DNA of 63,034 bases, counting the filler, from Elsinoe ampelina (taxonomy: Eukaryota): the NCBI GenBank assembly GCA_010093995.1. It is 3 parts of 3 records of this genome, joined end to end, with 100 filler letters (N's around TTAATTAATTAA, not from the genome) between each part and the next. Parts side by side here need not be neighbours in the genome. Positions count along the whole stretch, not along the records: positions 1 to 31,843 come from ML992551.1; 2 more parts are not named here. One strand, written 5' to 3'. This document shows, piece by piece, positions 1 through 63,034 of the stretch; the stretch's first letter is position 1, and each line of letters opens with the position of its first letter. The notes beneath the pieces are model-generated. The model searched no databases, was not told the origin of the DNA, and saw only the letters and a list, made by a program, of their open reading frames with translations. Position numbers and translations under genes: made by a program.

Positions 1-490
1 TAACCTCTAGTACTATCTTTCTAATATTAGCTTTTAAGTAGTTATAGTATAACTATTAGGGCAGGGTTAGGGCGGCCGAAGGCTAACCCTAGTACTAGTA
101 TAGAGCTATTCTTAGCGGGTCGGCACCTAGTGCTAAACTAAATAGTACTAGCTCTATACCCTACTATATTAGTACTAGTACTAGTACTACGCTAAGCTAT
201 ACTAGTACTAGCACCGTACCGTAGTTAAGTAAGAATAGCACCGTACTATAATAGCGCTATACTACACTACGATAGCACTACACTAAATTAGTACTAGAGT
301 TAAATTCTAGTATTATACTACGTTATAGTACTACGCCTTAGTTAGGCTTTAAGGCGACTATAGTTACTATACTATACTTTAGCATTGCAATAAGTCTATA
401 GAAAGGAAATTTAATAGTCTAGTCTATATAAAAATATACCTGTCTATTTCTTATAGTCTATTCTTATAGCATTATAGAGGAAAGGTCTTA

Positions 491-1072
491 CTAATTAGAG
501 AAAGCAAGTAGGTAGTACTTATTATAATATTTCCTAGTAAGCTAAGAGTCTTTCTATATAATAGTATAACGCTTAGCATAGATAGCGTTAAGATTATAGT
601 CTACTATAGTTATTAGTATAAGGTATTATATATTTTAAATATATAGTTAATATACCTTTAAAATATTCTACTAGTATTGCCTTACTTGCTTCCTAGAGAC
701 ACTTAATAGTATCTAGCGTAAAGCGTAAATCTCTACTTATAAGTGTTAACTTAATATCTTACGTAATGTCGTAAATAACATAGGAGAAGAGAAGCTTACG
801 TATAAGAAGTTTAGTTATCTTCTAGTAGCAACGAATCTCTCGGAGAACAATAGCTATACTATATTAGATATAAGACTATAAGAATTTACTATAAGAAACT
901 AACTACCTAGCTTAAACCTATAGCTCTTCGCCTAGCAAATTTGTCTAGTTAATACTAGTCTAAATTTTGTTACGTAACTACCTATAGTAGGCTTTTTAGT
1001 AGTGGTTTTCTTTGCGCTTTACTTCCTTAGCTTTACCCTTTTTAGAGGTGTTACTTGCTTCTTACAAGCTAT
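491..1072 (-). pseudogene. Histone H3-like variant gene, RIP-inactivated, carried inside the hAT element
   Basis: Minus-strand spliced reading (introns ~42 nt, 903-854, 655-601): [32 protein letters not shown] / AKSYRFKLGT / [63 protein letters not shown] / YNLNAIYAKRYTII*KDS*LTRK. Collinear with H3; stops and many differences are explicable as C>T/G>A changes. Confidence 0.9.
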
Positions 1073-1449
1073 AGCTACGTAAATTTATTAAATTAATTAT
1101 TAAAATTTGTTTATAAAGATAGAGAAGAGTAAGGCAAAAATACTAAGAGCGAGATATTAAGCCTTATTAAGGAATTTATAATAGTATATAGAATATAAAT
1201 TTTGTATTATTATTCTCTACTATAACGACTTTACATTAACAATATTAATAACTTTATATTAGTATAATAATAGGATTAATACCTATTATTACTTATATTT
1301 CTAGCTACTCTATTTACTATATGTATAAGAAATACTAAATCCTTCTCTCCTTATCTTCTTCTTATAAAACTTATATCTTATATTTCGCTCCCTATTATAC
1401 TTAATATTCTACCTTCTCTTACAAATTACTACTAATTCTCGATCTATAA

Positions 1450-2750
1450 TGTCTACTAATCCTATAGATTAGTAAACCTTTAGTAAAGAGGAAGAGATAA
1501 CTAATACCCTAGTAATTAAAACTAAAGAAATAACTAAGGAAGAGGAAGTAATTCTTACTATAATAGGAGTAATTCTTATAGATGCTTCTTATAGTTAAAT
1601 ACTAACTAGACTATAGAGTTTTAATTCTAAGGCTAATAAGATTAAATACTAGATTAAAAATCACTCTTAAAATACTAAAACTCCTCGCTATAGCTACCCT
1701 CTTAGAATTCTATAGTAGAAAGTATAGCTTAGTAATACCTAGTAAGCTATTTAGTAAAGAGATTACGCTGTATAAGCTAGTATAGAGGAGAAAGCCCTTA
1801 CTACTACTAGTAATACTAATCGCTCTATAAAATATATACTTAAGGTAAAACTTAAGAACTCTAAGGAATTCTAAGTAATATTCGATAAGAAGAAAGAAGC
1901 TACCTTCGATATAGTATATAAGAAGATAGCGGAGACTCGCTATTATACCTAGTAGAGTAGTATATTTCTTATAGCATATTCTTACGGTATATCTACTAAT
2001 TCTATATAGGGGAATAGTTAAAGGATAAGTTTATATCTATCTACTAAAAATAGAGTAGTATTTATAAAGCTAATACTCTTCTTCGCTATAAGTAACTCCT
2101 TACTAATTATATAAAGAAGATGCTCTATAACGAGACAAATATATTTCCGAATTGCTAAGTAAAATATCTTCTCGGCACTAGTGGAATTCTTAAGAAATAG
2201 ATCTATAAGATCTACTACAATAGTATTAACTCGCTATATAATACTAGCAACTATAACAATAGTAACTAAGCTAAGTTTAAGAAGTTTATTAAGAATATAA
2301 CACCTACTAAACTCTAAGTAGTATAGGTAGATAATTAGGTATATATTATTTCTTATAGTTGTTTCTTATAGTTATATACTAATCTATTAAAGTAAATATA
2401 AACCTACCCCTAAATTAGAATTTAAGTACAAGAATAACAATATTTTACTTAAATCTAATAATTACTACGTTAAGTATAGTAATAACAAGGTTAAAGAAGA
2501 AGTCGAGAATAACTCTAAGATTAAGAACCTCCTTAATAAGAAACCCGACAAGTACAAGACTAAGGAAGTAGCTAAAATACACTATAAGGTAGTTGCTACT
2601 AAAGACTTTAATAATTCTAATAAAGAGAATTAGGATAAAGATAATAATAAGGCAATAGATAAGAGTAATAATAATAATAAGAAGAGTAAGGGTAAGAACA
2701 ACATAGATAAGAATAAATAGATTAACCTTAAGTTAGGAAAATTAAACTAT
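1450..2750 (+). pseudogene. RIP-degenerate ORF of unknown function inside the hAT element (boundaries approximate)
   Basis: ATG at ~1450 followed by a codon-like E/K-rich reading broken by TAA/TAG; charged low-complexity tail ~2470-2750; no family recognised. Confidence 0.35.
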
Positions 2751-3099
2751 AGTTTTAGTAGCTTTCTAGTTCTACACTATTAAAATTTTTTTAATCTATA
2801 AATTAAAAGTAGCTAACGGATTTTTATAGAGCATTCTTATAGTCTTCTACTCCTTGTTATATAGCTAGTAATATTCTATATCTCTACTCTTAAAATGTTA
2901 GTATTTAATAAAGACTCGGTTAATTCTTAACTATAGATACTCTTAGAAGTTATTACGCTACTACTACCTCTCCCCTACAAGCTTAAAGAGTTCTATGTTA
3001 ATTACTAGAATAATCTATCCTCTACTCGATTCTATAAAACTATTAAAATTGTTAGCTATCCGCTCTACTAACTAGATATACTACTTAAAGAATAGCTAG

Positions 3100-5300
3100 C
3101 TATATAAGCCTAGAAAATATAGTAGCCTATAACATTAATAGGTAGCGAATTAAGAGTTAGCGAAACACGAAACTTACTAAACTAGAATTCTATAACCCGC
3201 TATAGAGTTATTTAGGCCAACTTTAATAAAGGTACTAAGCTTGCTAATAGAATATCTCTTATATATTGTCTCCGCTATAGTAGAGCTTTATAACACCTAA
3301 TAACAAACTCGATTAGTAATAAACACCTAATAAAACATCTCGGACACTAAAGCTACTAGAATATAAAATCTCCTAGCTATAAACGATTAGTAGCTTAGAT
3401 AGCTCTAACGTAATTAAAAGTAAACGCTACTAGTACTATATCCTATATACTATAATTCTCCCTAGAATAATTTAAAAAAGAGCTTATTAAGGTCCTTATT
3501 AATTATAATTAGTTATTCTAAATAGTCGACAATTTCTTCTTTCTCTGATTTATATATTTCCTCTAGCTATATACTAATATTCTAGGTCGAACGCGGGCCT
3601 TAGAGCTATTAAAAGAGTACTATAAGGACATTTAGTCTAATCTTCTTACTAATCTCGGTAGTTAGACAAAAGTTTTAATTATGCTAGATAGCTAGTCTAC
3701 TAATAACTATCTAAGTTTTATAGCTATAAAGGCATACTACATTAACGATAACTAGTAAGTACGTAAGTACCTACTAGATTTTATACTAATTAGTAGACGG
3801 TATACTAGAGTTACGCTTAGCACGGAACTACTAAGGGTTCTAAATAAAAAAAAGATTAATATACGCCTTCTCGCTATTATAGCGGACAATATAAGTAACA
3901 ATAACACTCTACGATCTAAAGTATAATAAGGTCTTAAGAAGAAGAGTATATACTAGTCCTCTATTAAGAATATAATTCTATATCTAGCCTACGTAATTAA
4001 TCTTATCGTATAAGATATTATTTAAGCTTTATAGCTAGAAACTACCGAGGACAATAAGAAAGCTAATAAGCTCGAGAAGTAGTATCTCTATAATATCTAA
4101 ATAACTCTATTAGTTCCGAATTCCCTCTATAAAGTAAGTTATATTTCTTATAGTTCTTTCTTATAATTTTTTAACTAATTTTAAAGCTTTACGCGATTTA
4201 TATTATAATTAACTAATCCTCTTAACACTACTAATACTTTAAATCCCTTTAAGCGTATCTACCTCCTTATAAATAACTCTTAGTCGTTTAGGACGTTTAT
4301 ACCTATTAGAACTCGATGTATAATATATGTAAGTAAGCTATTAAACTTTAACTAATTATTAATAAATAGCTTAACGCAGAGATTGTAATTGTATATAAGC
4401 CCTAAACTAATAAAGCGCTAGCTAATTAAGATATAGTATCTATCGATCGCGTAGATATAAAACACCTTTACTTTAGCTATACTAAATAGGTATATCTAAA
4501 GATTGTTATCTAAATACTAGAGAATTTTAAGAATATAACTAACTAGCTAAGTTAGTCTTATACGCTATTAGTACAATATATATAGCTTATATATAATACT
4601 CTTTTTAACTTTCTTAACGTAGTTAAGTCTACTTAGGAAGAGGACAATAACTTAGACTAGCTATTAGTTATATAAAATGTAGCGAAAGCTAGTTATACTA
4701 AGCTTTCTAAGTATTATAAGTAAATAAGTAGAGGTTAAGGTTTTCTATTTAATTATAGTATAATCTTAGATCTAACTTAGAAACTTAGTACGTATAAGTA
4801 TACTTCGTAGGAACTACATTTTAAATTACTTTACTATAAATAGTTCCTCGACTATCTTAATTACTATAATAATAACTACCCTTCTTAAACTACTCTCTTG
4901 CCTTCTCTACTAGCCTTATCTATTACTTACTAGTTTAAGAAGCCTTCCTTGTCGAATATAGAGAGTAGCTTTATACCTCTAGTATCTAGCTAAGATAATA
5001 TACTTTCGTAAGGGTAGAGTAATATCTATATAATAAGGATAGAAGGGGAGAATTACCTTAGGACTCTACCTATATAGGAAATATTAGAATTTAATATTCT
5101 TTCTTAGTAGAAAGAAAATAAGTACTTATTCCTATAACTAGCTCGTGTTACTTGTAATGTTCTTATAATACTAATTGCTAGTATAGGTGTTAAATGTGTT
5201 TTTAATGTAGCGAAGAATATTATTAGCAATTAAAGGTATAGACTACTTCCGTAGACAATTTAACAAATTATAGTCTCTAAGCTAGTAAAAAACAATCTTT
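3100..5300 (+). pseudogene. hAT transposase relic (boundaries approximate)
   Basis: BED-finger-like CLRY..HL..HL (~3265-3350); MLDS*STNNYLSFIAIKAYYINDN* (3681; LDxWT..F.AI..HYID..W motif); AIIADNISNN (~3873); YLAYVINLIV (CxxH, ~3981); S**KENKYLFL*LARV...IASIGVKCVFN (hAT dimerisation region, ~5102-5206). Confidence 0.9.
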
Positions 5301-8300
5301 AAAACATCTAATCGGCTAAGACGGACAATTTTACTACTGCTAATAATAATACTAATAGCGGATAGATAGCATAAGTAACAACTTTAGAGATATTACTACT
5401 TATAGTTTAAGCGATAAAGAGGTTAACAAGGAAGAAGAGTATAATAAGGACGAAGATCTACTATATAACATTACTAAGGTTAGAGGCTAGTATTCTAAGC
5501 GTATCTAGTTAATAGCTTCTAAGCAATAACGCTCTTATAGTATCTATACTAATACCTACCCTAAAGTACTTCCGCGCGTACCTTCCCTATTACTATATAT
5601 AATTCTACCTACTAATACTAATAGTCTCTCTTCGTTAGTTGCTCTAAGGAAGCTTATTCCCTTACTCGCTAGTATCTTTAATATAACTATATTTATATCT
5701 ACGTTAGTTGTACTAGATTCGCTTATAAAAACGTCAACGAGGAAATCGTATAGATCGACTATAATACAAAGGCTAAAGCTATAACTAATCTCCGCGCTAC
5801 TCCTCTTATTATTAACCTTAATAACTACCCCCGCTATAGTACCTACAACCTTAGCTAACTTATTACCGACACTACTCTCTACACTATTACTAATATTTAC
5901 CTTATTATACTCTCGACTTCCTTACTAGGTTTAAGCCTGATAATAGTTAGGTTACTTTCTAGAATAATACTAATAGTAAAGAGAACAACGAGGGAGATAC
6001 TTCTACCGCTAGTACCGATAGTACTACCTAGAGTAGTAATATAACTACTAGTATAGCTAGAGGTAATATAAATACTTCTACTTTAAGAGCTTATATACGC
6101 CGTTGTTATAGTTAATTTTAGTTACTTATAGGAAGAGGTAACATAATTAAGTCTTTATAAAGTATAAGTCTATATTATTAATAACTATCTAAAGCTATTA
6201 GCCTGCCGACGCTTTAACTACGCTACCTTAATTAGATTAGTTATCGGAAGAAATACTATTATTACTATCGTCGACGTAATTTAACTCCTTCTACTTATAT
6301 TTAACGTTATAGCGTATAGTAAAGAGTAAGAGTAGATCTACTCTTCTGTTAAGAATAAGACAATTAATAGTGCGCTATATGTTAATTAGGTTAAAGATAT
6401 TGTCGGTCTATAAGATATTATACTAATATTTGTTAGATTATAGAGAAAGATTAGATTAGAAATACCTATAAAGTTATAAGGGGTATTATAAGTACGGTAG
6501 GCTTTATAGCAAAGTACCGAACCTCTATAGTTATTATAGATACATTCGGCCTAGATTTCGTAGTTGTTATTAAAGTCGAGATATATAAGAGTTATATAGT
6601 AGATATAGGCTTTATACTAACGTAGGTATAAGGGCCTAGCGCGGTTGCTAGGAGTTATCTTATAAGGCTAAAAGGGGATTAGATCTACTAGGTCGGGGTA
6701 GAGTTAAGCGTAAGAAGGAGACATTATAGAAGAAGGTATTAAACGACAAGAAAGAGAGGTTTAAGAGAAAGAAGGAGGAATAGTAACTAAAAGGTATATA
6801 TATCTAGCGTTACCTATTATAAGAACGACAATATAGATAATAGCTATTATCTGTTATAAAAAAACAATAATACTAATAATAGCTATTATTAAACAATAGC
6901 TATTATTATACTAAGGGATATAAGTAGATTATTAGCTAAGTTACTTCTTTCTCTCCTTAGAAACATTTAAATAACTATCTAGTATACCTTTACGTCGCTA
7001 TAGTATAACTTATACTAACAGTTGCTAGAATTTAAGCAAATTTACTACTATATCTACTACTTGTCTCTCTATTATTCGTTAGGCTAATATTACTTATCGT
7101 AAATTTATTAACAACCTTTAGGCAGAGATTAAGGCCCTAGACGGCCTTATACTTACTATTAACTAGCAATCTAATAGTATTAAGGCAATTCGTAACTATA
7201 CTATAAGTTAGTAGAAAGGCTAAACTACCTAGAACTAATTATTCTAGTCTTAGACTCTACCTAATAGCTTTAGTACTCCGGTTTACTAGTTAAGAGTTAT
7301 AATTTATATAAGAGTAAACTTACTAAAGATAGAATATCCTCCGGATAAAGCAGATAATAAGATAATAAGGTATTAGTTCTAGGTAGTATACAGCTTACTA
7401 GCTAAGTACGTAAAATAGGCTCGTAGGAGTTATATAGATAATGTTAATTAGGTTAATCTTCTACAAATTACTATTAGGTCGTAATTATATATAAGGGTTA
7501 ATAATTAATAACTTTTGCTTCTCTCTAGTATTCTTTACCTACTGTAACTTTAAGCGTTTAGAGCGGAAAAGTAACAAGAGTTATAGGACATAGTAGTTGC
7601 TATAAGAATTTACTATAAGAATAGCGACTCTAGTACAGTACTAGTAAGGGTATACTAAGGACTTAATAGTACTATACTACTTATCTACCGACCTAACCTA
7701 GTACTATACTACGTCTAGAATATATACGACCTAACCTGTATCTAGTACTAGTACGGTGCTATTATAGCTACGGTATAGAGCTAGTACTAGTACTACTAAG
7801 CCCTTAGCGGCACTACGCTAGCTAGAGGCCGACCTAAACCCTAGTGTAGTACTAAACCTAAAGGGGCCGACCCTGCCCTAATAGTTATACTAAGTAGTTA
7901 TAATAGCTAGATTTGCTCTTATAGCCTATAGCTTTTATAGTTTTAGCCTTATAGGTAATTTCTTATAGTTCTAAGGCTTATAGACTTTAAAGTTCTTAAG
8001 CTATTTAACTCTTTTAAAGTATTTAATAAGGCTAACTTCCTTTCTATCCTTTATTAAGGATTTACTAACTATAGAGATACTAAGTTCCTCTTTATTCTAA
8101 AGGTTAGATATAAGAGTATTTAGTAATAATAGTAAGTATATATAATTATAAAGCTTAATAATTAACTTCTTACCTTTGCTATTAGTTAGAGTAAGCCTAA
8201 CTATACTAACTTCTATATTAAGTAGCTTCTTTATACTAATAGCTTATTTAAATTTAAGAACACCTTTATATACCTTAATTATTAAGAACTATAACCTATC

Positions 8301-9592
8301 TTTAATAAAGTACCTTAATATACTAAAGTTATAGATTACTCTATTCTTACTATAGGTTAAGAATAATAATATAGATACTACTACTACTCTATAGACTAGT
8401 ATAATAATATTAATATTAGTGTTAGAGCGTTTATCTAATTTACCTACCTTAGTAGGTTTTCTAGATTCTTTAATAGCTACTTAACCTTTAACTTTCTTAG
8501 TCTTTAACTTGTTACTTTTACCTTTAGCCTTTATACCTTTATTATTTAACCTATCTTTATTATCCCTTTTACTCTAACTCTTTAGTACTTTCTTAGGGTA
8601 CTACTTAAAGTAATCTATATTAGAGTAGATATAATAAGTATACTAAGTATATTAATCCTTAATATAACTAGCTACTCTATAAATAGAGTTTAGATTAGTT
8701 CTTCTATTATATAGGGGCTTCTATATTCTAAAAGAGTCTATTATCTCTTTAAAACTCTTCTTATAGTTAAGAGTAGATCTCTTACTCCTTAACTATTTAG
8801 TAGTCTCTATTTCTATAATAAATATAGTCTTAATATAGTATAGAGGGAGCCTAAACTTATCTAGTTTAGTACTAATAGTGCTTACTCTTTACTCTATAGT
8901 AATAGTATATTAATAATAGTACTTTATAAAATCTTTATAGTACCTTTAGGTGTTCTAACTTATTATAATTACCTTATTAAGGTTATAGATAGCTATATAT
9001 AGCTTATATAAAATAATAGGTTTAAATATAGCTTTAATAATATCTAGAAGTTCCTTTAAAGTCTTCTAAGTTATACTATAGTAAGGTCTAATAGATTTAT
9101 AAATCCTTATTATAATAATACTATAAGTAATTCTATTATTCTTATACTAGGTCTTATTCCTAACCTTATAGAGTACCTTAGTACCTTTACTAGTATCTAG
9201 GGCTAGTTCTTTAGGCTTTATAACTACTAGTATCTAGTTAATGTTATAAATTGTATATCTAAGTATATCCTTTTTAAAGAGAGCTACCTTAAGAGTTAAT
9301 CTCTAAGTATTATAGTTACTCCCTCTCTTAAGAATCTAAGTCTTAAGCATTTTTACTAATCTAGACATAATAATAGTAATTAGCTAAAGGCCTATTAATT
9401 TAATTAATGTAATTAGCTTATTTAAGCTGTTTAAGCTATTTAATTAAAGGGTTAATATAGGCTACTATAAGTGTTTATCTTAATGTAGCTAGTCTAGAAT
9501 TTAGTATAGGCGGCTTAGTAATCCTTTTAATAATAACACGCTTAATTTGCTATAGCTTTAAGTGCTTTTATAGAAGCGCTAGGCTTATAACC

Positions 9593-9734
9593 TATTATAA
9601 CTAGCAAATCGGATCGAGAGACATATATTTCATTTAGAGAGTTATAATAACTAATTTATCTACTATGCGTGCGCTGACTTATTAGTACTAGTTCTTTAGT
9701 ACTAGAGAAGCTATACTAGCCTTCTATTATAACA
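9593..9734 (-). repeat. Copia family A LTR (5' LTR of the minus-strand copy), 142 bp
   Basis: Reverse complement of 9766-9907, 16350-16491 and 35839-35980. Confidence 0.9.
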
Positions 9735-9765
9735 TCCTTTACCGGACTAGAATATTATACAAGGA

Positions 9766-12700
9766 TATTATAATAGAAGGCTAGTATAGCTTCTCTAGTA
9801 CTAAAGAACTAGCACTAATAAGTTAGCACACGTATAGTAGATAAATTAGTTATTATAACTCTCTAAATAAAATATATATCTCTCGATCCGATTTGCTAGT
9901 TATAATAGGTTATAAGCCCGGCGCTTCTACAAAAGTACTTAAAGCTATAGTAAATTAAGCGTGTTATTATTAAAAGAATTACTAAGCCGCCTATACTAAA
10001 TTCTAGACTAGCTACATTAAGATAAACACTTATAGTAGCCCGTATTAACCCTTTAATTAAATAGCTTAAACAGCTTAAATAAGCTAATTATATTAATTAA
10101 ATTAATAGGCCTTTAGCTAATTACTATTATTATGTCTAGATTAGCAAAAATGCTTAAGACTTAGATTCTTAAGAGAGGGAGTAACTATAATACTTAGAGA
10201 TTAACTCTTAAGGTAGCNNNNNNNNNNNNNNNNNNNNNNNNNNNNNNNNNNNNNNNNNNNNNNNNNNNNNNNNNNNNNNNNNNNNNNNNNNNNNNNNNNN
10301 NNNNNNNNNNNNNNNNNNNNNNNNNNNNNNNNNNNNNNNNNNNNNNNNNNNNNNNNNNNNNNNNNNNNNNNNNNNNNNNNNNNNNNNNNNNNNNNNNTAG
10401 AGCAAAGAGTAAGCACTATTAGTGCTAAACTAAATAAGTTTAGGCTCCCTCTATACTATATTAAAACTATGTTTATTATAGGAATAGAGACTACTAAATA
10501 GTTAAGGAGCTAGAGATCTAGCCTTAACTATAAGAAGAGTCTTAAAGAGATAATAGGCTCTCTTAGAATATAGAAGCCCCTATATAATAGAAGAACTAAT
10601 CTAAACCCTATTTATAGAGTTGCTAGTTATATTAAGGATTAATATACTTAGTATACTTATTATATCTACTCTAATATAGATTACTTTAAGTAGTACCCTA
10701 AGAAAGTACTAAAGAGTTAGAGCAAAAGGAATAATAAAGATAGGTTAAATAATAAAGGTATAAAAGCTAAAGGTAAAGGTAACAAGTTAAAGACTAAGAA
10801 AGTTAAAGGTTAAGTAGCTATTAAAGAATCTAGAGAACCTACTAAAGTAAGTAAATTAGATAAACGCTCTAACACTAATATTAATATTATTATACTAGTC
10901 TATAGGGCAGTAGTAGTATCTATATTATTATCCTTAACCTATAGTAAGAATAGAGTAATCTATAACTCTAATATATTAAGGCACTTTATTAAAGATAGGT
11001 TATAGTTCTTAACAATTAAGGTATATAAAGGTATTCTTAAATTTAAATAAGCTATTAGTATAAAGAAGCTACTTAATATAGAAGTTAGTATAGTTAGGCT
11101 TACTCTAACTAATAGTAAAGGTAAGAAGTTAATTATTAAGCTTTATAATTATATATACTTACTATTATTACTAAATACTCTTATATCTAATCTTTAGAAT
11201 AAAGAGAAACTTAGTATCTCTATAGTTAGCAAATCCTTAATAAAGGATAGAAAGGAAGTTAGCCTTATTAAACACTTTAAAAGAGTTAAATAGCTTAAGA
11301 ACTTTAAAGTATATAAGCCTTAGGACTATAAGGAATTACCTATAAGGCTAAAACTATAGAAGTTATAGGCTATAAGAGTAAATCTAGCTATTATAACTAC
11401 TTAAAAGCTAACATTAGAAAGATAGCACTAGAGGTTAAACTATACTAGTAACACTATTCTCTCCCTTACTAAAAGTTAAGCTATTAGATTAGAAGAACTT
11501 TAAATATTAGATCTTAGCTACTATAAACTATATACTATATTAAAGGTATAGAAAGTAGTATTAAGAGAACTAAGAGATATACTAAAGTACTTACTAGATA
11601 AGCTTTATCTAGACCTTATTAGTCCTATTAAACTATAGTTAAGTAAGAGCTATAAATACCTTCTCTTTGTAATATATAGTAAAAGTAAGTACAAGTTTAT
11701 TACTATTCTCTTTCTTAAGAGTAATATATTAGTAGCAATTAAACTTATCTATATAAGGAACAAAATGGCCTATAATAAGCTTTTATTCGTCTTTATCTCT
11801 AATAGAGGAAGTAAATTTAAGAACTATAAACTAGTAATAGCTATTTATCTTAAAGGGTAGAGATAGAATATCTCTATACCTAATACTTAATACTAAAATA
11901 GTAAATCTAAGGCTACTAATAAAGTAGTTATTCTTAGAACAAGGTATATCTTTGTTAATTATAGAGCACCCCTTAAACTCTAGTATATAGTTATAGAGTT
12001 TATAATTTATATTAGTAATAGAATTACCTATACTAAAACTAAGAAGATCCCTATATAAGAGCTAAAAAAGAATCTTCTTAATAATAATAGGCTAGTCTTA
12101 TTAACTTATATTAGACGCTTTAGCTATAGAGCCTATATCTATAACTAATATATTTCTAAATTATACAAATTCTAAGCTAGAGTACTACTTAGTTAGTATA
12201 TTAGTATATAGAACAACTTAACAACTAATTACCTTATCTAGATACTCTATTAGTATTATACTTAGTAAGCCTAGAAGAGAAAAATTATTATATTACCCTA
12301 TATAACATTTAATAAGAATATAGTCTATAAAGACTAAGTAATATAAGTTATTAAATAGCTATATATCCTATAGGTATAATAACCTAAGGCTTTATAGCTT
12401 TAAGAGGAGCAGACATTTAGTAGTAATTATAATTAAGACTATAGCTATAATTAACTACCCTTTAGTTATAAGAATCTATAAACTACTTAGGCTAAACAAC
12501 CTTAAGCTAAATAACTAATATCTAACTACCCTTTAATCCCTAGATATAAATAATAATTATCTACCCTAGTTAAAGAATAGAAGGAGTAACACTAATATTC
12601 TAAACTAGATCCTTAACCTATTAATAAATAAGGGAAGCAACTTAATATTACTAATTATAAAGGTAAAGACTTTATAACACTACTACCTAAAGTTATTAGT

Positions 12701-15700
12701 GAACTATATTTAACCTTTAATCCTATAGTTAATATTAATTAACTACTAATATATATATAGAATAAGAATGTTAACTTCCTTATTATACTATTTAATATAT
12801 AACCTCTAACTAGTAAAAGGAAGAGATCTCTCTTACTATAAGAAACTATTAGAAGGTCCCTTAGAATATATTACTAGATTAATTATAAAAAACTTAATAA
12901 TACTAAGATTATTAGATCTATAGCTATTAATTTTAAGCTAGACCTATAAATAGTAAGAGATATACTATCCTCTCCTAAAGGTTATTACTAGTAAGCTATA
13001 ATAGAGGTAGAGTAGAAGGCTCTAACTAACTCTAAAACTCTTTTAATTATTAAGAAATTATAGGCACTAAGAGGTGTTAGGCTAATAATAGGCAAATAGG
13101 TCTTTAAGACTAAGAGGCTTACTAATAGTAAAGTTAAAAGATATAAGGCTTATTAGACTATAAGAGGCTTTACTTAAAGAGTAGATATTAACTTTATTAG
13201 AACCTTTATACTAACACTAAGAGCTAAAACTAGAAGAGTAATTCTTATATATACTCTTTATTATAACTAGGTCATTATAATAGTAGATATAGTTACTATA
13301 TTCCTTAGACTAGATATTAATATTAAGAACTATATCTCCTACCTAGAAGGCATACCAATTCCTAGTAAACAGAACAAGCTTATTGTTCTTATAAAGGGCT
13401 TATATAGGCTTAAGTAAGCTACTACCCTCTAGTATAACGCTATAGTTAAGGCACTTCTATTACTTAGTTTTATTAGATCCTATAGTAATACCTATCTCTT
13501 TATTAATAAGTATTATATAGTTCTTATATATATTAATAACTTTAGGATTATTACTACTAAGTAGAAGTATATAGATAAGCTAGTTAAAGATCTTTATCTT
13601 AAGTTTCTAATAAAGATTATAAACTTAAANNNNNNNNNNNNNNNNNNNNNNNNNNNNNNNNNNNNNNNNNNNNNNNNNNNNNNNNNNNNNNNNNNNNNNN
13701 NNNNNNNNNNNNNNNNNNNNNNNNNNNNNNNNNNNNNNNNNNNNNNNNNNNNNNNNNNNNNNNNNNNNNNNNNNNNNNNNNNNNNNNNNNNNNNNNNNNN
13801 NNNNNNNNNNNNNNNNNNNNNNNNNNNNNNNNNNNNNNNNNNNNNNNNNNNNNNNNNNNNNNNNNNNNNNNNNNNNNNNNNNNNNNNNNNNNNNNNNNNN
13901 NNNNNNNNNNNNNNNNNNNNNNNNNNNNNNNNNNNNNNNNNNNNNNNNNNNNNNNNNNNNNNNNNNNNNNNNNNNNNNNNNNNNNNNNNNNNNNNNNNNN
14001 NNNNNNNNNNNNNNNNNNNNNNNNNNNNNNNNNNNNNNNNNNNNNNNNNNNNNNNNNNNNNNNNNNNNNNNNNNNNNNNNNNNNNNNNNNNNNNNNNNNN
14101 NNNNNNNNNNNNNNNNNNNNNNNNNNNNNNNNNNNNNNNNNNNNNNNNNNNNNNNNNNNNNNNNNNNNNNNNNNNNNNNNNNNNNNNNNNNNNNNNNNNN
14201 NNNNNNNNNNNNNNNNNNNNNNNNNNNNNNNNNNNNNNNNNNNNNNNNNNNNNNNNNNNNNNNNNNNNNNNNNNNNNNNNNNNNNNNNNNNNNNNNNNNN
14301 NNNNNNNNNNNNNNNNNNNNNNNNNNNNNNNNNNNNNNNNNNNNNNNNNNNNNNNNNNNNNNNNNNNNNNNNNNNNNNNNNNNNNNNNNNNNNNNNNNNN
14401 NNNNNNNNNNNNNNNNNNNNNNNNNNNNNNNNNNNNNNNNNNNNNNNNNNNNNNNNNNNNNNNNNNNNNNNNNNNNNNNNNNNNNNNNNNNNNNNNNNNN
14501 NNNNNNNNNNNNNNNNNNNNNNNNNNNNNNNNNNNNNNNNNNNNTATATCTATACTATATACTTATTTAGATTTTATATATATTATTATTTTAAGTATAT
14601 TATTTATGCTACTACTACTTATTAAGCTATCTTATTTGTCTAAAAACTTAAAGTAAGTTACTCTAACATTAAAAAGAGAGAAAGAAAAAGCTATTATAAC
14701 CTTATTACTAGCTACTTATATCTAAGCTATATCTACTACTTAATACTAACTACTATCCTATACTACTAACTACTTATTACACTCTACTAATTACTTCCTT
14801 AGAGGAGTCCTTATTCTCTTAAAGCTCTTAAAGCTAGCACGAGATCTACTACCTATTAATATATTAGAGTTAGCCCTTAACCTTTCGTTTCTTAGGGAAG
14901 ATCTAGATATATTCCTTATATAACCTATACTACTAGCTAAACCTTATATAGTAAAGGTGTAAATAGTTAGAAGACTACACCTCTTACTAGATATAACCTT
15001 AGCTATACTTATAGCAAACCTAGCTATAATAACCTATAGGGCCTAGAGCTTAGCCTATATAGAATTTACTAGATTAGCAAAGTCTATAGGGACTATAATA
15101 AAGTAGCGTAAGTTAGGATATACTAAGGACTTATTAATAACATTAGTAGGCCTACTACGAGAAGAAGTAGGCCTTAGTAAGAACCTTTAAGGTAAAGCAC
15201 TACTAAAAGAGAAAGACCTTAGAAGCTTAGTTAGTAGGTATATTAGGCTATATAGAATAGGTTAGGTAATAGGCCTTAAACTACTTAGAGTTTCCTTTAG
15301 AGGCCTTAGAGTTAGAGTATACTAGATAAGAGAGTAAGTCTTATACTATAGACTATAGGTATAGTTAGTATAGGCACTATAGAACTAGCTAGAGACTATA
15401 ATATACTACTTAAACTTACTAGCCCTACTAAGGCTACTATTATTACCTAGAGTAGAGCCCTAACACTTAGTATAGCAGTTAGTACTATAGTAAACAACCC
15501 TTCTAGTAGCACTAGTTCCTATTAAGGTAGCTATATAAGTTAGAGAACTAGTTAAGTTAATTGTCTTAGTTAGGTTCTTTACCTAGATAGTAGCTATAAC
15601 TAAAAGATCTAGGTTACTAGCACTAAAAGCCTAAATAGTAGAGGACTTAAAGACTAAGTATAGCAAGTTATAGTTATAGTATCTAAGGTCCCTAAGGCTA

Positions 15701-16491
15701 GTAAGGTCGTTCTAGATACTTATAGTAAGCTCTTAAGTAAGAGCCTATTTAGTCCTAACTATAACGAGTTAGTACTACTTTTTAGACTATATAAGGGACA
15801 ATATACTAAGAGTATTTAGTCTAGTAATAGCCCTTATAGTACTTTACTCTCTTATCTTAGAACTAGTTAAATCTCTAGACTAAGGAAGATTACGTCCTTT
15901 ACCTCTACTACCTAGCGGACTACCTAGTGCTCTAGTACTAGTAGTAATACTACTAATACCTAGCTAAGTAGTAGCACTTATACTATAAGGAGTTAGTTTA
16001 TGCTATAGAAGGTGTAAAAGTAGAATGTAAAATAGTAGGCTATTGTTATAAGTGTAATAAAGGAAAGAGAAACTATAAAGAAGTTAGCTAGATACTTATA
16101 TCTCCCTTGTTAAGATTTATAAGCTAATCTATTTACATAGAACAATAGAGACAATAGCTGCCTAGCTATTGTTAATAGTTACTATTATTGCTAGCTGTTA
16201 TAAGCTAATCTAATAGTAAATTCTTACTAGTAATTAGCTAGCACTAACAATTATAAGTAATTATAAAGAGATAAAGTAATAAGCTAATTACTTTACTTAT
16301 ATGTAATAGGACAGTTCTCTAGCTTTAATAATCTATACTAGAGGGGGAGTGTTATAATAGAAGGCTAGTATAGCTTCTCTAGTACTAAAGAACTAGCACT
16401 AATAAGTCAGCGCATGCACAGTAGATAAATCGGTTATTGTAACTCTCTGAATGAAATACACGTCTCTCGATCCGATTTGCCAGTTACAACA
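9766..16491 (+). mobile_element. Full-length RIP-degenerate Ty1/Copia retrotransposon, family A (contains two N gaps)
   Basis: 142-bp LTRs at 9766-9907 and 16350-16491; 5-bp TSD AAGGA (9761-9765, 16492-16496); PBS GGTTATAAGCCC at 9908-9919; PPT AGAGGGGGAG at 16340-16349. Integrase (YLDLISPI, ISNRGSKF) precedes RT (GK*VFKTK, LYRLK*A, LIYINN = YVDD), the Copia order. Confidence 0.95.
14700..15985 (-). pseudogene. Antisense extra ORF in the Copia A 3' region, Cys-rich (DUF3716-like), RIP-degenerate; boundaries approximate
   Basis: Minus frame ~15480-15325 reads NCYTKC*G..RASKFK*YIIVSS*FYSAYTNYTYSL*YKTYSL; frame-preserving homology with 33760-35000. Confidence 0.6.
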
Positions 16492-16629
16492 AAGGATCCG
16501 CTCTTTACAGGCGGCCTGATCCAGAAGAAGGGCAGCACACCCAACAAGATCCTTCCAACAGCTCATGAGGAGGCCTTTGAGAGCGGCAACCCTCCTTTCA
16601 AAGAGGTGGCAAAGGAAGGAAATGCTTGA
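16492..16629 (+). pseudogene. Probable 3' remnant of a host gene cut by the Copia insertion
   Basis: Non-RIP, codon-like open frame starting at the TSD: KDPLFTGGLIQKKGSTPNKILPTAHEEAFESGNPPFKEVAKEGNA*. It continues in frame from the 31-bp spacer 9735-9765 (LYRTRILY). Confidence 0.45.
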
Positions 16630-16779
16630 TCGCGAGACTCTGCTCCGAGGCAGCGCAGGTTGCACCTCCGCCGTTCCTCCACTTCCCGAGATTGAAGCTC
16701 CAGGTTTTTTGACATCATCCCAACATTTCTGCTTTTCTCTACAGCTTCAATTCCAAACATCACTAAATTACATGAAGCC

Positions 16780-17847
16780 ATGGCAACAGTAGCGGACTCA
16801 CCTCCACAGAAGTATGCGCTCGTCACTGGCTGTACGCCTGGAGGCATCGGCCATTCTCTCGCCCTCACCCTCGCCGCCCCACCATACTCATACCATGTCC
16901 TCGCGACTGTGCGCGACCCCAGCAAACCCGATCTTTCTACCCTCTCCTCCCGACCAAACATCACTCTTCTCCCGCTAGACGTAACCTCCTCGGCCTCCAT
17001 CTCGGCATTAGTCGAGCAAATCTCAAGCATCACCTCTTCCCGCCTGCATCTTCTCGTCAACAATGCTGGCCGCAACTACACCGTCCCGGGAATCGAGGTC
17101 TCCATGGCCGAAGTCCGCTCCGTCTTCGAGACAAATGTCTTCAGCGTCATCAAGCTGACCAATGCCCTGGCTCCACTCCTCCTCAACGCCGCCTCTAGTC
17201 CTTCCTCCCACGGCCAGTCCAAATCCGGCTTCCACACCTCAACAGCCTACATTTCCCTCGATCCTTCTACCGCCACCCCTCGCATCTTCCGCCCCGTCCT
17301 CAACAGCATCAACTTCCTTCTCCGTCTCGCCACTTTCGGCATGCTCTCCCCGCTCTCTTCCCCTGAACCCCGCCCCACCATCATCAACATCGGCTCTCTC
17401 GCCGGCACATTACCATACGTCTTCGGCTCCGTCTACAACGCCAGCAAAGCCGCCCTGCACAGCTACGGGGACACCCTCCGCGTTGAGCTCGAGCCTTTCG
17501 GCGTTGACGTGGTGACCATCGTCACGGGTGGAGTGAAGAGCAATATCGGTAGGGTGGAAAGGCATCTCAAAGCGGACAGCAGGTATAGGGATGCGGAGGC
17601 CGAGTATGCGCATCGTCAAAAGTATGCAGCGGAAGTGGGGATGCGGAATGAGGAGTATGCGAGGAGGGTGTGTAGGAGGGTGTTGAAGGCTGGGGAGAAG
17701 GGGTACGTGTGGGAGGGTGCGATGGTGGGGTTAGCGAGGGCGGGAACTTGGGTGCCGCAGTGGGTGGTGGGGTGGTGGATGGGGAATAAGTTTGGGCTGG
17801 ACAAGGTTGGGAAGGGGCCGGTGGTGCAGGGAAAGAAGAAGGTGTGA
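16780..17847 (+). CDS. AYR1: Short-chain dehydrogenase/reductase, AYR1-like (1-acyl-DHAP reductase family)
   Basis: Intronless 355 aa; ALVTGCTPGGIG, LVNNAG, YNASKAA (YxxxK), LRVELEPFGV. Confidence 0.8.
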   Translation: MATVADSPPQKYALVTGCTPGGIGHSLALTLAAPPYSYHVLATVRDPSKPDLSTLSSRPNITLLPLDVTSSASISALVEQISSITSSRLHLLVNNAGRNYTVPGIEVSMAEVRSVFETNVFSVIKLTNALAPLLLNAASSPSSHGQSKSGFHTSTAYISLDPSTATPRIFRPVLNSINFLLRLATFGMLSPLSSPEPRPTIINIGSLAGTLPYVFGSVYNASKAALHSYGDTLRVELEPFGVDVVTIVTGGVKSNIGRVERHLKADSRYRDAEAEYAHRQKYAAEVGMRNEEYARRVCRRVLKAGEKGYVWEGAMVGLARAGTWVPQWVVGWWMGNKFGLDKVGKGPVVQGKKKV

Positions 17848-18610
17848 GAGGAGGGACACAGTAGGAAGTTGTTGAAACGCACACACGTCCACGCCTCGCA
17901 GCGACTGCTTTCGCCTACTCGACTGTCCTCACCCACAGGTCTATCACAATACAGTTGAGCTCCCTCGGCTGAGAAAGCTCGCTTGGTCTATTTGGTCGTC
18001 TCGACTGACGGAGGATCCTCGACTCTGCTCATGCCATCGACCTCACGTCCGGAGGACCTCGGAAGAACAGGCTGTCGTGATCTGACACAGAATACCGGGC
18101 ATCGATTGCCGGCGAAAGGATATGAGCTATCGGTTCGTGTACGACCAAAGCCGCGTTCTAGCCATCTCGATGCGAAGACACTGGAACGAGGTCGGTTGGC
18201 TGGATATATATGAGAGATGCTGTTCGAATACTGCCGTATGACGTATATGGCTAGCATGTCTTTATGATATATGTCCATCTCTGCTCAGATGCTTCATTGC
18301 CTAGGAGTTCCATTGTTGGGCTGACCAAATTGAGCCGCAGATCACGTGACATGTCTCCACTTTCGACCTCGCCATCCAGTCCGGATGCATCGGACACCGA
18401 CCTTACGACCTGACGCTCAATACGATGTCGATCTGTTCTTCGTCAAAAACAACTACCATGTATCATTCTCAACATTGATTAGTAGCTTACATGTGGGACG
18501 ATCGATCACTAATCCGTGAGCAAGCATGAAGGATAAACATAAATCCATCCTCTTCACTCGTGCTCGTCTCAACCTCGTCATTCTGTTCTACAAATATTAC
18601 GGTATTTATT

Positions 18611-19727
18611 ATGGTCTCGGAAAAGCGTGTAGCACTAATCGTCGGCGCCTCAAGAGGTATTGGCAGGCAGGTCGCCCTTGATCTTGCCAGGGATGGCTAC
18701 GCCGGTAGCTCGCCACACTCCCGCGAGACAGACCCGGGCTGACAACATGCAGTGGCCGGGGCCGCAAAATCAACATCGGATGCAAAGAATGTCAAACCTT
18801 TCCCACCAGACCCTCATTCGCCTCAATCTACAATAAACACTGTGGCTCGCGAGATTGAGGAGGCAGGCGGAGTAGCTCTGCCCATAGCCGTCGACGTGCG
18901 AGACCCCGATAACGTACAGCGAATGGTCGATACTGTTGTGCAGGTAGGTCATCAATCATGTTGTGGACTAGGGCCGACAGGGAACAGAAATTTGGTCGTC
19001 TGGATGTGGTTGTCTATAACTCTGGAGCCATCTGGTGGTCAAGCGTGGAGGGCACACCAGTGAAGCGCTTCCAGCTTATGCAGCAAGTCAATCCTCAGGG
19101 CTTATACGCCACGGTCCAAGCAGCTCTTCCACACTTCAAGGCTGGTGGCTGGAAAGGACGTATTATCGTCGTCTCGCCCCCCATCTACTCTCGATTCTTC
19201 CGCGGCAAGACGGCATACGCTATGGGTAAGGTAGGCATGTCTGTGCTGAACATTGGGCTCGCTATGGACTGGGAGCGGCAGGGACATAAAGACATGGCTA
19301 TCACTTCTCTTTGGCCGACAGCTGTAAGTGATGAGCCAACATAAAATTGGTCAGCTCTGATCGTCCCGAGGCCATCCAATCAGCCGCTACTCGAGACATG
19401 ACCGGCGAACAGGCGAAGGATCTCCGAAAAGCTGCAAGCACTCCTTCTATCGTGATATGTTGTAGACACTTATGATTACAGGAAATCTTCTCGGACGCAA
19501 TCCTAGCCATCCTCGACTCCCCTCCCAGCGTAGTCAATGGTAAGCTGGAGCTGGACGAGGACTTCTTGCGCCGTGAAAAGGGCATCACGGACTTCTCCAA
19601 ATACTCTCTTGTTCCAGGCTCAACCCCACGACGGATTATGCCGTCTAGATTTCCTGGACTCACTGTGCCCGAGCAAGACGATGAAGGACAGAGGCGAGAC
19701 AGCGCTCAACTAAGGTCGAAACTTTGA
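18611..19727 (+). CDS. Short-chain dehydrogenase, HSDL2-like, peroxisomal (multi-exon)
   Basis: VALIVGASRGIG, YAMGKVGMS, SLWP; several ~45-50 nt GT-AG introns; C-terminus ...QLRSKL* (PTS1 signal). Confidence 0.85.
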
Positions 19728-20124
19728 GGACGTCTTTGCCCGCCTTCAATCATAACACTATGGGCAAAACGCCTTCGGATTACCATGATTGTCTTCTCCA
19801 GATGAGTTGCCTTTTCATTCTACAAAGTTGATGGCTTCCGTATGATGGACAAACCCCATCCAGACCAGCTCACATTCCTCACCCCTTCCCACAAGGCGAC
19901 GCATTCCTCATTCCCCACCACGCTCCGCGTCGCAACAACAATCCAAGACCAGACCACAAAATGATCACTATGGAATCCGCTGCCGTTCTCTCCGTCTTTC
20001 ACAAATCTCCAGCTTCGCCGTCACTCATTCTGGTTCCATCGAACATCCACTCGCTAGCTTTTCTTCCTTCTCTTCCTTTAGTCTCTCCTTTTCACCTCAC
20101 CTGGTGTCTGCTGCTCTCAGCATC

Positions 20125-23069
20125 ATGTTCCCTTTCCAGTATGCGGTCTTCGCCGCTTTGCTTGGCCTCGCCTGGGCCCAGTCGACAGTGAATACCATAA
20201 CCCAGACTTTCGTCGGGAGTAATGGGGTTACCACAGTGCCCTGGCAAGATCTCCCCGGTCTCAGGGTGCCGAAAAAGTAGAGCTGACGAGGTTTGGCAGG
20301 CCTCCTTCATGTACGGCTCTGGATACCAGGACTTCGGCTGTATACGATTCCAACGCTCAAGAATTGTATTATTTCATGTGCGGTGAGTTGCAGAAGGCCC
20401 GAGAACGAAACAAGATTTTAAATCGACCAAGAATTGGCTTGCTGACGTGGAATTTAGGTGCCGCCACCAACAATCCTGGTCTTGCCACCTTCGGAGCCAA
20501 TACTACCTGGCGAGACTGCTTCGCTCGGTGTGATAACACCGCGGGATGTACCAGCTTCTCCTTTAACAATGCAGCGAATGGTATCAACTTCGGAGAGACC
20601 AGCGGGGATTGTGTCCTGAAAGCTGCTGCGCCTCCCGCCTTCTCGCAGACCGATACCCTCCAGTCCACTCGTATCGGTGTAATCCGATACAGGTTCGGTG
20701 AGAAACGATCCCCAGCAAAAAGCTTCTTGATCGACTAACAGGAGTAGTCAATACCGCTACCATCGGAACCACGACCTCGGCCACAACGACGACGAGTTCG
20801 TCTTCATCGAGCTCCACCTTCCCGACGACGACAACAAGTATCACGACGACCACTACCACCGGACTGACGGCCACCGTGACGGCCACGACGCTTTCGACAG
20901 TCTATGGTACCACCACGGCCACCTCGGTAAGAGTAAGCTCAGAATGAAACGCACAGGCAAGGCTAACTATGATGCAGACGGTCGTATCCACCGCAAGTGT
21001 GACACAGGTAAGTCTTCCAACCGCAAAGGCTATCCATGACTGACGTCGGGATTTAGACCCAGAGCGTGACCCAGAGCGTGACGCAGGTAAGCCAGCGAAG
21101 TTGCAAGCCCTCCCACCATTTGCTAACCTCACCAGACGCAAAGCGTGACAGGCACTCAGGTTCGCAGCAGATACATATCCTCAGTATATGACTCAAGCTG
21201 ATCGACTCCAGACCTTGACGACAACAAGCTTGGGTACTGCAACCCAGACTCAAAGCTTGACGGCTAGCATTACCACAGTGAGCGTCGAGAGCAGGATACT
21301 TGGGATGAAGCTAATGAACTTAGACCCAAAGTGTGACTGGTCCAACTCAAGTCGGTAGCAAGTTCCCAGGATCATGTCACCAGAAGCTGACTTCAGCCCC
21401 AGACACTGACGACGAGCGTCGGCACGGCCAGCGTCACCACAACTCAGAGCCTCACAGCTGTAGGAACCTCGAGCACGCCGATTGATATCCGGCTAACAAC
21501 CTTAGACACTGAGCGTGACTGGGCCGACTCAGGTTCGAAACTTGTGGGGACTTGAGCTGGCTTGACTAACGAGGATATCAGACCTTGACAACAACTAGCC
21601 TAGGCACCGCCACCACAACAGCGATTACAACCGCCACTGCTAGCGTTACGACTGTAGGCTAATTCATCGTCTGCGTAAACCGAGGCTAACAGAGATAGAC
21701 TCAAAGCGGTCCTACACAGGTTCGAGGGCAACTCAAACCCATGTCTCGATTCAAGCTGACTTCAGAAGACTCTCACTACGACTAGTCTAGGTACTGCTGT
21801 GAGTAAATTGGCATCCTTGGATGAGCAAAGCTGATCAATGTTTCCAGACTCAAACCCAGGTAAGACTTGCAGGTGCGATGTGCTACGACTCCTGCTGATA
21901 GCGTAGACTACAAGCGTGACAGGCCCGACCCAGGTATGCCGAGCTTTCTTGATGGCCGACAATGCCATACTGATGATGCTAGACACTCACGACGACCAAC
22001 ACAGCCACTCTCAGCTTGACCGGAACAGCCACAGCTGTGAGTCTAGAGATGAAGTGCTAATTGAGGCTATCACTGACTCCCGAAAGACCCAGACTGGCAC
22101 AGTCACCGGAACTCTCACCACAGTGTCGGACCGAGTAGTCACCCAGGTCGTCACAGCGGTATGATGTCTTTTCTGATACGTGTAAATCCACCGCTGACAT
22201 CTCCAGACGGCCACAGAGACGGTGAGGAGGACCAGAGTCGTCAAACGAATGGTGAGAGAGCCTTTGCTGATACAGCCCCCTCTAGTCGACGATCGATGAG
22301 ACGAGCACTTCGTCTCGATCCTCGTAATATCACTCCATCCATTCAGAGCGAGAAGCTGACTGACGCCATCAAGGTCACCCAGCTCTAGTAGTTCCAGCAC
22401 GACTCGAACTACGACGACGACGACGACGTAAGTGTTGATTTCAGGTTTAGGGAGAATTCCGCTAACAGGCCCCCAAGAACGACTTCCTCAAGCTCTTCCA
22501 GTACTTCGTCTCCAACCACGACCTCGACCAGCTCCTCCTCGTCTTCAAGCTCGCTCTCGACCTCGTCCTCGTCCAGCTCTTCCTCGTCTAGCTCGTCCTC
22601 GTCTAGCTCGTCCTCGTCTAGCTCGTCCTCGTCTAGCTCGTCCTCGTCTAGCTCGTCCTCGTCTAGCTTGTCCTCGTCTAGCTCGTCCTCATCTAGCTCA
22701 TCATCGTCCAGCTCTTCCTCATCTAGCTCGTCTTCCACCTCGTCCTCGGTCTCCGCTTCAACTTCGTCCTCCAGCTCCAGCTTATCCTCCAGCTCGTCAT
22801 CCTCCTCCAGCTCGTCGTCCTCTTCCAGCTCGACTGCTTCCTCTACCGCCTCGCTAACGACCTCTTCCGCTCTCACCCCATCGAGCTCGTCAAGCTCCAG
22901 CTCCAGCCCCAGCTCCACCCTTGCCTCCACCAGCTCCACCAGCTCGAGCAGCTCCTCCTCCTCTACCAGCAGCAGATCTTCCTCGACGGCTTCGACAACC
23001 ACCGATGGGCCCTCATGCCCGAACCCGGTGACCGTCTACGCCACAATCACCCCGACAATCACAGTCTAA
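20125..23069 (+). CDS. Secreted PAN/Apple-domain mucin-like protein with micro-exon-encoded Thr-rich stalk and Ser-rich tail (~22 exons)
   Basis: Signal peptide MFPFQYAVFAALLGLAWA; PAN/Apple Cys pattern YFMC..WRDCFARCDNTAGCTSFSF..GDCVLK. The manual splice model (first intron GC-AG) stays open to ...TDGPSCPNPVTVYATITPTITV* at 23069. Confidence 0.85.
22500..22990 (+). repeat. Ser-coding low-complexity tract with a 15-bp tandem unit (TCGTCCTCGTCTAGC)n
   Basis: About 6-7 near-perfect 15-bp units around 22590-22700, inside the last exon of the PAN-domain gene. Confidence 0.85.
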
Positions 23070-23650
23070 TCGCGGCATGATCTCAAGGTTCGCAGTGATA
23101 GGGAGTATGCATGGGTATACTTGGACCAAGAAAAGAGCCGGAGACATCACCATCATCAGCGTTCATCAAGTACTTGCTTCACATTCGTTCACAGTGGCCG
23201 GTGCCCTCGGCCGGTCGATTGCTTGTCCATTCATACGAGACAGGATTGGGTGGGATAGATAGCTTTAATGATATTTCATTGTCGGCGACCACGTTCACGA
23301 GCAAGGTACTTGGTGAAAAGATACAACCAGGTCTAGATGCATTCTTTGATGTATGTAGTGGAACACGTCGACGTACAGTGTCCTCTCCGAAAGGTCGCCG
23401 CCAGCTCCACCTTATCTCAAACTCGACGGCGTGTACCGGTAGTTCAGACGCCGTGACCTCTTATACTTTATACAAATTCTTTTTTGTCAAGGTGATCCCG
23501 CGTGGTACAGTAGTAGGCCCACGTGTCTTCTACTCTAAAAAGAAAATCGGCACATGATTATGTTGCGTATTCTTCGCATCCGCAACTTCCCTCATTGGAG
23601 ACGCCCCAAATTCCGGCAACCCGCTGATCAGCAAGAGACTATACCACGCT

Positions 23651-25196
23651 ATGAGGAGATTGATACTTTGGCACTGCAACGATGCTCATCGGCGCATATG
23701 CCGTGCGCATTCGGAGCTTCAGTTTCTTAGGAGCAACATCTCGAGTTTGCATCAACGTCGAAGAGCCTTCGACCTGTCGACACCCAGCCCGCCATGGCTG
23801 CAGCGACGCGATGCTAGCAGCACTTCAATACCGCCATCCGATGCTATCGACCATGGCCTGTGCGAGGAAAACCGATGCCAAGATTCTGATTTGTATTATC
23901 CGATTCGAATCGGGGACACCTACAACTCGAGGTATCAAGTCGTTGCGAAGTTGGGATACGGCTCGCAAGCCACAGTGTGGCTCTGCCACGACACTGCGTA
24001 TGAGAACTCGTTGATACAAGCGCTACATTCAGCTGACAATAATGCAGCCAGTCCCGGTACCTCGCGCTCAAAGTTTACATGTCGGCGTGGGCACGACGAT
24101 CGATCAGGCGTGAACTGGCTGTATCCAAGTATCTGAAAAGTATCGAATGGGATCATCCGGGCAAAGGAATGATACGGACAGTGGAAGATCATTTTCAGAT
24201 CGAGCATCGAGGTGCCACTCACGACTGCTTGGTGTTCCGGCCTGCAGGTATCCGTTATACGGATTACCGGAACCGGATGCCTTCGGGCGTATTCCCAAGC
24301 CTGTCTCTTCTGCAGCAGACATTGAGGGAACTTCTCACGGCACTCGACTTTCTCCATCAGGCCCAAGTCACCCATGGAGGTATGTCTGAGTGAAAGATGT
24401 ACAGAACGCGCGGGCTAATCCTCGTGCTAGACCTGTCCCCAAATAAGCTTTTAATGGGCGTCAAAGATCAGGATGTGTTTGCCAATCTCGAAGCTACCGA
24501 AAGAGAGAATCCCGCGCCTCGCAAGTATGGTCTCGATCGGGTTGTCTATAGCACATGCAACATGCCACTTACCGAGGGAATACCTGTGCTGAACGATCTC
24601 GGACAAGCACGCATTGGCCCATTCCATACAGGGGACGATGTAATGCCAGACGTCAACCGCGCACCCGAAGTCATACTAGGCGCGGGATGGGGGCCGCCAA
24701 TTGACATGTGGAGTGTTGGGCTCATGGTGAGTGATGAGACTCACTGACGGTCGAACGACCACCTCTGACCAAGGCAGGTATGGAATCTCTTCGAAGGGAA
24801 AAGGTTATTTCACGCTTTGAATACGACAGGTCAGGTGGATGACGAGTCTCATATCGCTGAGATGGTAGGATTGCTCGGACCTCCTCCAGATGAACTTCTC
24901 GAACGGAGTCCCAAGTGTGATGAGTATTGGGATCGAGACTGTAGGAGTCTTAACAGAGACTGCGTTGTGATCAGTGACACTGACAAGTGTTTATAGGCCG
25001 CTGGATCGCTTCTTCACCAATTCCTACTCAGACACTAGAGTCTCGTGAGGTCCGATTGACGTCCCCTTCGGCTAAGCATCTTCTGCTTGGTTTTGCCCGC
25101 CGAGTCCTTCAGTGGTTGCCGGAGAGTAGGGCTACTGCAAAAGAGCTCTTAGAGGACCCGTTCATCACTACGCGCTTAGGCGTAGATGATAAATAG
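23651..25196 (+). CDS. SRPK-like (CMGC) protein kinase of the fungal expanded type, multi-exon; start codon uncertain
   Basis: YYPIRIGD..RYQVVAKLGYG..ATVWLC, YLALKV, HGDLSPNK, LNDLG, RAPEVILG, IDMWSVG, WLPESRATAKELL; GT-AG introns at ~23998, 24380, 24727, 24941. Confidence 0.85.
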
Positions 25197-25692
25197 ACGA
25201 TTTGAGAGGGTTTAGGGAGGAGAAGTATACGTTCTAGAGCTGTTAGCTGTAGAAGTTTCAAGTTCGTATCTTACGGTCAGACGAGCCAGAGCGGTTCAGT
25301 TGTACGGACAAAGAGAAAGAGCCAATTCCAGCAGGCAGTCGGTAAGGCATGCGACATATGATGCTACGAAGGCGGAACTCCGAATAGGAAACCGAGTCGC
25401 TCAGGTGACGAGACTGTCGTAAAGAGAGGGTCAGGCATGGCGGTCGGGGTGCTGTGGTAAATGGCGAGTCCCCCTGCGAGCCTCCCATTCCTCGGTACTC
25501 AGCTCGAATCTTGAGCCCCTGTTGAAATGAAGTTGCCGATCAGGTGTTACGGCCTCGTGTACGGAAGGTCTGAGCGAACTTGCTGGCAGCCTTCGTCTCT
25601 TCATCACTCATGCGCATTGCTTGCCTGTTTGAATTGTACCTTTTGCAAAAGAGGCGAAAGAAGATGACCAGAGGTGTGTCGGAGGCGGTATC

Positions 25693-26450
25693 TTAGAGGA
25701 GCTCATCGACATCCAGTAGCTCAGTAAAACCACGCGCGCCATTGCTGTCGCGATCGATGTAAAACTGAAAATACAGCTTCTTGATGTTCGGTTTGGACTG
25801 GTAGAAGTGGCGGAGGTCCGTGGAGGTCCGCAATGAAAATGTCGAAACCGCAGATGATGAACACGGCATGCACCAATGCCCTGCCGTTGACAAGAGCGAG
25901 GGAATCCTTGAACTCCGAGTTGAAGATGAGAGAAGCTGCAGGTTTAAAGCCAAAGACGTCGATTCCCTCGTCATTCGCGAGAGTCCTGTCCATGATAATG
26001 CTATCCTAGACTCCGGCAGATGGCATACCCCCTCACATCCTCAAGCTCCGTAACAGACATGTGAGCCGTGTGCTTCAGGTACTGATGAGCGATGTCGCGC
26101 AAGTACTGCTTGTTGAGTTTGCGGTCGTTCTTGGACAGATTGGAGCTGGATCGCAAGATGCCGCGAACGAGACGTGGTACTGAGCAGGGGCGGTTCCTGT
26201 GGATGTGTTGAGCAATCCGCTGAGGACGAGCGATGATCCAGGCTTCCTCGTCATCGAAATCGAAGTGAGACGTATCAATCGTGTTTGTGATATGCATCGC
26301 CATTGTTTGCTCCTCATCATCGTCATCATCGTCTTCACCGTTTTCGTCATCGGTGATCTCGATGGGTTCATTGTTGTTCGTGGCGGACTGTTTGGTGGAT
26401 GGCGTTGGGCGGACTGGAACAGAGTCTGACGGGCGAGTAAGATTCGGCAC
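25693..26450 (-). CDS. Hypothetical protein (probably spliced; start unresolved)
   Basis: Two consecutive minus-strand ORFs with protein-like composition (acidic tract EDDDDDDEE); no family recognised. Confidence 0.35.
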
Positions 26451-27352
26451 CGCGGGGACTGGGTGTTTTTGTTTGGCCTTCTACTTGGAAGGGTTTGTTG
26501 GTTGGGCTGACTGATCTTCTGGAGATGGACGCTGAGGTGGGATGCCGGGTGACGTGTGGGCACGCTTGTGCGGGAGACCGGAAGAGACCTGAGTGATAAT
26601 CTGCTATCAATTGACGAGCTAGGCAGCATGTAGAGACATGATTGCTGACTGAGCAGACTACAGGCGAGAGCGGAGTGTCGGTGCCTTTGACGACGGGTCT
26701 GTGTTGGTCTGGTAGTATCTATACAAGCTATACTACCACATATTGCCATAGACGTAGATCCATGAGAATTCATTAGGTTGATCTGGTAGTTCTTGCCCAC
26801 TCGGCACTACCAGATCCGTTCGATCATTTCCAGAGAGGTGGCCCATAGCGTGACCGACCATCACCTCACCGATCGTTTTTGGGTGGGGGCCGCTGCGTAG
26901 ATACTCATAAAGTGACGTGTATGGTCACACGCCTTTAGCAGGATACCCAAGCAATGATACGTGCTTCAGATATATGTAGGCTTGGAAAAGGATTGTGTGG
27001 AGGAAGAGTGATGTTGGCCGAATCGAGATCGAGGTTCGCTCGTTCCATGCCGAGGTTGTCAGTCTCACAGACGCAGGAAATGGCGAGGTGCCATATTCTA
27101 ATCGAGGTCTGGTGGGATATATGGCGTGCAGAATCCTTGCTAAGTTACTAGCAGCTTCAGAGCCTGCTGGGTGCTGGTAGTTTGTATATCAGGAGTCCTA
27201 CCAGAACCGAAGTTGGTCAGAAACTTTTGCGTCCCAGAGGCGAGCGTGAGAATGAAGACGCGTGACGCGTCTCGCCGCGTTTTGTGGAATTGTCCCCTGA
27301 CGTCGGTCTCTTCCACCTGCATGCCACACATCGACATGCACATATCATTGCT

Positions 27353-28828
27353 ATGAAGCCATGGACCGGCGATATCAGTATCTCTGGTAGTACTCCGATC
27401 AAAGGTACGCCCTTCTACTGCCACAAGAGATCTCTTGCTGACCACGAACGATTAGATGTTCGTGTCGCGCAATCAGATGGCGCTGCACTGGCGCACAACG
27501 CCACATTGACACTCTTGTCCCCCGTAGACATCGCTCATGTACCACTCCATATCATATGTAGTCCGCCAACCGATGTAACGACGAGTAGCGAGGCCACCGC
27601 AGCCTGGTTCAGTCAGCTGCTGTGCAAGGGGCCGAATACGACGACCGAATGGTGGAACAGCGCCGCGCTGCAATCAGAAGCTGGATTCCTGGCCAGAATC
27701 GACGGTGCGAAGGGAGGCAACCCCGGCCAGATCAATCCGACAGAAGTGCTATTCTTCGCCTCTCGATCATCACCAACAAATGGCCTGCCATCACCGCCAC
27801 GATCATCGGAGAATCAGCCGGCACAGGACGAAAGACCCATCTCGATCAAGGCGATACTGCTGTCTTCTGATCTGTTGACTGTAGATGTATCAGCTACTCA
27901 ATTGACACCGCCACCATCTCCCAGACCGGCGGACTCATTCATTGAAGGAGCATTTGTTCTGAATCCTGATGCGTCAGCCACGTCAAACAAGCGCAAATCT
28001 CTGTCAGATACCTTCGATGAAGCTTCCAAGCGGCGCAGGCTTGCGAAGAAGGGCATCAAGCCTGGTGATCTTACCGACTCAGCGCAAAGTCAAGTCGCTT
28101 CGATCATCCCCTCATCAAGCCTTCACAAGTTCTCCACATCCAACCTCCAGGACAAGCGCCCCCTCAGCCGCGCCGCCTCACTACAGGTCTCCAAATCACG
28201 TTCCCAATCACCGGCCCCTCGCCCCACCACATCTCATGCTGAAGCCAAAATTCCCTCCAATCCCATCGAGCAACGCAACAAGGACCTCGTCTCCCGCCTC
28301 ATCCTCGCAGGCATGCGCCTCCACGGTCTCTCACAGACCAAGTCAAAGACAATCTCTCGAACCGAAGAGGAGAAAGCCGCCGACGAGGAATTCAAGCTCA
28401 TCTACCACAACACTCTCAAAGCCATCTCCTTTGCTTTCCGGGCTAGCATCGGCTCGACAGATCTGAAACCTCACACAGTGCTCGTACAGGAGAAAATGGA
28501 GACCATGCTGACGCTATTCTGCTCCGATCCGCTGTCTCAGCCTGGATTTGGGATGGAGGACATGACGCCCAGTGGGAGGACGCCGTTCAAGACGCCGACT
28601 ATGCAGCAGGGTGGTGCGGCCGGGTTCCCTTTCCCTGCTTCAGTGGAGAAGGTGGTGGAGTCTAGTCCGGCACAACAGATTATGGCGAGGGGGCTGAACA
28701 TCTCTGTGCCAGTGGTGGGTACATCAGATGGGCGCACAGGTCAGAGAGAAGGTGAAGGCGAGATGACAGGCAAAGCACCAGTCCAGCCTGCCGCGCAGAG
28801 CGGACGTAAGCGAGCACCAGGTTTCTGA
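27353..28828 (+). CDS. SLD7: Sld7 C-terminal-domain protein
   Basis: NKDLVSRLILAGMRLHGL...EFKLIYHNTLKAISFAFR...METMLTLFC resembles the Pezizomycotina Sld7 C-terminal domain; first ATG at 27353. Confidence 0.7.
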   Translation: MKPWTGDISISGSTPIKGTPFYCHKRSLADHERLDVRVAQSDGAALAHNATLTLLSPVDIAHVPLHIICSPPTDVTTSSEATAAWFSQLLCKGPNTTTEWWNSAALQSEAGFLARIDGAKGGNPGQINPTEVLFFASRSSPTNGLPSPPRSSENQPAQDERPISIKAILLSSDLLTVDVSATQLTPPPSPRPADSFIEGAFVLNPDASATSNKRKSLSDTFDEASKRRRLAKKGIKPGDLTDSAQSQVASIIPSSSLHKFSTSNLQDKRPLSRAASLQVSKSRSQSPAPRPTTSHAEAKIPSNPIEQRNKDLVSRLILAGMRLHGLSQTKSKTISRTEEEKAADEEFKLIYHNTLKAISFAFRASIGSTDLKPHTVLVQEKMETMLTLFCSDPLSQPGFGMEDMTPSGRTPFKTPTMQQGGAAGFPFPASVEKVVESSPAQQIMARGLNISVPVVGTSDGRTGQREGEGEMTGKAPVQPAAQSGRKRAPGF

Positions 28829-28996
28829 TCATCTACTGCGAGGACGATATAACGAAGGAACGACCATGTATAAATACCAATACCCCAGCCAGCGCAATGC
28901 CATCTACTTGATGTAACGTACAATCGTGAACCATGCCCATCATCAACGCGGGTATCTCGAGCCCAAACTCCAATGCATTCCCTCTTCGTAACCTCC

Positions 28997-30994
28997 TCAA
29001 CGGATCTCAAACTGTCCGTCGTCTTCGAGCTCATCGCTATCCCACTCGTCCTCCTGGTCGTTCTGCGCCATCTGTACGAATCTACGAAGAGCAGCGGCTT
29101 CTCGCTCCTCCACTTGACCTGGCGCAGCAACTGCTCCACCGAGACCTCTGGCTCCCCTACCGCCGCGTTGTCCACCATTGACGTTGGGCGGGTGAGGACC
29201 GTTCTGGCCCCTCCCCCGTCTACCACGTCCCTGTCCCCGCCCCTGCTGACCAGGTCCCACCACTCGCCGATCCATCTCGTCCCTGGCGTACCGACCCCTC
29301 CCCCTCCGCTGACCACCCATGACCACCTCCGGCTCCTGCGGCCACGGCACAACCTGCACTTCAGGCTGCTGGTCCTGGATCCTAGCCTCCTCCATCGCCA
29401 GCACCATGGCGTGCATAGGATCAATCGGCCCCGGCGGGGGATCCTGCGGTGCGAAGAACTGTCTATGCCTCTCCCTCGCGGCCGCGTCGATGGGTTGCGG
29501 CGGCCGCGGCAGGACCAGGAAAGCCTGCATTGGCTCGATGCGAATCTCACCCGCCGGACCATTTTGTTCCGCGGCTTGCTCTTGCTCTGCCAAGGCCGCG
29601 TCCTCTTCCTCTTGTGCCTGCCGGGCAATGTCGATGGCTTCTTGCTCCCACCGCCGAGCGCCTTGGAAGTGCGCGTTGCCTTGGCCGTCGTCGCCTTCTT
29701 CGAGTTCCCAGAGGCGCATGTAGCATCCCAGACCTTTTTGGTTGAAGTGTTGATAGGGGTTGCCCGGTTCGAGCCAGGCGCCGCAGAGGTAGCAGAAGTG
29801 GGTGTTGCATTGGAAGCATTTCATGTGGTTGCAGCCCATGGTCTTTTGGACGGGGGAGGAGCAGGTGGGGCAGGGGGAGGTGTGTTGGCGGATGTAGTCG
29901 TAGGAGGCTTTCTCTTCTTCGGAGAGGTCGGCAGGGTTGCGTGGCCAGCAGCGAGCGAATTCTCCATGCCAGCCGCAGTAGCAGACGCGGCAGAAGGCGA
30001 GGAGGCATTTGGGGTTGGAACAGATGGCGAGGCGATCAGCGGGGACAGGAAGCTTGTTCTCTGGGGTATCCTTGGTGTACGCGGGTGGCGGATCAGAAGA
30101 CTCGTCGGAGGAGTCGTCGACGTAGAGGTTGAGATCATCAGGGATGGGAGGATATTTGTTGCTTCGTGCCGGAGCTTGACACCACGTGCGAGGGCAGTAG
30201 ATGGTCGATTTGTCCGATTCCAGCTTCTTCTTGCGCTTGAGCTCAACATACCGTCGCGCTTGTGCCTCTTCTACACCTATGACCAAGAGTTCTCCAGGAT
30301 GTATCGGCTTGCGTTTCTGCTGTGGCTCGCCAGGTTTGCCTTTACCACAAGATGGCTCAAGACAACTGATGTTCCCGACGTCTCCCTCCGTGATGGCGGA
30401 GTTGTAGAAGTCTTGTAGACATGCCCTGCAAAAGACATGCCCGCACGCAGACATCCGGTGACAAAGCGTTCCCTTCTTCGGCTCGAGGCAGACACCACAG
30501 TCGTAGCTACTTCTTTCGAAGATCTCCTTGTCACGCGCCCTGCTAAACTCAACGAGCTCTTCCTTGAGTTGCGGCTTGACAGTGATGGTATGTGGTAGGT
30601 CGAAGAAACGTTCGGCGGCTTGCTGGACATGATCGATGTATGTGTATAGTATCTGGCAACGACCATACTCCTCCCAAAGCTTTTCACATTCGCTCTCCAG
30701 GTCTTGCAGCTTCTCTGCGTTGATCCATGCCGGTTTTGCTTCCAGCTGGACTCGCGGCGGAACGCTATCAGGATAGCCAGGTGGCAGCTTCGCCCTGAGT
30801 TGGAGGGGAGGTAGATGCGTCACGGGAGAGGCGTCGAGTCCTGCATCCTGACAATGTTCGGTGACGACGGAGACGGCCTCGGTCGGGGCGACTGGTATCA
30901 GTAGGGACATAGTGTAGGCGTCCTGCTTGTCGACAACGATCTCGGGGAAGATGGACGAAAGCGAGGTTATTTCTTCCTCCCTCTCGTCGTCCAT
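28997..30994 (-). CDS. ITT1: RWD + RBR (RING-IBR-RING) E3 ubiquitin ligase, Itt1/RNF14-like
   Basis: N-terminal RWD (EEITSLSSIFPE..LPPGYP); RING1 CGVC..CGHVFCRAC..C; IBR YCPRTWC..AFCRVC..WHG; RING2 CPTC..KTMGCNHMKCFQCNTHFCYLC. ATG at 30994. Confidence 0.9.
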   Translation of the reverse strand: MDDEREEEITSLSSIFPEIVVDKQDAYTMSLLIPVAPTEAVSVVTEHCQDAGLDASPVTHLPPLQLRAKLPPGYPDSVPPRVQLEAKPAWINAEKLQDLESECEKLWEEYGRCQILYTYIDHVQQAAERFFDLPHTITVKPQLKEELVEFSRARDKEIFERSSYDCGVCLEPKKGTLCHRMSACGHVFCRACLQDFYNSAITEGDVGNISCLEPSCGKGKPGEPQQKRKPIHPGELLVIGVEEAQARRYVELKRKKKLESDKSTIYCPRTWCQAPARSNKYPPIPDDLNLYVDDSSDESSDPPPAYTKDTPENKLPVPADRLAICSNPKCLLAFCRVCYCGWHGEFARCWPRNPADLSEEEKASYDYIRQHTSPCPTCSSPVQKTMGCNHMKCFQCNTHFCYLCGAWLEPGNPYQHFNQKGLGCYMRLWELEEGDDGQGNAHFQGARRWEQEAIDIARQAQEEEDAALAEQEQAAEQNGPAGEIRIEPMQAFLVLPRPPQPIDAAARERHRQFFAPQDPPPGPIDPMHAMVLAMEEARIQDQQPEVQVVPWPQEPEVVMGGQRRGRGRYARDEMDRRVVGPGQQGRGQGRGRRGRGQNGPHPPNVNGGQRGGRGARGLGGAVAAPGQVEEREAAALRRFVQMAQNDQEDEWDSDELEDDGQFEIR

Positions 30995-31198
30995 AATTGC
31001 TACCGGAGGTGGCAATCGAGGTAGGTATGCATGAGTGTATGTGAATAGCGAGAGATGAATCGCTATAACATTCTTTCAAAGAAGTCTAAGCCAGCTCCAA
31101 GGATTACTGAGCGGATAGAAGGTCCCGGATATCTGAAAGAGAAAAGGATGAAGGTGGAATGCGCTTGAGAAGCAAAGTGAGGATAACTTTGTATGGGG

Positions 31199-31843
31199 TG
31201 TTGTAACTAGCAAATCGGATCGAGAGACGTGTGTTTCATTCAGAGAGTTATAATAACCGATTTATCTACTGTGCGTGCGCTGACTTATTAGTACCAGTTC
31301 TTTAGTACTAGAGAAGCTATACCAGCCTTCTATTACAACACTCCCCCTCTGGTATAGATTACTAAAGCTAGAGAACTGTCCTGTTATATGTAAGTAAAGT
31401 AATTAGCTTATTACTTTATCTCTTTATAATTGCTTATAATTGTTAGTGTTAGCTAATCATTAGTGAGAATTTACTATTAGTTTAGCTTATGATTGCTAGC
31501 AATAATAGTAACTATTAATAATAGCTAGGCAGCTATTGTTTATGTAAATAGACTAGCTTATAAGTCTTAATTAAAGAGATATAAGTATCTAACTAGCCTC
31601 TTTATAATTTCTCTTTCCTTTATTACACTTATAGTAGTAGCCTTTTCTTTTATATAATACTTTTACCTTCTTACTATGCTATATTAATAACACTTATAAT
31701 ATAAGCGCTATAGTATAGCAATAGCTAGGCATTAGTAGTATTACTGCTAGTGCTAGTGCTCTAAGTAGTCTACTAGGTAGCGGAGGTAGTAGTAAGAAGA
31801 GAAATCCTCTATTAAGGTTGCCTAGTACTTCTAATGTTAATTA
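31199..31843 (-). mobile_element. Copia family A 3' end (3' LTR 31199-31340, PPT, part of the 3' region), cut by a scaffold join
   Basis: 142-bp LTR TGTTG...CAACA with little RIP damage; CTCCCCCTCT (PPT reverse complement) at 31341-31350. Confidence 0.9.
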
Positions 31844-31943
31844 NNNNNNNNNNNNNNNNNNNNNNNNNNNNNNNNNNNNNNNNNNNNTTAATTAATTAAN
31901 NNNNNNNNNNNNNNNNNNNNNNNNNNNNNNNNNNNNNNNNNNN
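31844..31943. other. Artificial scaffold-joining linker
   Basis: 44 N + TTAATTAATTAA (stops in all six frames) + 44 N; identical structure at 56182-56281. Confidence 0.9.
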
Positions 31944-34900
31944 CTTTAAGTAGTACTCTAAGAAAGTACTAAAGAGTTAGAGCAAAAGGAATAACAAAGA
32001 TAGGTTAAATAACAAAGACATAAAGGCTAAAGGCAAAGGTAACAAGTTAAAGACTAAGAAAGTTAGAGGTTAAGTAGCTATTAAAGAATCTAGAGAACCT
32101 ACTAAGGTAGGTAAATTAGATAAACGCTCTAACACTAATATTGATATTATTACACTAGTCTATAGAGTAGTAGTAGTATCTATATTATTATTCTTAACCT
32201 ATAGCAAGAATAGAGTAATCTATAACTCTAGTACGTTAAGGCACTTTATTAAAGACAAGTTATAGTTCTTAACAATTAAGGTACATAAAGGTGTTTTTAA
32301 ATTTAAATAAGCTATTAGCACAAAGAAGCTACTTAATGCAGAAGTTAGTATAGTTAGGCTTACTCTAACTAATAGCAAAGGTAAGAAGTTAATTATTAAG
32401 CTTTATAATTNNNNNNNNNNNNNNNNNNNNNNNNNNNNNNNNNNNNNNNNNNNNNNNNNNNNNNNNNNNNNNNNNNNNNNNNNNNNNNNNNNNNNNNNNN
32501 NNNNNNNNNNNNNNNNNNNNNNNNNNNNNNNNNNNNNNNNNNNNNNNNNNNNNNNNNNNNNNNNNNNNNNNNNNNNNNNNNNNNNNNNNNNNNNNNNNNN
32601 NNNNNNNNNNNNNNNNNNNNNNNNNNNNNNNNNNNNNNNNNNNNNNNNNNNNNNNNNNNNNNNNNNNNNNNNNNNNNNNNNNNNNNNNNNNNNNNNNNNN
32701 NNNNNNNNNNNNNNNNNNNNNNNNNNNNNNNNNNNNNNNNNNNNNNNNNNNNNNNNNNNNNNNNNNNNNNNNNNNNNNNNNNNNNNNNNNNNNNNNNNNN
32801 NNNNNNNNNNNNNNNNNNNNNNNNNNNNNNNNNNNNNNNNNNNNNNNNNNNNNNNNNNNNNNNNNNNNNNNNNNNNNNNNNNNNNNNNNNNNNNNNNNNN
32901 NNNNNNNNNNNNNNNNNNNNNNNNNNNNNNNNNNNNNNNNNNNNNNNNNNNNNNNNNNNNNNNNNNNNNNNNNNNNNNNNNNNNNNNNNNNNNNNNNNNN
33001 NNNNNNNNNNNNNNNNNNNNNNNNNNNNNNNNNNNNNNNNNNNNNNNNNNNNNNNNNNNNNNNNNNNNNNNNNNNNNNNNNNNNNNNNNNNNNNNNNNNN
33101 NNNNNNNNNNAGACTATTAGCTAACATAATTAAAGCCTACTCTAACTTAGACTTTGCTAGAGATAGATTAACTACAAGATCTATATCTAGTACTATTATT
33201 TATATGCTTAGTGCACTAGTTATTTAGAAGTTAAGGCTATAGAAGATTATTATGTTGTTAAGTACTAAGGCTAAATACCTTACCCTTACTAAGACCTATA
33301 GAGAGATTAATTAGTTAAGAAACCTTATTATTAAACTTAGGCTACTTACTAATATCTACCTTAGTCTAACTATAGTTTTTGTTAATAACAAATTAGCTAT
33401 TAAACTTATAAGAGATTATACTAACTTAAGAAGATCTAAGTATATTAATCTAAGGAATTACTACTATAGAGAGTAGCATAAACTTAGAGTAATTAAGCTT
33501 AAGTATATTAATACAACTTAGTAATTAGCTAATACACTTATAAAGCCTAAGTCTCCTAATAAGATTCTTAATTAATTAGCAAAGGCTAATTACTTAGTAT
33601 ATATCTACACTATACACTTATTTAGATTTTATATATATTATTATTTTAAGTATGTTATTTATGCTACTACTACTTATTAAGCTATCTTATTTATCTAAAG
33701 CTTAAAGTAAATTGTTTTATTATTAAGAAGAGAGAAAGGAAAAGCTATTATAACTCTATTACTAGCTACTTATACCTAAGCTATATCTACTACTTAGTAC
33801 TATTATTACCTTTAACAACTCTTACCTATCCTCTACCTTAAATTACTTCTTTATAGAAGGAGAACTCCTTCCCTTATTACTACTAGTAGACCTTATAGAA
33901 GTGTTAGATCTAGACCTACTATGCCTTATTAGTGCTAGGCTTAGTGTAAAGGCATAAATAGAAGAAAGCTAACTAGGATAGCTAGTAGCTATAATCCTTA
34001 TAAGCTCTACTATATAGTTTATTACTATAGTAGCTAAGTTATAAACCTTAGTAGTAGTTAGGTTAGTAGGATCTACAAAGTTTATAGAGACTACTATAAA
34101 GTAGTAAGAGTTAGTATAAGTTATTAAGGTGTTAACTACACCTAATAATGCCTCTAGTATATAGGCCCTTAGTAAGAACCTCTAAGGCAAAGCACTACTA
34201 AAAGAGATAGACCTTAGGAGCTCTATTAGTAGGTGTATTAGGCTATATAGAATAGGCTAGGTAATAACTCTTAAGCTACTTAGGGTCCTTATAGGTTTAG
34301 AAGAGCTAACAGGCCTTAGAGTTAGAGTATAGTTAGCTAAGAAACATCTAGCATATTAGTTGCTATAAGTATAGCAAGTGTAGGCCTTATTAAGCTAACT
34401 AGGTAAAGTAATACACTTACTAAACTTACTACCCCTGCCCTTACTCTAATTATTGCTAGGGTTAGATCCCTAACACTTAGTACAGTAATTAGTGCTATAG
34501 TAAACTACTCTACTAGTAGTACTAGAAGCTATTAAAGTAGTAGAGTAGTTAGCAAATCTAGTAAGGTTAACTTACTTAGTTAGATCCTTAACTAGAATAG
34601 GATTAGTAACTACTAGGTGTACACTATAGGTACTAAAGGCCTAGACTACTATAGACCTCTAGATAGGATATAAGTTAGCATAGTTATAATAACTAATTAT
34701 CCTAAGCCTAAGAAGAGTATTCTAGATTATGTCGGCTAACTATTAAGTTAAAGTCTAGGTTAATTAGGCTATTAATATTAGCTTATACTATTAATACTTT
34801 ATAGCTACTTACTAAGAGTATTAAGACGAGTAATTAGTCTTATAGTAGTATTATAATTAACATTAGAAGTACTAGGCAACCTTAATAGAGAATTTCTCTT

Positions 34901-35980
34901 CTTACTACTACCTCCACTACCTAGTAGACTACTTAGAGTACTAGCACTAGTAGCAATGCTACTAATGCCTAGCTATTGCTATACTATAGCGCTTATATTA
35001 TAAGTGTTATTAATGTAGCATAGTAAGAAGGTAAAAGTGTTATATAAAAGAAAAGGCTACTACTATAAGTATAATAAAGAAAGGAGAAATTATAAAGAGG
35101 CTAGCTAGATACTTATATCTCTTTAATTAAGACTTATAAGCTAGTCTATTTACATAAACAATAGCTGCCTAGCTATTGTTAATAGTTACTATTGTTGCTA
35201 GTAATTATAAGCCAAACTAATAGTAAATTCTCACTAATGATTAGCTAACACTAACAATTATAAGTAATTACAAAGAGATAAAGTAATAAGCTAATCACTT
35301 TACTTACATATAATAGGATAGTTCTCTAGCTTTAACAATCTATACTAGAGAGGGAGTGTTATAATAGAAGGCTAGTATAGCTTCTCTAGTACTAAAGAAC
35401 TAGCACTAATAAGTCAGCGCACGCACAGTAGNNNNNNNNNNTACTAATGCCTAGCTATTACTATACTATAGCGCTTATGTTATAAGTGTTATTAATGTAG
35501 TATAGTAAGAAGGTAAAAGTATTATATAAAAGAAAAAGCTACTACTATAAGTGTAATAAAGGAAAGAGAAATTATAAAGAGGCTAGTTAGATACTTATAT
35601 CTCTTTAATTAAGACTTATAAGCTAGTCTATTTATATAAACAATAGCTGCCTAGCTATTGTTAATAGTTACTATTGTTACTAGCAATTATAAGCTAAACT
35701 AATAGTAAATTCTCACTAATAATTAGCTAACACTAATAATTACAAGTAATTACAAAGAGATAAAGTAATAAGCTAATTACTTTACTTACATGTAACAGGA
35801 CAGTTCTCTAGCTTTAGCAATCTATACCAGAGGGGGAGTGTTGTAATGGAAGGCTGGTATAGCTTCTCTGGTACTAAAGAACTGGTACTGATGAGTCAGC
35901 GCACGCACAGTAGATAAATCGGTTATTGTAACTCTCTGAATGAAACACACGTCTCTCGATCCGATTTGCTAGTTACAACA
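31944..35980 (+). mobile_element. Copia family A element(s), gapped: gag/protease region, RNase H region, 3' region and 3' LTR
   Basis: 31944-32410 matches 10684-11150. RNase H-like relic (LSTKAKYL, FVNNKLAI, KYINLR, LANTLIK) at ~33250-33545. Partial LTR 35357-35431; full LTR 35839-35980 with PPT 35829-35838. Confidence 0.9.
33760..34996 (-). pseudogene. Second, diverged copy of the antisense Cys-rich ORF of Copia A (boundaries approximate)
   Basis: Minus frame ~34490-34340 reads YCTKC*GSNP..GRGSKFSKCITLPS*LNKAYTCYTYSN*YARCFL. Confidence 0.6.
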
Positions 35981-36225
35981 TAACTCACTTCCCAAGCAGA
36001 TCTCTACTGTACTTCTCGATCATATCGACTATCAATTGCATCTGACCAATGGTCATACGATTTCCTGATTCATTTGTCAATATGAAGATGTAGTTCTCAA
36101 TCCTTTCAATCATTTCTGGGTCTTGCTGGCCAGCCAAAGAAGGTGTCGTCGGGAGGCAGGTATGTTTGGCGGGATCTGAGTAATAATCTACGACTGGTCA
36201 GTACCTCGAACTCGGCCTCGGACAT

Positions 36226-37039
36226 TCACTGACCGCTGATCGTTCCCCTGAGAGCACATTTGATTAGATCTTCGTCGAACATGGCCAGAAGCCCTCCGCA
36301 CTCCCGGATGAAGTTGGTCCGGGTGTACTTGGTCGTTGGAGCAGTTCCCCCGCCTCCACGCCCTTTCACGGTTTGATCTGGTAGGACGTCAGCTTGGGTC
36401 ACGCATGCTCTCGTATGACAGACCGAAATGATGCCACATTCCGAGAAGGAAGTAGACTCCTCCGCCCTCGTAAGCATAGTGGAACAGCTCGCATTCTACC
36501 CTGAAGAATGGTAGCTCGTCTCTTTTGAGTGGGAACCGCTTCGGCGTTTTTGGCGCTGGTGAAGACTGCAACAGCTTCTGGACTTCGTCGATACGGCGGC
36601 TTATCGGCAAGTTGTCCCTCGCTTGCTGCGTCATAGTCTGGGTAGTCGCCTCATCTTTGGCGGCCGCCAGGTATCTGAGAAGAACTTCAGGTGGTATACT
36701 CGCAGCCAGTGGTTGAAGTGCCTTGGCAGCTGCTTCGTCGGCAATGAGTGTGGTGTAGTTGTCGATATCCTCCTGGCCTTTCACCCATATACGATCGGCT
36801 TCATCGTCCTCGGACGAAGCTTCAGCATAGTTGAGAGTGGTACGGGCTCGAGGACTGAGAGGAGCTGGTGCAGATCTGACGAGATCATCGTCGCTGTCGT
36901 CCAAGTCATCGGGAGCTGCAGCACGTCTAGCTGCAGACTTCTTCTTAGTCGCTTTGCGTCGAGCAGTCACAGGCACTCGAGATGACACCCCATCGTCGTC
37001 TGATGACTTGTCATTCGCATTGGCGGACTTGGGAGCCAT
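36226..37039 (-). CDS. Hypothetical protein (probably spliced; 3' exons uncertain)
   Basis: ATG at 37039 (MAPKSANANDK..), basic NLS-like RRKATKKK, acidic tracts; a downstream ORF at 36226-36477 is in another frame. Confidence 0.45.
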
Positions 37040-38321
37040 GAAGGACGAGAGGATGCCACAGTAATGGACGAATGACCTGAAGTGCAAATTTCAAAAGATT
37101 GAGGTTATGATTGGGAGCATCGGCGGGAGGAGCAGGATGGGAAGAAGCGGATCAGGAGACTATCACAGGAGATCAATCAAGGTGTGGCATGCAGCGGGGC
37201 GGCAGAAGCGGGCACTTGAAGCATGATTATTGGGACAGACCCGGAACACTACTCCGCTCGATTCTACGGTTGCTATTGACTGGCACCCCTCAAGACGACT
37301 ATCTAGTTCCTCTGCGCTTGGTCCGACACGATCTGGTTGATCTGGACCTGCAGGGCTGTGACACCAGCTGCATCCGCTCCTCTCGTATTGCTCGGCAAAC
37401 CTCGGATACCTTGCCCGACCTAAAGCAGTCAATATAACTGTGATATGTGGACGAATTGTCCGGGCTACTCACTGGAAGTCCTTCAGCCTGCAACTGTAGT
37501 ATTTGCATCATCGTATCGCCCCTATTCCTGTCCACTCTACAAGCATTCTGGCGAAGGTCTTCGAGCTGTCCGATAGTCATGATTCTGTATCTGGTGAATA
37601 TCTGTCGGACGAAAGCATTTCTGTCGTCCAGGTACTGCTGAGATGCCATAGTGGGGGCCAGAATCACGAACAAGAAAGCCAAGTTGATAATGGCGGAGGC
37701 GGGAATCAAGGCAGTACCCAACTTTTGCCAAGCTCATCTGAGGGCTCGTTTGTCTTTGTCTGATTTACCTGCAAGCCGACAAACGTGATACGCTTTGTTT
37801 TTGTTGCGGTGTGGTCGGGGAGAAGGCGGATATCTTCAGGTGACACAAGTTACAGGGATGCATTCGATAGCTGCAGACGAGGCGTTCGTGCCGTGTGGGT
37901 CAACTTGACCGCTCGAGCAGTGACGAGAAATATGCATGCATGTCTCTGATTAGATTGATGAGCATGGACAATACTCCGGTCGGGAAGAACCATCTGACGA
38001 ACAGGAAAACGCATGAGGTCGTGCGGGAGGCGGGGCATCCCGTTTTGCCACACCGCGGATGTCAATCTGTTTTTGTTCCGTCTTTCATGCATCATTGACA
38101 ACGCAGCATAATGATTCACCTGCGGTATGTGCATACAAGGTTTGTGAATTGCTGATCGATCGAATGCTTTGTCCCGCCCGGCGTATTGACCGGACCTTCT
38201 GACCTTGTGATCACGTGCTGAGTATTCATCCGAGCTTACTCCATTGATCTCATTTGCAGCTATCCACATTCGTCGGGCCTCATCTTTCGCAGGATCTCAC
38301 CAGAGATTTCATACCAGAACC

Positions 38322-39212
38322 ATGGCGGAATCAGACCAGACTACAGCAGAACCGACGCTTGAGCAGGTCACAGCAGAGCGTGATGCCTTGCAGAAAAAAG
38401 TCAAGAGTCTCGAGTTTGTCATCGACACCCTGCGCACCGCAAACACAGGACTCCTGGACATGCTCAAATCCTCTCGACACACTACTGACGTGCTGGTGGA
38501 TACGGCTCGTCTGCAAGAACCTCTGGAGATGGCTACACCAGAATCGCTGCTTCTCCAACAGCAGAAGACCAACATTCTCGACACCAGCTGGCCAATCACA
38601 CGAGGAAGAAATCAGGAAGAGGAAGATATCATGAACAGCTGGGCTGCAGCAGGACCGTTTCATATCCCACAGGAGCATCGTGACCGTCTCCAGAGAAGCC
38701 ATGCGGCATTCGAGGACACAATCGAGATGGAAGCGGAGGACATTCGACCTCGTGAAGCACGTCGTCTCCAGGCCGCAAAAGAGGTCAGAGATGCTGGGGA
38801 GGGTGCTAAGCATAGCCGATCAGTGGACGAGGCGGCGAAGAGGCCTGCTGAAGCCATCGCTGAGGCTCCTTTGAAAGGCAAAGATCCAAACGACCCCAAG
38901 AACTGGAGACCTTACCTGCCGGAGGAGATCATATCGACTCATCGCATCAAGACCAAGGACGGCAGATTCTTTCTCGACAGAGACACATCCAAGATGCGTT
39001 TCTCCGGCGAGTACACAATCCTCCGCCTTCTGCCCATCTACACCGTCGACGCCAACATGCCTTCAGTCAAGGTTCTCCTGACCCGCATTCGAGGCATGGA
39101 TCCACTCGTCACAAATGCTGTCAGGATCGCTCAAGAGGTGGATAGTCTCAAAACAACACTCGGTCTCAAGGGGGAGAAGGATGTACTTCTCTCCTCATCC
39201 GACAATCATTGA
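38322..39212 (+). CDS. Hypothetical protein with N-terminal coiled coil
   Basis: First ATG at 38322; LEQVTAERDALQKKVKSLEFVIDTLRTANTGLL heptad pattern; ~296 aa open frame. Confidence 0.55.
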   Translation: MAESDQTTAEPTLEQVTAERDALQKKVKSLEFVIDTLRTANTGLLDMLKSSRHTTDVLVDTARLQEPLEMATPESLLLQQQKTNILDTSWPITRGRNQEEEDIMNSWAAAGPFHIPQEHRDRLQRSHAAFEDTIEMEAEDIRPREARRLQAAKEVRDAGEGAKHSRSVDEAAKRPAEAIAEAPLKGKDPNDPKNWRPYLPEEIISTHRIKTKDGRFFLDRDTSKMRFSGEYTILRLLPIYTVDANMPSVKVLLTRIRGMDPLVTNAVRIAQEVDSLKTTLGLKGEKDVLLSSSDNH

Positions 39213-39315
39213 ATCTCCTACCATCCTGTACTTCATCCCTCTTGCCCTCACTCAAGCAGTTCAGCATCATCCGCTCCATCGGCTGCTTCATTCGCAAGCC
39301 ATCCACAAAACAACT

Positions 39316-40495
39316 ATGTCATCTGTCCAATTATCTCAGCACACAGCGGATTCAATAAGCGAATATGTATTGCAAGCGACGGAGAGGGATCCTGGAGAGG
39401 GCTGGGTGGCGTCTACTGTGGAAACCACGGATGACATACTCGTTGGGCCGCTGTTGGCTGAAATACTCGCCGAAATGGAACAACAGGAACTAGATTACGT
39501 TGAGAAGAACGGACGTTACATCAGTAGGGGATACAGGGAGTTGATGGAGAGGCAGACAAGATTGCTGGACCCCCTGAGGGAGGCTGCTCCTACAAGCGAG
39601 TTAGGAGGAGACCTCGGAGTGACCGATCAGATGATTCCTGCGCTTGCTCACAAGTATGTCAGCGATGGGGATATCTTCACCACTGTCGAACAGCCAAGCA
39701 AAGAGCGACAGCATGCAGCAAGATTCTTCTCCGACGTGTTCGGTGTGGACAATGCAGTTCGCCGGGTGTCTATTCGAGAATTTCTGGTCAAGGCTCAAGT
39801 CCACGTTCTTTCCTGTGTCAAGTCAAAGGTCATCTCACCATCCGCCCGTGTTTGGATCAGTCTGTTGATGGAACTCGTCCCGCGCACTTACGGTATCGAC
39901 TTCGCCATCGCCCTATCCCTTCTCGACAGCGTGACCGCCATGTACCTCCCAGAGGACATAAAGCCGAAAGACCGCAGCCGGTGGAGAGACTACTTGAAAA
40001 TGTTCACTCCACAGAGCTGCCTTTCCATGGGACTTCTGTCGGTCCTGGTGCTCGTCCGCTTCAAGAAAAGAGTTACGGATTCATCTGAATGGGATTCCAG
40101 GTTTCGAGCTTCCATGAAAGGTATACTGGATGGGATGGATGCCAACGATACGCCAATCTTTGATCTTATCACCAGAGCTATCGCGATGCCGGGCTATGGT
40201 GGCGCCACCTCAAGAAGCGGTGAAGTGGGATGGGCTGGAGGCATACCTGGTCTTCGCTTGCAGGACGAGGGGAGGAGAAGGGGAGCCGCTGCCAAAGGAG
40301 GCTTGCCTGTTCATTCGAGAGCTGGGTGAGGTGACCCTTGTGCTCGGTCCGCCTGGGTTTTACAAGCCATTGGACGTGGAGTATGTCATGTGGTCTCACG
40401 TGTTTCACGCTCTGGGTCCCCTTGGAGGTACCCGAGCCTTGCCCTTCATCAACAAGCATTATCGTCCCCTGGATCGATCCACAAGGAATACATAG
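39316..40495 (+). CDS. Hypothetical protein (orphan family member 1), with one predicted intron or a frameshift
   Basis: ATG at 39316; a 55-nt GT..AG intron at 40121-40175 joins the 39115 and 40130 ORF frames. Confidence 0.55.
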
Positions 40496-41947
40496 GGAAG
40501 CATGATTTTGGTACGAAATTTCGTTGGATCTGATAGTTTGTTGGATACGTGCCGAAAAATAGATGCCATCGACTTTGCCACGTTCAGTCCGTGCACGTTT
40601 GGCTTTTGGCCGAGTCCTTGACGTTCCTCCTTCCACCCATACAACATCTCCTTCCCTCCTCCAGATCACGCGTGGCCATTGTAGCGACTACATCATTGCG
40701 TCCATAATGTTCTTTCCATCAAGCACGTCAGGGATGGTGATGCTTCCAGGCTCACGACCGACCAGACCTCTCCGCCTTCGACTCCATCCCCGACGACGCA
40801 TCACATAGCTTCCGAACAGTATGCAAGAGACGGAGTATTGGGATACGCAGTGTGTCAAGAGTCAATTGACGGAAAAGCGTCAATGGCGGGATACAGCAAC
40901 GATCCCATCACCTGCTCGGGACCATGCCTGTCACCAAACCTGCCACCACCGCTTCTGCGCCATCGCAACGAGCCCAGCAGATTGAAGAGAGTGGGCTCGT
41001 CCACATGATCGAAGAGACTGGTGATGGCAAGGATCGAGAAGATGTGCCGGGCAATGGTCTTGTCGAATCACTCAGCTTGGGAAGAGTCGGAGGTTGGCCA
41101 TAGCCGGACACCCTGAAGCACTACTCAGCAGAGCTGGATAGCGGACAACACACAGACAATGAGATCTCAGCGTTCACGACCGGGTTGATGCGAGGCGTAA
41201 TTGGAGATGGTAAATGTGTACGCGGCGAGGACTGTCCGCACTCTGTGCAGGACCATGCGACTGACACGAGGGATGGTGCTGTTCTATTTACCCTTTCCCT
41301 TCCGCATCACGAACTACCTGCAAGCTCTTGGATCTGTCAAGTCTCCTCCTGGTGCAGGTGGTCTTCCTCGATGAGGTACCAAATTTCCGCGGCGGACCTG
41401 CAGGGCACATGTATGTAGAGCTTTCCGCATCTGGCTCAAGCTCTATGGCCTCGTTTTCACATTGCACTTTTTCTTTTCCGCTTTCTTTTCCTCCAACCTC
41501 TTCTTCTCAGTCTTCCTGTAGGAACAACCGCTCTCTCATCTCTCATTTTGTCCAAACCACACTTTTCCTTTCGCACAGCACAAGCTGCCAGATCGTCCAT
41601 TCACTGGAGCTACAGCCAGCGCAGCCTGCACAATCCAGCTAAAACCTGGACGTCGTTGATCAAGACCAATTCCTCTCGAAACCCGCAACCACTCCACCTT
41701 ACCCACAGGGTTGTGATTCCTCAGCGCATCCCGGCGCGAGCTTTGCCCTTTCAACAACAGAATCAACGCCAGCACCGCAGCAATTCAAGACCATTTCAGC
41801 CAGCCCGCCAGACCACGCCCTAGATCCAACATGGCTGATGGCCCTATTGCCCAAGAATGGCGGCGGCGATTCCTGCGGCTCCGAACGGCATACTTGTCCA
41901 AGGACGAGCGATGTTCTGCGACCGACCTTGACGATCCTTAAGAGGCC

Positions 41948-44900
41948 ATGGACGACTTGAAGGCCACCGAAGATCTCATTCGCTGCAAGACTCGTGCTGA
42001 GCGAGCTGAGGCAAACATCAAAGGCTGTCGCGAAGAGAGAGATGAGTGGGAAGCAAAGTTTTATCAACTGCAAAATCAGAGAACGGCCACGGATGCAAAA
42101 GGAAAAGCGGTGGCCGAAGAGAACAGCCGACTCAAGCAAGGGATAGCACACTGGGAGGTCGCCGCCAGGACACATGGCTGTCGCAGTGCCAAGGAGTCGC
42201 TCATCTTTGTCAATTCGATGAAGGAGGAGCTGGCGACGACGAAGGATGAGAATGGAGAACTGCGCTCGCGTATCGCAGTATTGCAAGCACAGCAACAGGC
42301 TTTGGTCAACGTTGAGCAGTCTCGTCGGCAGAACCCGAGGAACAACTTGGTAGTCATCGTCAGCGAGGCGCAGAACAATGCCACCGCCCTCGCCGCCATC
42401 GCCAGGACAGCATTTGATGCTCAACAGTCTGCCATCAGTCGCCTAGGCGTCATCAATAACAATCGCAACCACATCGCGTCACTTCAGACTCGTCTCACGA
42501 CAGCCACGAACAACTTGGCCACCACGACGACCAACCTGACCACTACCACGAACAACCTGGCCACCACCACGACCAACCTCAATACAGCTCTGGCCAATCA
42601 CAACAACGCCCAGAACGCGTTGAATGCCGAAATCACACAACATGGGATCACACGAAACCAATCACAGACCGAGCAGCAGACATCCGGGAGGCTCAGGAAC
42701 CAGGTCTCAACAGCTAATAACGCCGCCGCAACCGGTACCCGCGCCACCGCCCAAGTGCAGGCACAGCTCAACACTGAGAATGCCGATCTACGAACCGCTA
42801 ATGCCGATCTGCAAACTGCGAGAAACGATCTGAATACTGCGAACACCAATCTACAGGCTGCGAATCGAAGACACAGGACGAGAGATACAGCAGACCGCAT
42901 TACCACTGGCCAGATGGCGAATCTTACGCGGGACTTGGCCACGGCCCGCACCAGCGAGGCGAATCTCAGGGGTCAGGTCAGGCTCTTGATGTCTGCGGTA
43001 GCCTTTCTACTCACAGCGGTCCGTCGCGAGCAGCGTCTGAAGGCGTACACAGTTTGTGTTCATGTCGTCACCACCGCCACACGCAAAAGGCTCATCAGCA
43101 TCCTCCGCACTCGGCTATCGAAAACTCAGAATGACCTTGCGAATGCGACTCAGCAGCTGGGGGTTACTCAAGCCTCTCTGGCCCGCTCTCAGTCCGCGCA
43201 CGGCTCCAGTGTCGTGCAAGTTCGACTTCTCCGTCAGCGGCTCGGCCCAATGAACCGGCAGGCCGCAGCCCTCCGCGCCATGAAGCTCGACAGGGACGTT
43301 CAGCTCGCTCTCAAGAAGCACTACCAGCTGCAGTTCAGGGTCGCGGCTGGGTACTACTGCATGGAACGACTGGTCAGCGAGAATTGGGAGCATGCACACA
43401 CCAGGGCGCAGTCTCAAGCTGCTGGTGATATGGCCCGCCGCATTCAAGCGGAAACCGACTACAACAAAGCTCAAAGACAGATGCGTCGTTTGGGAGGGGT
43501 ACACAGGGCCTTCGTCGAGCTGTGCAAAGTCAAATTCGTCCGACTCGCGAACCGCCTCATTAGGTATGAGAAGGAGGATGTTCAAGAGAAGGAGCAGCCA
43601 GACCTCGACATGACTAGCCTCCAACCTTACCTCGAGCGGTATCCATTGTACGTGAAGCTCCGGCATCTCCAGACTAGGGGTGGGGAAATTCCAGATCTGG
43701 TTGTCCTTGTCACTAGCTTTGCGAGCAACGAACACTACTACGACAGCCCTGGGATCGAGAAGAAGCTCCACAGAACAGTCATGGACCCGTTGAAGTGGTT
43801 GAGTATCTCTCCCAGCTCGTTGCGCTCCGGAGGCCTACGTTGGATGGCCGTCACGGTCTCGGTCCATACCATGTGCCTTGCGCATCAGAGCGGCGCCGTC
43901 CTTGACAAGAGCCTGACACCGAGAGTTCATGCGCTCTTCTTGCTATTGGTCAGCATGGCCCAACAATCGTCTGGACACTCTTTCGCGGTCCTTCTTCACG
44001 ACTTGATGATGTTGACCAGGCTGTTCGGGCTGCCAGAGGCCGACTGGGTGTATTGTCTAGACCTCGCCATGAACAACCGTCCCTACGACCAGTTGGGCTT
44101 GCTGGGTAAGATCTCCGCAGCTCTCCTCATCACCAGCACCTGCTCCGCAAGTGAGATCGACCAGCGTCTGCCGAATGGCGTGCCAGATCTGGTGTACAAC
44201 AGCAACAACCTCGGCCAACTGCTGGAGAACATGGCGACCACGAATGAGGACTTTACCTCGTACGATACGGACAAGGCGATGTGGTATTTCGTCAAAGATG
44301 CCGATCTGCCGGTCCCGCTGCTGATGAGGAATGATAATGACAGTCCAAACAATGGCTCTCGGCCTGCGAATGACGGAGCAGACAACGCCGCTGATGGTCA
44401 GAGGGACTCTGGAGACACTGATACACCTACCAACACAGCTGGCAGGGACGGACCCGGTGGTGTCGATTCAGGTGATGCGATGGACGTGGACAACCCGGAA
44501 ATTGAGGCTGGTGCCGCCGACAAGCAAGCTGACAAGCAAGCTCACAAGCCACCTTCTGGTGATTTTTCGAATGAATCCACACCTGAACCTCGTCACATCG
44601 ACCTCTACACCCCAGTCCGCATCGACAAGAAGGACAGCACCATTACCTGGATGATTGGTAATCCCAATGTCACCATGACCTACAGTGGCGATATCAATCT
44701 GGTCTGGGGGAAGACCACCCTCCACCTCAGGGACGACTTTGAAGACGAGAACTTCAACACCATCTCTGGATTGTACGCTCATCTGGTGGACCTGCAGGCT
44801 CCGCTCGAGGCTGATTCTTCACGTCAAATGGAGATGGACACCTCACGTCCAGCAGACTCCACCACTGAATCTGACGATAGGAGGGCCACAACCACGACTC

Positions 44901-44956
44901 AAGAAGACCCGCTCCAGCGCCAGCTTGATGAAATGAGAGCCCTTTTGGGCGAATGA
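41948..44956 (+). CDS. Large hypothetical coiled-coil protein (orphan family member 2), 1002 aa
   Basis: 3-kb open frame; long N/T/A-rich heptad region followed by a helical globular domain; a possible short upstream exon from ATG 41831. Confidence 0.75.
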   Translation: MDDLKATEDLIRCKTRAERAEANIKGCREERDEWEAKFYQLQNQRTATDAKGKAVAEENSRLKQGIAHWEVAARTHGCRSAKESLIFVNSMKEELATTKDENGELRSRIAVLQAQQQALVNVEQSRRQNPRNNLVVIVSEAQNNATALAAIARTAFDAQQSAISRLGVINNNRNHIASLQTRLTTATNNLATTTTNLTTTTNNLATTTTNLNTALANHNNAQNALNAEITQHGITRNQSQTEQQTSGRLRNQVSTANNAAATGTRATAQVQAQLNTENADLRTANADLQTARNDLNTANTNLQAANRRHRTRDTADRITTGQMANLTRDLATARTSEANLRGQVRLLMSAVAFLLTAVRREQRLKAYTVCVHVVTTATRKRLISILRTRLSKTQNDLANATQQLGVTQASLARSQSAHGSSVVQVRLLRQRLGPMNRQAAALRAMKLDRDVQLALKKHYQLQFRVAAGYYCMERLVSENWEHAHTRAQSQAAGDMARRIQAETDYNKAQRQMRRLGGVHRAFVELCKVKFVRLANRLIRYEKEDVQEKEQPDLDMTSLQPYLERYPLYVKLRHLQTRGGEIPDLVVLVTSFASNEHYYDSPGIEKKLHRTVMDPLKWLSISPSSLRSGGLRWMAVTVSVHTMCLAHQSGAVLDKSLTPRVHALFLLLVSMAQQSSGHSFAVLLHDLMMLTRLFGLPEADWVYCLDLAMNNRPYDQLGLLGKISAALLITSTCSASEIDQRLPNGVPDLVYNSNNLGQLLENMATTNEDFTSYDTDKAMWYFVKDADLPVPLLMRNDNDSPNNGSRPANDGADNAADGQRDSGDTDTPTNTAGRDGPGGVDSGDAMDVDNPEIEAGAADKQADKQAHKPPSGDFSNESTPEPRHIDLYTPVRIDKKDSTITWMIGNPNVTMTYSGDINLVWGKTTLHLRDDFEDENFNTISGLYAHLVDLQAPLEADSSRQMEMDTSRPADSTTESDDRRATTTTQEDPLQRQLDEMRALLGE

Positions 44957-45969
44957 GACAAAGGTAAGCGTCGAAGTTCCGCCATCATTTGAAGCTGAAC
45001 TGACTTGAATGTACGGAGACCACGCTCCTACTGTTCGCGCTCATGACCAGGTTGAGCAGCATTCCATAGCATATACATTCTTCCGTTCCTCCAATGTGTC
45101 CTTGGTGATGGTGACTATCTCCCGTACACGCCGATGTCCATCAACGCCGTCTCCGGGTTCGGCGGCTTCATCTCCGGCTATTCCAGGGGCATCTAACAAG
45201 CATGGTAGAACGCCGACCTGGGCATCCCGCTTCGCATGCCCCAGCAATGGGTGTGCCCGAAGGTGGGATCCAGATCCATGCGTTTGTCACCAGATCTAGG
45301 GGTTTGTCACTGCGCCGAAGTGGATCCCATAGCTAGCCGCTCGTGCATAACGACATGTCGACGGAACGAATGCATACCTGAGGCTCGGCATGTGCGGAAC
45401 TCCATCCGATCGGGCTCCGCGCCACATATCAGAATCCCCACGGAAGGACATGGGTTGTGACCAGCGCCATTACCGAAACGACAAAAGGACAGGAAACATC
45501 GCTGTTCCGGCAGTGCTCGATCAACGCCACACCGGACAAACCTGGTCCGAGACATACATGAAGAATCATTCGCGACCGTGAAGCACGTCCATGGTCCTCG
45601 TTCGACGTCCCCATCGTGCCAAACGGACGATCAACACTACAGCGGCTCGCCGTCCTTAATGCGCGGTCTGAAACAGCATCCTTTCCAGATCGGTCAGCCG
45701 TGCATCCCCAGCAACCACTTGGCTAAGTTCGGCCTTGTCCCGATGCGCTTGACGTTCCCAGGTGCGACAGGAACTTGGCAAACAACAGTGTACGTGGGTG
45801 AATGTATCCTCATCGTGATCCGTGCTGGTGACGAGGTAATCCAAGGCAATCGACATGTGAGATCACATGGTCCTCTCTTCCACCTTCCATGCCCGGCATG
45901 ACTTGTACAGCCTGAAAGATAGCTCAAGAAATTTCTTGCGAAAGCTCTGCCTCCACTCTTCTCTCACAT

Positions 45970-46325
45970 CAATTCCCATGATGATCAGGTCGGTGATGAT
46001 GTTGGTGACGCACTGGATAGTTGTCTGAAGGTATCCCTTGACGCACTGGCCCGGCTGGGGATTGAGTTGCCAATAGAGGTGGAACGGCCTGCACTGAAGG
46101 AAGGTGGCGAGGGTGACCAGGACGAACGAGCCGAGGATGAAGGCGATGCTGCCACGGATGGCGTATTTCATCCATGGTAAGTGAGCGATGAAGCGGCGGT
46201 AGAGCAAGAGAAGGAGGAGGCCCATTGACCACAAGCTGGAAGTGGTCAAGACGCGGCCGACGAGGGAGAGGACGGAGCCGGCGTGGATGTGGGCGAGGTC
46301 TTGCTCGGTGAGCTTGAATCTACTC
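45970..46325 (-). pseudogene. Internal fragment of a Pth11-like (fungal rhodopsin-domain) membrane protein gene
   Basis: LLLLLYRRF...TFLQCRPFHLYWQLNPQPGQC...TNIITDLII is the Pth11-like TM3-TM5 signature; flanking sequence lacks the other TM helices. Confidence 0.65.
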
Positions 46326-47915
46326 CTGTAGTGGAAGTGTCTCGAATGGGCTGGAAATACAAACCAGGCTGGTACAAACCTGCGGGGATTTATTGTTGGA
46401 CGTGGAGTATTTCCTCCACACAATACACTTGTCTTGGGCGTAGAAGGAGGGGCCTTTGACTCCACCATCGGCATCGCCTAGACGGCAATGCACGATTGCG
46501 AGGTCTCTCCCAGTGCTGGTTCCAACTCTTCATGCATGACAGTACCACTGTGTCAGCCATTGGATTGCAACTCTTGCTCGAGAACCGTGGTCGCTCACGT
46601 TCGAGTTGGTTCGGTGTCTTTGGGAACGGTTGGGGGGGGTTTGGTCGGTCATATCTAGCACGCGAAGCTGTTGTTCGAGTTGTAATGATATCCCCTGAGA
46701 CGAATCTGTGACTTGCGAGTCGAAAGAAATAGGCTGACGGGGGCGAGCAGTGGTTTCTGAGGCGTTATCGCATAGAGTGCATGAAGGTATGGTGGGTACC
46801 ATGCGCGCGGTGATTACATAAGCATCTCTCCGAGTCCATCTTCCCGCGGCAAGTCCCTACCTCTTCCACCACAAACAGCAACCTTTCGTCACTGTCCGGT
46901 ATTGCTTCTGCACTGACTGCTCTCTTCGAGAACGGATTGATCATGTCCGCCTTAAGACCTCGTCCGCCATCAGCCGAATTAGCCTCCAGCGACCCGCCAA
47001 GCGAACTGCATGGTGCGCCGTCATTATCTTGAGGTAGACCCGCATGGATGGTCTTTTTCACAGGATCTCTGTGGAAAGAGCTAGGAGACTGAGGGGGGTC
47101 AATGATTGCAATGGAGAGAATGCAGAGCGGTAAGTCGGAAGAGTCGGGTCGAGAAGTAGACACCCATACCGGCACGTTTGCCTGCACCTCGTATAACCGT
47201 ACGTTTCTACGCACTGGGGGAGGGACTGTCAGAGATCAGATAGGATCTATCAGTCTTCAAATGACGTGGTAAGTTTTCTCCTCTCCGAGGCGTCGACTCG
47301 CCCGGCCTCCATGCCTGGTTGAAGAGGTAGGTTGGTGGTCGAAGATGGCGGGTTTCGTAGCTCTTCGGAGGCAGGGATGGCGCCGGTACACTCTTTCCTG
47401 TACTGAATTCAGCTCGCATATCGTTGGCATGACGGCGGAGTGGAAGGGCCGGCGCGTTAGGAGGCTACCACATACCATGGAGAAGGTCTCGGTGCTATGT
47501 ATAGTCAGCCAATTTGGTGCTGTACCATCTGTACCGCCACCTCGAGAATGGGCTGGGACTTGGGAAGGGCGTGGCGAGGATCGACAAAAGGATGTCAGGT
47601 AGCGGCAGTGGCATATAGTCGAATCATCAATACGAGAATGTAGTGGGGTCTGCAAGCCACCCCAAAGCAAACCGAGAAACAATCCGTGATCTGCTGGCCT
47701 TGATGTCGGGATCTCGTTACTGTAGGCGTACTTTGTATCTGGCAGGGAATGTGCATTCTTGGTAACGCCTGGCCTGGTCTTTCCCTTCCGTGCCAACCTC
47801 TCCAAGCCGAATAACATTTCGACAACATCTCGACAGATACCACAACGATTAGATGGCTATGAGTATCCCTCTGGATTGATCCTGCACCTGTGCCATAGGC
47901 CTCTGAGCGAGTGCA

Positions 47916-49144
47916 ATGGACCCGGAATTCGGGGACGATGAGCAAGGGCGCTTCCAATCCATCACCTCTCCGCAGCTGATCAGCGTGATGGTGCTTTGGC
48001 TGCTGACCGGATCATGCATGTCTGCTGTTGGGGTATTCATCGCACCGATCAAGAGCCAATATGGACTCGGCGATGGACAAGCCGCCATCATCTTCGCCGC
48101 CAGCACTTGTGGGTACCTGGCCGCCACCGCAACTCTTGGGCGAATCGTTGCTCGCGGTTGGAGGACCATGGCTGAGATGGTGCTCCTAGCAGCTCTCATA
48201 GGCTCTACAGTACTCAGTTTTGGTCCTCCTTTTCCGATTGTACTGCTCGGCTATGCTGTTCTCATGTTTGGCCTCGGTATGGGTGACTCTGGCTTCAATA
48301 TATGGGCATCTCAGACGACACGACCGCATGTGGTTCAAGGGTTCATGCACAGCTCATTCTCGCTCGGAAGTGTCCTCGGCCCGTTGCTAGCAGCGTTTTT
48401 GGTCAGATACGGCTGGTCTTCATTCTATCGTCTGATGGTATGCATAGAGATAGTCCACCTCTCCAGTCACCTTGGCTGACCGACCAGATTTTTGGCCAGC
48501 TTGCTTGCGGCATCTCGTTTCACTACTCATTCCCGAAGCATACCATTCTTTCTCCATCTCCCGACGATGATTGTACAGGTCGTCGGGTCTGGCACCTACC
48601 CCCAGTCTGGGTCTGTTCGGTCTTCTTTCTCTTCTATGTTGGCAGCGAGGCCATCTTCACCGACTGGGGCCCCGAATATGCGAGAAGGGCGAAGGGAGCC
48701 TCGTCGACATCATCATCCCTGGCATCTTCCTTGTTCTGGCTGGGCATGGCGATGGGGCGGCTCATTCTCGGGTTTGTAACCCAGAAGGTGGGTGCCAGAT
48801 CCGTCATCTGGCATCTCACAGCGGCTGCCTGTCTACAAAACCTCTTTCGCTGTGAAGACTTAGATGTATTCTACACGACCGTCTTCGCTATCGGCTTCTT
48901 TCTCGGACCCACCTTTCCCTCTGCAATCTTGGTCCTCACGAAGGCCATACCGGCCCACTGCACCTCTAATGCTGTTGCCATCGCCGTCGCCGTCGGGCAG
49001 GTTGGAGCGGCTGTCACGCCATTGTCCCTGGGTTTCCTCTCAGATCGAGTCGGCCTTGCGCATCTGCCCGATGTTTCGTCGACATATTCCATCCTGGTCA
49101 TTGGACTGTGGCTAATTCTTCTATCACGACAACAAGGATCATAA
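47916..49144 (+). CDS. MFS transporter (TsgA/Bsc6-like), 2 exons
   Basis: Multiple hydrophobic helices; GFMHSSFSLGSVLGP, FFLFYVGSE, FWLGMAMGR, GFFLGPTFP; intron ~48438-48488. Confidence 0.85.
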
Positions 49145-49342
49145 ATGAAGCTTCATATTTATGCAGAGAGAATATCGCGGAGAATCACAAAGAAAACCTC
49201 TGGACCAGACCAGACCGATCGAAATACAACCATCCTTCAATGCTTGCCCAGTCGACCACCATACATTCGCCTCTCCCGGCGCACACCCCAACATCAATTC
49301 CGTTCCCGACCCGATGGGTGCTCAGTGGCTATCCATCAGCCC

Positions 49343-50755
49343 TCATGGCCACTCCCTCATCATAGCATGCAGCTGGGCACGATCGGTCGGATCGTAGTGA
49401 GGACTTTCCTTGACTCCCCAAGACCAGTACACTTGCCCTGTCTGGGCGCCGCGTTCCTCCATTGGCCTTCCAGACAACATATCGCTAGCTTGCCCGTCGA
49501 TGTAGAAACAGACCTGTCCCATGCGATCTTGTCGCTGTCTCAGAATTGTCGCCCTGGGTCTGGAGTGAAGACAGACGGTCTGGATGCCGCTGGGGATGCA
49601 GCGGAGCTTATCCCAAAGACGAAGAAACACAAAACTGGGCTTCAGTCGAATCCCGAACACTTCCACCTTCTCGCCGGGGCTGAACAAGGACGGGAGATGG
49701 AGAAGAGCGTCCATGGTGTTGCCGTAGCGAGAAACTATGTTGTATGTCTCCCGGCTGATGTATCTGAGAGCGACGGGCTTCGGAAGTACGGTCCTGACGA
49801 ATTGACCAAAAACGACCTTGGAAAGAACGCAAAGATCCTCGAAACACACTTCACTGAGGATGACATTGTCGATGAACCACTTCCAATACCGCTCATCACT
49901 GGTTGTATACTTGGTTGCGAGACACTGTAGCAGGGACAGACATCGGGCCCAGTCGACAGTCGAGGATACCGCCAGCATTTCGGACAAGGCGTTGAAGAGG
50001 AATGCAGCAAGACCAGTGTCCCTCGATTCGTGGAAACGGTCCCACAGAATCACCTTCTGGTAGTCGGCAAGAAGATTCCTGTTGAAGTAGTGGCCAGGTC
50101 CTCCAGTATCGCGCAGGGTCCTGAGGATGGCGCACATTTCGACGTTGTACGCATCCATCTCATGCGCTCCGGGCATCCCGATGTTCCCAGACCCACCGTA
50201 ACCCGTCACTGTCCTTGCCAGAGGTTGCATTCTCAGTCTGGAGTTGTTGCGTCTTTGCAGACTATAAAGAAATGGCGCTATGAATTGGCGTCCTTGAAGA
50301 TCTTGGATCTTGTACATGTCTGCCAAACCACGACGACCCAGCATTGTGCCGACCAAGTTCTCAATGGCACGGGCGTCAGGCACGCGAGACATCAGTCGTT
50401 CCAAGACCCTCGCATCCTCGATTCGGACCCTTCTCGCAACCACCAAGTCTCGTTGCAAGGTCGTTGCCAATCTAGTCCTGGCGGTCTTGACCGCATCAAG
50501 CTCTACATTTGTGTTTCGGAGACTTGCATTCTGGAAGCGAAGAGAATCGTTTGCCGCTTTGAGGGATGCATTCTCCCGGGCAAGCTCTGTATGTTTGCGA
50601 CTGAGGCAGATGAGCCGAGTGGTGAGCTTGTCGTTGATCTGGGCCAGTGATGCTGCAGCTGTAGATACGTCCGTTGCGCAGAGGTTCAGGATTTTCCTGG
50701 CATTCTCAGATTCGAGTAGGATGTCGCCAATGCTGTTGATACTAGGGTCTTCCAT
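49343..50755 (-). CDS. Hypothetical coiled-coil protein (orphan family member 3), 470 aa
   Basis: Intronless ORF; N-terminal heptads (LARENASLKAANDSLRFQNASLRNTNVEL); helical C-terminal domain. Confidence 0.7.
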   Translation of the reverse strand: MEDPSINSIGDILLESENARKILNLCATDVSTAAASLAQINDKLTTRLICLSRKHTELARENASLKAANDSLRFQNASLRNTNVELDAVKTARTRLATTLQRDLVVARRVRIEDARVLERLMSRVPDARAIENLVGTMLGRRGLADMYKIQDLQGRQFIAPFLYSLQRRNNSRLRMQPLARTVTGYGGSGNIGMPGAHEMDAYNVEMCAILRTLRDTGGPGHYFNRNLLADYQKVILWDRFHESRDTGLAAFLFNALSEMLAVSSTVDWARCLSLLQCLATKYTTSDERYWKWFIDNVILSEVCFEDLCVLSKVVFGQFVRTVLPKPVALRYISRETYNIVSRYGNTMDALLHLPSLFSPGEKVEVFGIRLKPSFVFLRLWDKLRCIPSGIQTVCLHSRPRATILRQRQDRMGQVCFYIDGQASDMLSGRPMEERGAQTGQVYWSWGVKESPHYDPTDRAQLHAMMREWP

Positions 50756-51092
50756 GTCGTCCAGGTTGCTGAGAACCTCGTTGTGGCGGTTGCGAAGGTG
50801 GTGGAGGTGGAAGTCGAGTCCAGGGAATTGTGTGAGTCCCGACGCCGGGAAGTGGCGAAATTTTTACTAGCGCTATGCGCCCGTTTGCACTCTCTCAAGT
50901 GGTGATTGGCCGCACACTCATGCGTCGCCGTGGCTCTGCGATCACTTGTGGTGTTTTTGATCCAGGACTCCTCGGGCTTGATCATCCAGACGCCAGGGAT
51001 GGAAACCACCTTGACAGCATGCTTCATAGTCCCGCAGAAGCCTGCGGACTCATGGGGTCAGTATCGGATCAGCCGTACATGCGAAATGTCAT

Positions 51093-51968
51093 CTAGGAGG
51101 ACCGCCTGGCTTTCGCTATAAAGCCCGTCCTCTCAACCCGCTTGCCGCCCATCTCGATAACAAGAGGCTTCTCCATAGTGGCGAACCCAAAGTCGACCAG
51201 TCCAGCTTGTGAGTAGAGCTTTTCCATCGTACTCTGACTGAATCCGTCATGATGGATGGTGTGTTGAGGCTCACTTGATTGAGCAGACCCATGGCCGTGC
51301 TTGTGCCCATGACCGTGGTGATGGTGATGGTAGTGATGGCCAGCCCCTTCCTCGGCTTTGTACTGTGGATCCTCGTCAGACGGCAGCCAGTCCAGTATGG
51401 CTATAAAACCTCCCGGCTTGAGGCGAGACGACAAACGTTTGATTGTGAGTTCTGGATCCTCGAAGTGGTGGAAGCCGAAGCCGACAAAGGCGATGTCAAA
51501 GTTATGTGCCTCTTTATCAAGCTCGCCAGTCAGACCTTGTTCGCTAAGGAGATTGCCGACTACTGCGTGTGCATTTGGAACGCCGGCTTCGGACATACGG
51601 GCATTGTAGATGTCGACCATACCATCCGAGATGTCGATTCCAAGGGCGCTGGTGATGTGGTCTTTCAAAGCCTGGATGGTCAGCGCGATCCACAGATACC
51701 ATCGACATGCATACCAATGTGATTTTGCCAGTACCGCAAGCGTAGTCGAGCAAAGACACTCCACCATCCTTTGGTGGCAAGTCCAGCAGGCCGTTGCTGA
51801 CGCTGTCCTGGATGAAGGCGGTCACTTGCTTGAACAGCTCTTTCTGCCAATCTCCAGTATCATATTGGGATGCATATTTACTATAAGCTGTTAGCACTTC
51901 ACCACTGATGCGAGCTCGAGTGTCTTTTACTTCCAGAGCTTTCTGGTGCTCTCTGCGAGGTCGGTCAT
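51093..51968 (-). CDS. Class I SAM-dependent methyltransferase, 3 exons
   Basis: LLDYACGTG motif I, GIDIS, FDIAFVGFGFHHF, LKPGG; His-rich insert; ATG at 51968. Confidence 0.88.
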
Positions 51969-53000
51969 GGCTCTTTTGGCGGGATCGTCAGGAAGCAAGT
52001 GGTCTTGATTGTGCTAGCGAGGCTTTGGAGGCAGGCTGGAGATAACGTTGAGGCTGTCCATCATTCGAAGGGCATGCACTGGAGATATATGTCCTGGTCA
52101 GATCTCGAGGTCTCTATAATGTCGCCGAACACGAAAGGTTCCGGGGAGCAAAAGTGTCCGGATGTCGGAGACAAACACAGAGGCAGCAGCCCCGCACGAC
52201 GACGACACGCCTGATATTGTTCTTCTGTAGCCATCTCTTCCGCTTCATCCCCCTCAAGGACATCATCATCCGCAGGACATCTAGGCAGCCTCATGAACCA
52301 GTCAGGCCACTGTGCCGAGCCTCCCACCACTGTCGCCTTGACTCCAGCTTCTTCGCCGCTGCGTTTCCTCCCTGTGTACCCGGATCAGGTCTATAGAAAC
52401 ACGCACGATGAGCTCATGTACAAAGCAAGTGCCCATCAGGCGTACACACCGGCCGACAACATTGTCCGTCTCCGAAAGCAGGTCCGCGGCGTACTCGATG
52501 CCTCTTGCACTGTCGAGATCCACGTAAACGGCCAATGGAGGTCCGAATAGGTTTGATTTGATCAAGTGTAGGCTTCAATCCAAAATTTCTCCTTACCGTC
52601 TCGCCACTTGGATCTACTTTCCGATCAGGCTACTCCCAGCGACACCCGTCGCAAAGTCATTGTAATTGCCCGCGGCTCAAAACACAGCGGGTGCGGCTCT
52701 AGATTCTGCGTCTTGCGGCGACGGATCAAGCTCATTCAGAAAACGTCCCGTGTGCGAACGGTTTCGCGAAGCCAACGAAATGAACAACCTCGTATTGCTA
52801 TATTTTTAGGCCGTGTTTGCAATCTGAAAACTGTCACAGGAAAGTATCCGCGGGAATACACAGAATGGAGGGGACATAAAGACTGGAGAGCAGACCTGCA
52901 GATTGAATCATCATCAGTCTTCAACACTCCTTCAACACACTCCTTCAAACACATTCGCTTCAATCACTCCACCAACTCAATCAACACCAACTCAATCATC

Positions 53001-53582
53001 ATGCAATTCACCATCGCCGCCCTTGCCCTCGTCGGCGCCGTCGCCGCCCAGAACAACACCGCCAACGCCGGCAGCGCCTTCGCCCCAGGCTACACCCAGT
53101 CCTGCCAGGGTTACTACGATGAGTGCTCCCGCTTGTCTGGCCGCTGCCAATCCGGTCTCGATGACTGCAGCGCCAAATGCGAGGTCATCTACAACGGCTG
53201 CCGCACCGGACCGAACGCCAACCAGGCTACCTGCGTCGCATCATACGCAACCTGCTTGGGCAAGCTTCCCGCTGGTGTGAATGCTGCTACTGGCACAACC
53301 ACCGCCGCCATGGTCACTGCTGTCGTACAGACCTTGACCGTCGACTGCCCTTACGCCACTTCCGTCACCTACAATGGGCAGGTCTACGTCGCTAGCTCTT
53401 CTACAAAGCTGACCATCACCAACTGCCCGTGCACCGTCACTACCCCGGCGGTCGCTGTCCCGACTGGCGCGAACAATGTCACATCCTCGCCTACTCCAGT
53501 GCCATACAAGGGTGCTGCTAACAAGGCCGTTGCTGGGTCTGGTCTGCTCGCTGGTGTTGCCGGTCTTGCTGTGCTTCTCTAG
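53001..53582 (+). CDS. Secreted, probably GPI-anchored cell-wall protein with Cys-rich N-domain and a Sed1/Ccw12/CCG-6-type repeat
   Basis: Signal MQFTIAALALVGAVAA; 8-Cys region; TLTVDCP..TYNGQVY..TKLTITNCPCT repeat; hydrophobic C-tail GAANKAVAGSGLLAGVAGLAVLL. Confidence 0.85.
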   Translation: MQFTIAALALVGAVAAQNNTANAGSAFAPGYTQSCQGYYDECSRLSGRCQSGLDDCSAKCEVIYNGCRTGPNANQATCVASYATCLGKLPAGVNAATGTTTAAMVTAVVQTLTVDCPYATSVTYNGQVYVASSSTKLTITNCPCTVTTPAVAVPTGANNVTSSPTPVPYKGAANKAVAGSGLLAGVAGLAVLL

Positions 53583-54156
53583 TCGGCTGAAGGTCTTTCT
53601 GTACATACTTTGCTGGTTTTGTTTGGGAATTTGATCTGGTTTTCTGTTATAATACATTTTTTAATGACTATTTCTATTCTTACCTGCCCGTCTGATCATA
53701 TCGCTGCAGCTCCGCTGATGTACTTCTCAAAGACTTTGACTGATTTCCCGGACACAGCAAGGCTTACAGAATTGACACATCAGTATGGGTGGAGGTGCCC
53801 CGAGAAAGCTGCGGGCTCTGCATAAGCCAATAGATTGCCAAACAGGATCTGACCAGCAACAGGCACCTCTCGTAAAGTCATCTCCATTGCAGCGGTTTGG
53901 CCATGAACAGTCCATGGAGCTCTCCGTTAACACCTATTCGTCGGCATACAGATCCGGTCTGCGACAACATAAGCAGATGGGAAGCCCGTGAAGAATGATC
54001 CGAGGTTGAGCGAGTCCAGGATGAGGCACTAAAGCTCGATCACCAGGTCATGGTAAGGTGAGATAAGCGAGTGGACGCTGCAAGAGGCTTGTCCCTTCTT
54101 ACCATTCCCAGCGAGCAGCGTTGATGCCGCCGTATGAATCTGACTATCTACCTAGC

Positions 54157-55386
54157 TCATGATTCCACTCCATCCGCCACACGCACGGCGATCATCGTCC
54201 CTTTCCTACACTCGAGCTTCCAGCCCGGCCAGTCAGAGTTGACGTCCAGCGTCATTGGGCAGCATAGAGTGACCTTCTCCAGCTTCTCGAACCTGGGATC
54301 TACCATTAGACTGCGCACCTGATCAAGCTGATAGTCCTGGACATGCGCCTCCCCCCACTTCAGCTCCAGAGTGATAAGGGTAGTCGGCAGTTTCTCTGCT
54401 AGCCAGCGAGCTCGAGTGTGCTCATCTTCATCCGCAAATATTGCGACCGCCGGGAGAATGAGAGTCTTCAGGGTGAGATCTTTGAGGGAACCCAGATGAC
54501 CCTCCGTCTCGACGCCGCCCTCAGCCTGGGCGTCATCAAGGCTGAAGCGGTCCAGGTTGTGTTTCTGGGTGGTGAGGACTTCCCCCAGCCGTGTATAGTT
54601 GATGTCGCACTCGTAGTCCACACTAGCGTCCCCAAACTCGATATCGAGCTCACGTAATGACGGGCAATTCTCGAAGATGCTCTGCAGACCGACCGCGTTG
54701 ATGACGGAATATCCCAGTGTCATCTCCCGCACAGTGCTCGCCTGCGCGAGGAGGGCATCTTCCCGACAGTGCAGCATGTGGCCCTCGAATCTCCGCAACG
54801 TTGGTGAGGAGAGGAGGGGACTGATACTGGACATGGCAAACGAATTCTCAGTATCTGAGTATGAAGCGACAAGTCTGTCCAGAGATTGCGGTGGGAGGTG
54901 TGACAGCACTGCATGGCAGGTCGAGTCTGCAAAATTGTATGCGACCTGCATTCCGATGAATGTAATGTTCCTGCACATGCACATAAGCAACGCAAGCCCA
55001 CCATCTTCGGTACCTGCTCGAAGGCCAGTCTGTAGCATCAGATTGACATTGTCCGGCAGTTGGAACAGGGATGCTGCCTGGGTGAGTGTCGGGGAGGGGC
55101 TGTCGCAATATTGAATGTTGTTGTCTGTGAAGGGATCGTTGTCTGGTCGAAAGCGATTCAGGAAGAGCGTCCGCATGCTTGAACGAAGATCCGGCCGCGC
55201 GACGAGCGTTCGGAGCAGCGCGTACAGTGTAACGACATTGGAATGGTTGTACACGCTATACAACTCGGGCTGCGCATGTCTGCGGTATACTTGGCTCGTA
55301 AGAGACAGCGCAAGAAGCGAGTCGTTTCGCTTGTGTAGAGGTAGCGTACGAACGACTTGTCGAATAATCTCCTCGGGTAGATACAT
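54157..55386 (-). CDS. F-box/LRR-like protein
   Basis: N-terminal LPEEIIRQVV..LALSLTSQVYRRHAQPELYS F-box-like motif; LRR-like repeats (CPSLRELDI, LGSLKDLTLKTL). Confidence 0.7.
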   Translation of the reverse strand: MYLPEEIIRQVVRTLPLHKRNDSLLALSLTSQVYRRHAQPELYSVYNHSNVVTLYALLRTLVARPDLRSSMRTLFLNRFRPDNDPFTDNNIQYCDSPSPTLTQAASLFQLPDNVNLMLQTGLRAGTEDGGLALLMCMCRNITFIGMQVAYNFADSTCHAVLSHLPPQSLDRLVASYSDTENSFAMSSISPLLSSPTLRRFEGHMLHCREDALLAQASTVREMTLGYSVINAVGLQSIFENCPSLRELDIEFGDASVDYECDINYTRLGEVLTTQKHNLDRFSLDDAQAEGGVETEGHLGSLKDLTLKTLILPAVAIFADEDEHTRARWLAEKLPTTLITLELKWGEAHVQDYQLDQVRSLMVDPRFEKLEKVTLCCPMTLDVNSDWPGWKLECRKGTMIAVRVADGVES

Positions 55387-55497
55387 CGAAAGAGTGTCTC
55401 TCGTATACTTATAGAGAAGAGAGTAAGGATACTCGAGAGAAGAAGAGATACTTAAGAGAAGAATGATGCGAGATAGATACGAACTGGATTCAGTTTA

Positions 55498-56181
55498 TAT
55501 TAACTTATTTATAGGGAGAAAAGAGATTTATTACTGCCTAACCTACTAAACTAAGGTAGACTATAACTACATAAATACTTAACCTAATAAACTAAGAGAT
55601 AACTAAATTAATAGAACTCCTAAATAATAATAGATTAAGATAATAACTATCTAATTTAATTATAAATTAGTAGAGTAGTAGATAAGTGTTTAGTTTAGCT
55701 AGGGGATAAACTAAATTAGAGTCCTTCTTAGTACTCTAGCTTATACTTTAGTTAATATACCTCTTTACTAAATAGCTATAAAGCTATTATAGCTAGTTAG
55801 TAGACTACTAACTTAAGGAATAGCTACTATAAGAAGGTCTTATATCTTCTAGGTAGTAATAATTTAGTAAAGCTATTAGCTAAAGTGTCTACTAATAGTA
55901 TCTATATAACTAAGATAGAACTAGAGAGATTTTTAGCTTAGTTAATTTCTTATTTTAGCTAGTAATAGTATATATTAATATAATAAAGATATATATTAAG
56001 CTTCTTAATTAGACTAGTAATAAGGCTAATTATTTACTAATTATTATACTAAATACTAACTTACTTAAGGAGATAAATAGAGGCTATTAGCCTTCTCTAG
56101 ATACTATATATCTTAGGAGAAAGAGTATATTCTAATAGTTTTACTAGAGTAGAGTTAGAGTATTTTTCTAGATTCTAATAG
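55498..56181 (-). mobile_element. Copia family B 3' end (260-bp LTR 55498-55757 plus RNase H relic), RIP-degenerate
   Basis: LTR homologous to 57046-57305; minus frame I*YNN**II..YINIYYY*LK*E..LANSFTK corresponds to Copia RNase H (CDN, HIDI, ADGFTK). Confidence 0.8.
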
Positions 56182-56281
56182 NNNNNNNNNNNNNNNNNNN
56201 NNNNNNNNNNNNNNNNNNNNNNNNNTTAATTAATTAANNNNNNNNNNNNNNNNNNNNNNNNNNNNNNNNNNNNNNNNNNNN
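56182..56281. other. Artificial scaffold-joining linker
   Basis: 44 N + TTAATTAATTAA + 44 N. Confidence 0.9.
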
Positions 56282-57305
56282 TTAATAAGATATTTATTAG
56301 CAAATGCTAGTTTAGTCCTTAAGATAGAGAGTAAGAAGTCTCTCTATAGCCTTAAGCCTTAAGCTTCTAGTAGGTTATAATTCCTAGCCTTGTCTATAAC
56401 CTCTTCCTATTACTAAAGCTAATAGTCTATATTCTATAATAATAGACTAGAGAGTTGTCTCCTCTAGAGAGCTTTAACTTCTAGCTAGATTATAGCATTA
56501 GATAGTGCAAATCTGTTCTTTAATGCTCTAAGGATAGCCTATAGATAGGGATCTCCCTCTAGTTAGATAACTATAAGAACTTATAGTGCAATTAATAACT
56601 AAATAAGGCTAGCTAGATCTGCTAAGGCCTTATGCTATTTGTTATACTAAGCTTACTCCTTCTTGTATATCTAGAAGAGTGCTAAGAAGTTAGAATCTAA
56701 TACATCTAGCCTCTAAGGCTTAGGGAGCCCTTCTAGCTTAACTGTCTTCTAGGGATTAACAATGTACTAGATCTTAGTGTTTGAAGCTCTAGTCTTAATA
56801 ATATATAGCTAGCTAGCCTATTTAGCTAATATAGCAAGAATAATAGGTGTTCTAGCTATTAATGTGTTAGTATCTATAGTTGTTTATCTCTTTATTAACA
56901 CCTAAATTCTGTAGTTGTAGTTAAGGCAGTTCTTGACAGATTCTAATACTTAAAAAGTAAGATAATAGAGAATTAACTAATAGATAGAATAGGAAGACAA
57001 CTAAATACACTACTTGTGTAGGGGTAGTTATACTAGGCTTATAACTATTAACTTGTATATAGGGAGGGAAAGAGATTTATTACTGCCTAATCCACTAAGG
57101 TTAGGTGGATTCTCACTATATAAATACTTAACCTAATAAACTAAGAGATAACTAAATTGACAGAACTTCTAAGTTTTAATAGAATAAGACAATAACTGTC
57201 TAAATTGATCATAAATTGGTGTAACCGTTGATGAGTGCTCAGTTTAGCCTTGGGTGCACTGAATCAGGGTCCTTCTTGGCACCACAGCTCTTGCCGAGGT
57301 TGACA
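56282..57305 (-). mobile_element. Copia family B 5' end (LTR 57046-57305, PBS, gag relic)
   Basis: Reverse complement of 62062-63034; LTR terminus ...GTTGACA at 57305; PBS reverse complement GGCTTATAAC at 57036-57045. Confidence 0.85.
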
Positions 57306-57571
57306 CCACACGTACGTCACGCCACATGCTCACCAGCCACAGCTCAGGAGGGGCACGAGATCACTTACGGCAAAGGGACGCGAGGGGGAGAACCCCTTGG
57401 CCCTGAGACAAAGTTCCATGAGTGAGAGCTTTGATCATCATCGGTCAACTCCGCCGTTGTCTATCTGCCTCCAACAGCTATCAATCCGAGTCTGGTCGAG
57501 TCAATTGAGCTCTTTCAACATACAAGCTATTGACAGACTCGGTGCGAGCACAGCTTTGCCTCGCCGTCAAG

Positions 57572-58398
<827 letters not shown>

Positions 58399-58563
58399 AA
58401 GGACACCAAATGAAGACGACAGAAGCCACCGCGCTGAATGTGATCTTGTGCCTGACAAGCTTCAAATCGCAGTGTTGGCTCAGCTCCTACCGACCTCGTG
58501 ACCGGTGCGTTTCTGCCGTCCTCGTCGCGCTCATGACTGTCGTGGTCTCGTGTCCTGCTTGCT

Positions 58564-59009
58564 CTACTCGTCACCGTATTCTGCCTCCGCATCCCCCTCG
58601 TCATCCTCGATGAAGCCATCGTCTTCAGCCGTCCTCTTTTCTCCTGGTGCCGCTCTTTGCGCTGGCGCCGGTCCCCCACGAGCTGGCGCAGGTCTGCTCG
58701 TTCCTGATGCAGCTTCCTTCGCGACAGCATCGCAAGCATCAATCCAGTCCGAGTACACATCAATTGGCGCGCTTAGGTAGTTGATTCCAGTCTGATATGA
58801 TTGACCGCATACTTTGCACGTCAATTCGCCCGTACTAGTCTTCTTGTCGAGCTTGACAGTGACCGAGTTTTCATGGTTGCAGAAGAGGCATTGGAATGTG
58901 CTTGCCAGGCCTTCGCGCTTCTTCTTTCCCTCGGGTTTTGCCGCTGATTTGCGTTTGCCCTGATCTGTCAGATTCGTCGCAGGTGTGAGAAGGTGGGTAT
59001 ATCTACCAT
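58564..59009 (-). CDS. ELF1: Transcription elongation factor Elf1 (zinc ribbon), 2 exons
   Basis: ATG at 59009, intron, then [41 protein letters not shown]. Confidence 0.95.
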
Positions 59010-59808
59010 AATATCGTGAGCCGAAGAAGGACTGCTGTGGAATGGCTCGAAGCGAGTGTGATGAAATCAGAGATGCGCAAAGCAAGGAGACGGAGAAGTT
59101 GCGACACGCGTGCGCTCACACTGCTGCACAAGCATGACTCGGGGGCCGGAATGCAAAGCCACATCTCACCCTGCAGAGTTCGTTGTCGGCGCGTTCCGAT
59201 GTGGCGCAACCATGTCTATTTGCTAATGCTTGATGGACATGTCTCCGGACAAGTGATCATACTGATGCAATATGTACATGAGATACTTAGTAAGACTCCT
59301 GTCAGGGGCTTGAAGTTCTCCCGCACATATCCAGCGATGATTACTTGAATTCTATACCAGTATAACCCCTCCAGCTGCAGGAACACAAGTGTGGCTGAGA
59401 GCTTAGCTTATCGCGCTTGACCCAGCCGTTGAAACGAGCTCGCCCACTTGAGTACAAAAGACAATTGAACGACTTGCGGTGAGACATATCGTGCCCAGGT
59501 ATCTTCTCGGTTTCTTCGTTGAAATCGATTGTCTTCCTTACTCCTCAAATTATCAAGAACCGCTTTCACATCGATCCTGGCTTGCTTCTCAAGGCTGCCT
59601 ACCCCCTTCACCTTTCCCTTTCTGTTCTGTCCACAAGTATAGCAGGGATCTGGCGGAAGGTTATAACTACGACCACACCGACGTAAGAGCTCATCTTACC
59701 GGGACCATAAGCTCTGATTGACATACCATAGGCAGCATTCCACTTGGCCATCCGCAGCACCCCTTGGAACCACTCGAGTGAAGCGACTTCGGGCCCCAAG
59801 TCGTCAAC

Positions 59809-61535
59809 ATGTCCGATTCTGCGATTCTGCAAGAGATTCTTGCCAATCTGAAGAACCTCCAACAAGAGAACTCACATCTCGCCGCTGCTGTAGATGCCAT
59901 CAACGGTCGCGTCAATGTCCTTGCTGGTGTCAAGCAGGTATCAAATGGTACCACACCCAACAGCACCAATGGCGCTCAATCGACTGCGAAGCCCCCAGTC
60001 CTCCAAGAAGAGCGTAAGCCTTCTGAAGAGTCGGTTCCGCAATCTACTTCGCCTCCTCCATCTCAAGCACGTCGCTCCAGCTTGACCTCCAAGATCATCC
60101 TCACCTCCTATCCAGGTCAAGCTGGTGTAGACCCTCTTCCAATGAAATGGGGCGCGAGTGATGCCGCCGAGCGTGGCCCGGTCGTTGTTGGGCGCCAACC
60201 TGCCACGGTCCGCCGCCGCAATGCGATCGGTGCTCACGGCGGCTCATACAGCATCTATCACGCTCTTGGTGTTGCCAGCCAGAAAGTGCCTCTCGATCAT
60301 AAGCCGGACTTCACGAATACGGAACCAGCGGTCAACATTGGTCCTTTCCCAGCTTGGTCCGACCCAAAGAAGATTGTCGCCATGGATCCCTTCGGACATC
60401 TGGCACCATGGCTCTACAAAGAGTACATAACGTCAGAAGGCATCGACATCCGTCCCACCATCGCTGTGACCAAGGCACATATGAAAATCCCTGAAATCGA
60501 GGAATCCGTTCGAAACGGCCGACTTGTACCTGACGGTAAGATCTGTCTCAACTCTCAAGGCGAGCTGGCAGTCACCAAATTCGCCGTCGAGCCTGTCTGG
60601 TATCTCCCTGGTGTCGCAGAACGTTTCGGCGTGGACGAGGGAACGCTGCGCCGAGCTTTGTTCGAGCAAACTGGCGGAAGTTTCCCGGAGCTCATCACGA
60701 GGAACGACATCAAGGTCTTCTTGCCTCCTATCGGTGGTCTCACCGTCTACTGCTTCGGAGACCCGGCCAAGATGAGCGATGCCAGCGTTCGTCTCGCCCT
60801 CCGGATCCACGACGAATGCAACGGATCCGACGTGTTCGGGTCCGACATTTGCACTTGCCGGCCTTACCTCATCTTTGGCATTGAGGAGGCAGTCAAGGAA
60901 GCACAGAATGGTGGCAGTGGTGTCGTCATCTACTTCCGGAAAGAGGGTCGGGCTCTTGGCGAAGTTACGAAATACTTGGTCTACAACGCCCGTAAGAGGG
61001 GTAGCGACAAGGCCAGCGAGTACTTCCAGCGGACAGAGGACGTTGCGGGAATCAAGGACCAGAGGTACTGTTAAGGACCAGGTATCAGGTGCCAAGTTTC
61101 TGACAAATCAAAGATATCAGGTGCTAGCTTCTGACATACTGCATTGGCTCGGAATCACGAAGATCGATAGGATGTTGAGCATGAGCAAGTAAGTTTAGGT
61201 GGCGAGGGCTCGAAGCACGTGACTGACGGGGGACAGCATGAAGCACGACGCGATTGTGGAAGCCGGCATCCCGATTCATGAGCGTGTGCCAATTCCAGAT
61301 GATATGATCCCGGAGGACAGCAGAGTAGAGATCGATGCTAAGATCCATGCCGGCTACTGTAGGTATCCACCTCCAGAAGCCGAACTCAAGACTAACCTCT
61401 TCACCAGTCACCACTGGCAAAGTCATGACCATGGCCGAACTGGACAGTGTCAAAGGTCGTGCTTGGGAGGATGTTGATGTATGTGCACACAGCTGACGTC
61501 GCTGAATGATGACTAATTTTGACTCACAGCATTAA
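59809..61535 (+). CDS. URC1: Urc1/Urg1 GTP cyclohydrolase II-like uracil-catabolism protein, 5 exons
   Basis: RNAIGAHGGSYSIY, RIHDECNGSDVFGSDICTCRPYL, YFRKEGRALGEVTKYLVYNARKR, LHWLGI.KID..SMSNMK, VEIDAKI.AGY; spliced stop TAA at 61533-61535. Confidence 0.92.
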
Positions 61536-62061
61536 TCCAGCTTTATAGCGTAACGCAGTCTCAAATACTATACCTCTGTTCCCATGTTAGGGTGTCACTC
61601 GCTGACGGTACGTTATGTGCTTGAGGGACTTGTCTCGTCTGGGCATTTGCGATGGAATGGTTGTTGACGATACTGGTTACGAGTATTGGGAAGATCGTGG
61701 GACGAGTGTCGTTGCGCCACTTGGCAGTCTTTCTGCGTGTGCTATTTCTTGGGAGTAGAGTAGGTACTTGTGCTGGGTGGGACGGAGCAGTCTACCGATC
61801 GGTCTGCACAACAAAGGTCAAGACTTGACGTCGCCAGATAGACCTCCCACACGTCGTCAAACGCCGATGATGTGCATGACACTCAAGCTGTTGCCAAATA
61901 GTCCAGCGCTCTGCAAGGTTGGCAAGCTCCATCACACAGGCGAGCCGCATCGCGATGACTGGTCATATGGTCGTGGTTGAGCGACAGCGAAGTCGAAGGT
62001 AGTCGTTATCAATCACATATGAGCTGTGAGCGCAGAAGTGTCGCGCATGACCTGAATAGTG

Positions 62062-63034
62062 TGTCAACCTCGGCAAGAGCTGTGGTGCCAAGAAGGACCC
62101 TGATTCAGTGCAACCAAGGTTGAACTGAGCACTTATCAACAGTTATACCAATTCATGATCAATTTAGACGGTTATTGTCTTATTCTGTTACTATTAAGGA
62201 GTTCTTCTAATTTAGCTATCTCTCAGTTTATTAGGTTAAGTATATATGTAGTTACAATCTACCTAATTTAGGTGGATTAGGCAGTAATAAATCTCTTTCC
62301 CTCCCTATATACAAGTCAACAGTTATAAGCCCGGTATAACTACCCCTATATAAGCATATTATTCAGTAGCTTCTCTACTCGATTTATTGGTTTATTCTCT
62401 ATTATCTTGCTTTTTAAGCACTAGAATCTATTAAGTACTACCTTATCTACTACTATAGGATTTAGGTGTTAACAAAGAGATAAATAACTATAGATACTAA
62501 TATACTAACAGCTAGAATACCTATTATTCTTGCTACATTAGCTGAATAGGCTAGCTAGCTATATATTATTAAGACTAGAGCTTTAAATACTAAGATCTAG
62601 CACCTTGTTAATCCTTAGAAGAGTATTAAGCCTAAAGGGCTCCCTAAGCCTTAGAGGCTAGATGTATTAGATCCTAACTTCTTAGCACTCTTCTAGATCT
62701 ATAAGGAGAAGCAAGCTTAGTATAACAAATAGTATAAGGCCTTAGCAGATCTAGCTAGCCTTATTTAGTTATTAATTACACTATAAGTTCTTATAGTTAT
62801 CTAACTAGAGAGAGATCCCTATCTATAGGCTATCCTTAGAGCATTAAAGAACAGATTTGCACTATCTAATACTATAATTTAGCTTAAGGTTAAAGCTCTC
62901 TAGAGGAGATAGCTCTCTAGTCTATTATTATAGAACATAGACTATTAGCTTTAGTAATAGAAAGAGGTTATAGACAAGGCTAGGAATTATAACCTACTAG
63001 AAGCTTAAGGCTTAAGGCTATAGAGAGACTTCTT
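62062..63034 (+). mobile_element. Copia family B 5' end (LTR 62062-62321, PBS, gag relic), running off the window end
   Basis: TGTCAAC...GTCAACA 260-bp LTR followed by GTTATAAGCCCGG (Copia-type PBS); increasingly RIP-altered inward. Confidence 0.85.

Follow-up and report, generated by a model that had tools for sequence, protein, structure and literature searches.

A RIP-inactivated hAT transposon in Elsinoe ampelina carries an intron-containing histone H3-like gene

The analysed window (the whole stretch of Elsinoe ampelina DNA, 63,034 nucleotides) contains a 7,848-bp hAT transposon that extends from TIR to TIR at positions 45–7892, and a histone H3-like gene is present inside this element. 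Very probably, the element is a RIP-inactivated copy of an autonomous-type hAT family with an intron-containing, H3-derived gene that was amplified together with the element.

The TIRs, the target-site duplication (TSD), an empty target site and a hAT dimerisation domain assign the element to the hAT superfamily, as the original prediction had proposed. Three characters by which such elements are recognized are present (8-bp TSD, short TIRs and the C-terminal hAT dimerisation domain). The element is flanked by one arm of a palindromic host repeat, and the empty site is located in the opposite arm. This paralogue is uninterrupted and contains AGTAGTTA as a single copy. After removal of the element and one copy of the TSD, the flanks match the empty site at 148 of 157 positions. 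Additionally, 14 of the 16 occurrences of TAGTACTA within the element lie no more than 350 bp from one of its two ends. The left boundary is also visible in four contigs of the DNA run X1, which diverge into unlike flanks exactly before position 45. A second copy of the element was not found within the 63-kb window, where blastn returned only five short HSPs of 35–48 nt. The features of the element are listed in the table.

Table. Positions of the features of the hAT element and its H3-like gene in the window
Feature	Position	Strand	Evidence
Left target-site duplication AGTAGTTA	37–44	.	Identical 8 bp at 7893–7900
Left TIR, 23 bp	45–67	+	100% complementary to 7870–7892
Left subterminal region, TAGTACTA-rich	68–395	.	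Motif distribution
Exon 4: α3/C-terminus, two RIP-type stops, terminal TAG at 493–491	491–600	-	
Intron 3 relic, 55 nt, GTATAT...CTAAT...TAG, phase 1 in Asp codon of F-E-D	601–655	-	
Exon 3: αN end, α1, loop 1 with 5-residue insertion, α2	656–853	-	Pfam, PDB, tblastn
Intron 2 relic, 50 nt, GTTAGT...CTAAT...TAG, phase 1 in Thr codon of P-G-T	854–903	-	
Exon 2: AKSYRFKLG(T), counterpart of KKPHRYRPGT	904–931	-	
Probable intron 1 relic, 54 nt, AT from GT by TpG>TpA, TTAAC branch, TAG end	932–985	-	
Exon 1: N-terminal tail, start codon relic ATA, one RIP-type stop	986–1072	-	
hAT transposase relic, N-terminal and catalytic part, many RIP stops	3186–4136	+	tblastn with P0175: 33% over 317 aa, E 7e-34
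hAT transposase relic, middle part, other frame, after intron-like gap	4259–4795	+	tblastn with P0175: 38% over 184 aa, E 2e-21
hAT C-terminal dimerisation domain relic	5042–5278	+	Pfam PF05699, 32.9 bits (cut-off 21.4), E 5.6e-8
Right TIR, 23 bp	7870–7892	-	Pairs perfectly with 45–67
Right target-site duplication AGTAGTTA	7893–7900	.	Copy of 37–44
Paralogous uninterrupted empty target site, other arm of palindromic host repeat	11281–11437	-	Flank comparison

The H3-like gene (491–1072) lies on the minus strand, is divided by three short introns into four exons and is oriented opposite to the transposase. A spliced H3 relic approximately 450 bp inside the left TIR and divergent from the transposase had been predicted. 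The four H3-homologous pieces are indeed collinear, and the distance from the 3' end of the gene to the first base of the element is 446 bp. Joined by a script according to their coordinates, the pieces form a single frame of 423 nt (141 codons) without indels.

The gaps between the pieces have the appearance of spliceosomal introns. The gaps of 50 and 55 nt start with GT and end with AG. The 54-nt gap starts with AT, preceded by T, as results from a RIP-type TpG>TpA change of GT. A CTAAC-like branch motif is located 14–17 nt from the 3' end in all three gaps. RIP introduces transitions only and no indels. Since the lengths of introns 2 and 3 are not multiples of three, these introns are beyond the reach of RIP, and the prediction of introns is borne out by interruptions that RIP cannot create. 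Intron 1 is less certain because 54 nt is a multiple of three; it is a probable intron and could also represent an in-frame insertion in the tail.

The homology to H3 is strongest in exon 3. When three pieces were scanned against Pfam, the middle one (654–851) matched the Histone family (PF00125) with 28.4 bits (cut-off 26.4, E 2.1e-6), and the tail and the C-terminal piece gave no match. The middle exon thus passes the profile check for a histone fold. In tblastn searches of the whole window with two pieces of canonical H3, a single locus was detected (851–657, E 2.7e-10 and 1.2e-9). The only other match is at chance level (E 1.0). The core exon gave 159 matches in the PDB, and each of the best 60 bears the name histone H3. 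Accordingly, the presence of an H3-like gene inside the hAT element is confirmed.

The residue features listed in the original prediction were all recovered. According to the alignment, loop 1 is extended by a five-residue insertion (LTLIS). Gln68 is replaced by Ser, which reversion of RIP cannot restore, and Thr107 by Tyr. Phe84 and Lys4 are retained. The tail is seven residues shorter than that of H3 and aligns with it at the ARxKQ motif and at a PRKQ-like stretch, which is present if RIP-type changes (Leu from Pro and a stop from Gln) are assumed. No ARKS motif was found in the tail. The C-terminal end reads TI-x-(Q)-KD. Canonical H3 is characterized by an invariant tail, in which K9 and K27 each lie in an ARKS motif, and by a canonical loop-1 length; both are hence missing. 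The alignment of the core with H3 covers 91 positions, of which 47 are identical, a further 19 become identical by reversion in the TpA context and six more by any C>T/G>A reversion. The differences at the remaining 19 of 91 positions are beyond explanation by RIP, which argues for a protein that had diverged before RIP.

An intact relative of the H3-like protein was sought in two ways. A word-index search of longer proteins gave 27 scored candidates, none of them at E≤0.001. An exhaustive search of the representative library yielded 194 matches at E≤0.001, headed by proteins that are either ordinary H3-like or fusions of several H3 units. From the 150 matches listed (of 194), 27 were examined and the same loop-1 insertion is absent in these. 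The names of ten such matches contain no CenH3 or H3L label. The library is clustered at 50% identity, so that a canonical H3 representative could mask an intact relative. Because no intact relative was found, the former function of the H3-like protein can only be inferred.

The copy is strongly affected by RIP. Its TpA/ApT ratio is 1.87 and its (CpA+TpG)/(ApC+GpT) ratio is 0.21, compared with 0.49–0.65 and 1.17–1.33, respectively, in GC-rich blocks. The six internal stops of the H3-like gene are TAA or TAG and all of RIP type; four of these fall on glutamine codons of H3 (Q55, Q76, Q93 and Q125). Every frame of the element contains dozens of stops, and the element is not an intact, potentially mobile copy. 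Given these extreme RIP indices, the copy is dead and the gene is a pseudogene; nothing in it is functional at present.

Contigs of two DNA runs (X1 and X3), which come from different studies and bear different organism labels, were mapped to positions 1–1500 of the window at 80% likeness. Run X1 contributes 666 contig pieces, which cover all 30 bins. The 1652 pieces of run X3 cover 27 of 30 bins and leave 251–400 uncovered, a gap to which no meaning is attached. Many non-identical contigs cover 401–1300 in both runs. In the H3-like part, single positions show an alternative letter in as many as 12 distinct contigs of X1 and 44 of X3, and 58 of the 59 differing positions in X1 are transitions. 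Estimates of the copy number and of the proportion of copies with the gene depend on these short Logan contigs, from whose depth copies cannot be counted, and X1 may be the source sample of the window itself. As the contigs of two studies carry many non-identical variants of the H3 part, the H3-like gene belongs to a multi-copy family and was amplified with the element. A one-off insertion into a single copy does not agree with these data. None of the listed runs that carry the sequence is an RNA run. Two runs guessed to be RNA (X4 and X5) gave no contigs on 1–1500, which is no proof of absence.

The transposase relic on the plus strand was recognized by its homology to P0175, an intact relative of 723 amino acids, which is collinear across 3186–4795. 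P0175 is the only match found in the search for relatives of the transposase (E 4.8e-13) and itself has no Pfam family at E≤0.01. Dimer_Tnp_hAT is the sole significant Pfam family among 27 plus-strand pieces. A Pfam scan of the element in six frames gave two significant families, Histone and Dimer_Tnp_hAT, and detected no significant family in 1073–3185 (~2.1 kb) and 5279–7869 (~2.6 kb). For the RNase-H-like DDE catalytic core and the BED-type zinc finger of hAT transposases, the observation is thus limited to the collinear homology to P0175, as Pfam recognized no additional domain. Pfam matches to Reprolysin_3 and DUF7891 in the element are far below the cut-off and were discarded as chance hits.

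A plausible history of the element can be outlined. A gene derived from H3, with three short introns of the spliceosomal type, would have been acquired near the left end of the element in opposite orientation to the transposase. The introns suggest that this capture took place at the DNA level. Because the gene lies between the TIRs, it was amplified together with the element by transduplication. Cut-and-paste mobility of the element is presumed from what is known of the hAT family. RIP then struck all parts of the element alike. In the present copy, the ATG of the H3-like gene is now ATA, the GT of intron 1 is now AT and six premature stops have arisen, and the transposase is likewise full of stops. 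Before RIP, the cargo would have encoded an H3 variant of approximately 139 residues with a normal histone fold, a loop 1 extended by five residues and a short tail with Lys4 and without both ARKS motifs.

This kind of cargo has already been published, for the H3L gene of Pyrenophora in 2013 and for Mycosphaerellaceae in 2019, and Elsinoe adds to it. The precedent in Pyrenophora tritici-repentis that had been named in the original prediction is real. Manning et al. (2013; PMC3538342) describe, in the part of the paper available, a multi-copy hAT element with a dimerisation domain and an H3-like gene between its TIRs. Its product is neither canonical H3 nor CenH3; the N-terminal tail is altered and the helices vary. 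The 26 Pyrenophora copies are nearly identical, intact and transcribed and occur in forms of 5.6 kb and 2.3 kb, whereas the element described here is 7.8 kb long and RIP-dead. By the published description, the tail of Pyrenophora H3L has insertions, whereas the tail of the Elsinoe relic is shorter than that of H3 (PMC3538342). Plant Pack-MULEs and others similarly capture host gene DNA between TIRs and amplify it, as summarized in the same paper (PMC3538342). The plant cases are mostly fragments or chimeras in non-autonomous elements, whereas a complete intron-containing gene and a transposase are combined in one element here.

The closest precedent had been missed in the original prediction. 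Dhillon et al. (2019; PMC6710886) studied six Mycosphaerellaceae (Pseudocercospora fijiensis, P. musae, P. eumusae, Cercospora zeae-maydis, Sphaerulina musiva and S. populicola) and report H3-like copies that are carried by hAT elements, lie in AT-rich blocks and have been killed by RIP. Since RIP-killed hAT-H3 elements are already described there, the novelty of the present element is greatly reduced. In the accessible part of that paper, the elements share with the present one TIRs of approximately 20 bp, an 8-bp TSD, an H3-like cargo and RIP stops in all copies. They are larger (~9.5 kb with one or two H3-like copies, compared with 7.8 kb and one copy here), and the authors could not find a hAT dimerisation domain, which is detectable here. 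Both systems belong to the Dothideomycetes; the order differs, as Elsinoe is a member of the Myriangiales. Elsinoe is not among the species of the 2019 survey as given in the available text (PMC6710886), and the predicted extension to another lineage thus appears to be right. No report of Elsinoe with a hAT/H3 combination was found in the literature searched, which does not extend to subscription journals. With a third fungal order, the association of hAT elements with H3-like genes no longer looks like a mere curiosity, but like one that recurs or is old.

The elements may go back to a single ancient capture shared with Mycosphaerellaceae, and perhaps with Pyrenophora H3L, followed by vertical or horizontal spread. 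This appears rather unlikely, although the element type and the fate by RIP are the same and the gene structures correspond in part. The hAT consensus of C. zeae-maydis, read by eye from the available part of the source, has intron-like gaps of 51 and 52 nt (GTAAGT...AG; PMC6710886). Introns 2 and 3 share codon and phase with these gaps (Thr of PGT and Asp of FED, likewise by eye), and the two positions are a character for distinguishing one from several origins. However, the shared positions may simply be ancestral H3 introns of Dothideomycetes; the single paper retrieved on H3 intron positions in ascomycetes (PMC10878826) contains, in the passages covered, no statement about such introns. 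Furthermore, the C. zeae-maydis consensus, again by eye, has a loop 1 of canonical length, a GGVKKP-type tail and no tail intron, and thus lacks the loop-1 insertion and the stripped tail of the Elsinoe relic (PMC6710886). A motif look-up in both orientations found neither the TIR of the window nor eight motifs of its H3 region in the six consensus sequences of that study as available, although RIP could hide distant homology from such a look-up (PMC6710886). The authors of the 2019 study, in the accessible text, also found no similarity to the Pyrenophora element (PMC6710886).

The intron relics bear on the published mechanism as well. For P. fijiensis, the 2019 paper describes, in its available part, an intronless retrocopy, whereas three intron relics are present here, two of them with lengths not divisible by three (PMC6710886). 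Such clear relics favour capture of genomic DNA over capture of a transcript.

A role of the cargo in favour of the transposon is improbable. According to this explanation, an H3 variant with an altered loop 1 and without the ARKS motifs of K9 and K27 would have entered nucleosomes during the active phase of the element and blunted heterochromatic silencing or biased targeting. The tail, which keeps Lys4 and the PRKQ-like stretch and has no ARKS motif, is consistent with this, as are the 19 of 91 core differences that are not of RIP type and the frame free of indels over 423 nt. Elements of the hAT type with H3-like genes are now found in three orders of Dothideomycetes, and Pyrenophora H3L is transcribed, as stated in the available part of the 2013 paper (PMC3538342). 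The authors of that study call a chromatin effect only possible in the same part (PMC3538342). Because RIP makes no indels, a frame that is open after discounting RIP indicates only a recent, RIP-driven death. Moreover, every copy sampled is RIP-diversified and no intact relative was found. An anti-silencing role of the putative cargo would be purely speculative, and the present copy is a pseudogene. The broader idea carries an equally low probability: the H3 variant, with introns, a remodelled loop 1 and no K9 and K27 methylation motifs, might be a selected hAT cargo, kept or repeatedly recruited in at least three orders (Pleosporales, Mycosphaerellales and Myriangiales), whose nucleosomes would have evaded heterochromatic marks as long as the elements were active. 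In that case, the origin from a retrocopy proposed in the literature would not hold for Cercospora at least, since intron-like gaps occupy the same two positions in its consensus.

The relic was originally called CenH3-like. A longer loop 1, the loss of Gln68, a change of Thr107 and an end such as TI-x-(Q)-KD are marks of CenH3. The relic resembles CenH3/CENP-A/Cse4 as a relative of H3 with a histone fold, a longer loop 1, a lost Gln68 and a divergent tail, and the loop-1 insertion and the replacement of Gln68 by a residue that RIP reversion cannot convert back are real. Beyond these two features, the designation is weak and finds no support in the PDB matches of the core exon, since none of the best 60 of 159 is named CENP-A or Cse4. 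The C-terminal piece of 23 residues does not discriminate: its best PDB match has an E-value of 0.024, and Cse4 is one of the best 60 with a score equal to that of H3. Overall, the relic is closer to H3, with Phe84 and parts of the H3 tail (ARxKQ and PRKQ) kept, and it is the multi-copy cargo of a transposon, whereas CenH3 is a single host gene. An origin from, or identity with, a centromeric H3 gene is thus very unlikely. The probability that the H3 likeness and the introns arose by chance from AT-rich, RIP-degraded sequence is negligible: the GC content of 0.30, the low complexity and the many stops would allow for it, but the Pfam match lies above the curated cut-off, no other tblastn match in 63 kb is better than E 1, and four collinear pieces together span the full length of H3 and yield a single frame upon splicing, so that this reading is already refuted by the Pfam, PDB, splicing and tblastn evidence.

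As a RIP-inactivated copy of a hAT family with an H3-derived gene, the element is also a marker of how the AT-rich, RIP-degraded blocks of the Elsinoe genome were built. A flanking gene points to Elsinoe as well: its product shares 97% identity with a protein of Elsinoe ampelina and 79% with one of E. batatas.

A hAT transposon of 7,848 bp, its transposase ruined by stops, carries a histone H3-derived gene on the opposite strand (table). Four minus-strand pieces cover histone H3 end to end; spliced by coordinates, they add up to 423 nt and read as 141 codons in a single frame. By itself, the stretch 654–851 matches the Pfam family Histone (28.4 bits against a curated cut-off of 26.4, E 2.1e-6), and the two shorter pieces alone have no Pfam match. 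There is no other H3-like locus in the 63-kb window and no other histone match in the element.

Coordinates of the hAT element and its H3-like gene
Feature	Position	Strand	Remark
Target-site duplication (TSD)	37–44 and 7893–7900		AGTAGTTA, direct 8-bp repeat flanking the TIRs
Terminal inverted repeats (TIRs)	45–67 and 7870–7892		23 bp, perfect
H3-like tail piece	1072–986	-	aligns with the H3 N-terminal tail
H3-like second piece	931–904	-	AKSYRFKLG and first base of a Thr codon
H3-like third piece	853–656	-	from (T) to LVEYFK
H3-like last piece	600–491	-	from (D)YNLNAIYAKRYTII*KDS*LTRK to the stop
P0175 match, first part	3186–4136		E 7e-34
P0175 match, second part	4259–4795		E 2e-21
hAT dimerisation domain	5042–5278	+	PF05699, 32.9 bits (cut-off 21.4)

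GC-rich gene blocks (GC 0.51–0.63) and AT-rich blocks (GC 0.11–0.33) alternate along the window, and the element with its H3-like gene lies in the first AT-rich block (1–16 kb). TpA/ApT is 1.87 in the element and 0.49–0.65 in the GC-rich blocks; (CpA+TpG)/(ApC+GpT) is 0.21 and 1.17–1.33, respectively. Such values in the element are a classical hallmark of repeat-induced point mutation (RIP).

The present copy of the H3-like gene is a pseudogene. Its first codon is ATA, and six internal stops, TAA or TAG, occur at codons 18, 49, 70, 92, 120 and 124; four of these fall exactly at the H3 positions Q55, Q76, Q93 and Q125. The core was compared over 91 aligned positions with a canonical H3 of animal type, composed from two proteins. 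Forty-seven of the 91 are identical as read, a further 19 match by reversion in TpA context and six more by any C>T or G>A reversion. The 19 that RIP cannot account for include Q68>S, T107>Y, S57>I, F78>I and Y99>I. Loop 1 contains the insertion LTLIS (15 nt), which is in frame and too short for an intron. Seven residues shorter than that of H3, the tail retains A-R-x-K-Q together with a (P)RK(Q) stretch and lacks any ARKS motif. Before RIP, the product would have been an already diverged H3 variant with a core identity to H3 of at most about 79%. The alignments bear out the features described in the original prediction, i.e. a long loop 1, Q68>S, an altered T107, a tail with K4 and PRKQ but without ARKS and a retained F84.

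These features had also been called CenH3-like. Neither the extended loop 1 nor the missing Q68 is an artefact of RIP, and both are real, but the gene is not classed as CenH3. The core piece matches 159 distinct chains of solved structures at E ≤ 0.01; every one of the 60 top matches bears the name histone H3, which places the core nearest canonical H3, and the H3 alignments show a five-residue gap facing loop 1. Furthermore, F84 and portions of the H3 tail are retained, and the gene is multi-copy transposon cargo. The C-terminal piece is non-discriminating (best E 0.024; one Cse4 chain in the best 60, with a score equal to that of H3 chains).

The H3-like pieces are separated by gaps of 54, 50 and 55 nt. 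The frame-shifting gaps of 50 and 55 nt cannot have been created by RIP because RIP yields transitions only. They start with GTTAGT and GTATAT, respectively, and both end with TAG and contain CTAAT, the CpA>TpA product of CTAAC, 14–16 nt before the 3' end. Intron 2 interrupts the Thr codon of P-G-T and intron 3 the Asp codon of F-E-D, both in phase 1. The 54-nt gap starts with ATAGGT after a T and, like the others, ends with TAG; TTAAC lies 17 nt before the end, and the start is the TpG>TpA product of GT. It is probably the relic of intron 1 but, since it is in frame, may instead be an insertion in the tail.

The insertion site of the element belongs to a large palindrome with arms at 7891–8896 and 10398–11403 (1006 nt, 96% complementary), and the uninterrupted target is retained in the other arm at 11437–11281 (minus). 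With the element and one TSD copy removed by script, the joined flanks match this segment at 148 of 157 positions; it is as near an empty site as one window allows. The same palindrome (7891–11437 and 1–44) is RIP-degraded and has further arms at 9283–9739 and 9761–10217 (457 nt, 96%).

The element contains 16 occurrences of the motif TAGTACTA; 14 fall within 350 bp of either end, and this clustering fits the expectation for hAT subterminal repeats. When 27 plus-strand pieces of the element were scanned with Pfam (stops as X), the hAT C-terminal dimerisation domain was the sole significant family. The sole database relative found for the transposase, the intact 723-residue protein P0175, matches two collinear parts in two frames with an intron-like gap between them. 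The database gives P0175 the precomputed Pfam labels PF27041/PF27039; a Pfam rescan gave no family at E ≤ 0.01. About 4.7 kb of the element, 1073–3185 (plus) and 5279–7869, has no domain recognisable by Pfam. The left stretch contains a Lys/Asn-rich reading frame at ~2400–2720.

The window holds no second copy of the element. Further copies were sought in contigs of three sequencing runs from two DNA studies, X1 and X2 (both from one sample of organism A) and X3 (organism B), in which the share of window 1–8000 present is 0.47, 0.44 and 0.05, respectively. Aligned to 1–1500 at 80% likeness, X1, which may be the window's own source, yields 666 contig pieces that reach all 30 bins, and X3 yields 1652 pieces that reach 27 of the 30, the entire H3-like part included. 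At single places within the gene, the number of distinct contigs with an alternative letter reaches 12 in X1 and 44 in X3. Of the places that differ, 58 of 59 (X1) and 30 of 33 (X3) are transitions. In four X1 contigs the match gives way to dissimilar sequence immediately before position 45, where the TIR begins. These contigs suggest many RIP-diversified copies, H3-like gene included, at differing insertion sites in two organisms, although depth is not copy number. One of the listed variants, 847 A>G (plus strand), replaces the window's Val by the Ala that canonical H3 has in T-V-A-L-R-E; copies with less mutation are therefore nearer H3.

A hAT-borne H3-like gene is of an already published kind; what is new is its occurrence in this lineage, its introns and the specific features of this variant. 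In Pyrenophora tritici-repentis, Manning et al. 2013 (PMC3538342) describe hAT elements of two forms (5.6 kb and 2.3 kb) with an H3-like gene, H3L, which is intact, transcribed, present in 26 copies and matches neither H3 nor CenH3. Dhillon et al. 2019 (PMC6710886) report a Mycosphaerellaceae hAT element (~9.5 kb, 20-bp TIRs, 8-bp TSDs) that amplified H3-like copies, 784 in Pseudocercospora fijiensis and 135–520 in five other species, all RIP-killed and in AT-rich blocks. Their survey covers Capnodiales, Pleosporales and Venturiales and does not include Myriangiales. In the full-text literature outside subscription journals, no report of a hAT-H3 element in Elsinoe was found.

By motif look-up in both orientations, the TIR and eight H3-region motifs of the element are absent from the six published consensus sequences (PMC6710886). 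The C. zeae-maydis consensus (supplementary file 2), inspected by eye, has a GGVKKP-type tail and a loop 1 of canonical length, and the element differs in both. Its H3 homology is broken by intron-like segments of 51 and 52 nt that start with GTAAGT and end with TAG. One interrupts the Thr codon of PGT and the other the Asp/Ser codon after LFK(E), so that in codon position and phase the pair corresponds to introns 2 and 3 of the element. Judged from the sequences, either genomic H3 DNA with ancestral introns would have been taken up separately, or one capture would be common to both elements. Under both alternatives these segments conflict with the intronless retrocopy that the authors take the H3-like sequence to be; the retrocopy model thus misfits the Cercospora consensus.

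Transduplication is the best-supported origin of the cargo. A complete, intron-bearing H3-type gene would have become enclosed by the two ends of an autonomous hAT element and multiplied along with it, and RIP would afterwards have mutated the entire family. The variant may formerly have served the transposon, e.g. as a histone not methylatable at K9 or K27.

A GC-rich block contains a 514-codon ORF (27284–28828, plus) with 97% identity to a named Elsinoe ampelina protein, 79% to E. batatas and 53–45% to E. fawcettii, E. australis and Sphaceloma murrayae; it bears a Sld7 C-terminal domain (precomputed PF18596). Most likely, judging by this single gene, the window derives from Elsinoe ampelina or a very close relative (Dothideomycetes, Myriangiales). 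Within the AT-rich blocks, 13001–15000 and 32001–33000 have a GC of 0.11–0.17, below that of the element (0.29), and the second block contains a 482-bp tandem unit in two copies (34960–35913, 93% matches). A 15/45-bp tandem array of CTCGTCCTCGTCTAG in a GC-rich block (22515–22748, ~11 copies) is probably a coding repeat, Asp/Glu- or Ser-rich, on one strand.

What the first reader, a model, noticed from the sequence alone, without database searches (positions are those of the whole stretch)
20927..22285. Micro-exon array: 15 consecutive symmetric phase-0 exons build the stalk of a secreted PAN/Apple protein
Predicted exons: 20978-21007 (30 nt), 21057-21086 (30), 21136-21159 (24), 21212-21277 (66), 21324-21350 (27), 21403-21459 (57), 21506-21532 (27), 21582-21653 (72), 21699-21719 (21), 21769-21798 (30), 21848-21859 (12), 21907-21933 (27), 21983-22036 (54), 22087-22158 (72), 22207-22221 (15). 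Every exon is a multiple of 3 and starts with a Thr codon. The introns between them are 45-52 nt GT..AG with a CTRAY branch site. Two modules alternate (TQSVTGPTQ-like and TLTTTSLGTA-like); exons resemble each other while introns do not, indicating old exon duplication with selection on the exons. Any exon subset can be skipped in frame, as in Schistosoma micro-exon genes. Inference: splice-generated length or glycosylation variation in a fungal adhesin-like surface protein. ORF finders miss this completely.
Basis: partly seen in the sequence, partly recalled or inferred. Interest (0 to 1): 0.85.

Follow-up and report, generated by a model that had tools for sequence, protein, structure and literature searches.

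The report
Fungal mucin gene built from mini-exons
A grapevine-anthracnose fungus has a real, transcribed gene whose threonine-rich stalk is stitched together from 15 tiny in-frame exons separated by minimal introns, an architecture common in animals, rare in moulds, and truncated in the public annotation.

Summary
All 15 predicted exons (12-72 nt) are multiples of 3, start with a Thr codon and are flanked by AG/GT. Spliced RNA contigs from two studies join them at the predicted borders.

The gene (window 20125-23069, + strand) has 22 exons and 21 introns in 2,945 nt. It encodes a 622-aa protein: signal peptide, PAN/Apple domain, Thr-rich stalk, Ser-rich tail. The organism is Elsinoe ampelina. 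Its public model (316 aa) fails inside the array, and the E. fawcettii orthologue's model also derails.

The array is most likely the product of serial tandem duplication of a ~180-190-nt cassette: short exon, intron, long exon, intron. Exon copies are kept identical in protein despite 6-8 synonymous differences per 10 codons. Intron interiors are randomised, but class-specific splice signals survive.

Only the all-inclusive transcript is seen, though contigs cannot exclude rare isoforms. It resembles schistosome micro-exon and SmPoMuc genes but fails their defining features. My literature searches found no description of such an array in fungi.

The parts
20125..23069 (+). Whole gene: 22 exons, 21 introns, CDS 1,869 nt, 622 aa plus stop
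   Evidence: Model assembled from the junctions; reading frame closes with a single terminal stop
20125..20243 (+). Exon 1: start codon and signal peptide (hydrophobic N-terminus, A-W-A then Q)
   Evidence: signal peptide by inspection and hydropathy, AF2 helix 3-17
20244..20299 (+). Intron 1, 56 nt, GC..AG ends
   Evidence: Pieces 20000-20242 / 20299-20381 in X1 record 1 and X3 record 6; a one-base shift over a shared G gives GC..AG; the public protein has the same junction
20300..20382 (+). Exon 2 (83 nt), N-terminal half of the conserved module
20458..20697 (+). Exon 3 (240 nt): PAN/Apple domain
   Evidence: Pfam PAN_4 and PAN_1 above gathering cut-offs; pLDDT 84-96; PAN/Apple structural neighbours
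20748..20926 (+). Exon 4 (179 nt): Thr/Ser-rich linker, ends in phase 0
20927..22285 (+). The array: 16 phase-0 introns (45-64 nt) bounding 15 symmetric exons, 188 codons
20978..21007 (+). Array exon m1, 30 nt, short-type
   Evidence: X1 and X2
21057..21086 (+). Array exon m2, 30 nt, short-type (doubled TQSV unit)
   Evidence: X1 and X2
21136..21159 (+). Array exon m3, 24 nt, short-type; starts cassette 1 (188 nt)
21212..21277 (+). Array exon m4, 66 nt, long-type (TLTTTSLGTA head)
21324..21350 (+). Array exon m5, 27 nt, short-type (TQSVTGPTQ); starts cassette 2 (182 nt)
21403..21459 (+). Array exon m6, 57 nt, long-type; the public model misses its donor
21506..21532 (+). Array exon m7, 27 nt, short-type; starts cassette 3 (193 nt)
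21582..21653 (+). Array exon m8, 72 nt, long-type
21699..21719 (+). Array exon m9, 21 nt, short-type; starts cassette 4 (208 nt)
21769..21798 (+). Array exon m10, 30 nt, long-type head only
21848..21859 (+). Array exon m11, 12 nt (TQTQ)
   Evidence: its letters lie between the sides of joint 21798->21905 (table 5c)
21907..21933 (+). Array exon m12, 27 nt, short-type; starts cassette 5 (180 nt)
21983..22036 (+). Array exon m13, 54 nt, long-type
22087..22158 (+). Array exon m14, 72 nt; reads like a short and a long module fused
   Evidence: the fusion is my inference
22207..22221 (+). Array exon m15, 15 nt
   Evidence: its letters lie between the sides of joint 22158->22285 (table 5c)
22286..22323 (+). 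Exon 20, 38 nt, not symmetric (phase 0 to 2): end of the regular array
22374..22427 (+). Exon 21, 54 nt
22478..23069 (+). Exon 22, 592 nt: Ser-rich tail with a 15-nt tandem repeat, short Cys-containing end, stop

Best explanation
This is one constitutively spliced 22-exon gene of Elsinoe ampelina. It encodes a 622-aa secreted glycoprotein made of a signal peptide, a ~130-residue PAN/Apple-containing module, a 188-residue Thr-rich stalk and a ~200-residue Ser-rich tail.

The stalk is encoded by 15 consecutive phase-0 exons because it grew by serial tandem duplication of a genomic cassette of ~180-190 nt. The cassette is a short exon (TQSVTGPTQ type), a 49-52-nt intron, a long exon (TLTTTSLGTA head) and a 45-47-nt intron. 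Only a cassette that is a whole number of codons after splicing can be duplicated without breaking the frame. On this reading the symmetry is a precondition of the growth mechanism, not an adaptation for exon skipping.

After duplication, selection kept the peptide and the splice signals while the intron interiors drifted to randomness. The introns are at the minimal fungal length, and each is recognised on its own (intron definition). That is why exons as short as 12 nt are spliced correctly.

Shown: the exon borders, transcription, the domain and the selection pattern. Inferred: secretion, heavy O-glycosylation of the stalk as an extended spacer, the duplication history, and that splicing is essentially constitutive.
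For: - Junctions: RNA contigs of two studies skip the introns at the predicted borders and keep every exon. The spliced frame is open for 622 codons.
- Retention: any of the 16 array introns, if retained, gives a stop or a frameshift (16 of 16). All must therefore be removed.
- Cassette period: starts are 188, 182, 193, 208 and 180 nt apart.
- Selection: the TLTTTSLGTA head is identical in 3 copies with 6-8 of 10 codons synonymously different and 0 nonsynonymous. The 9-aa short exon has 4-7 synonymous against 1 nonsynonymous codon differences.
- Intron interiors are at shuffle level: 0.467 against 0.454.
- Introns of one class share odd features: pyrimidine at donor +3 in 4 of 5 short-to-long introns against 0 of 11 others (Fisher p=0.0027). 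Repeat families run 6 nt into the intron 5' ends and ~14 nt into the 3' ends (D8, D1, D6). Lengths are 52,52,49,49,49 against 46,46,45.
- Domain: Pfam PAN_4 and PAN_1 pass their gathering cut-offs. The module has pLDDT 84-96 and the stalk below 50. Neighbours are fungal copper-oxidase N-domains, the SML-2 lectin, factor XI apple and the HGF N domain.
- Intron definition in ascomycetes, and a 42-nt minimum intron in A. nidulans: PMC6616335, passages.
Against: - No genomic DNA of any relative could be obtained. The order of duplications and the age of the introns rest on this one sequence.
- The E. fawcettii orthologue has a shorter stalk with a different long module. Part of the expansion may therefore be lineage-specific, or homogenised, and I cannot tell which.
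- Contigs cannot show minor isoforms, so 'constitutive' is only the absence of alternatives in four runs. None of those runs is on record as RNA; that they are RNA is inferred from the spliced joints.
- Tandem duplication is reported to explain under 1% of single intron gains in Zymoseptoria tritici (PMC4457414, passage), so the mechanism is rare in fungi.
- Secretion and glycosylation were not tested by any program.
Confidence: 0.75

Rival explanations
1. One reading: the phase-0 array serves combinatorial in-frame exon skipping, so one gene yields a ladder of stalk lengths and glycosylation states, as in schistosome micro-exon genes.
For: - All 15 exons are symmetric, so any subset could be skipped in frame.
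- Skipping one exon would create composite introns of 108-170 nt, within the normal fungal range.
- Skipping of a 15-nt exon has been documented in Aspergillus niger (PMC6616335, passages).
- Four of five short-to-long introns have weak donors with a pyrimidine at +3.
Against: - Every contig laid, from two studies, carries the complete exon set and no skipping joint is listed.
- Ascomycete splicing pairs the nearest sites across short introns (PMC6616335), which disfavours skipping.
- Strong purifying selection on each module's peptide fits modules that are all used.
- Symmetry is already explained by the duplication mechanism.
Confidence: 0.12
2. The peptide repeats arose first as intron-less tandem repeats. 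Introns were gained later, in parallel, at the recurring AG|AC proto-splice site of each unit, for instance from introner-like elements that have since decayed.
For: - Introner-like elements and parallel intron gains are documented in Dothideomycetes and decay quickly into ordinary introns (PMC4457414, abstract and passages).
- Intron interiors here show no similarity.
- A relative's gene call (P0002, from contigs of 61 and 178 kb) is continuous across the positions of introns 1 and 2. This hints at intron turnover in this gene.
Against: - Introns fall into two classes that follow the exon classes in length, donor type and branch/acceptor sequence. Co-duplication predicts this; independent insertions do not.
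- All introns are 45-64 nt, whereas introner-like elements are described as long (PMC4457414).
- Sixteen independent gains, all in phase 0 within 1.36 kb, would be extraordinary.
Confidence: 0.08
3. Not a real gene structure: chance GT/AG pairs in a low-complexity region, or an assembly artefact.
For: - The region is low-complexity and Thr-rich.
- No listed run is on record as RNA.
Against: - Contigs of two studies skip 17 of 19 introns in their span at GT..AG borders with 0 mismatches, and the remaining two fit by length. DNA would not do this.
- The chain is unique in the window, and shuffles reach at most 3.
Confidence: 0.01

Closest known systems
Schistosoma mansoni micro-exon genes (MEGs)
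   Same: Secreted proteins; conventional first exon with a signal peptide; runs of short symmetric exons, so that any can be removed in frame (PMC4015677, passages; abstract of bioRxiv 10.1101/2023.06.21.545858 in the listing).
   Different: - MEG micro-exons make up to 75% of the coding sequence. Here exons of 36 nt or less make 13% and the whole array 30%.
- MEG introns are long (up to 5 kb). Here they are 45-64 nt.
- MEG transcripts show up to seven exon-skipping variants. None is seen here.
- No sequence relationship, and a different kingdom.
Schistosoma polymorphic mucins (SmPoMuc)
   Same: A mucin-like secreted protein whose 9-aa repeat is encoded by a 27-bp exon repeated in tandem together with its introns (PMC2576457, passages). 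Three exons here are exactly 27 nt and 9 aa.
   Different: - SmPoMuc genomic repeats are ~1 kb with introns over 93-94% identical (concerted evolution), in a recombining multigene family.
- Here the cassettes are ~185 nt, hold two exon types, and have intron interiors at random identity.
- I saw a single gene, and no other protein with these modules in the length range searched.
Vertebrate fibrillar collagen genes (54-bp exon arrays); recalled, not checked here
   Same: A long series of short phase-0 exons, each beginning with the same codon type (Gly there, Thr here). The standard explanation is duplication of an ancestral exon-intron unit, with constitutive splicing.
   Different: Animal genes with exon definition and long introns; a triple-helix repeat rather than a glycosylated stalk. 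This comparison rests on my memory only.
Fungal PAN/Apple-domain secreted proteins, e.g. the N-terminal domain of Colletotrichum graminicola copper oxidases (PDB 6RYX, 6RYW, 6RYV, 6STX)
   Same: PAN fold at the N-terminus of a secreted fungal protein; these are the top structural neighbours. Pfam PAN_4 and PAN_1 are met.
   Different: No catalytic domain follows here, only Thr- and Ser-rich low-complexity sequence. The fold-search E-values are weak (2.5e-3 at best) because half the model is unstructured.
Ser/Thr-rich stalks of fungal adhesins and mucins (Als, Flo, Msb2 types); recalled
   Same: A signal peptide, an N-terminal binding domain, then a long Ser/Thr-rich region expected to be O-mannosylated and extended.
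   Different: As far as I recall, those stalks are encoded by intron-less tandem DNA repeats. No GPI-type C-terminal signal is evident here (by inspection). No sequence relationship was tested.

Membership tests
PAN/Apple domain (Pfam PF14295 PAN_4, PF00024 PAN_1) | Score above Pfam's gathering cut-off | tested here: met
   PAN_4 29.9 bits (cut-off 27) and PAN_1 27.6 bits (cut-off 21.4) on exon 3 alone
PAN/Apple domain (Pfam PF14295 PAN_4, PF00024 PAN_1) | Conserved cysteine framework | tested here: met
   C44, C67, C88, C92 and C98 invariant and C119 nearly invariant in 29 homologues
PAN/Apple domain (Pfam PF14295 PAN_4, PF00024 PAN_1) | PAN fold (helix packed on a beta-sheet) resembling solved apple domains | tested here: met
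   pLDDT 84-96 over residues ~20-150. Neighbours include SML-2 lectin, factor XI A4, HGF N domain and TgMIC4 apple, with target TM 0.41-0.64. However, 0 matches reach E 0.001 or better
Schistosome-type micro-exon gene (MEG) | Micro-exons form most of the coding sequence (up to 75%) | tested here: not met
   10 exons of 36 nt or less = 243 of 1,869 nt (13%); whole array 564 nt (30%); criterion from PMC4015677
Schistosome-type micro-exon gene (MEG) | Symmetric exons (multiples of 3) | tested here: met
   15 of 15
Schistosome-type micro-exon gene (MEG) | Signal peptide encoded at the 5' end | tested here: inconclusive
   Hydrophobic N-terminus with an A-x-A site, by inspection and hydropathy only; no signal-peptide predictor was available
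Schistosome-type micro-exon gene (MEG) | Exon-skipping isoforms | tested here: inconclusive
   Only the all-inclusive form is seen in contigs of four runs; contigs cannot show rare forms
Schistosome-type micro-exon gene (MEG) | Long introns between micro-exons | tested here: not met
   Introns are 45-64 nt against up to 5 kb (abstract in the listing)
SmPoMuc-type repeated-exon mucin | Tandem genomic repeats of exon plus intron kept near-identical (over 93%) | tested here: not met
   Intron interiors 0.467 identity against 0.454 shuffled; criterion from PMC2576457
SmPoMuc-type repeated-exon mucin | 9-aa repeat from a 27-bp exon | tested here: met
   m5, m7 and m12 are 27 nt and 9 aa (3 of 15 exons); the other short-type exons are 12-30 nt
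Introner-like elements | Introns similar in sequence to one another, and longer than regular introns | tested here: not met
   No interior similarity; lengths 45-64 nt; criterion from PMC4457414. Fully decayed elements cannot be excluded
GPI-anchored fungal adhesin | C-terminal hydrophobic GPI signal | tested here: inconclusive
   The last 20 residues have mean hydropathy 0.5 and no hydrophobic tail by inspection; no GPI predictor was run

The most novel reading that the evidence does not exclude
The array is a fungal counterpart of the schistosome MEG and SmPoMuc systems. In a plant pathogen, stochastic or infection-induced in-frame exon skipping, or unequal crossing-over between cassettes among strains, would vary the length and O-glycan load of a secreted PAN-domain mucin. 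A whole class of such secreted repeat proteins would then be hidden in fungal genomes because gene predictors break on them.
Probability: 0.12. Interest if true: 0.8.

Novelty: new variant of a known kind. Interest (0 to 1): 0.55.

Why it matters
- It is an RNA-verified case, in a filamentous ascomycete, of a coding repeat that grew by duplicating exon-intron cassettes. That route of intron gain is reported as very rare in fungi (under 1% of single gains in Zymoseptoria; PMC4457414).
- Intron-definition splicing handles exons down to 12 nt in series here.
- Two public annotations of this gene family are wrong. Secretome and effector catalogues of this crop pathogen, and probably of its relatives, therefore miss or truncate such proteins.
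- The simple chain scan could be run genome-wide to find more.
- Microexons are described as 'barely studied in fungi' (PMC12230235, passage).

Tried and rejected
- Whole genome: none is held for this window, so no genome-wide scan for similar arrays or paralogues was possible.
- RNA runs: no RNA holder is listed as such. The four runs are labelled 'RNA? (a guess)'. I treat them as RNA only because their contigs are spliced.
- Isoform ladder: contigs cannot address it.
Two metagenome scans found 0 confirmed relatives among 343 and 242 pattern matches. The prokaryote, phage and plasmid collections were not tried, being irrelevant to a fungus.
- Protein searches: the PAN exon against longer proteins gave 2 hits. 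P0003 residues 1-335 gave only the two Elsinoe proteins among 8,000 scored candidates. The stalk part of P0001 gave only itself among 2,816 candidates, for lengths 173-553 only. The exhaustive search gave 50 hits, of which one (P0003) extends into the stalk.
- Tandem Repeats Finder sees no array across 20927-22285 apart from a 12-nt unit of 2.6 copies. The cassettes are too diverged for it.
- Stalk structure: AF2 gives pLDDT below 50, so nothing can be said beyond 'no confident fold'.
- Earlier notes of this scan: nothing at this place or for the full word set. The 8 findings shown of 21 for 'micro-exon fungal' mostly concern organellar group I/II intron mini-exons, and none a nuclear exon array.
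- Literature: searches found no paper describing a symmetric mini-exon array in a fungal secreted protein. This covers open-access full text and bioRxiv only.
- Extended exon m15: I considered an alternative donor at 22252. The RNA uses 22221/22286.
Full report
WHAT IS THERE

The window is fungal nuclear DNA. Blocks of 52-59% GC carry the genes and alternate with AT-rich stretches of 18-31% GC.
- Fifteen short segments of 30, 30, 24, 66, 27, 57, 27, 72, 21, 30, 12, 27, 54, 72 and 15 nt.
- 15 of 15 are divisible by three, preceded by AG, followed by GT, and begin with a Thr codon (ACN).
- The 14 introns between them are 45-52 nt. The two flanking introns are 51 and 64 nt.
- All 16 carry a CTRAY branch motif near the 3' end (sequences).

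No single frame is open across the region, and a bacterial-style ORF list shows nothing there.

IS IT MORE THAN CHANCE

- Thr makes 80 of the 188 residues, so 15 of 15 Thr starts has p of about 3e-6.
- I scanned both strands of the whole window for chains of 40-80-nt GT...CTRAY...AG candidates separated by open exons of 9-90 nt divisible by three.
- The scan found one chain of 16 introns (20933-22285, + strand) and no other chain of three or more.
- Thirty shuffles of the GC-normal blocks reached at most three.

RNA EVIDENCE

No whole genome is held. Four public runs hold parts of the stretch. None is on record as RNA, but their contigs are spliced, which identifies them as RNA-derived.
- Contig X1 record 2 (1,189 nt, 0 mismatches) runs from 20477 to 22610.
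- Of the 19 introns in that span, 17 are shown as joints. Thirteen are simple GT..AG joints. Two are composite joints whose 'letters between' are the 12-nt exon (21848-21859) and the 15-nt exon (22207-22221).
- The remaining two introns (21654-21698, 21720-21768) are not among the 15 rows printed ('2 more are not shown').
- The contig holds exactly 144 nt between the flanking pieces, equal to 21+30+12+27+54. The same arithmetic fits the other gaps (258 and 107 nt).
- X2 record 4, from a second study and carrying one T>C difference at 20841, shows intron 3 and the first eight array introns.
- X1 record 1 and X3 record 6 give introns 1 and 2.

THE GENE

Joining the exons by these junctions gives a 1,869-nt CDS in 22 exons over 2,945 nt, encoding 622 aa.
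- Exons 1-4 and 20-22 are in mixed phases. Only the 15 array exons are phase 0 to phase 0.
- Intron 1 has GC..AG ends.
- Retention of any of the 16 array introns would give an in-frame stop or a frameshift (16 of 16).

The protein consists of:
- A hydrophobic N-terminus with an A-W-A/Q site (by inspection).
- A conserved module with a PAN/Apple domain. Pfam PAN_4 scores 29.9 bits against a cut-off of 27, and PAN_1 scores 27.6 against 21.4. The cysteine framework is invariant in 29 homologues. AF2 pLDDT is 84-96. Structural neighbours are Colletotrichum copper-oxidase N-domains, the Sarcocystis lectin SML-2, factor XI apple, the HGF N domain and TgMIC4 apple, though none reaches E 0.001.
- A Thr/Ser linker.
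- The 188-residue Thr-rich array, for which AF2 gives no confident structure (pLDDT below 50).
- A tail that is mostly Ser, with a 15-nt tandem repeat.

From residue 148 onward, 69% of residues are Ser or Thr. I see no GPI-type hydrophobic end.

ORGANISM AND ANNOTATION

The window's own protein is in the databases as a 316-aa hypothetical 'Apple domain-containing' protein of Elsinoe ampelina.
- That model is right through array exon m6, except for a donor placed 6 nt downstream at the first array intron.
- It then misses the donor at 21460, reads into the intron and stops.

The E. fawcettii orthologue (503 aa, 61% identity) has a similar but shorter stalk: TQSVTGTVTG alternating with TATVVSTATATA-type modules, about three times. 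Its model then runs into a wrong frame.

The N-terminal module occurs across Dothideomycetes: Aureobasidium, Lecanosticta and Dothideomycetidae sp. 11243. Three unspliced gene calls from relatives stop right after the residues that precede intron 3. This suggests that intron 3 is conserved. One of them is continuous across the positions of introns 1 and 2, which is an inference about intron turnover, not a demonstration.

HOW THE ARRAY AROSE

Direct-repeat families recur at 182-193 nt. The starts of five successive cassettes are 188, 182, 193, 208 and 180 nt apart. Each cassette is a short exon, a 49-52-nt intron, a long exon and a 45-47-nt intron.

Identity between copies:

| Feature | Observed | Shuffled |
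|---|---|---|
| Short exons | 0.68 | 0.50 |
| Long-exon heads | 0.66 | 0.53 |
| Intron interiors | 0.467 | 0.454 |

- The 10-residue head TLTTTSLGTA is identical in three copies while 6-8 of its 10 codons differ synonymously.
- The 9-residue short exons differ by 4-7 synonymous and 1 nonsynonymous codon.
- So the peptide is under purifying selection and the duplications are old.

The introns are not wholly unrelated, however.
- Four of five short-to-long introns have a pyrimidine at donor position +3 (GTTCGN or GTCGGT), against 0 of 11 others (Fisher p=0.0027).
- The repeat families extend into the intron ends (D1, D6, D8).
- The two intron classes differ in length.

Introns duplicated together with their exons would give this pattern; sixteen independent insertions would not. 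Some remodelling followed. m14 reads like a fused short-plus-long pair. m10 plus m11 correspond to what is one exon in m4. The first three exons are all of the short type.

HOW IT WORKS

[quoted passage not shown] The minimum intron in A. nidulans is 42 nt (PMC6616335, passages). Under that regime exon length hardly matters, which explains correct serial splicing of 12-30-nt exons. The phase-0 symmetry is what allows a cassette to be duplicated without breaking the frame, so it needs no selective explanation in terms of skipping.

I infer that the product is a secreted PAN-domain protein, possibly carbohydrate-binding, held on a long O-glycosylated spacer. Its biological role is unknown.

THE ISOFORM HYPOTHESIS

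Skipping is mechanically conceivable.
- Composite introns would be 108-170 nt.
- Skipping of a 15-nt exon is documented in A. niger.
- Several donors are weak.

But nothing in four runs shows it, and contigs cannot reveal minor forms. I put it at about 12%.

COMPARISON WITH KNOWN SYSTEMS

- It is not a member of any of these. The micro-exons make 13-30% of the CDS rather than up to 75%. The introns are minimal rather than long. The intron copies are randomised rather than over 93% identical. No isoforms are shown.
- Single microexons are known in fungi and called 'barely studied' (PMC12230235, passages).
- My searches found no description of a symmetric exon array in a fungal secreted protein. 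They cover only open-access full text and bioRxiv.

VERDICT

The gene model and the duplication-with-selection inference are supported. The splice-variation and adhesin readings are unsupported. It is a new variant of a known kind, of moderate interest, with practical weight for the annotation of fungal secretomes.

Noticed in passing
window 20244-20299: Intron 1 of the gene has GC..AG ends (GCAAGA...CAG, 56 nt). It is supported by spliced contigs of two studies and by the public protein's junction.
   Followed up: partly
window 22222-22285: The 64-nt intron after the 15-nt exon, read in frame, starts VRRTRVVKRM. The E. fawcettii public model reads through the equivalent place as VARRRLKRM. 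A conserved basic stretch with a dibasic KR inside an intron might mark an intron-retention isoform that ends the protein before the Ser-rich tail, or it may just be conserved splicing sequence.
   Followed up: no
window 20927-20977: Two in-frame donors lie 6 nt apart (20927 GTAAGA, 20933 GTAAGC). The RNA contigs use the first; the public annotation uses the second, adding two residues.
   Followed up: yes
window 1-16000 and 31000-36000: AT-rich stretches (GC 0.18-0.31) abut gene blocks of GC 0.52-0.59, the isochore pattern usually ascribed to repeat-induced point mutation. The gene lies about 4 kb from one boundary.
   Followed up: no
window 22515-22970: The last exon holds several nested tandem repeats, for example a 15-nt unit in 11.4 copies at 22562-22732. 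They encode almost pure poly-Ser, and RNA contigs break there.
   Followed up: partly
P0002 (unnamed relative, contigs of 61 and 178 kb): This relative's unspliced gene call is continuous across the positions of E. ampelina introns 1 and 2 and stops just after the intron 3 position. This suggests that introns 1-2 are absent there and intron 3 is shared.
   Followed up: partly
window 22087-22158 and 21769-21859: Exon m14 reads like a short and a long module fused (possible intron loss). m10 plus m11 match what is a single exon in m4 (possible intron gain or loss inside a module).
   Followed up: partly
window 20841: A T>C difference in the contig of run X2 (second study), probably a strain difference.
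   Followed up: no
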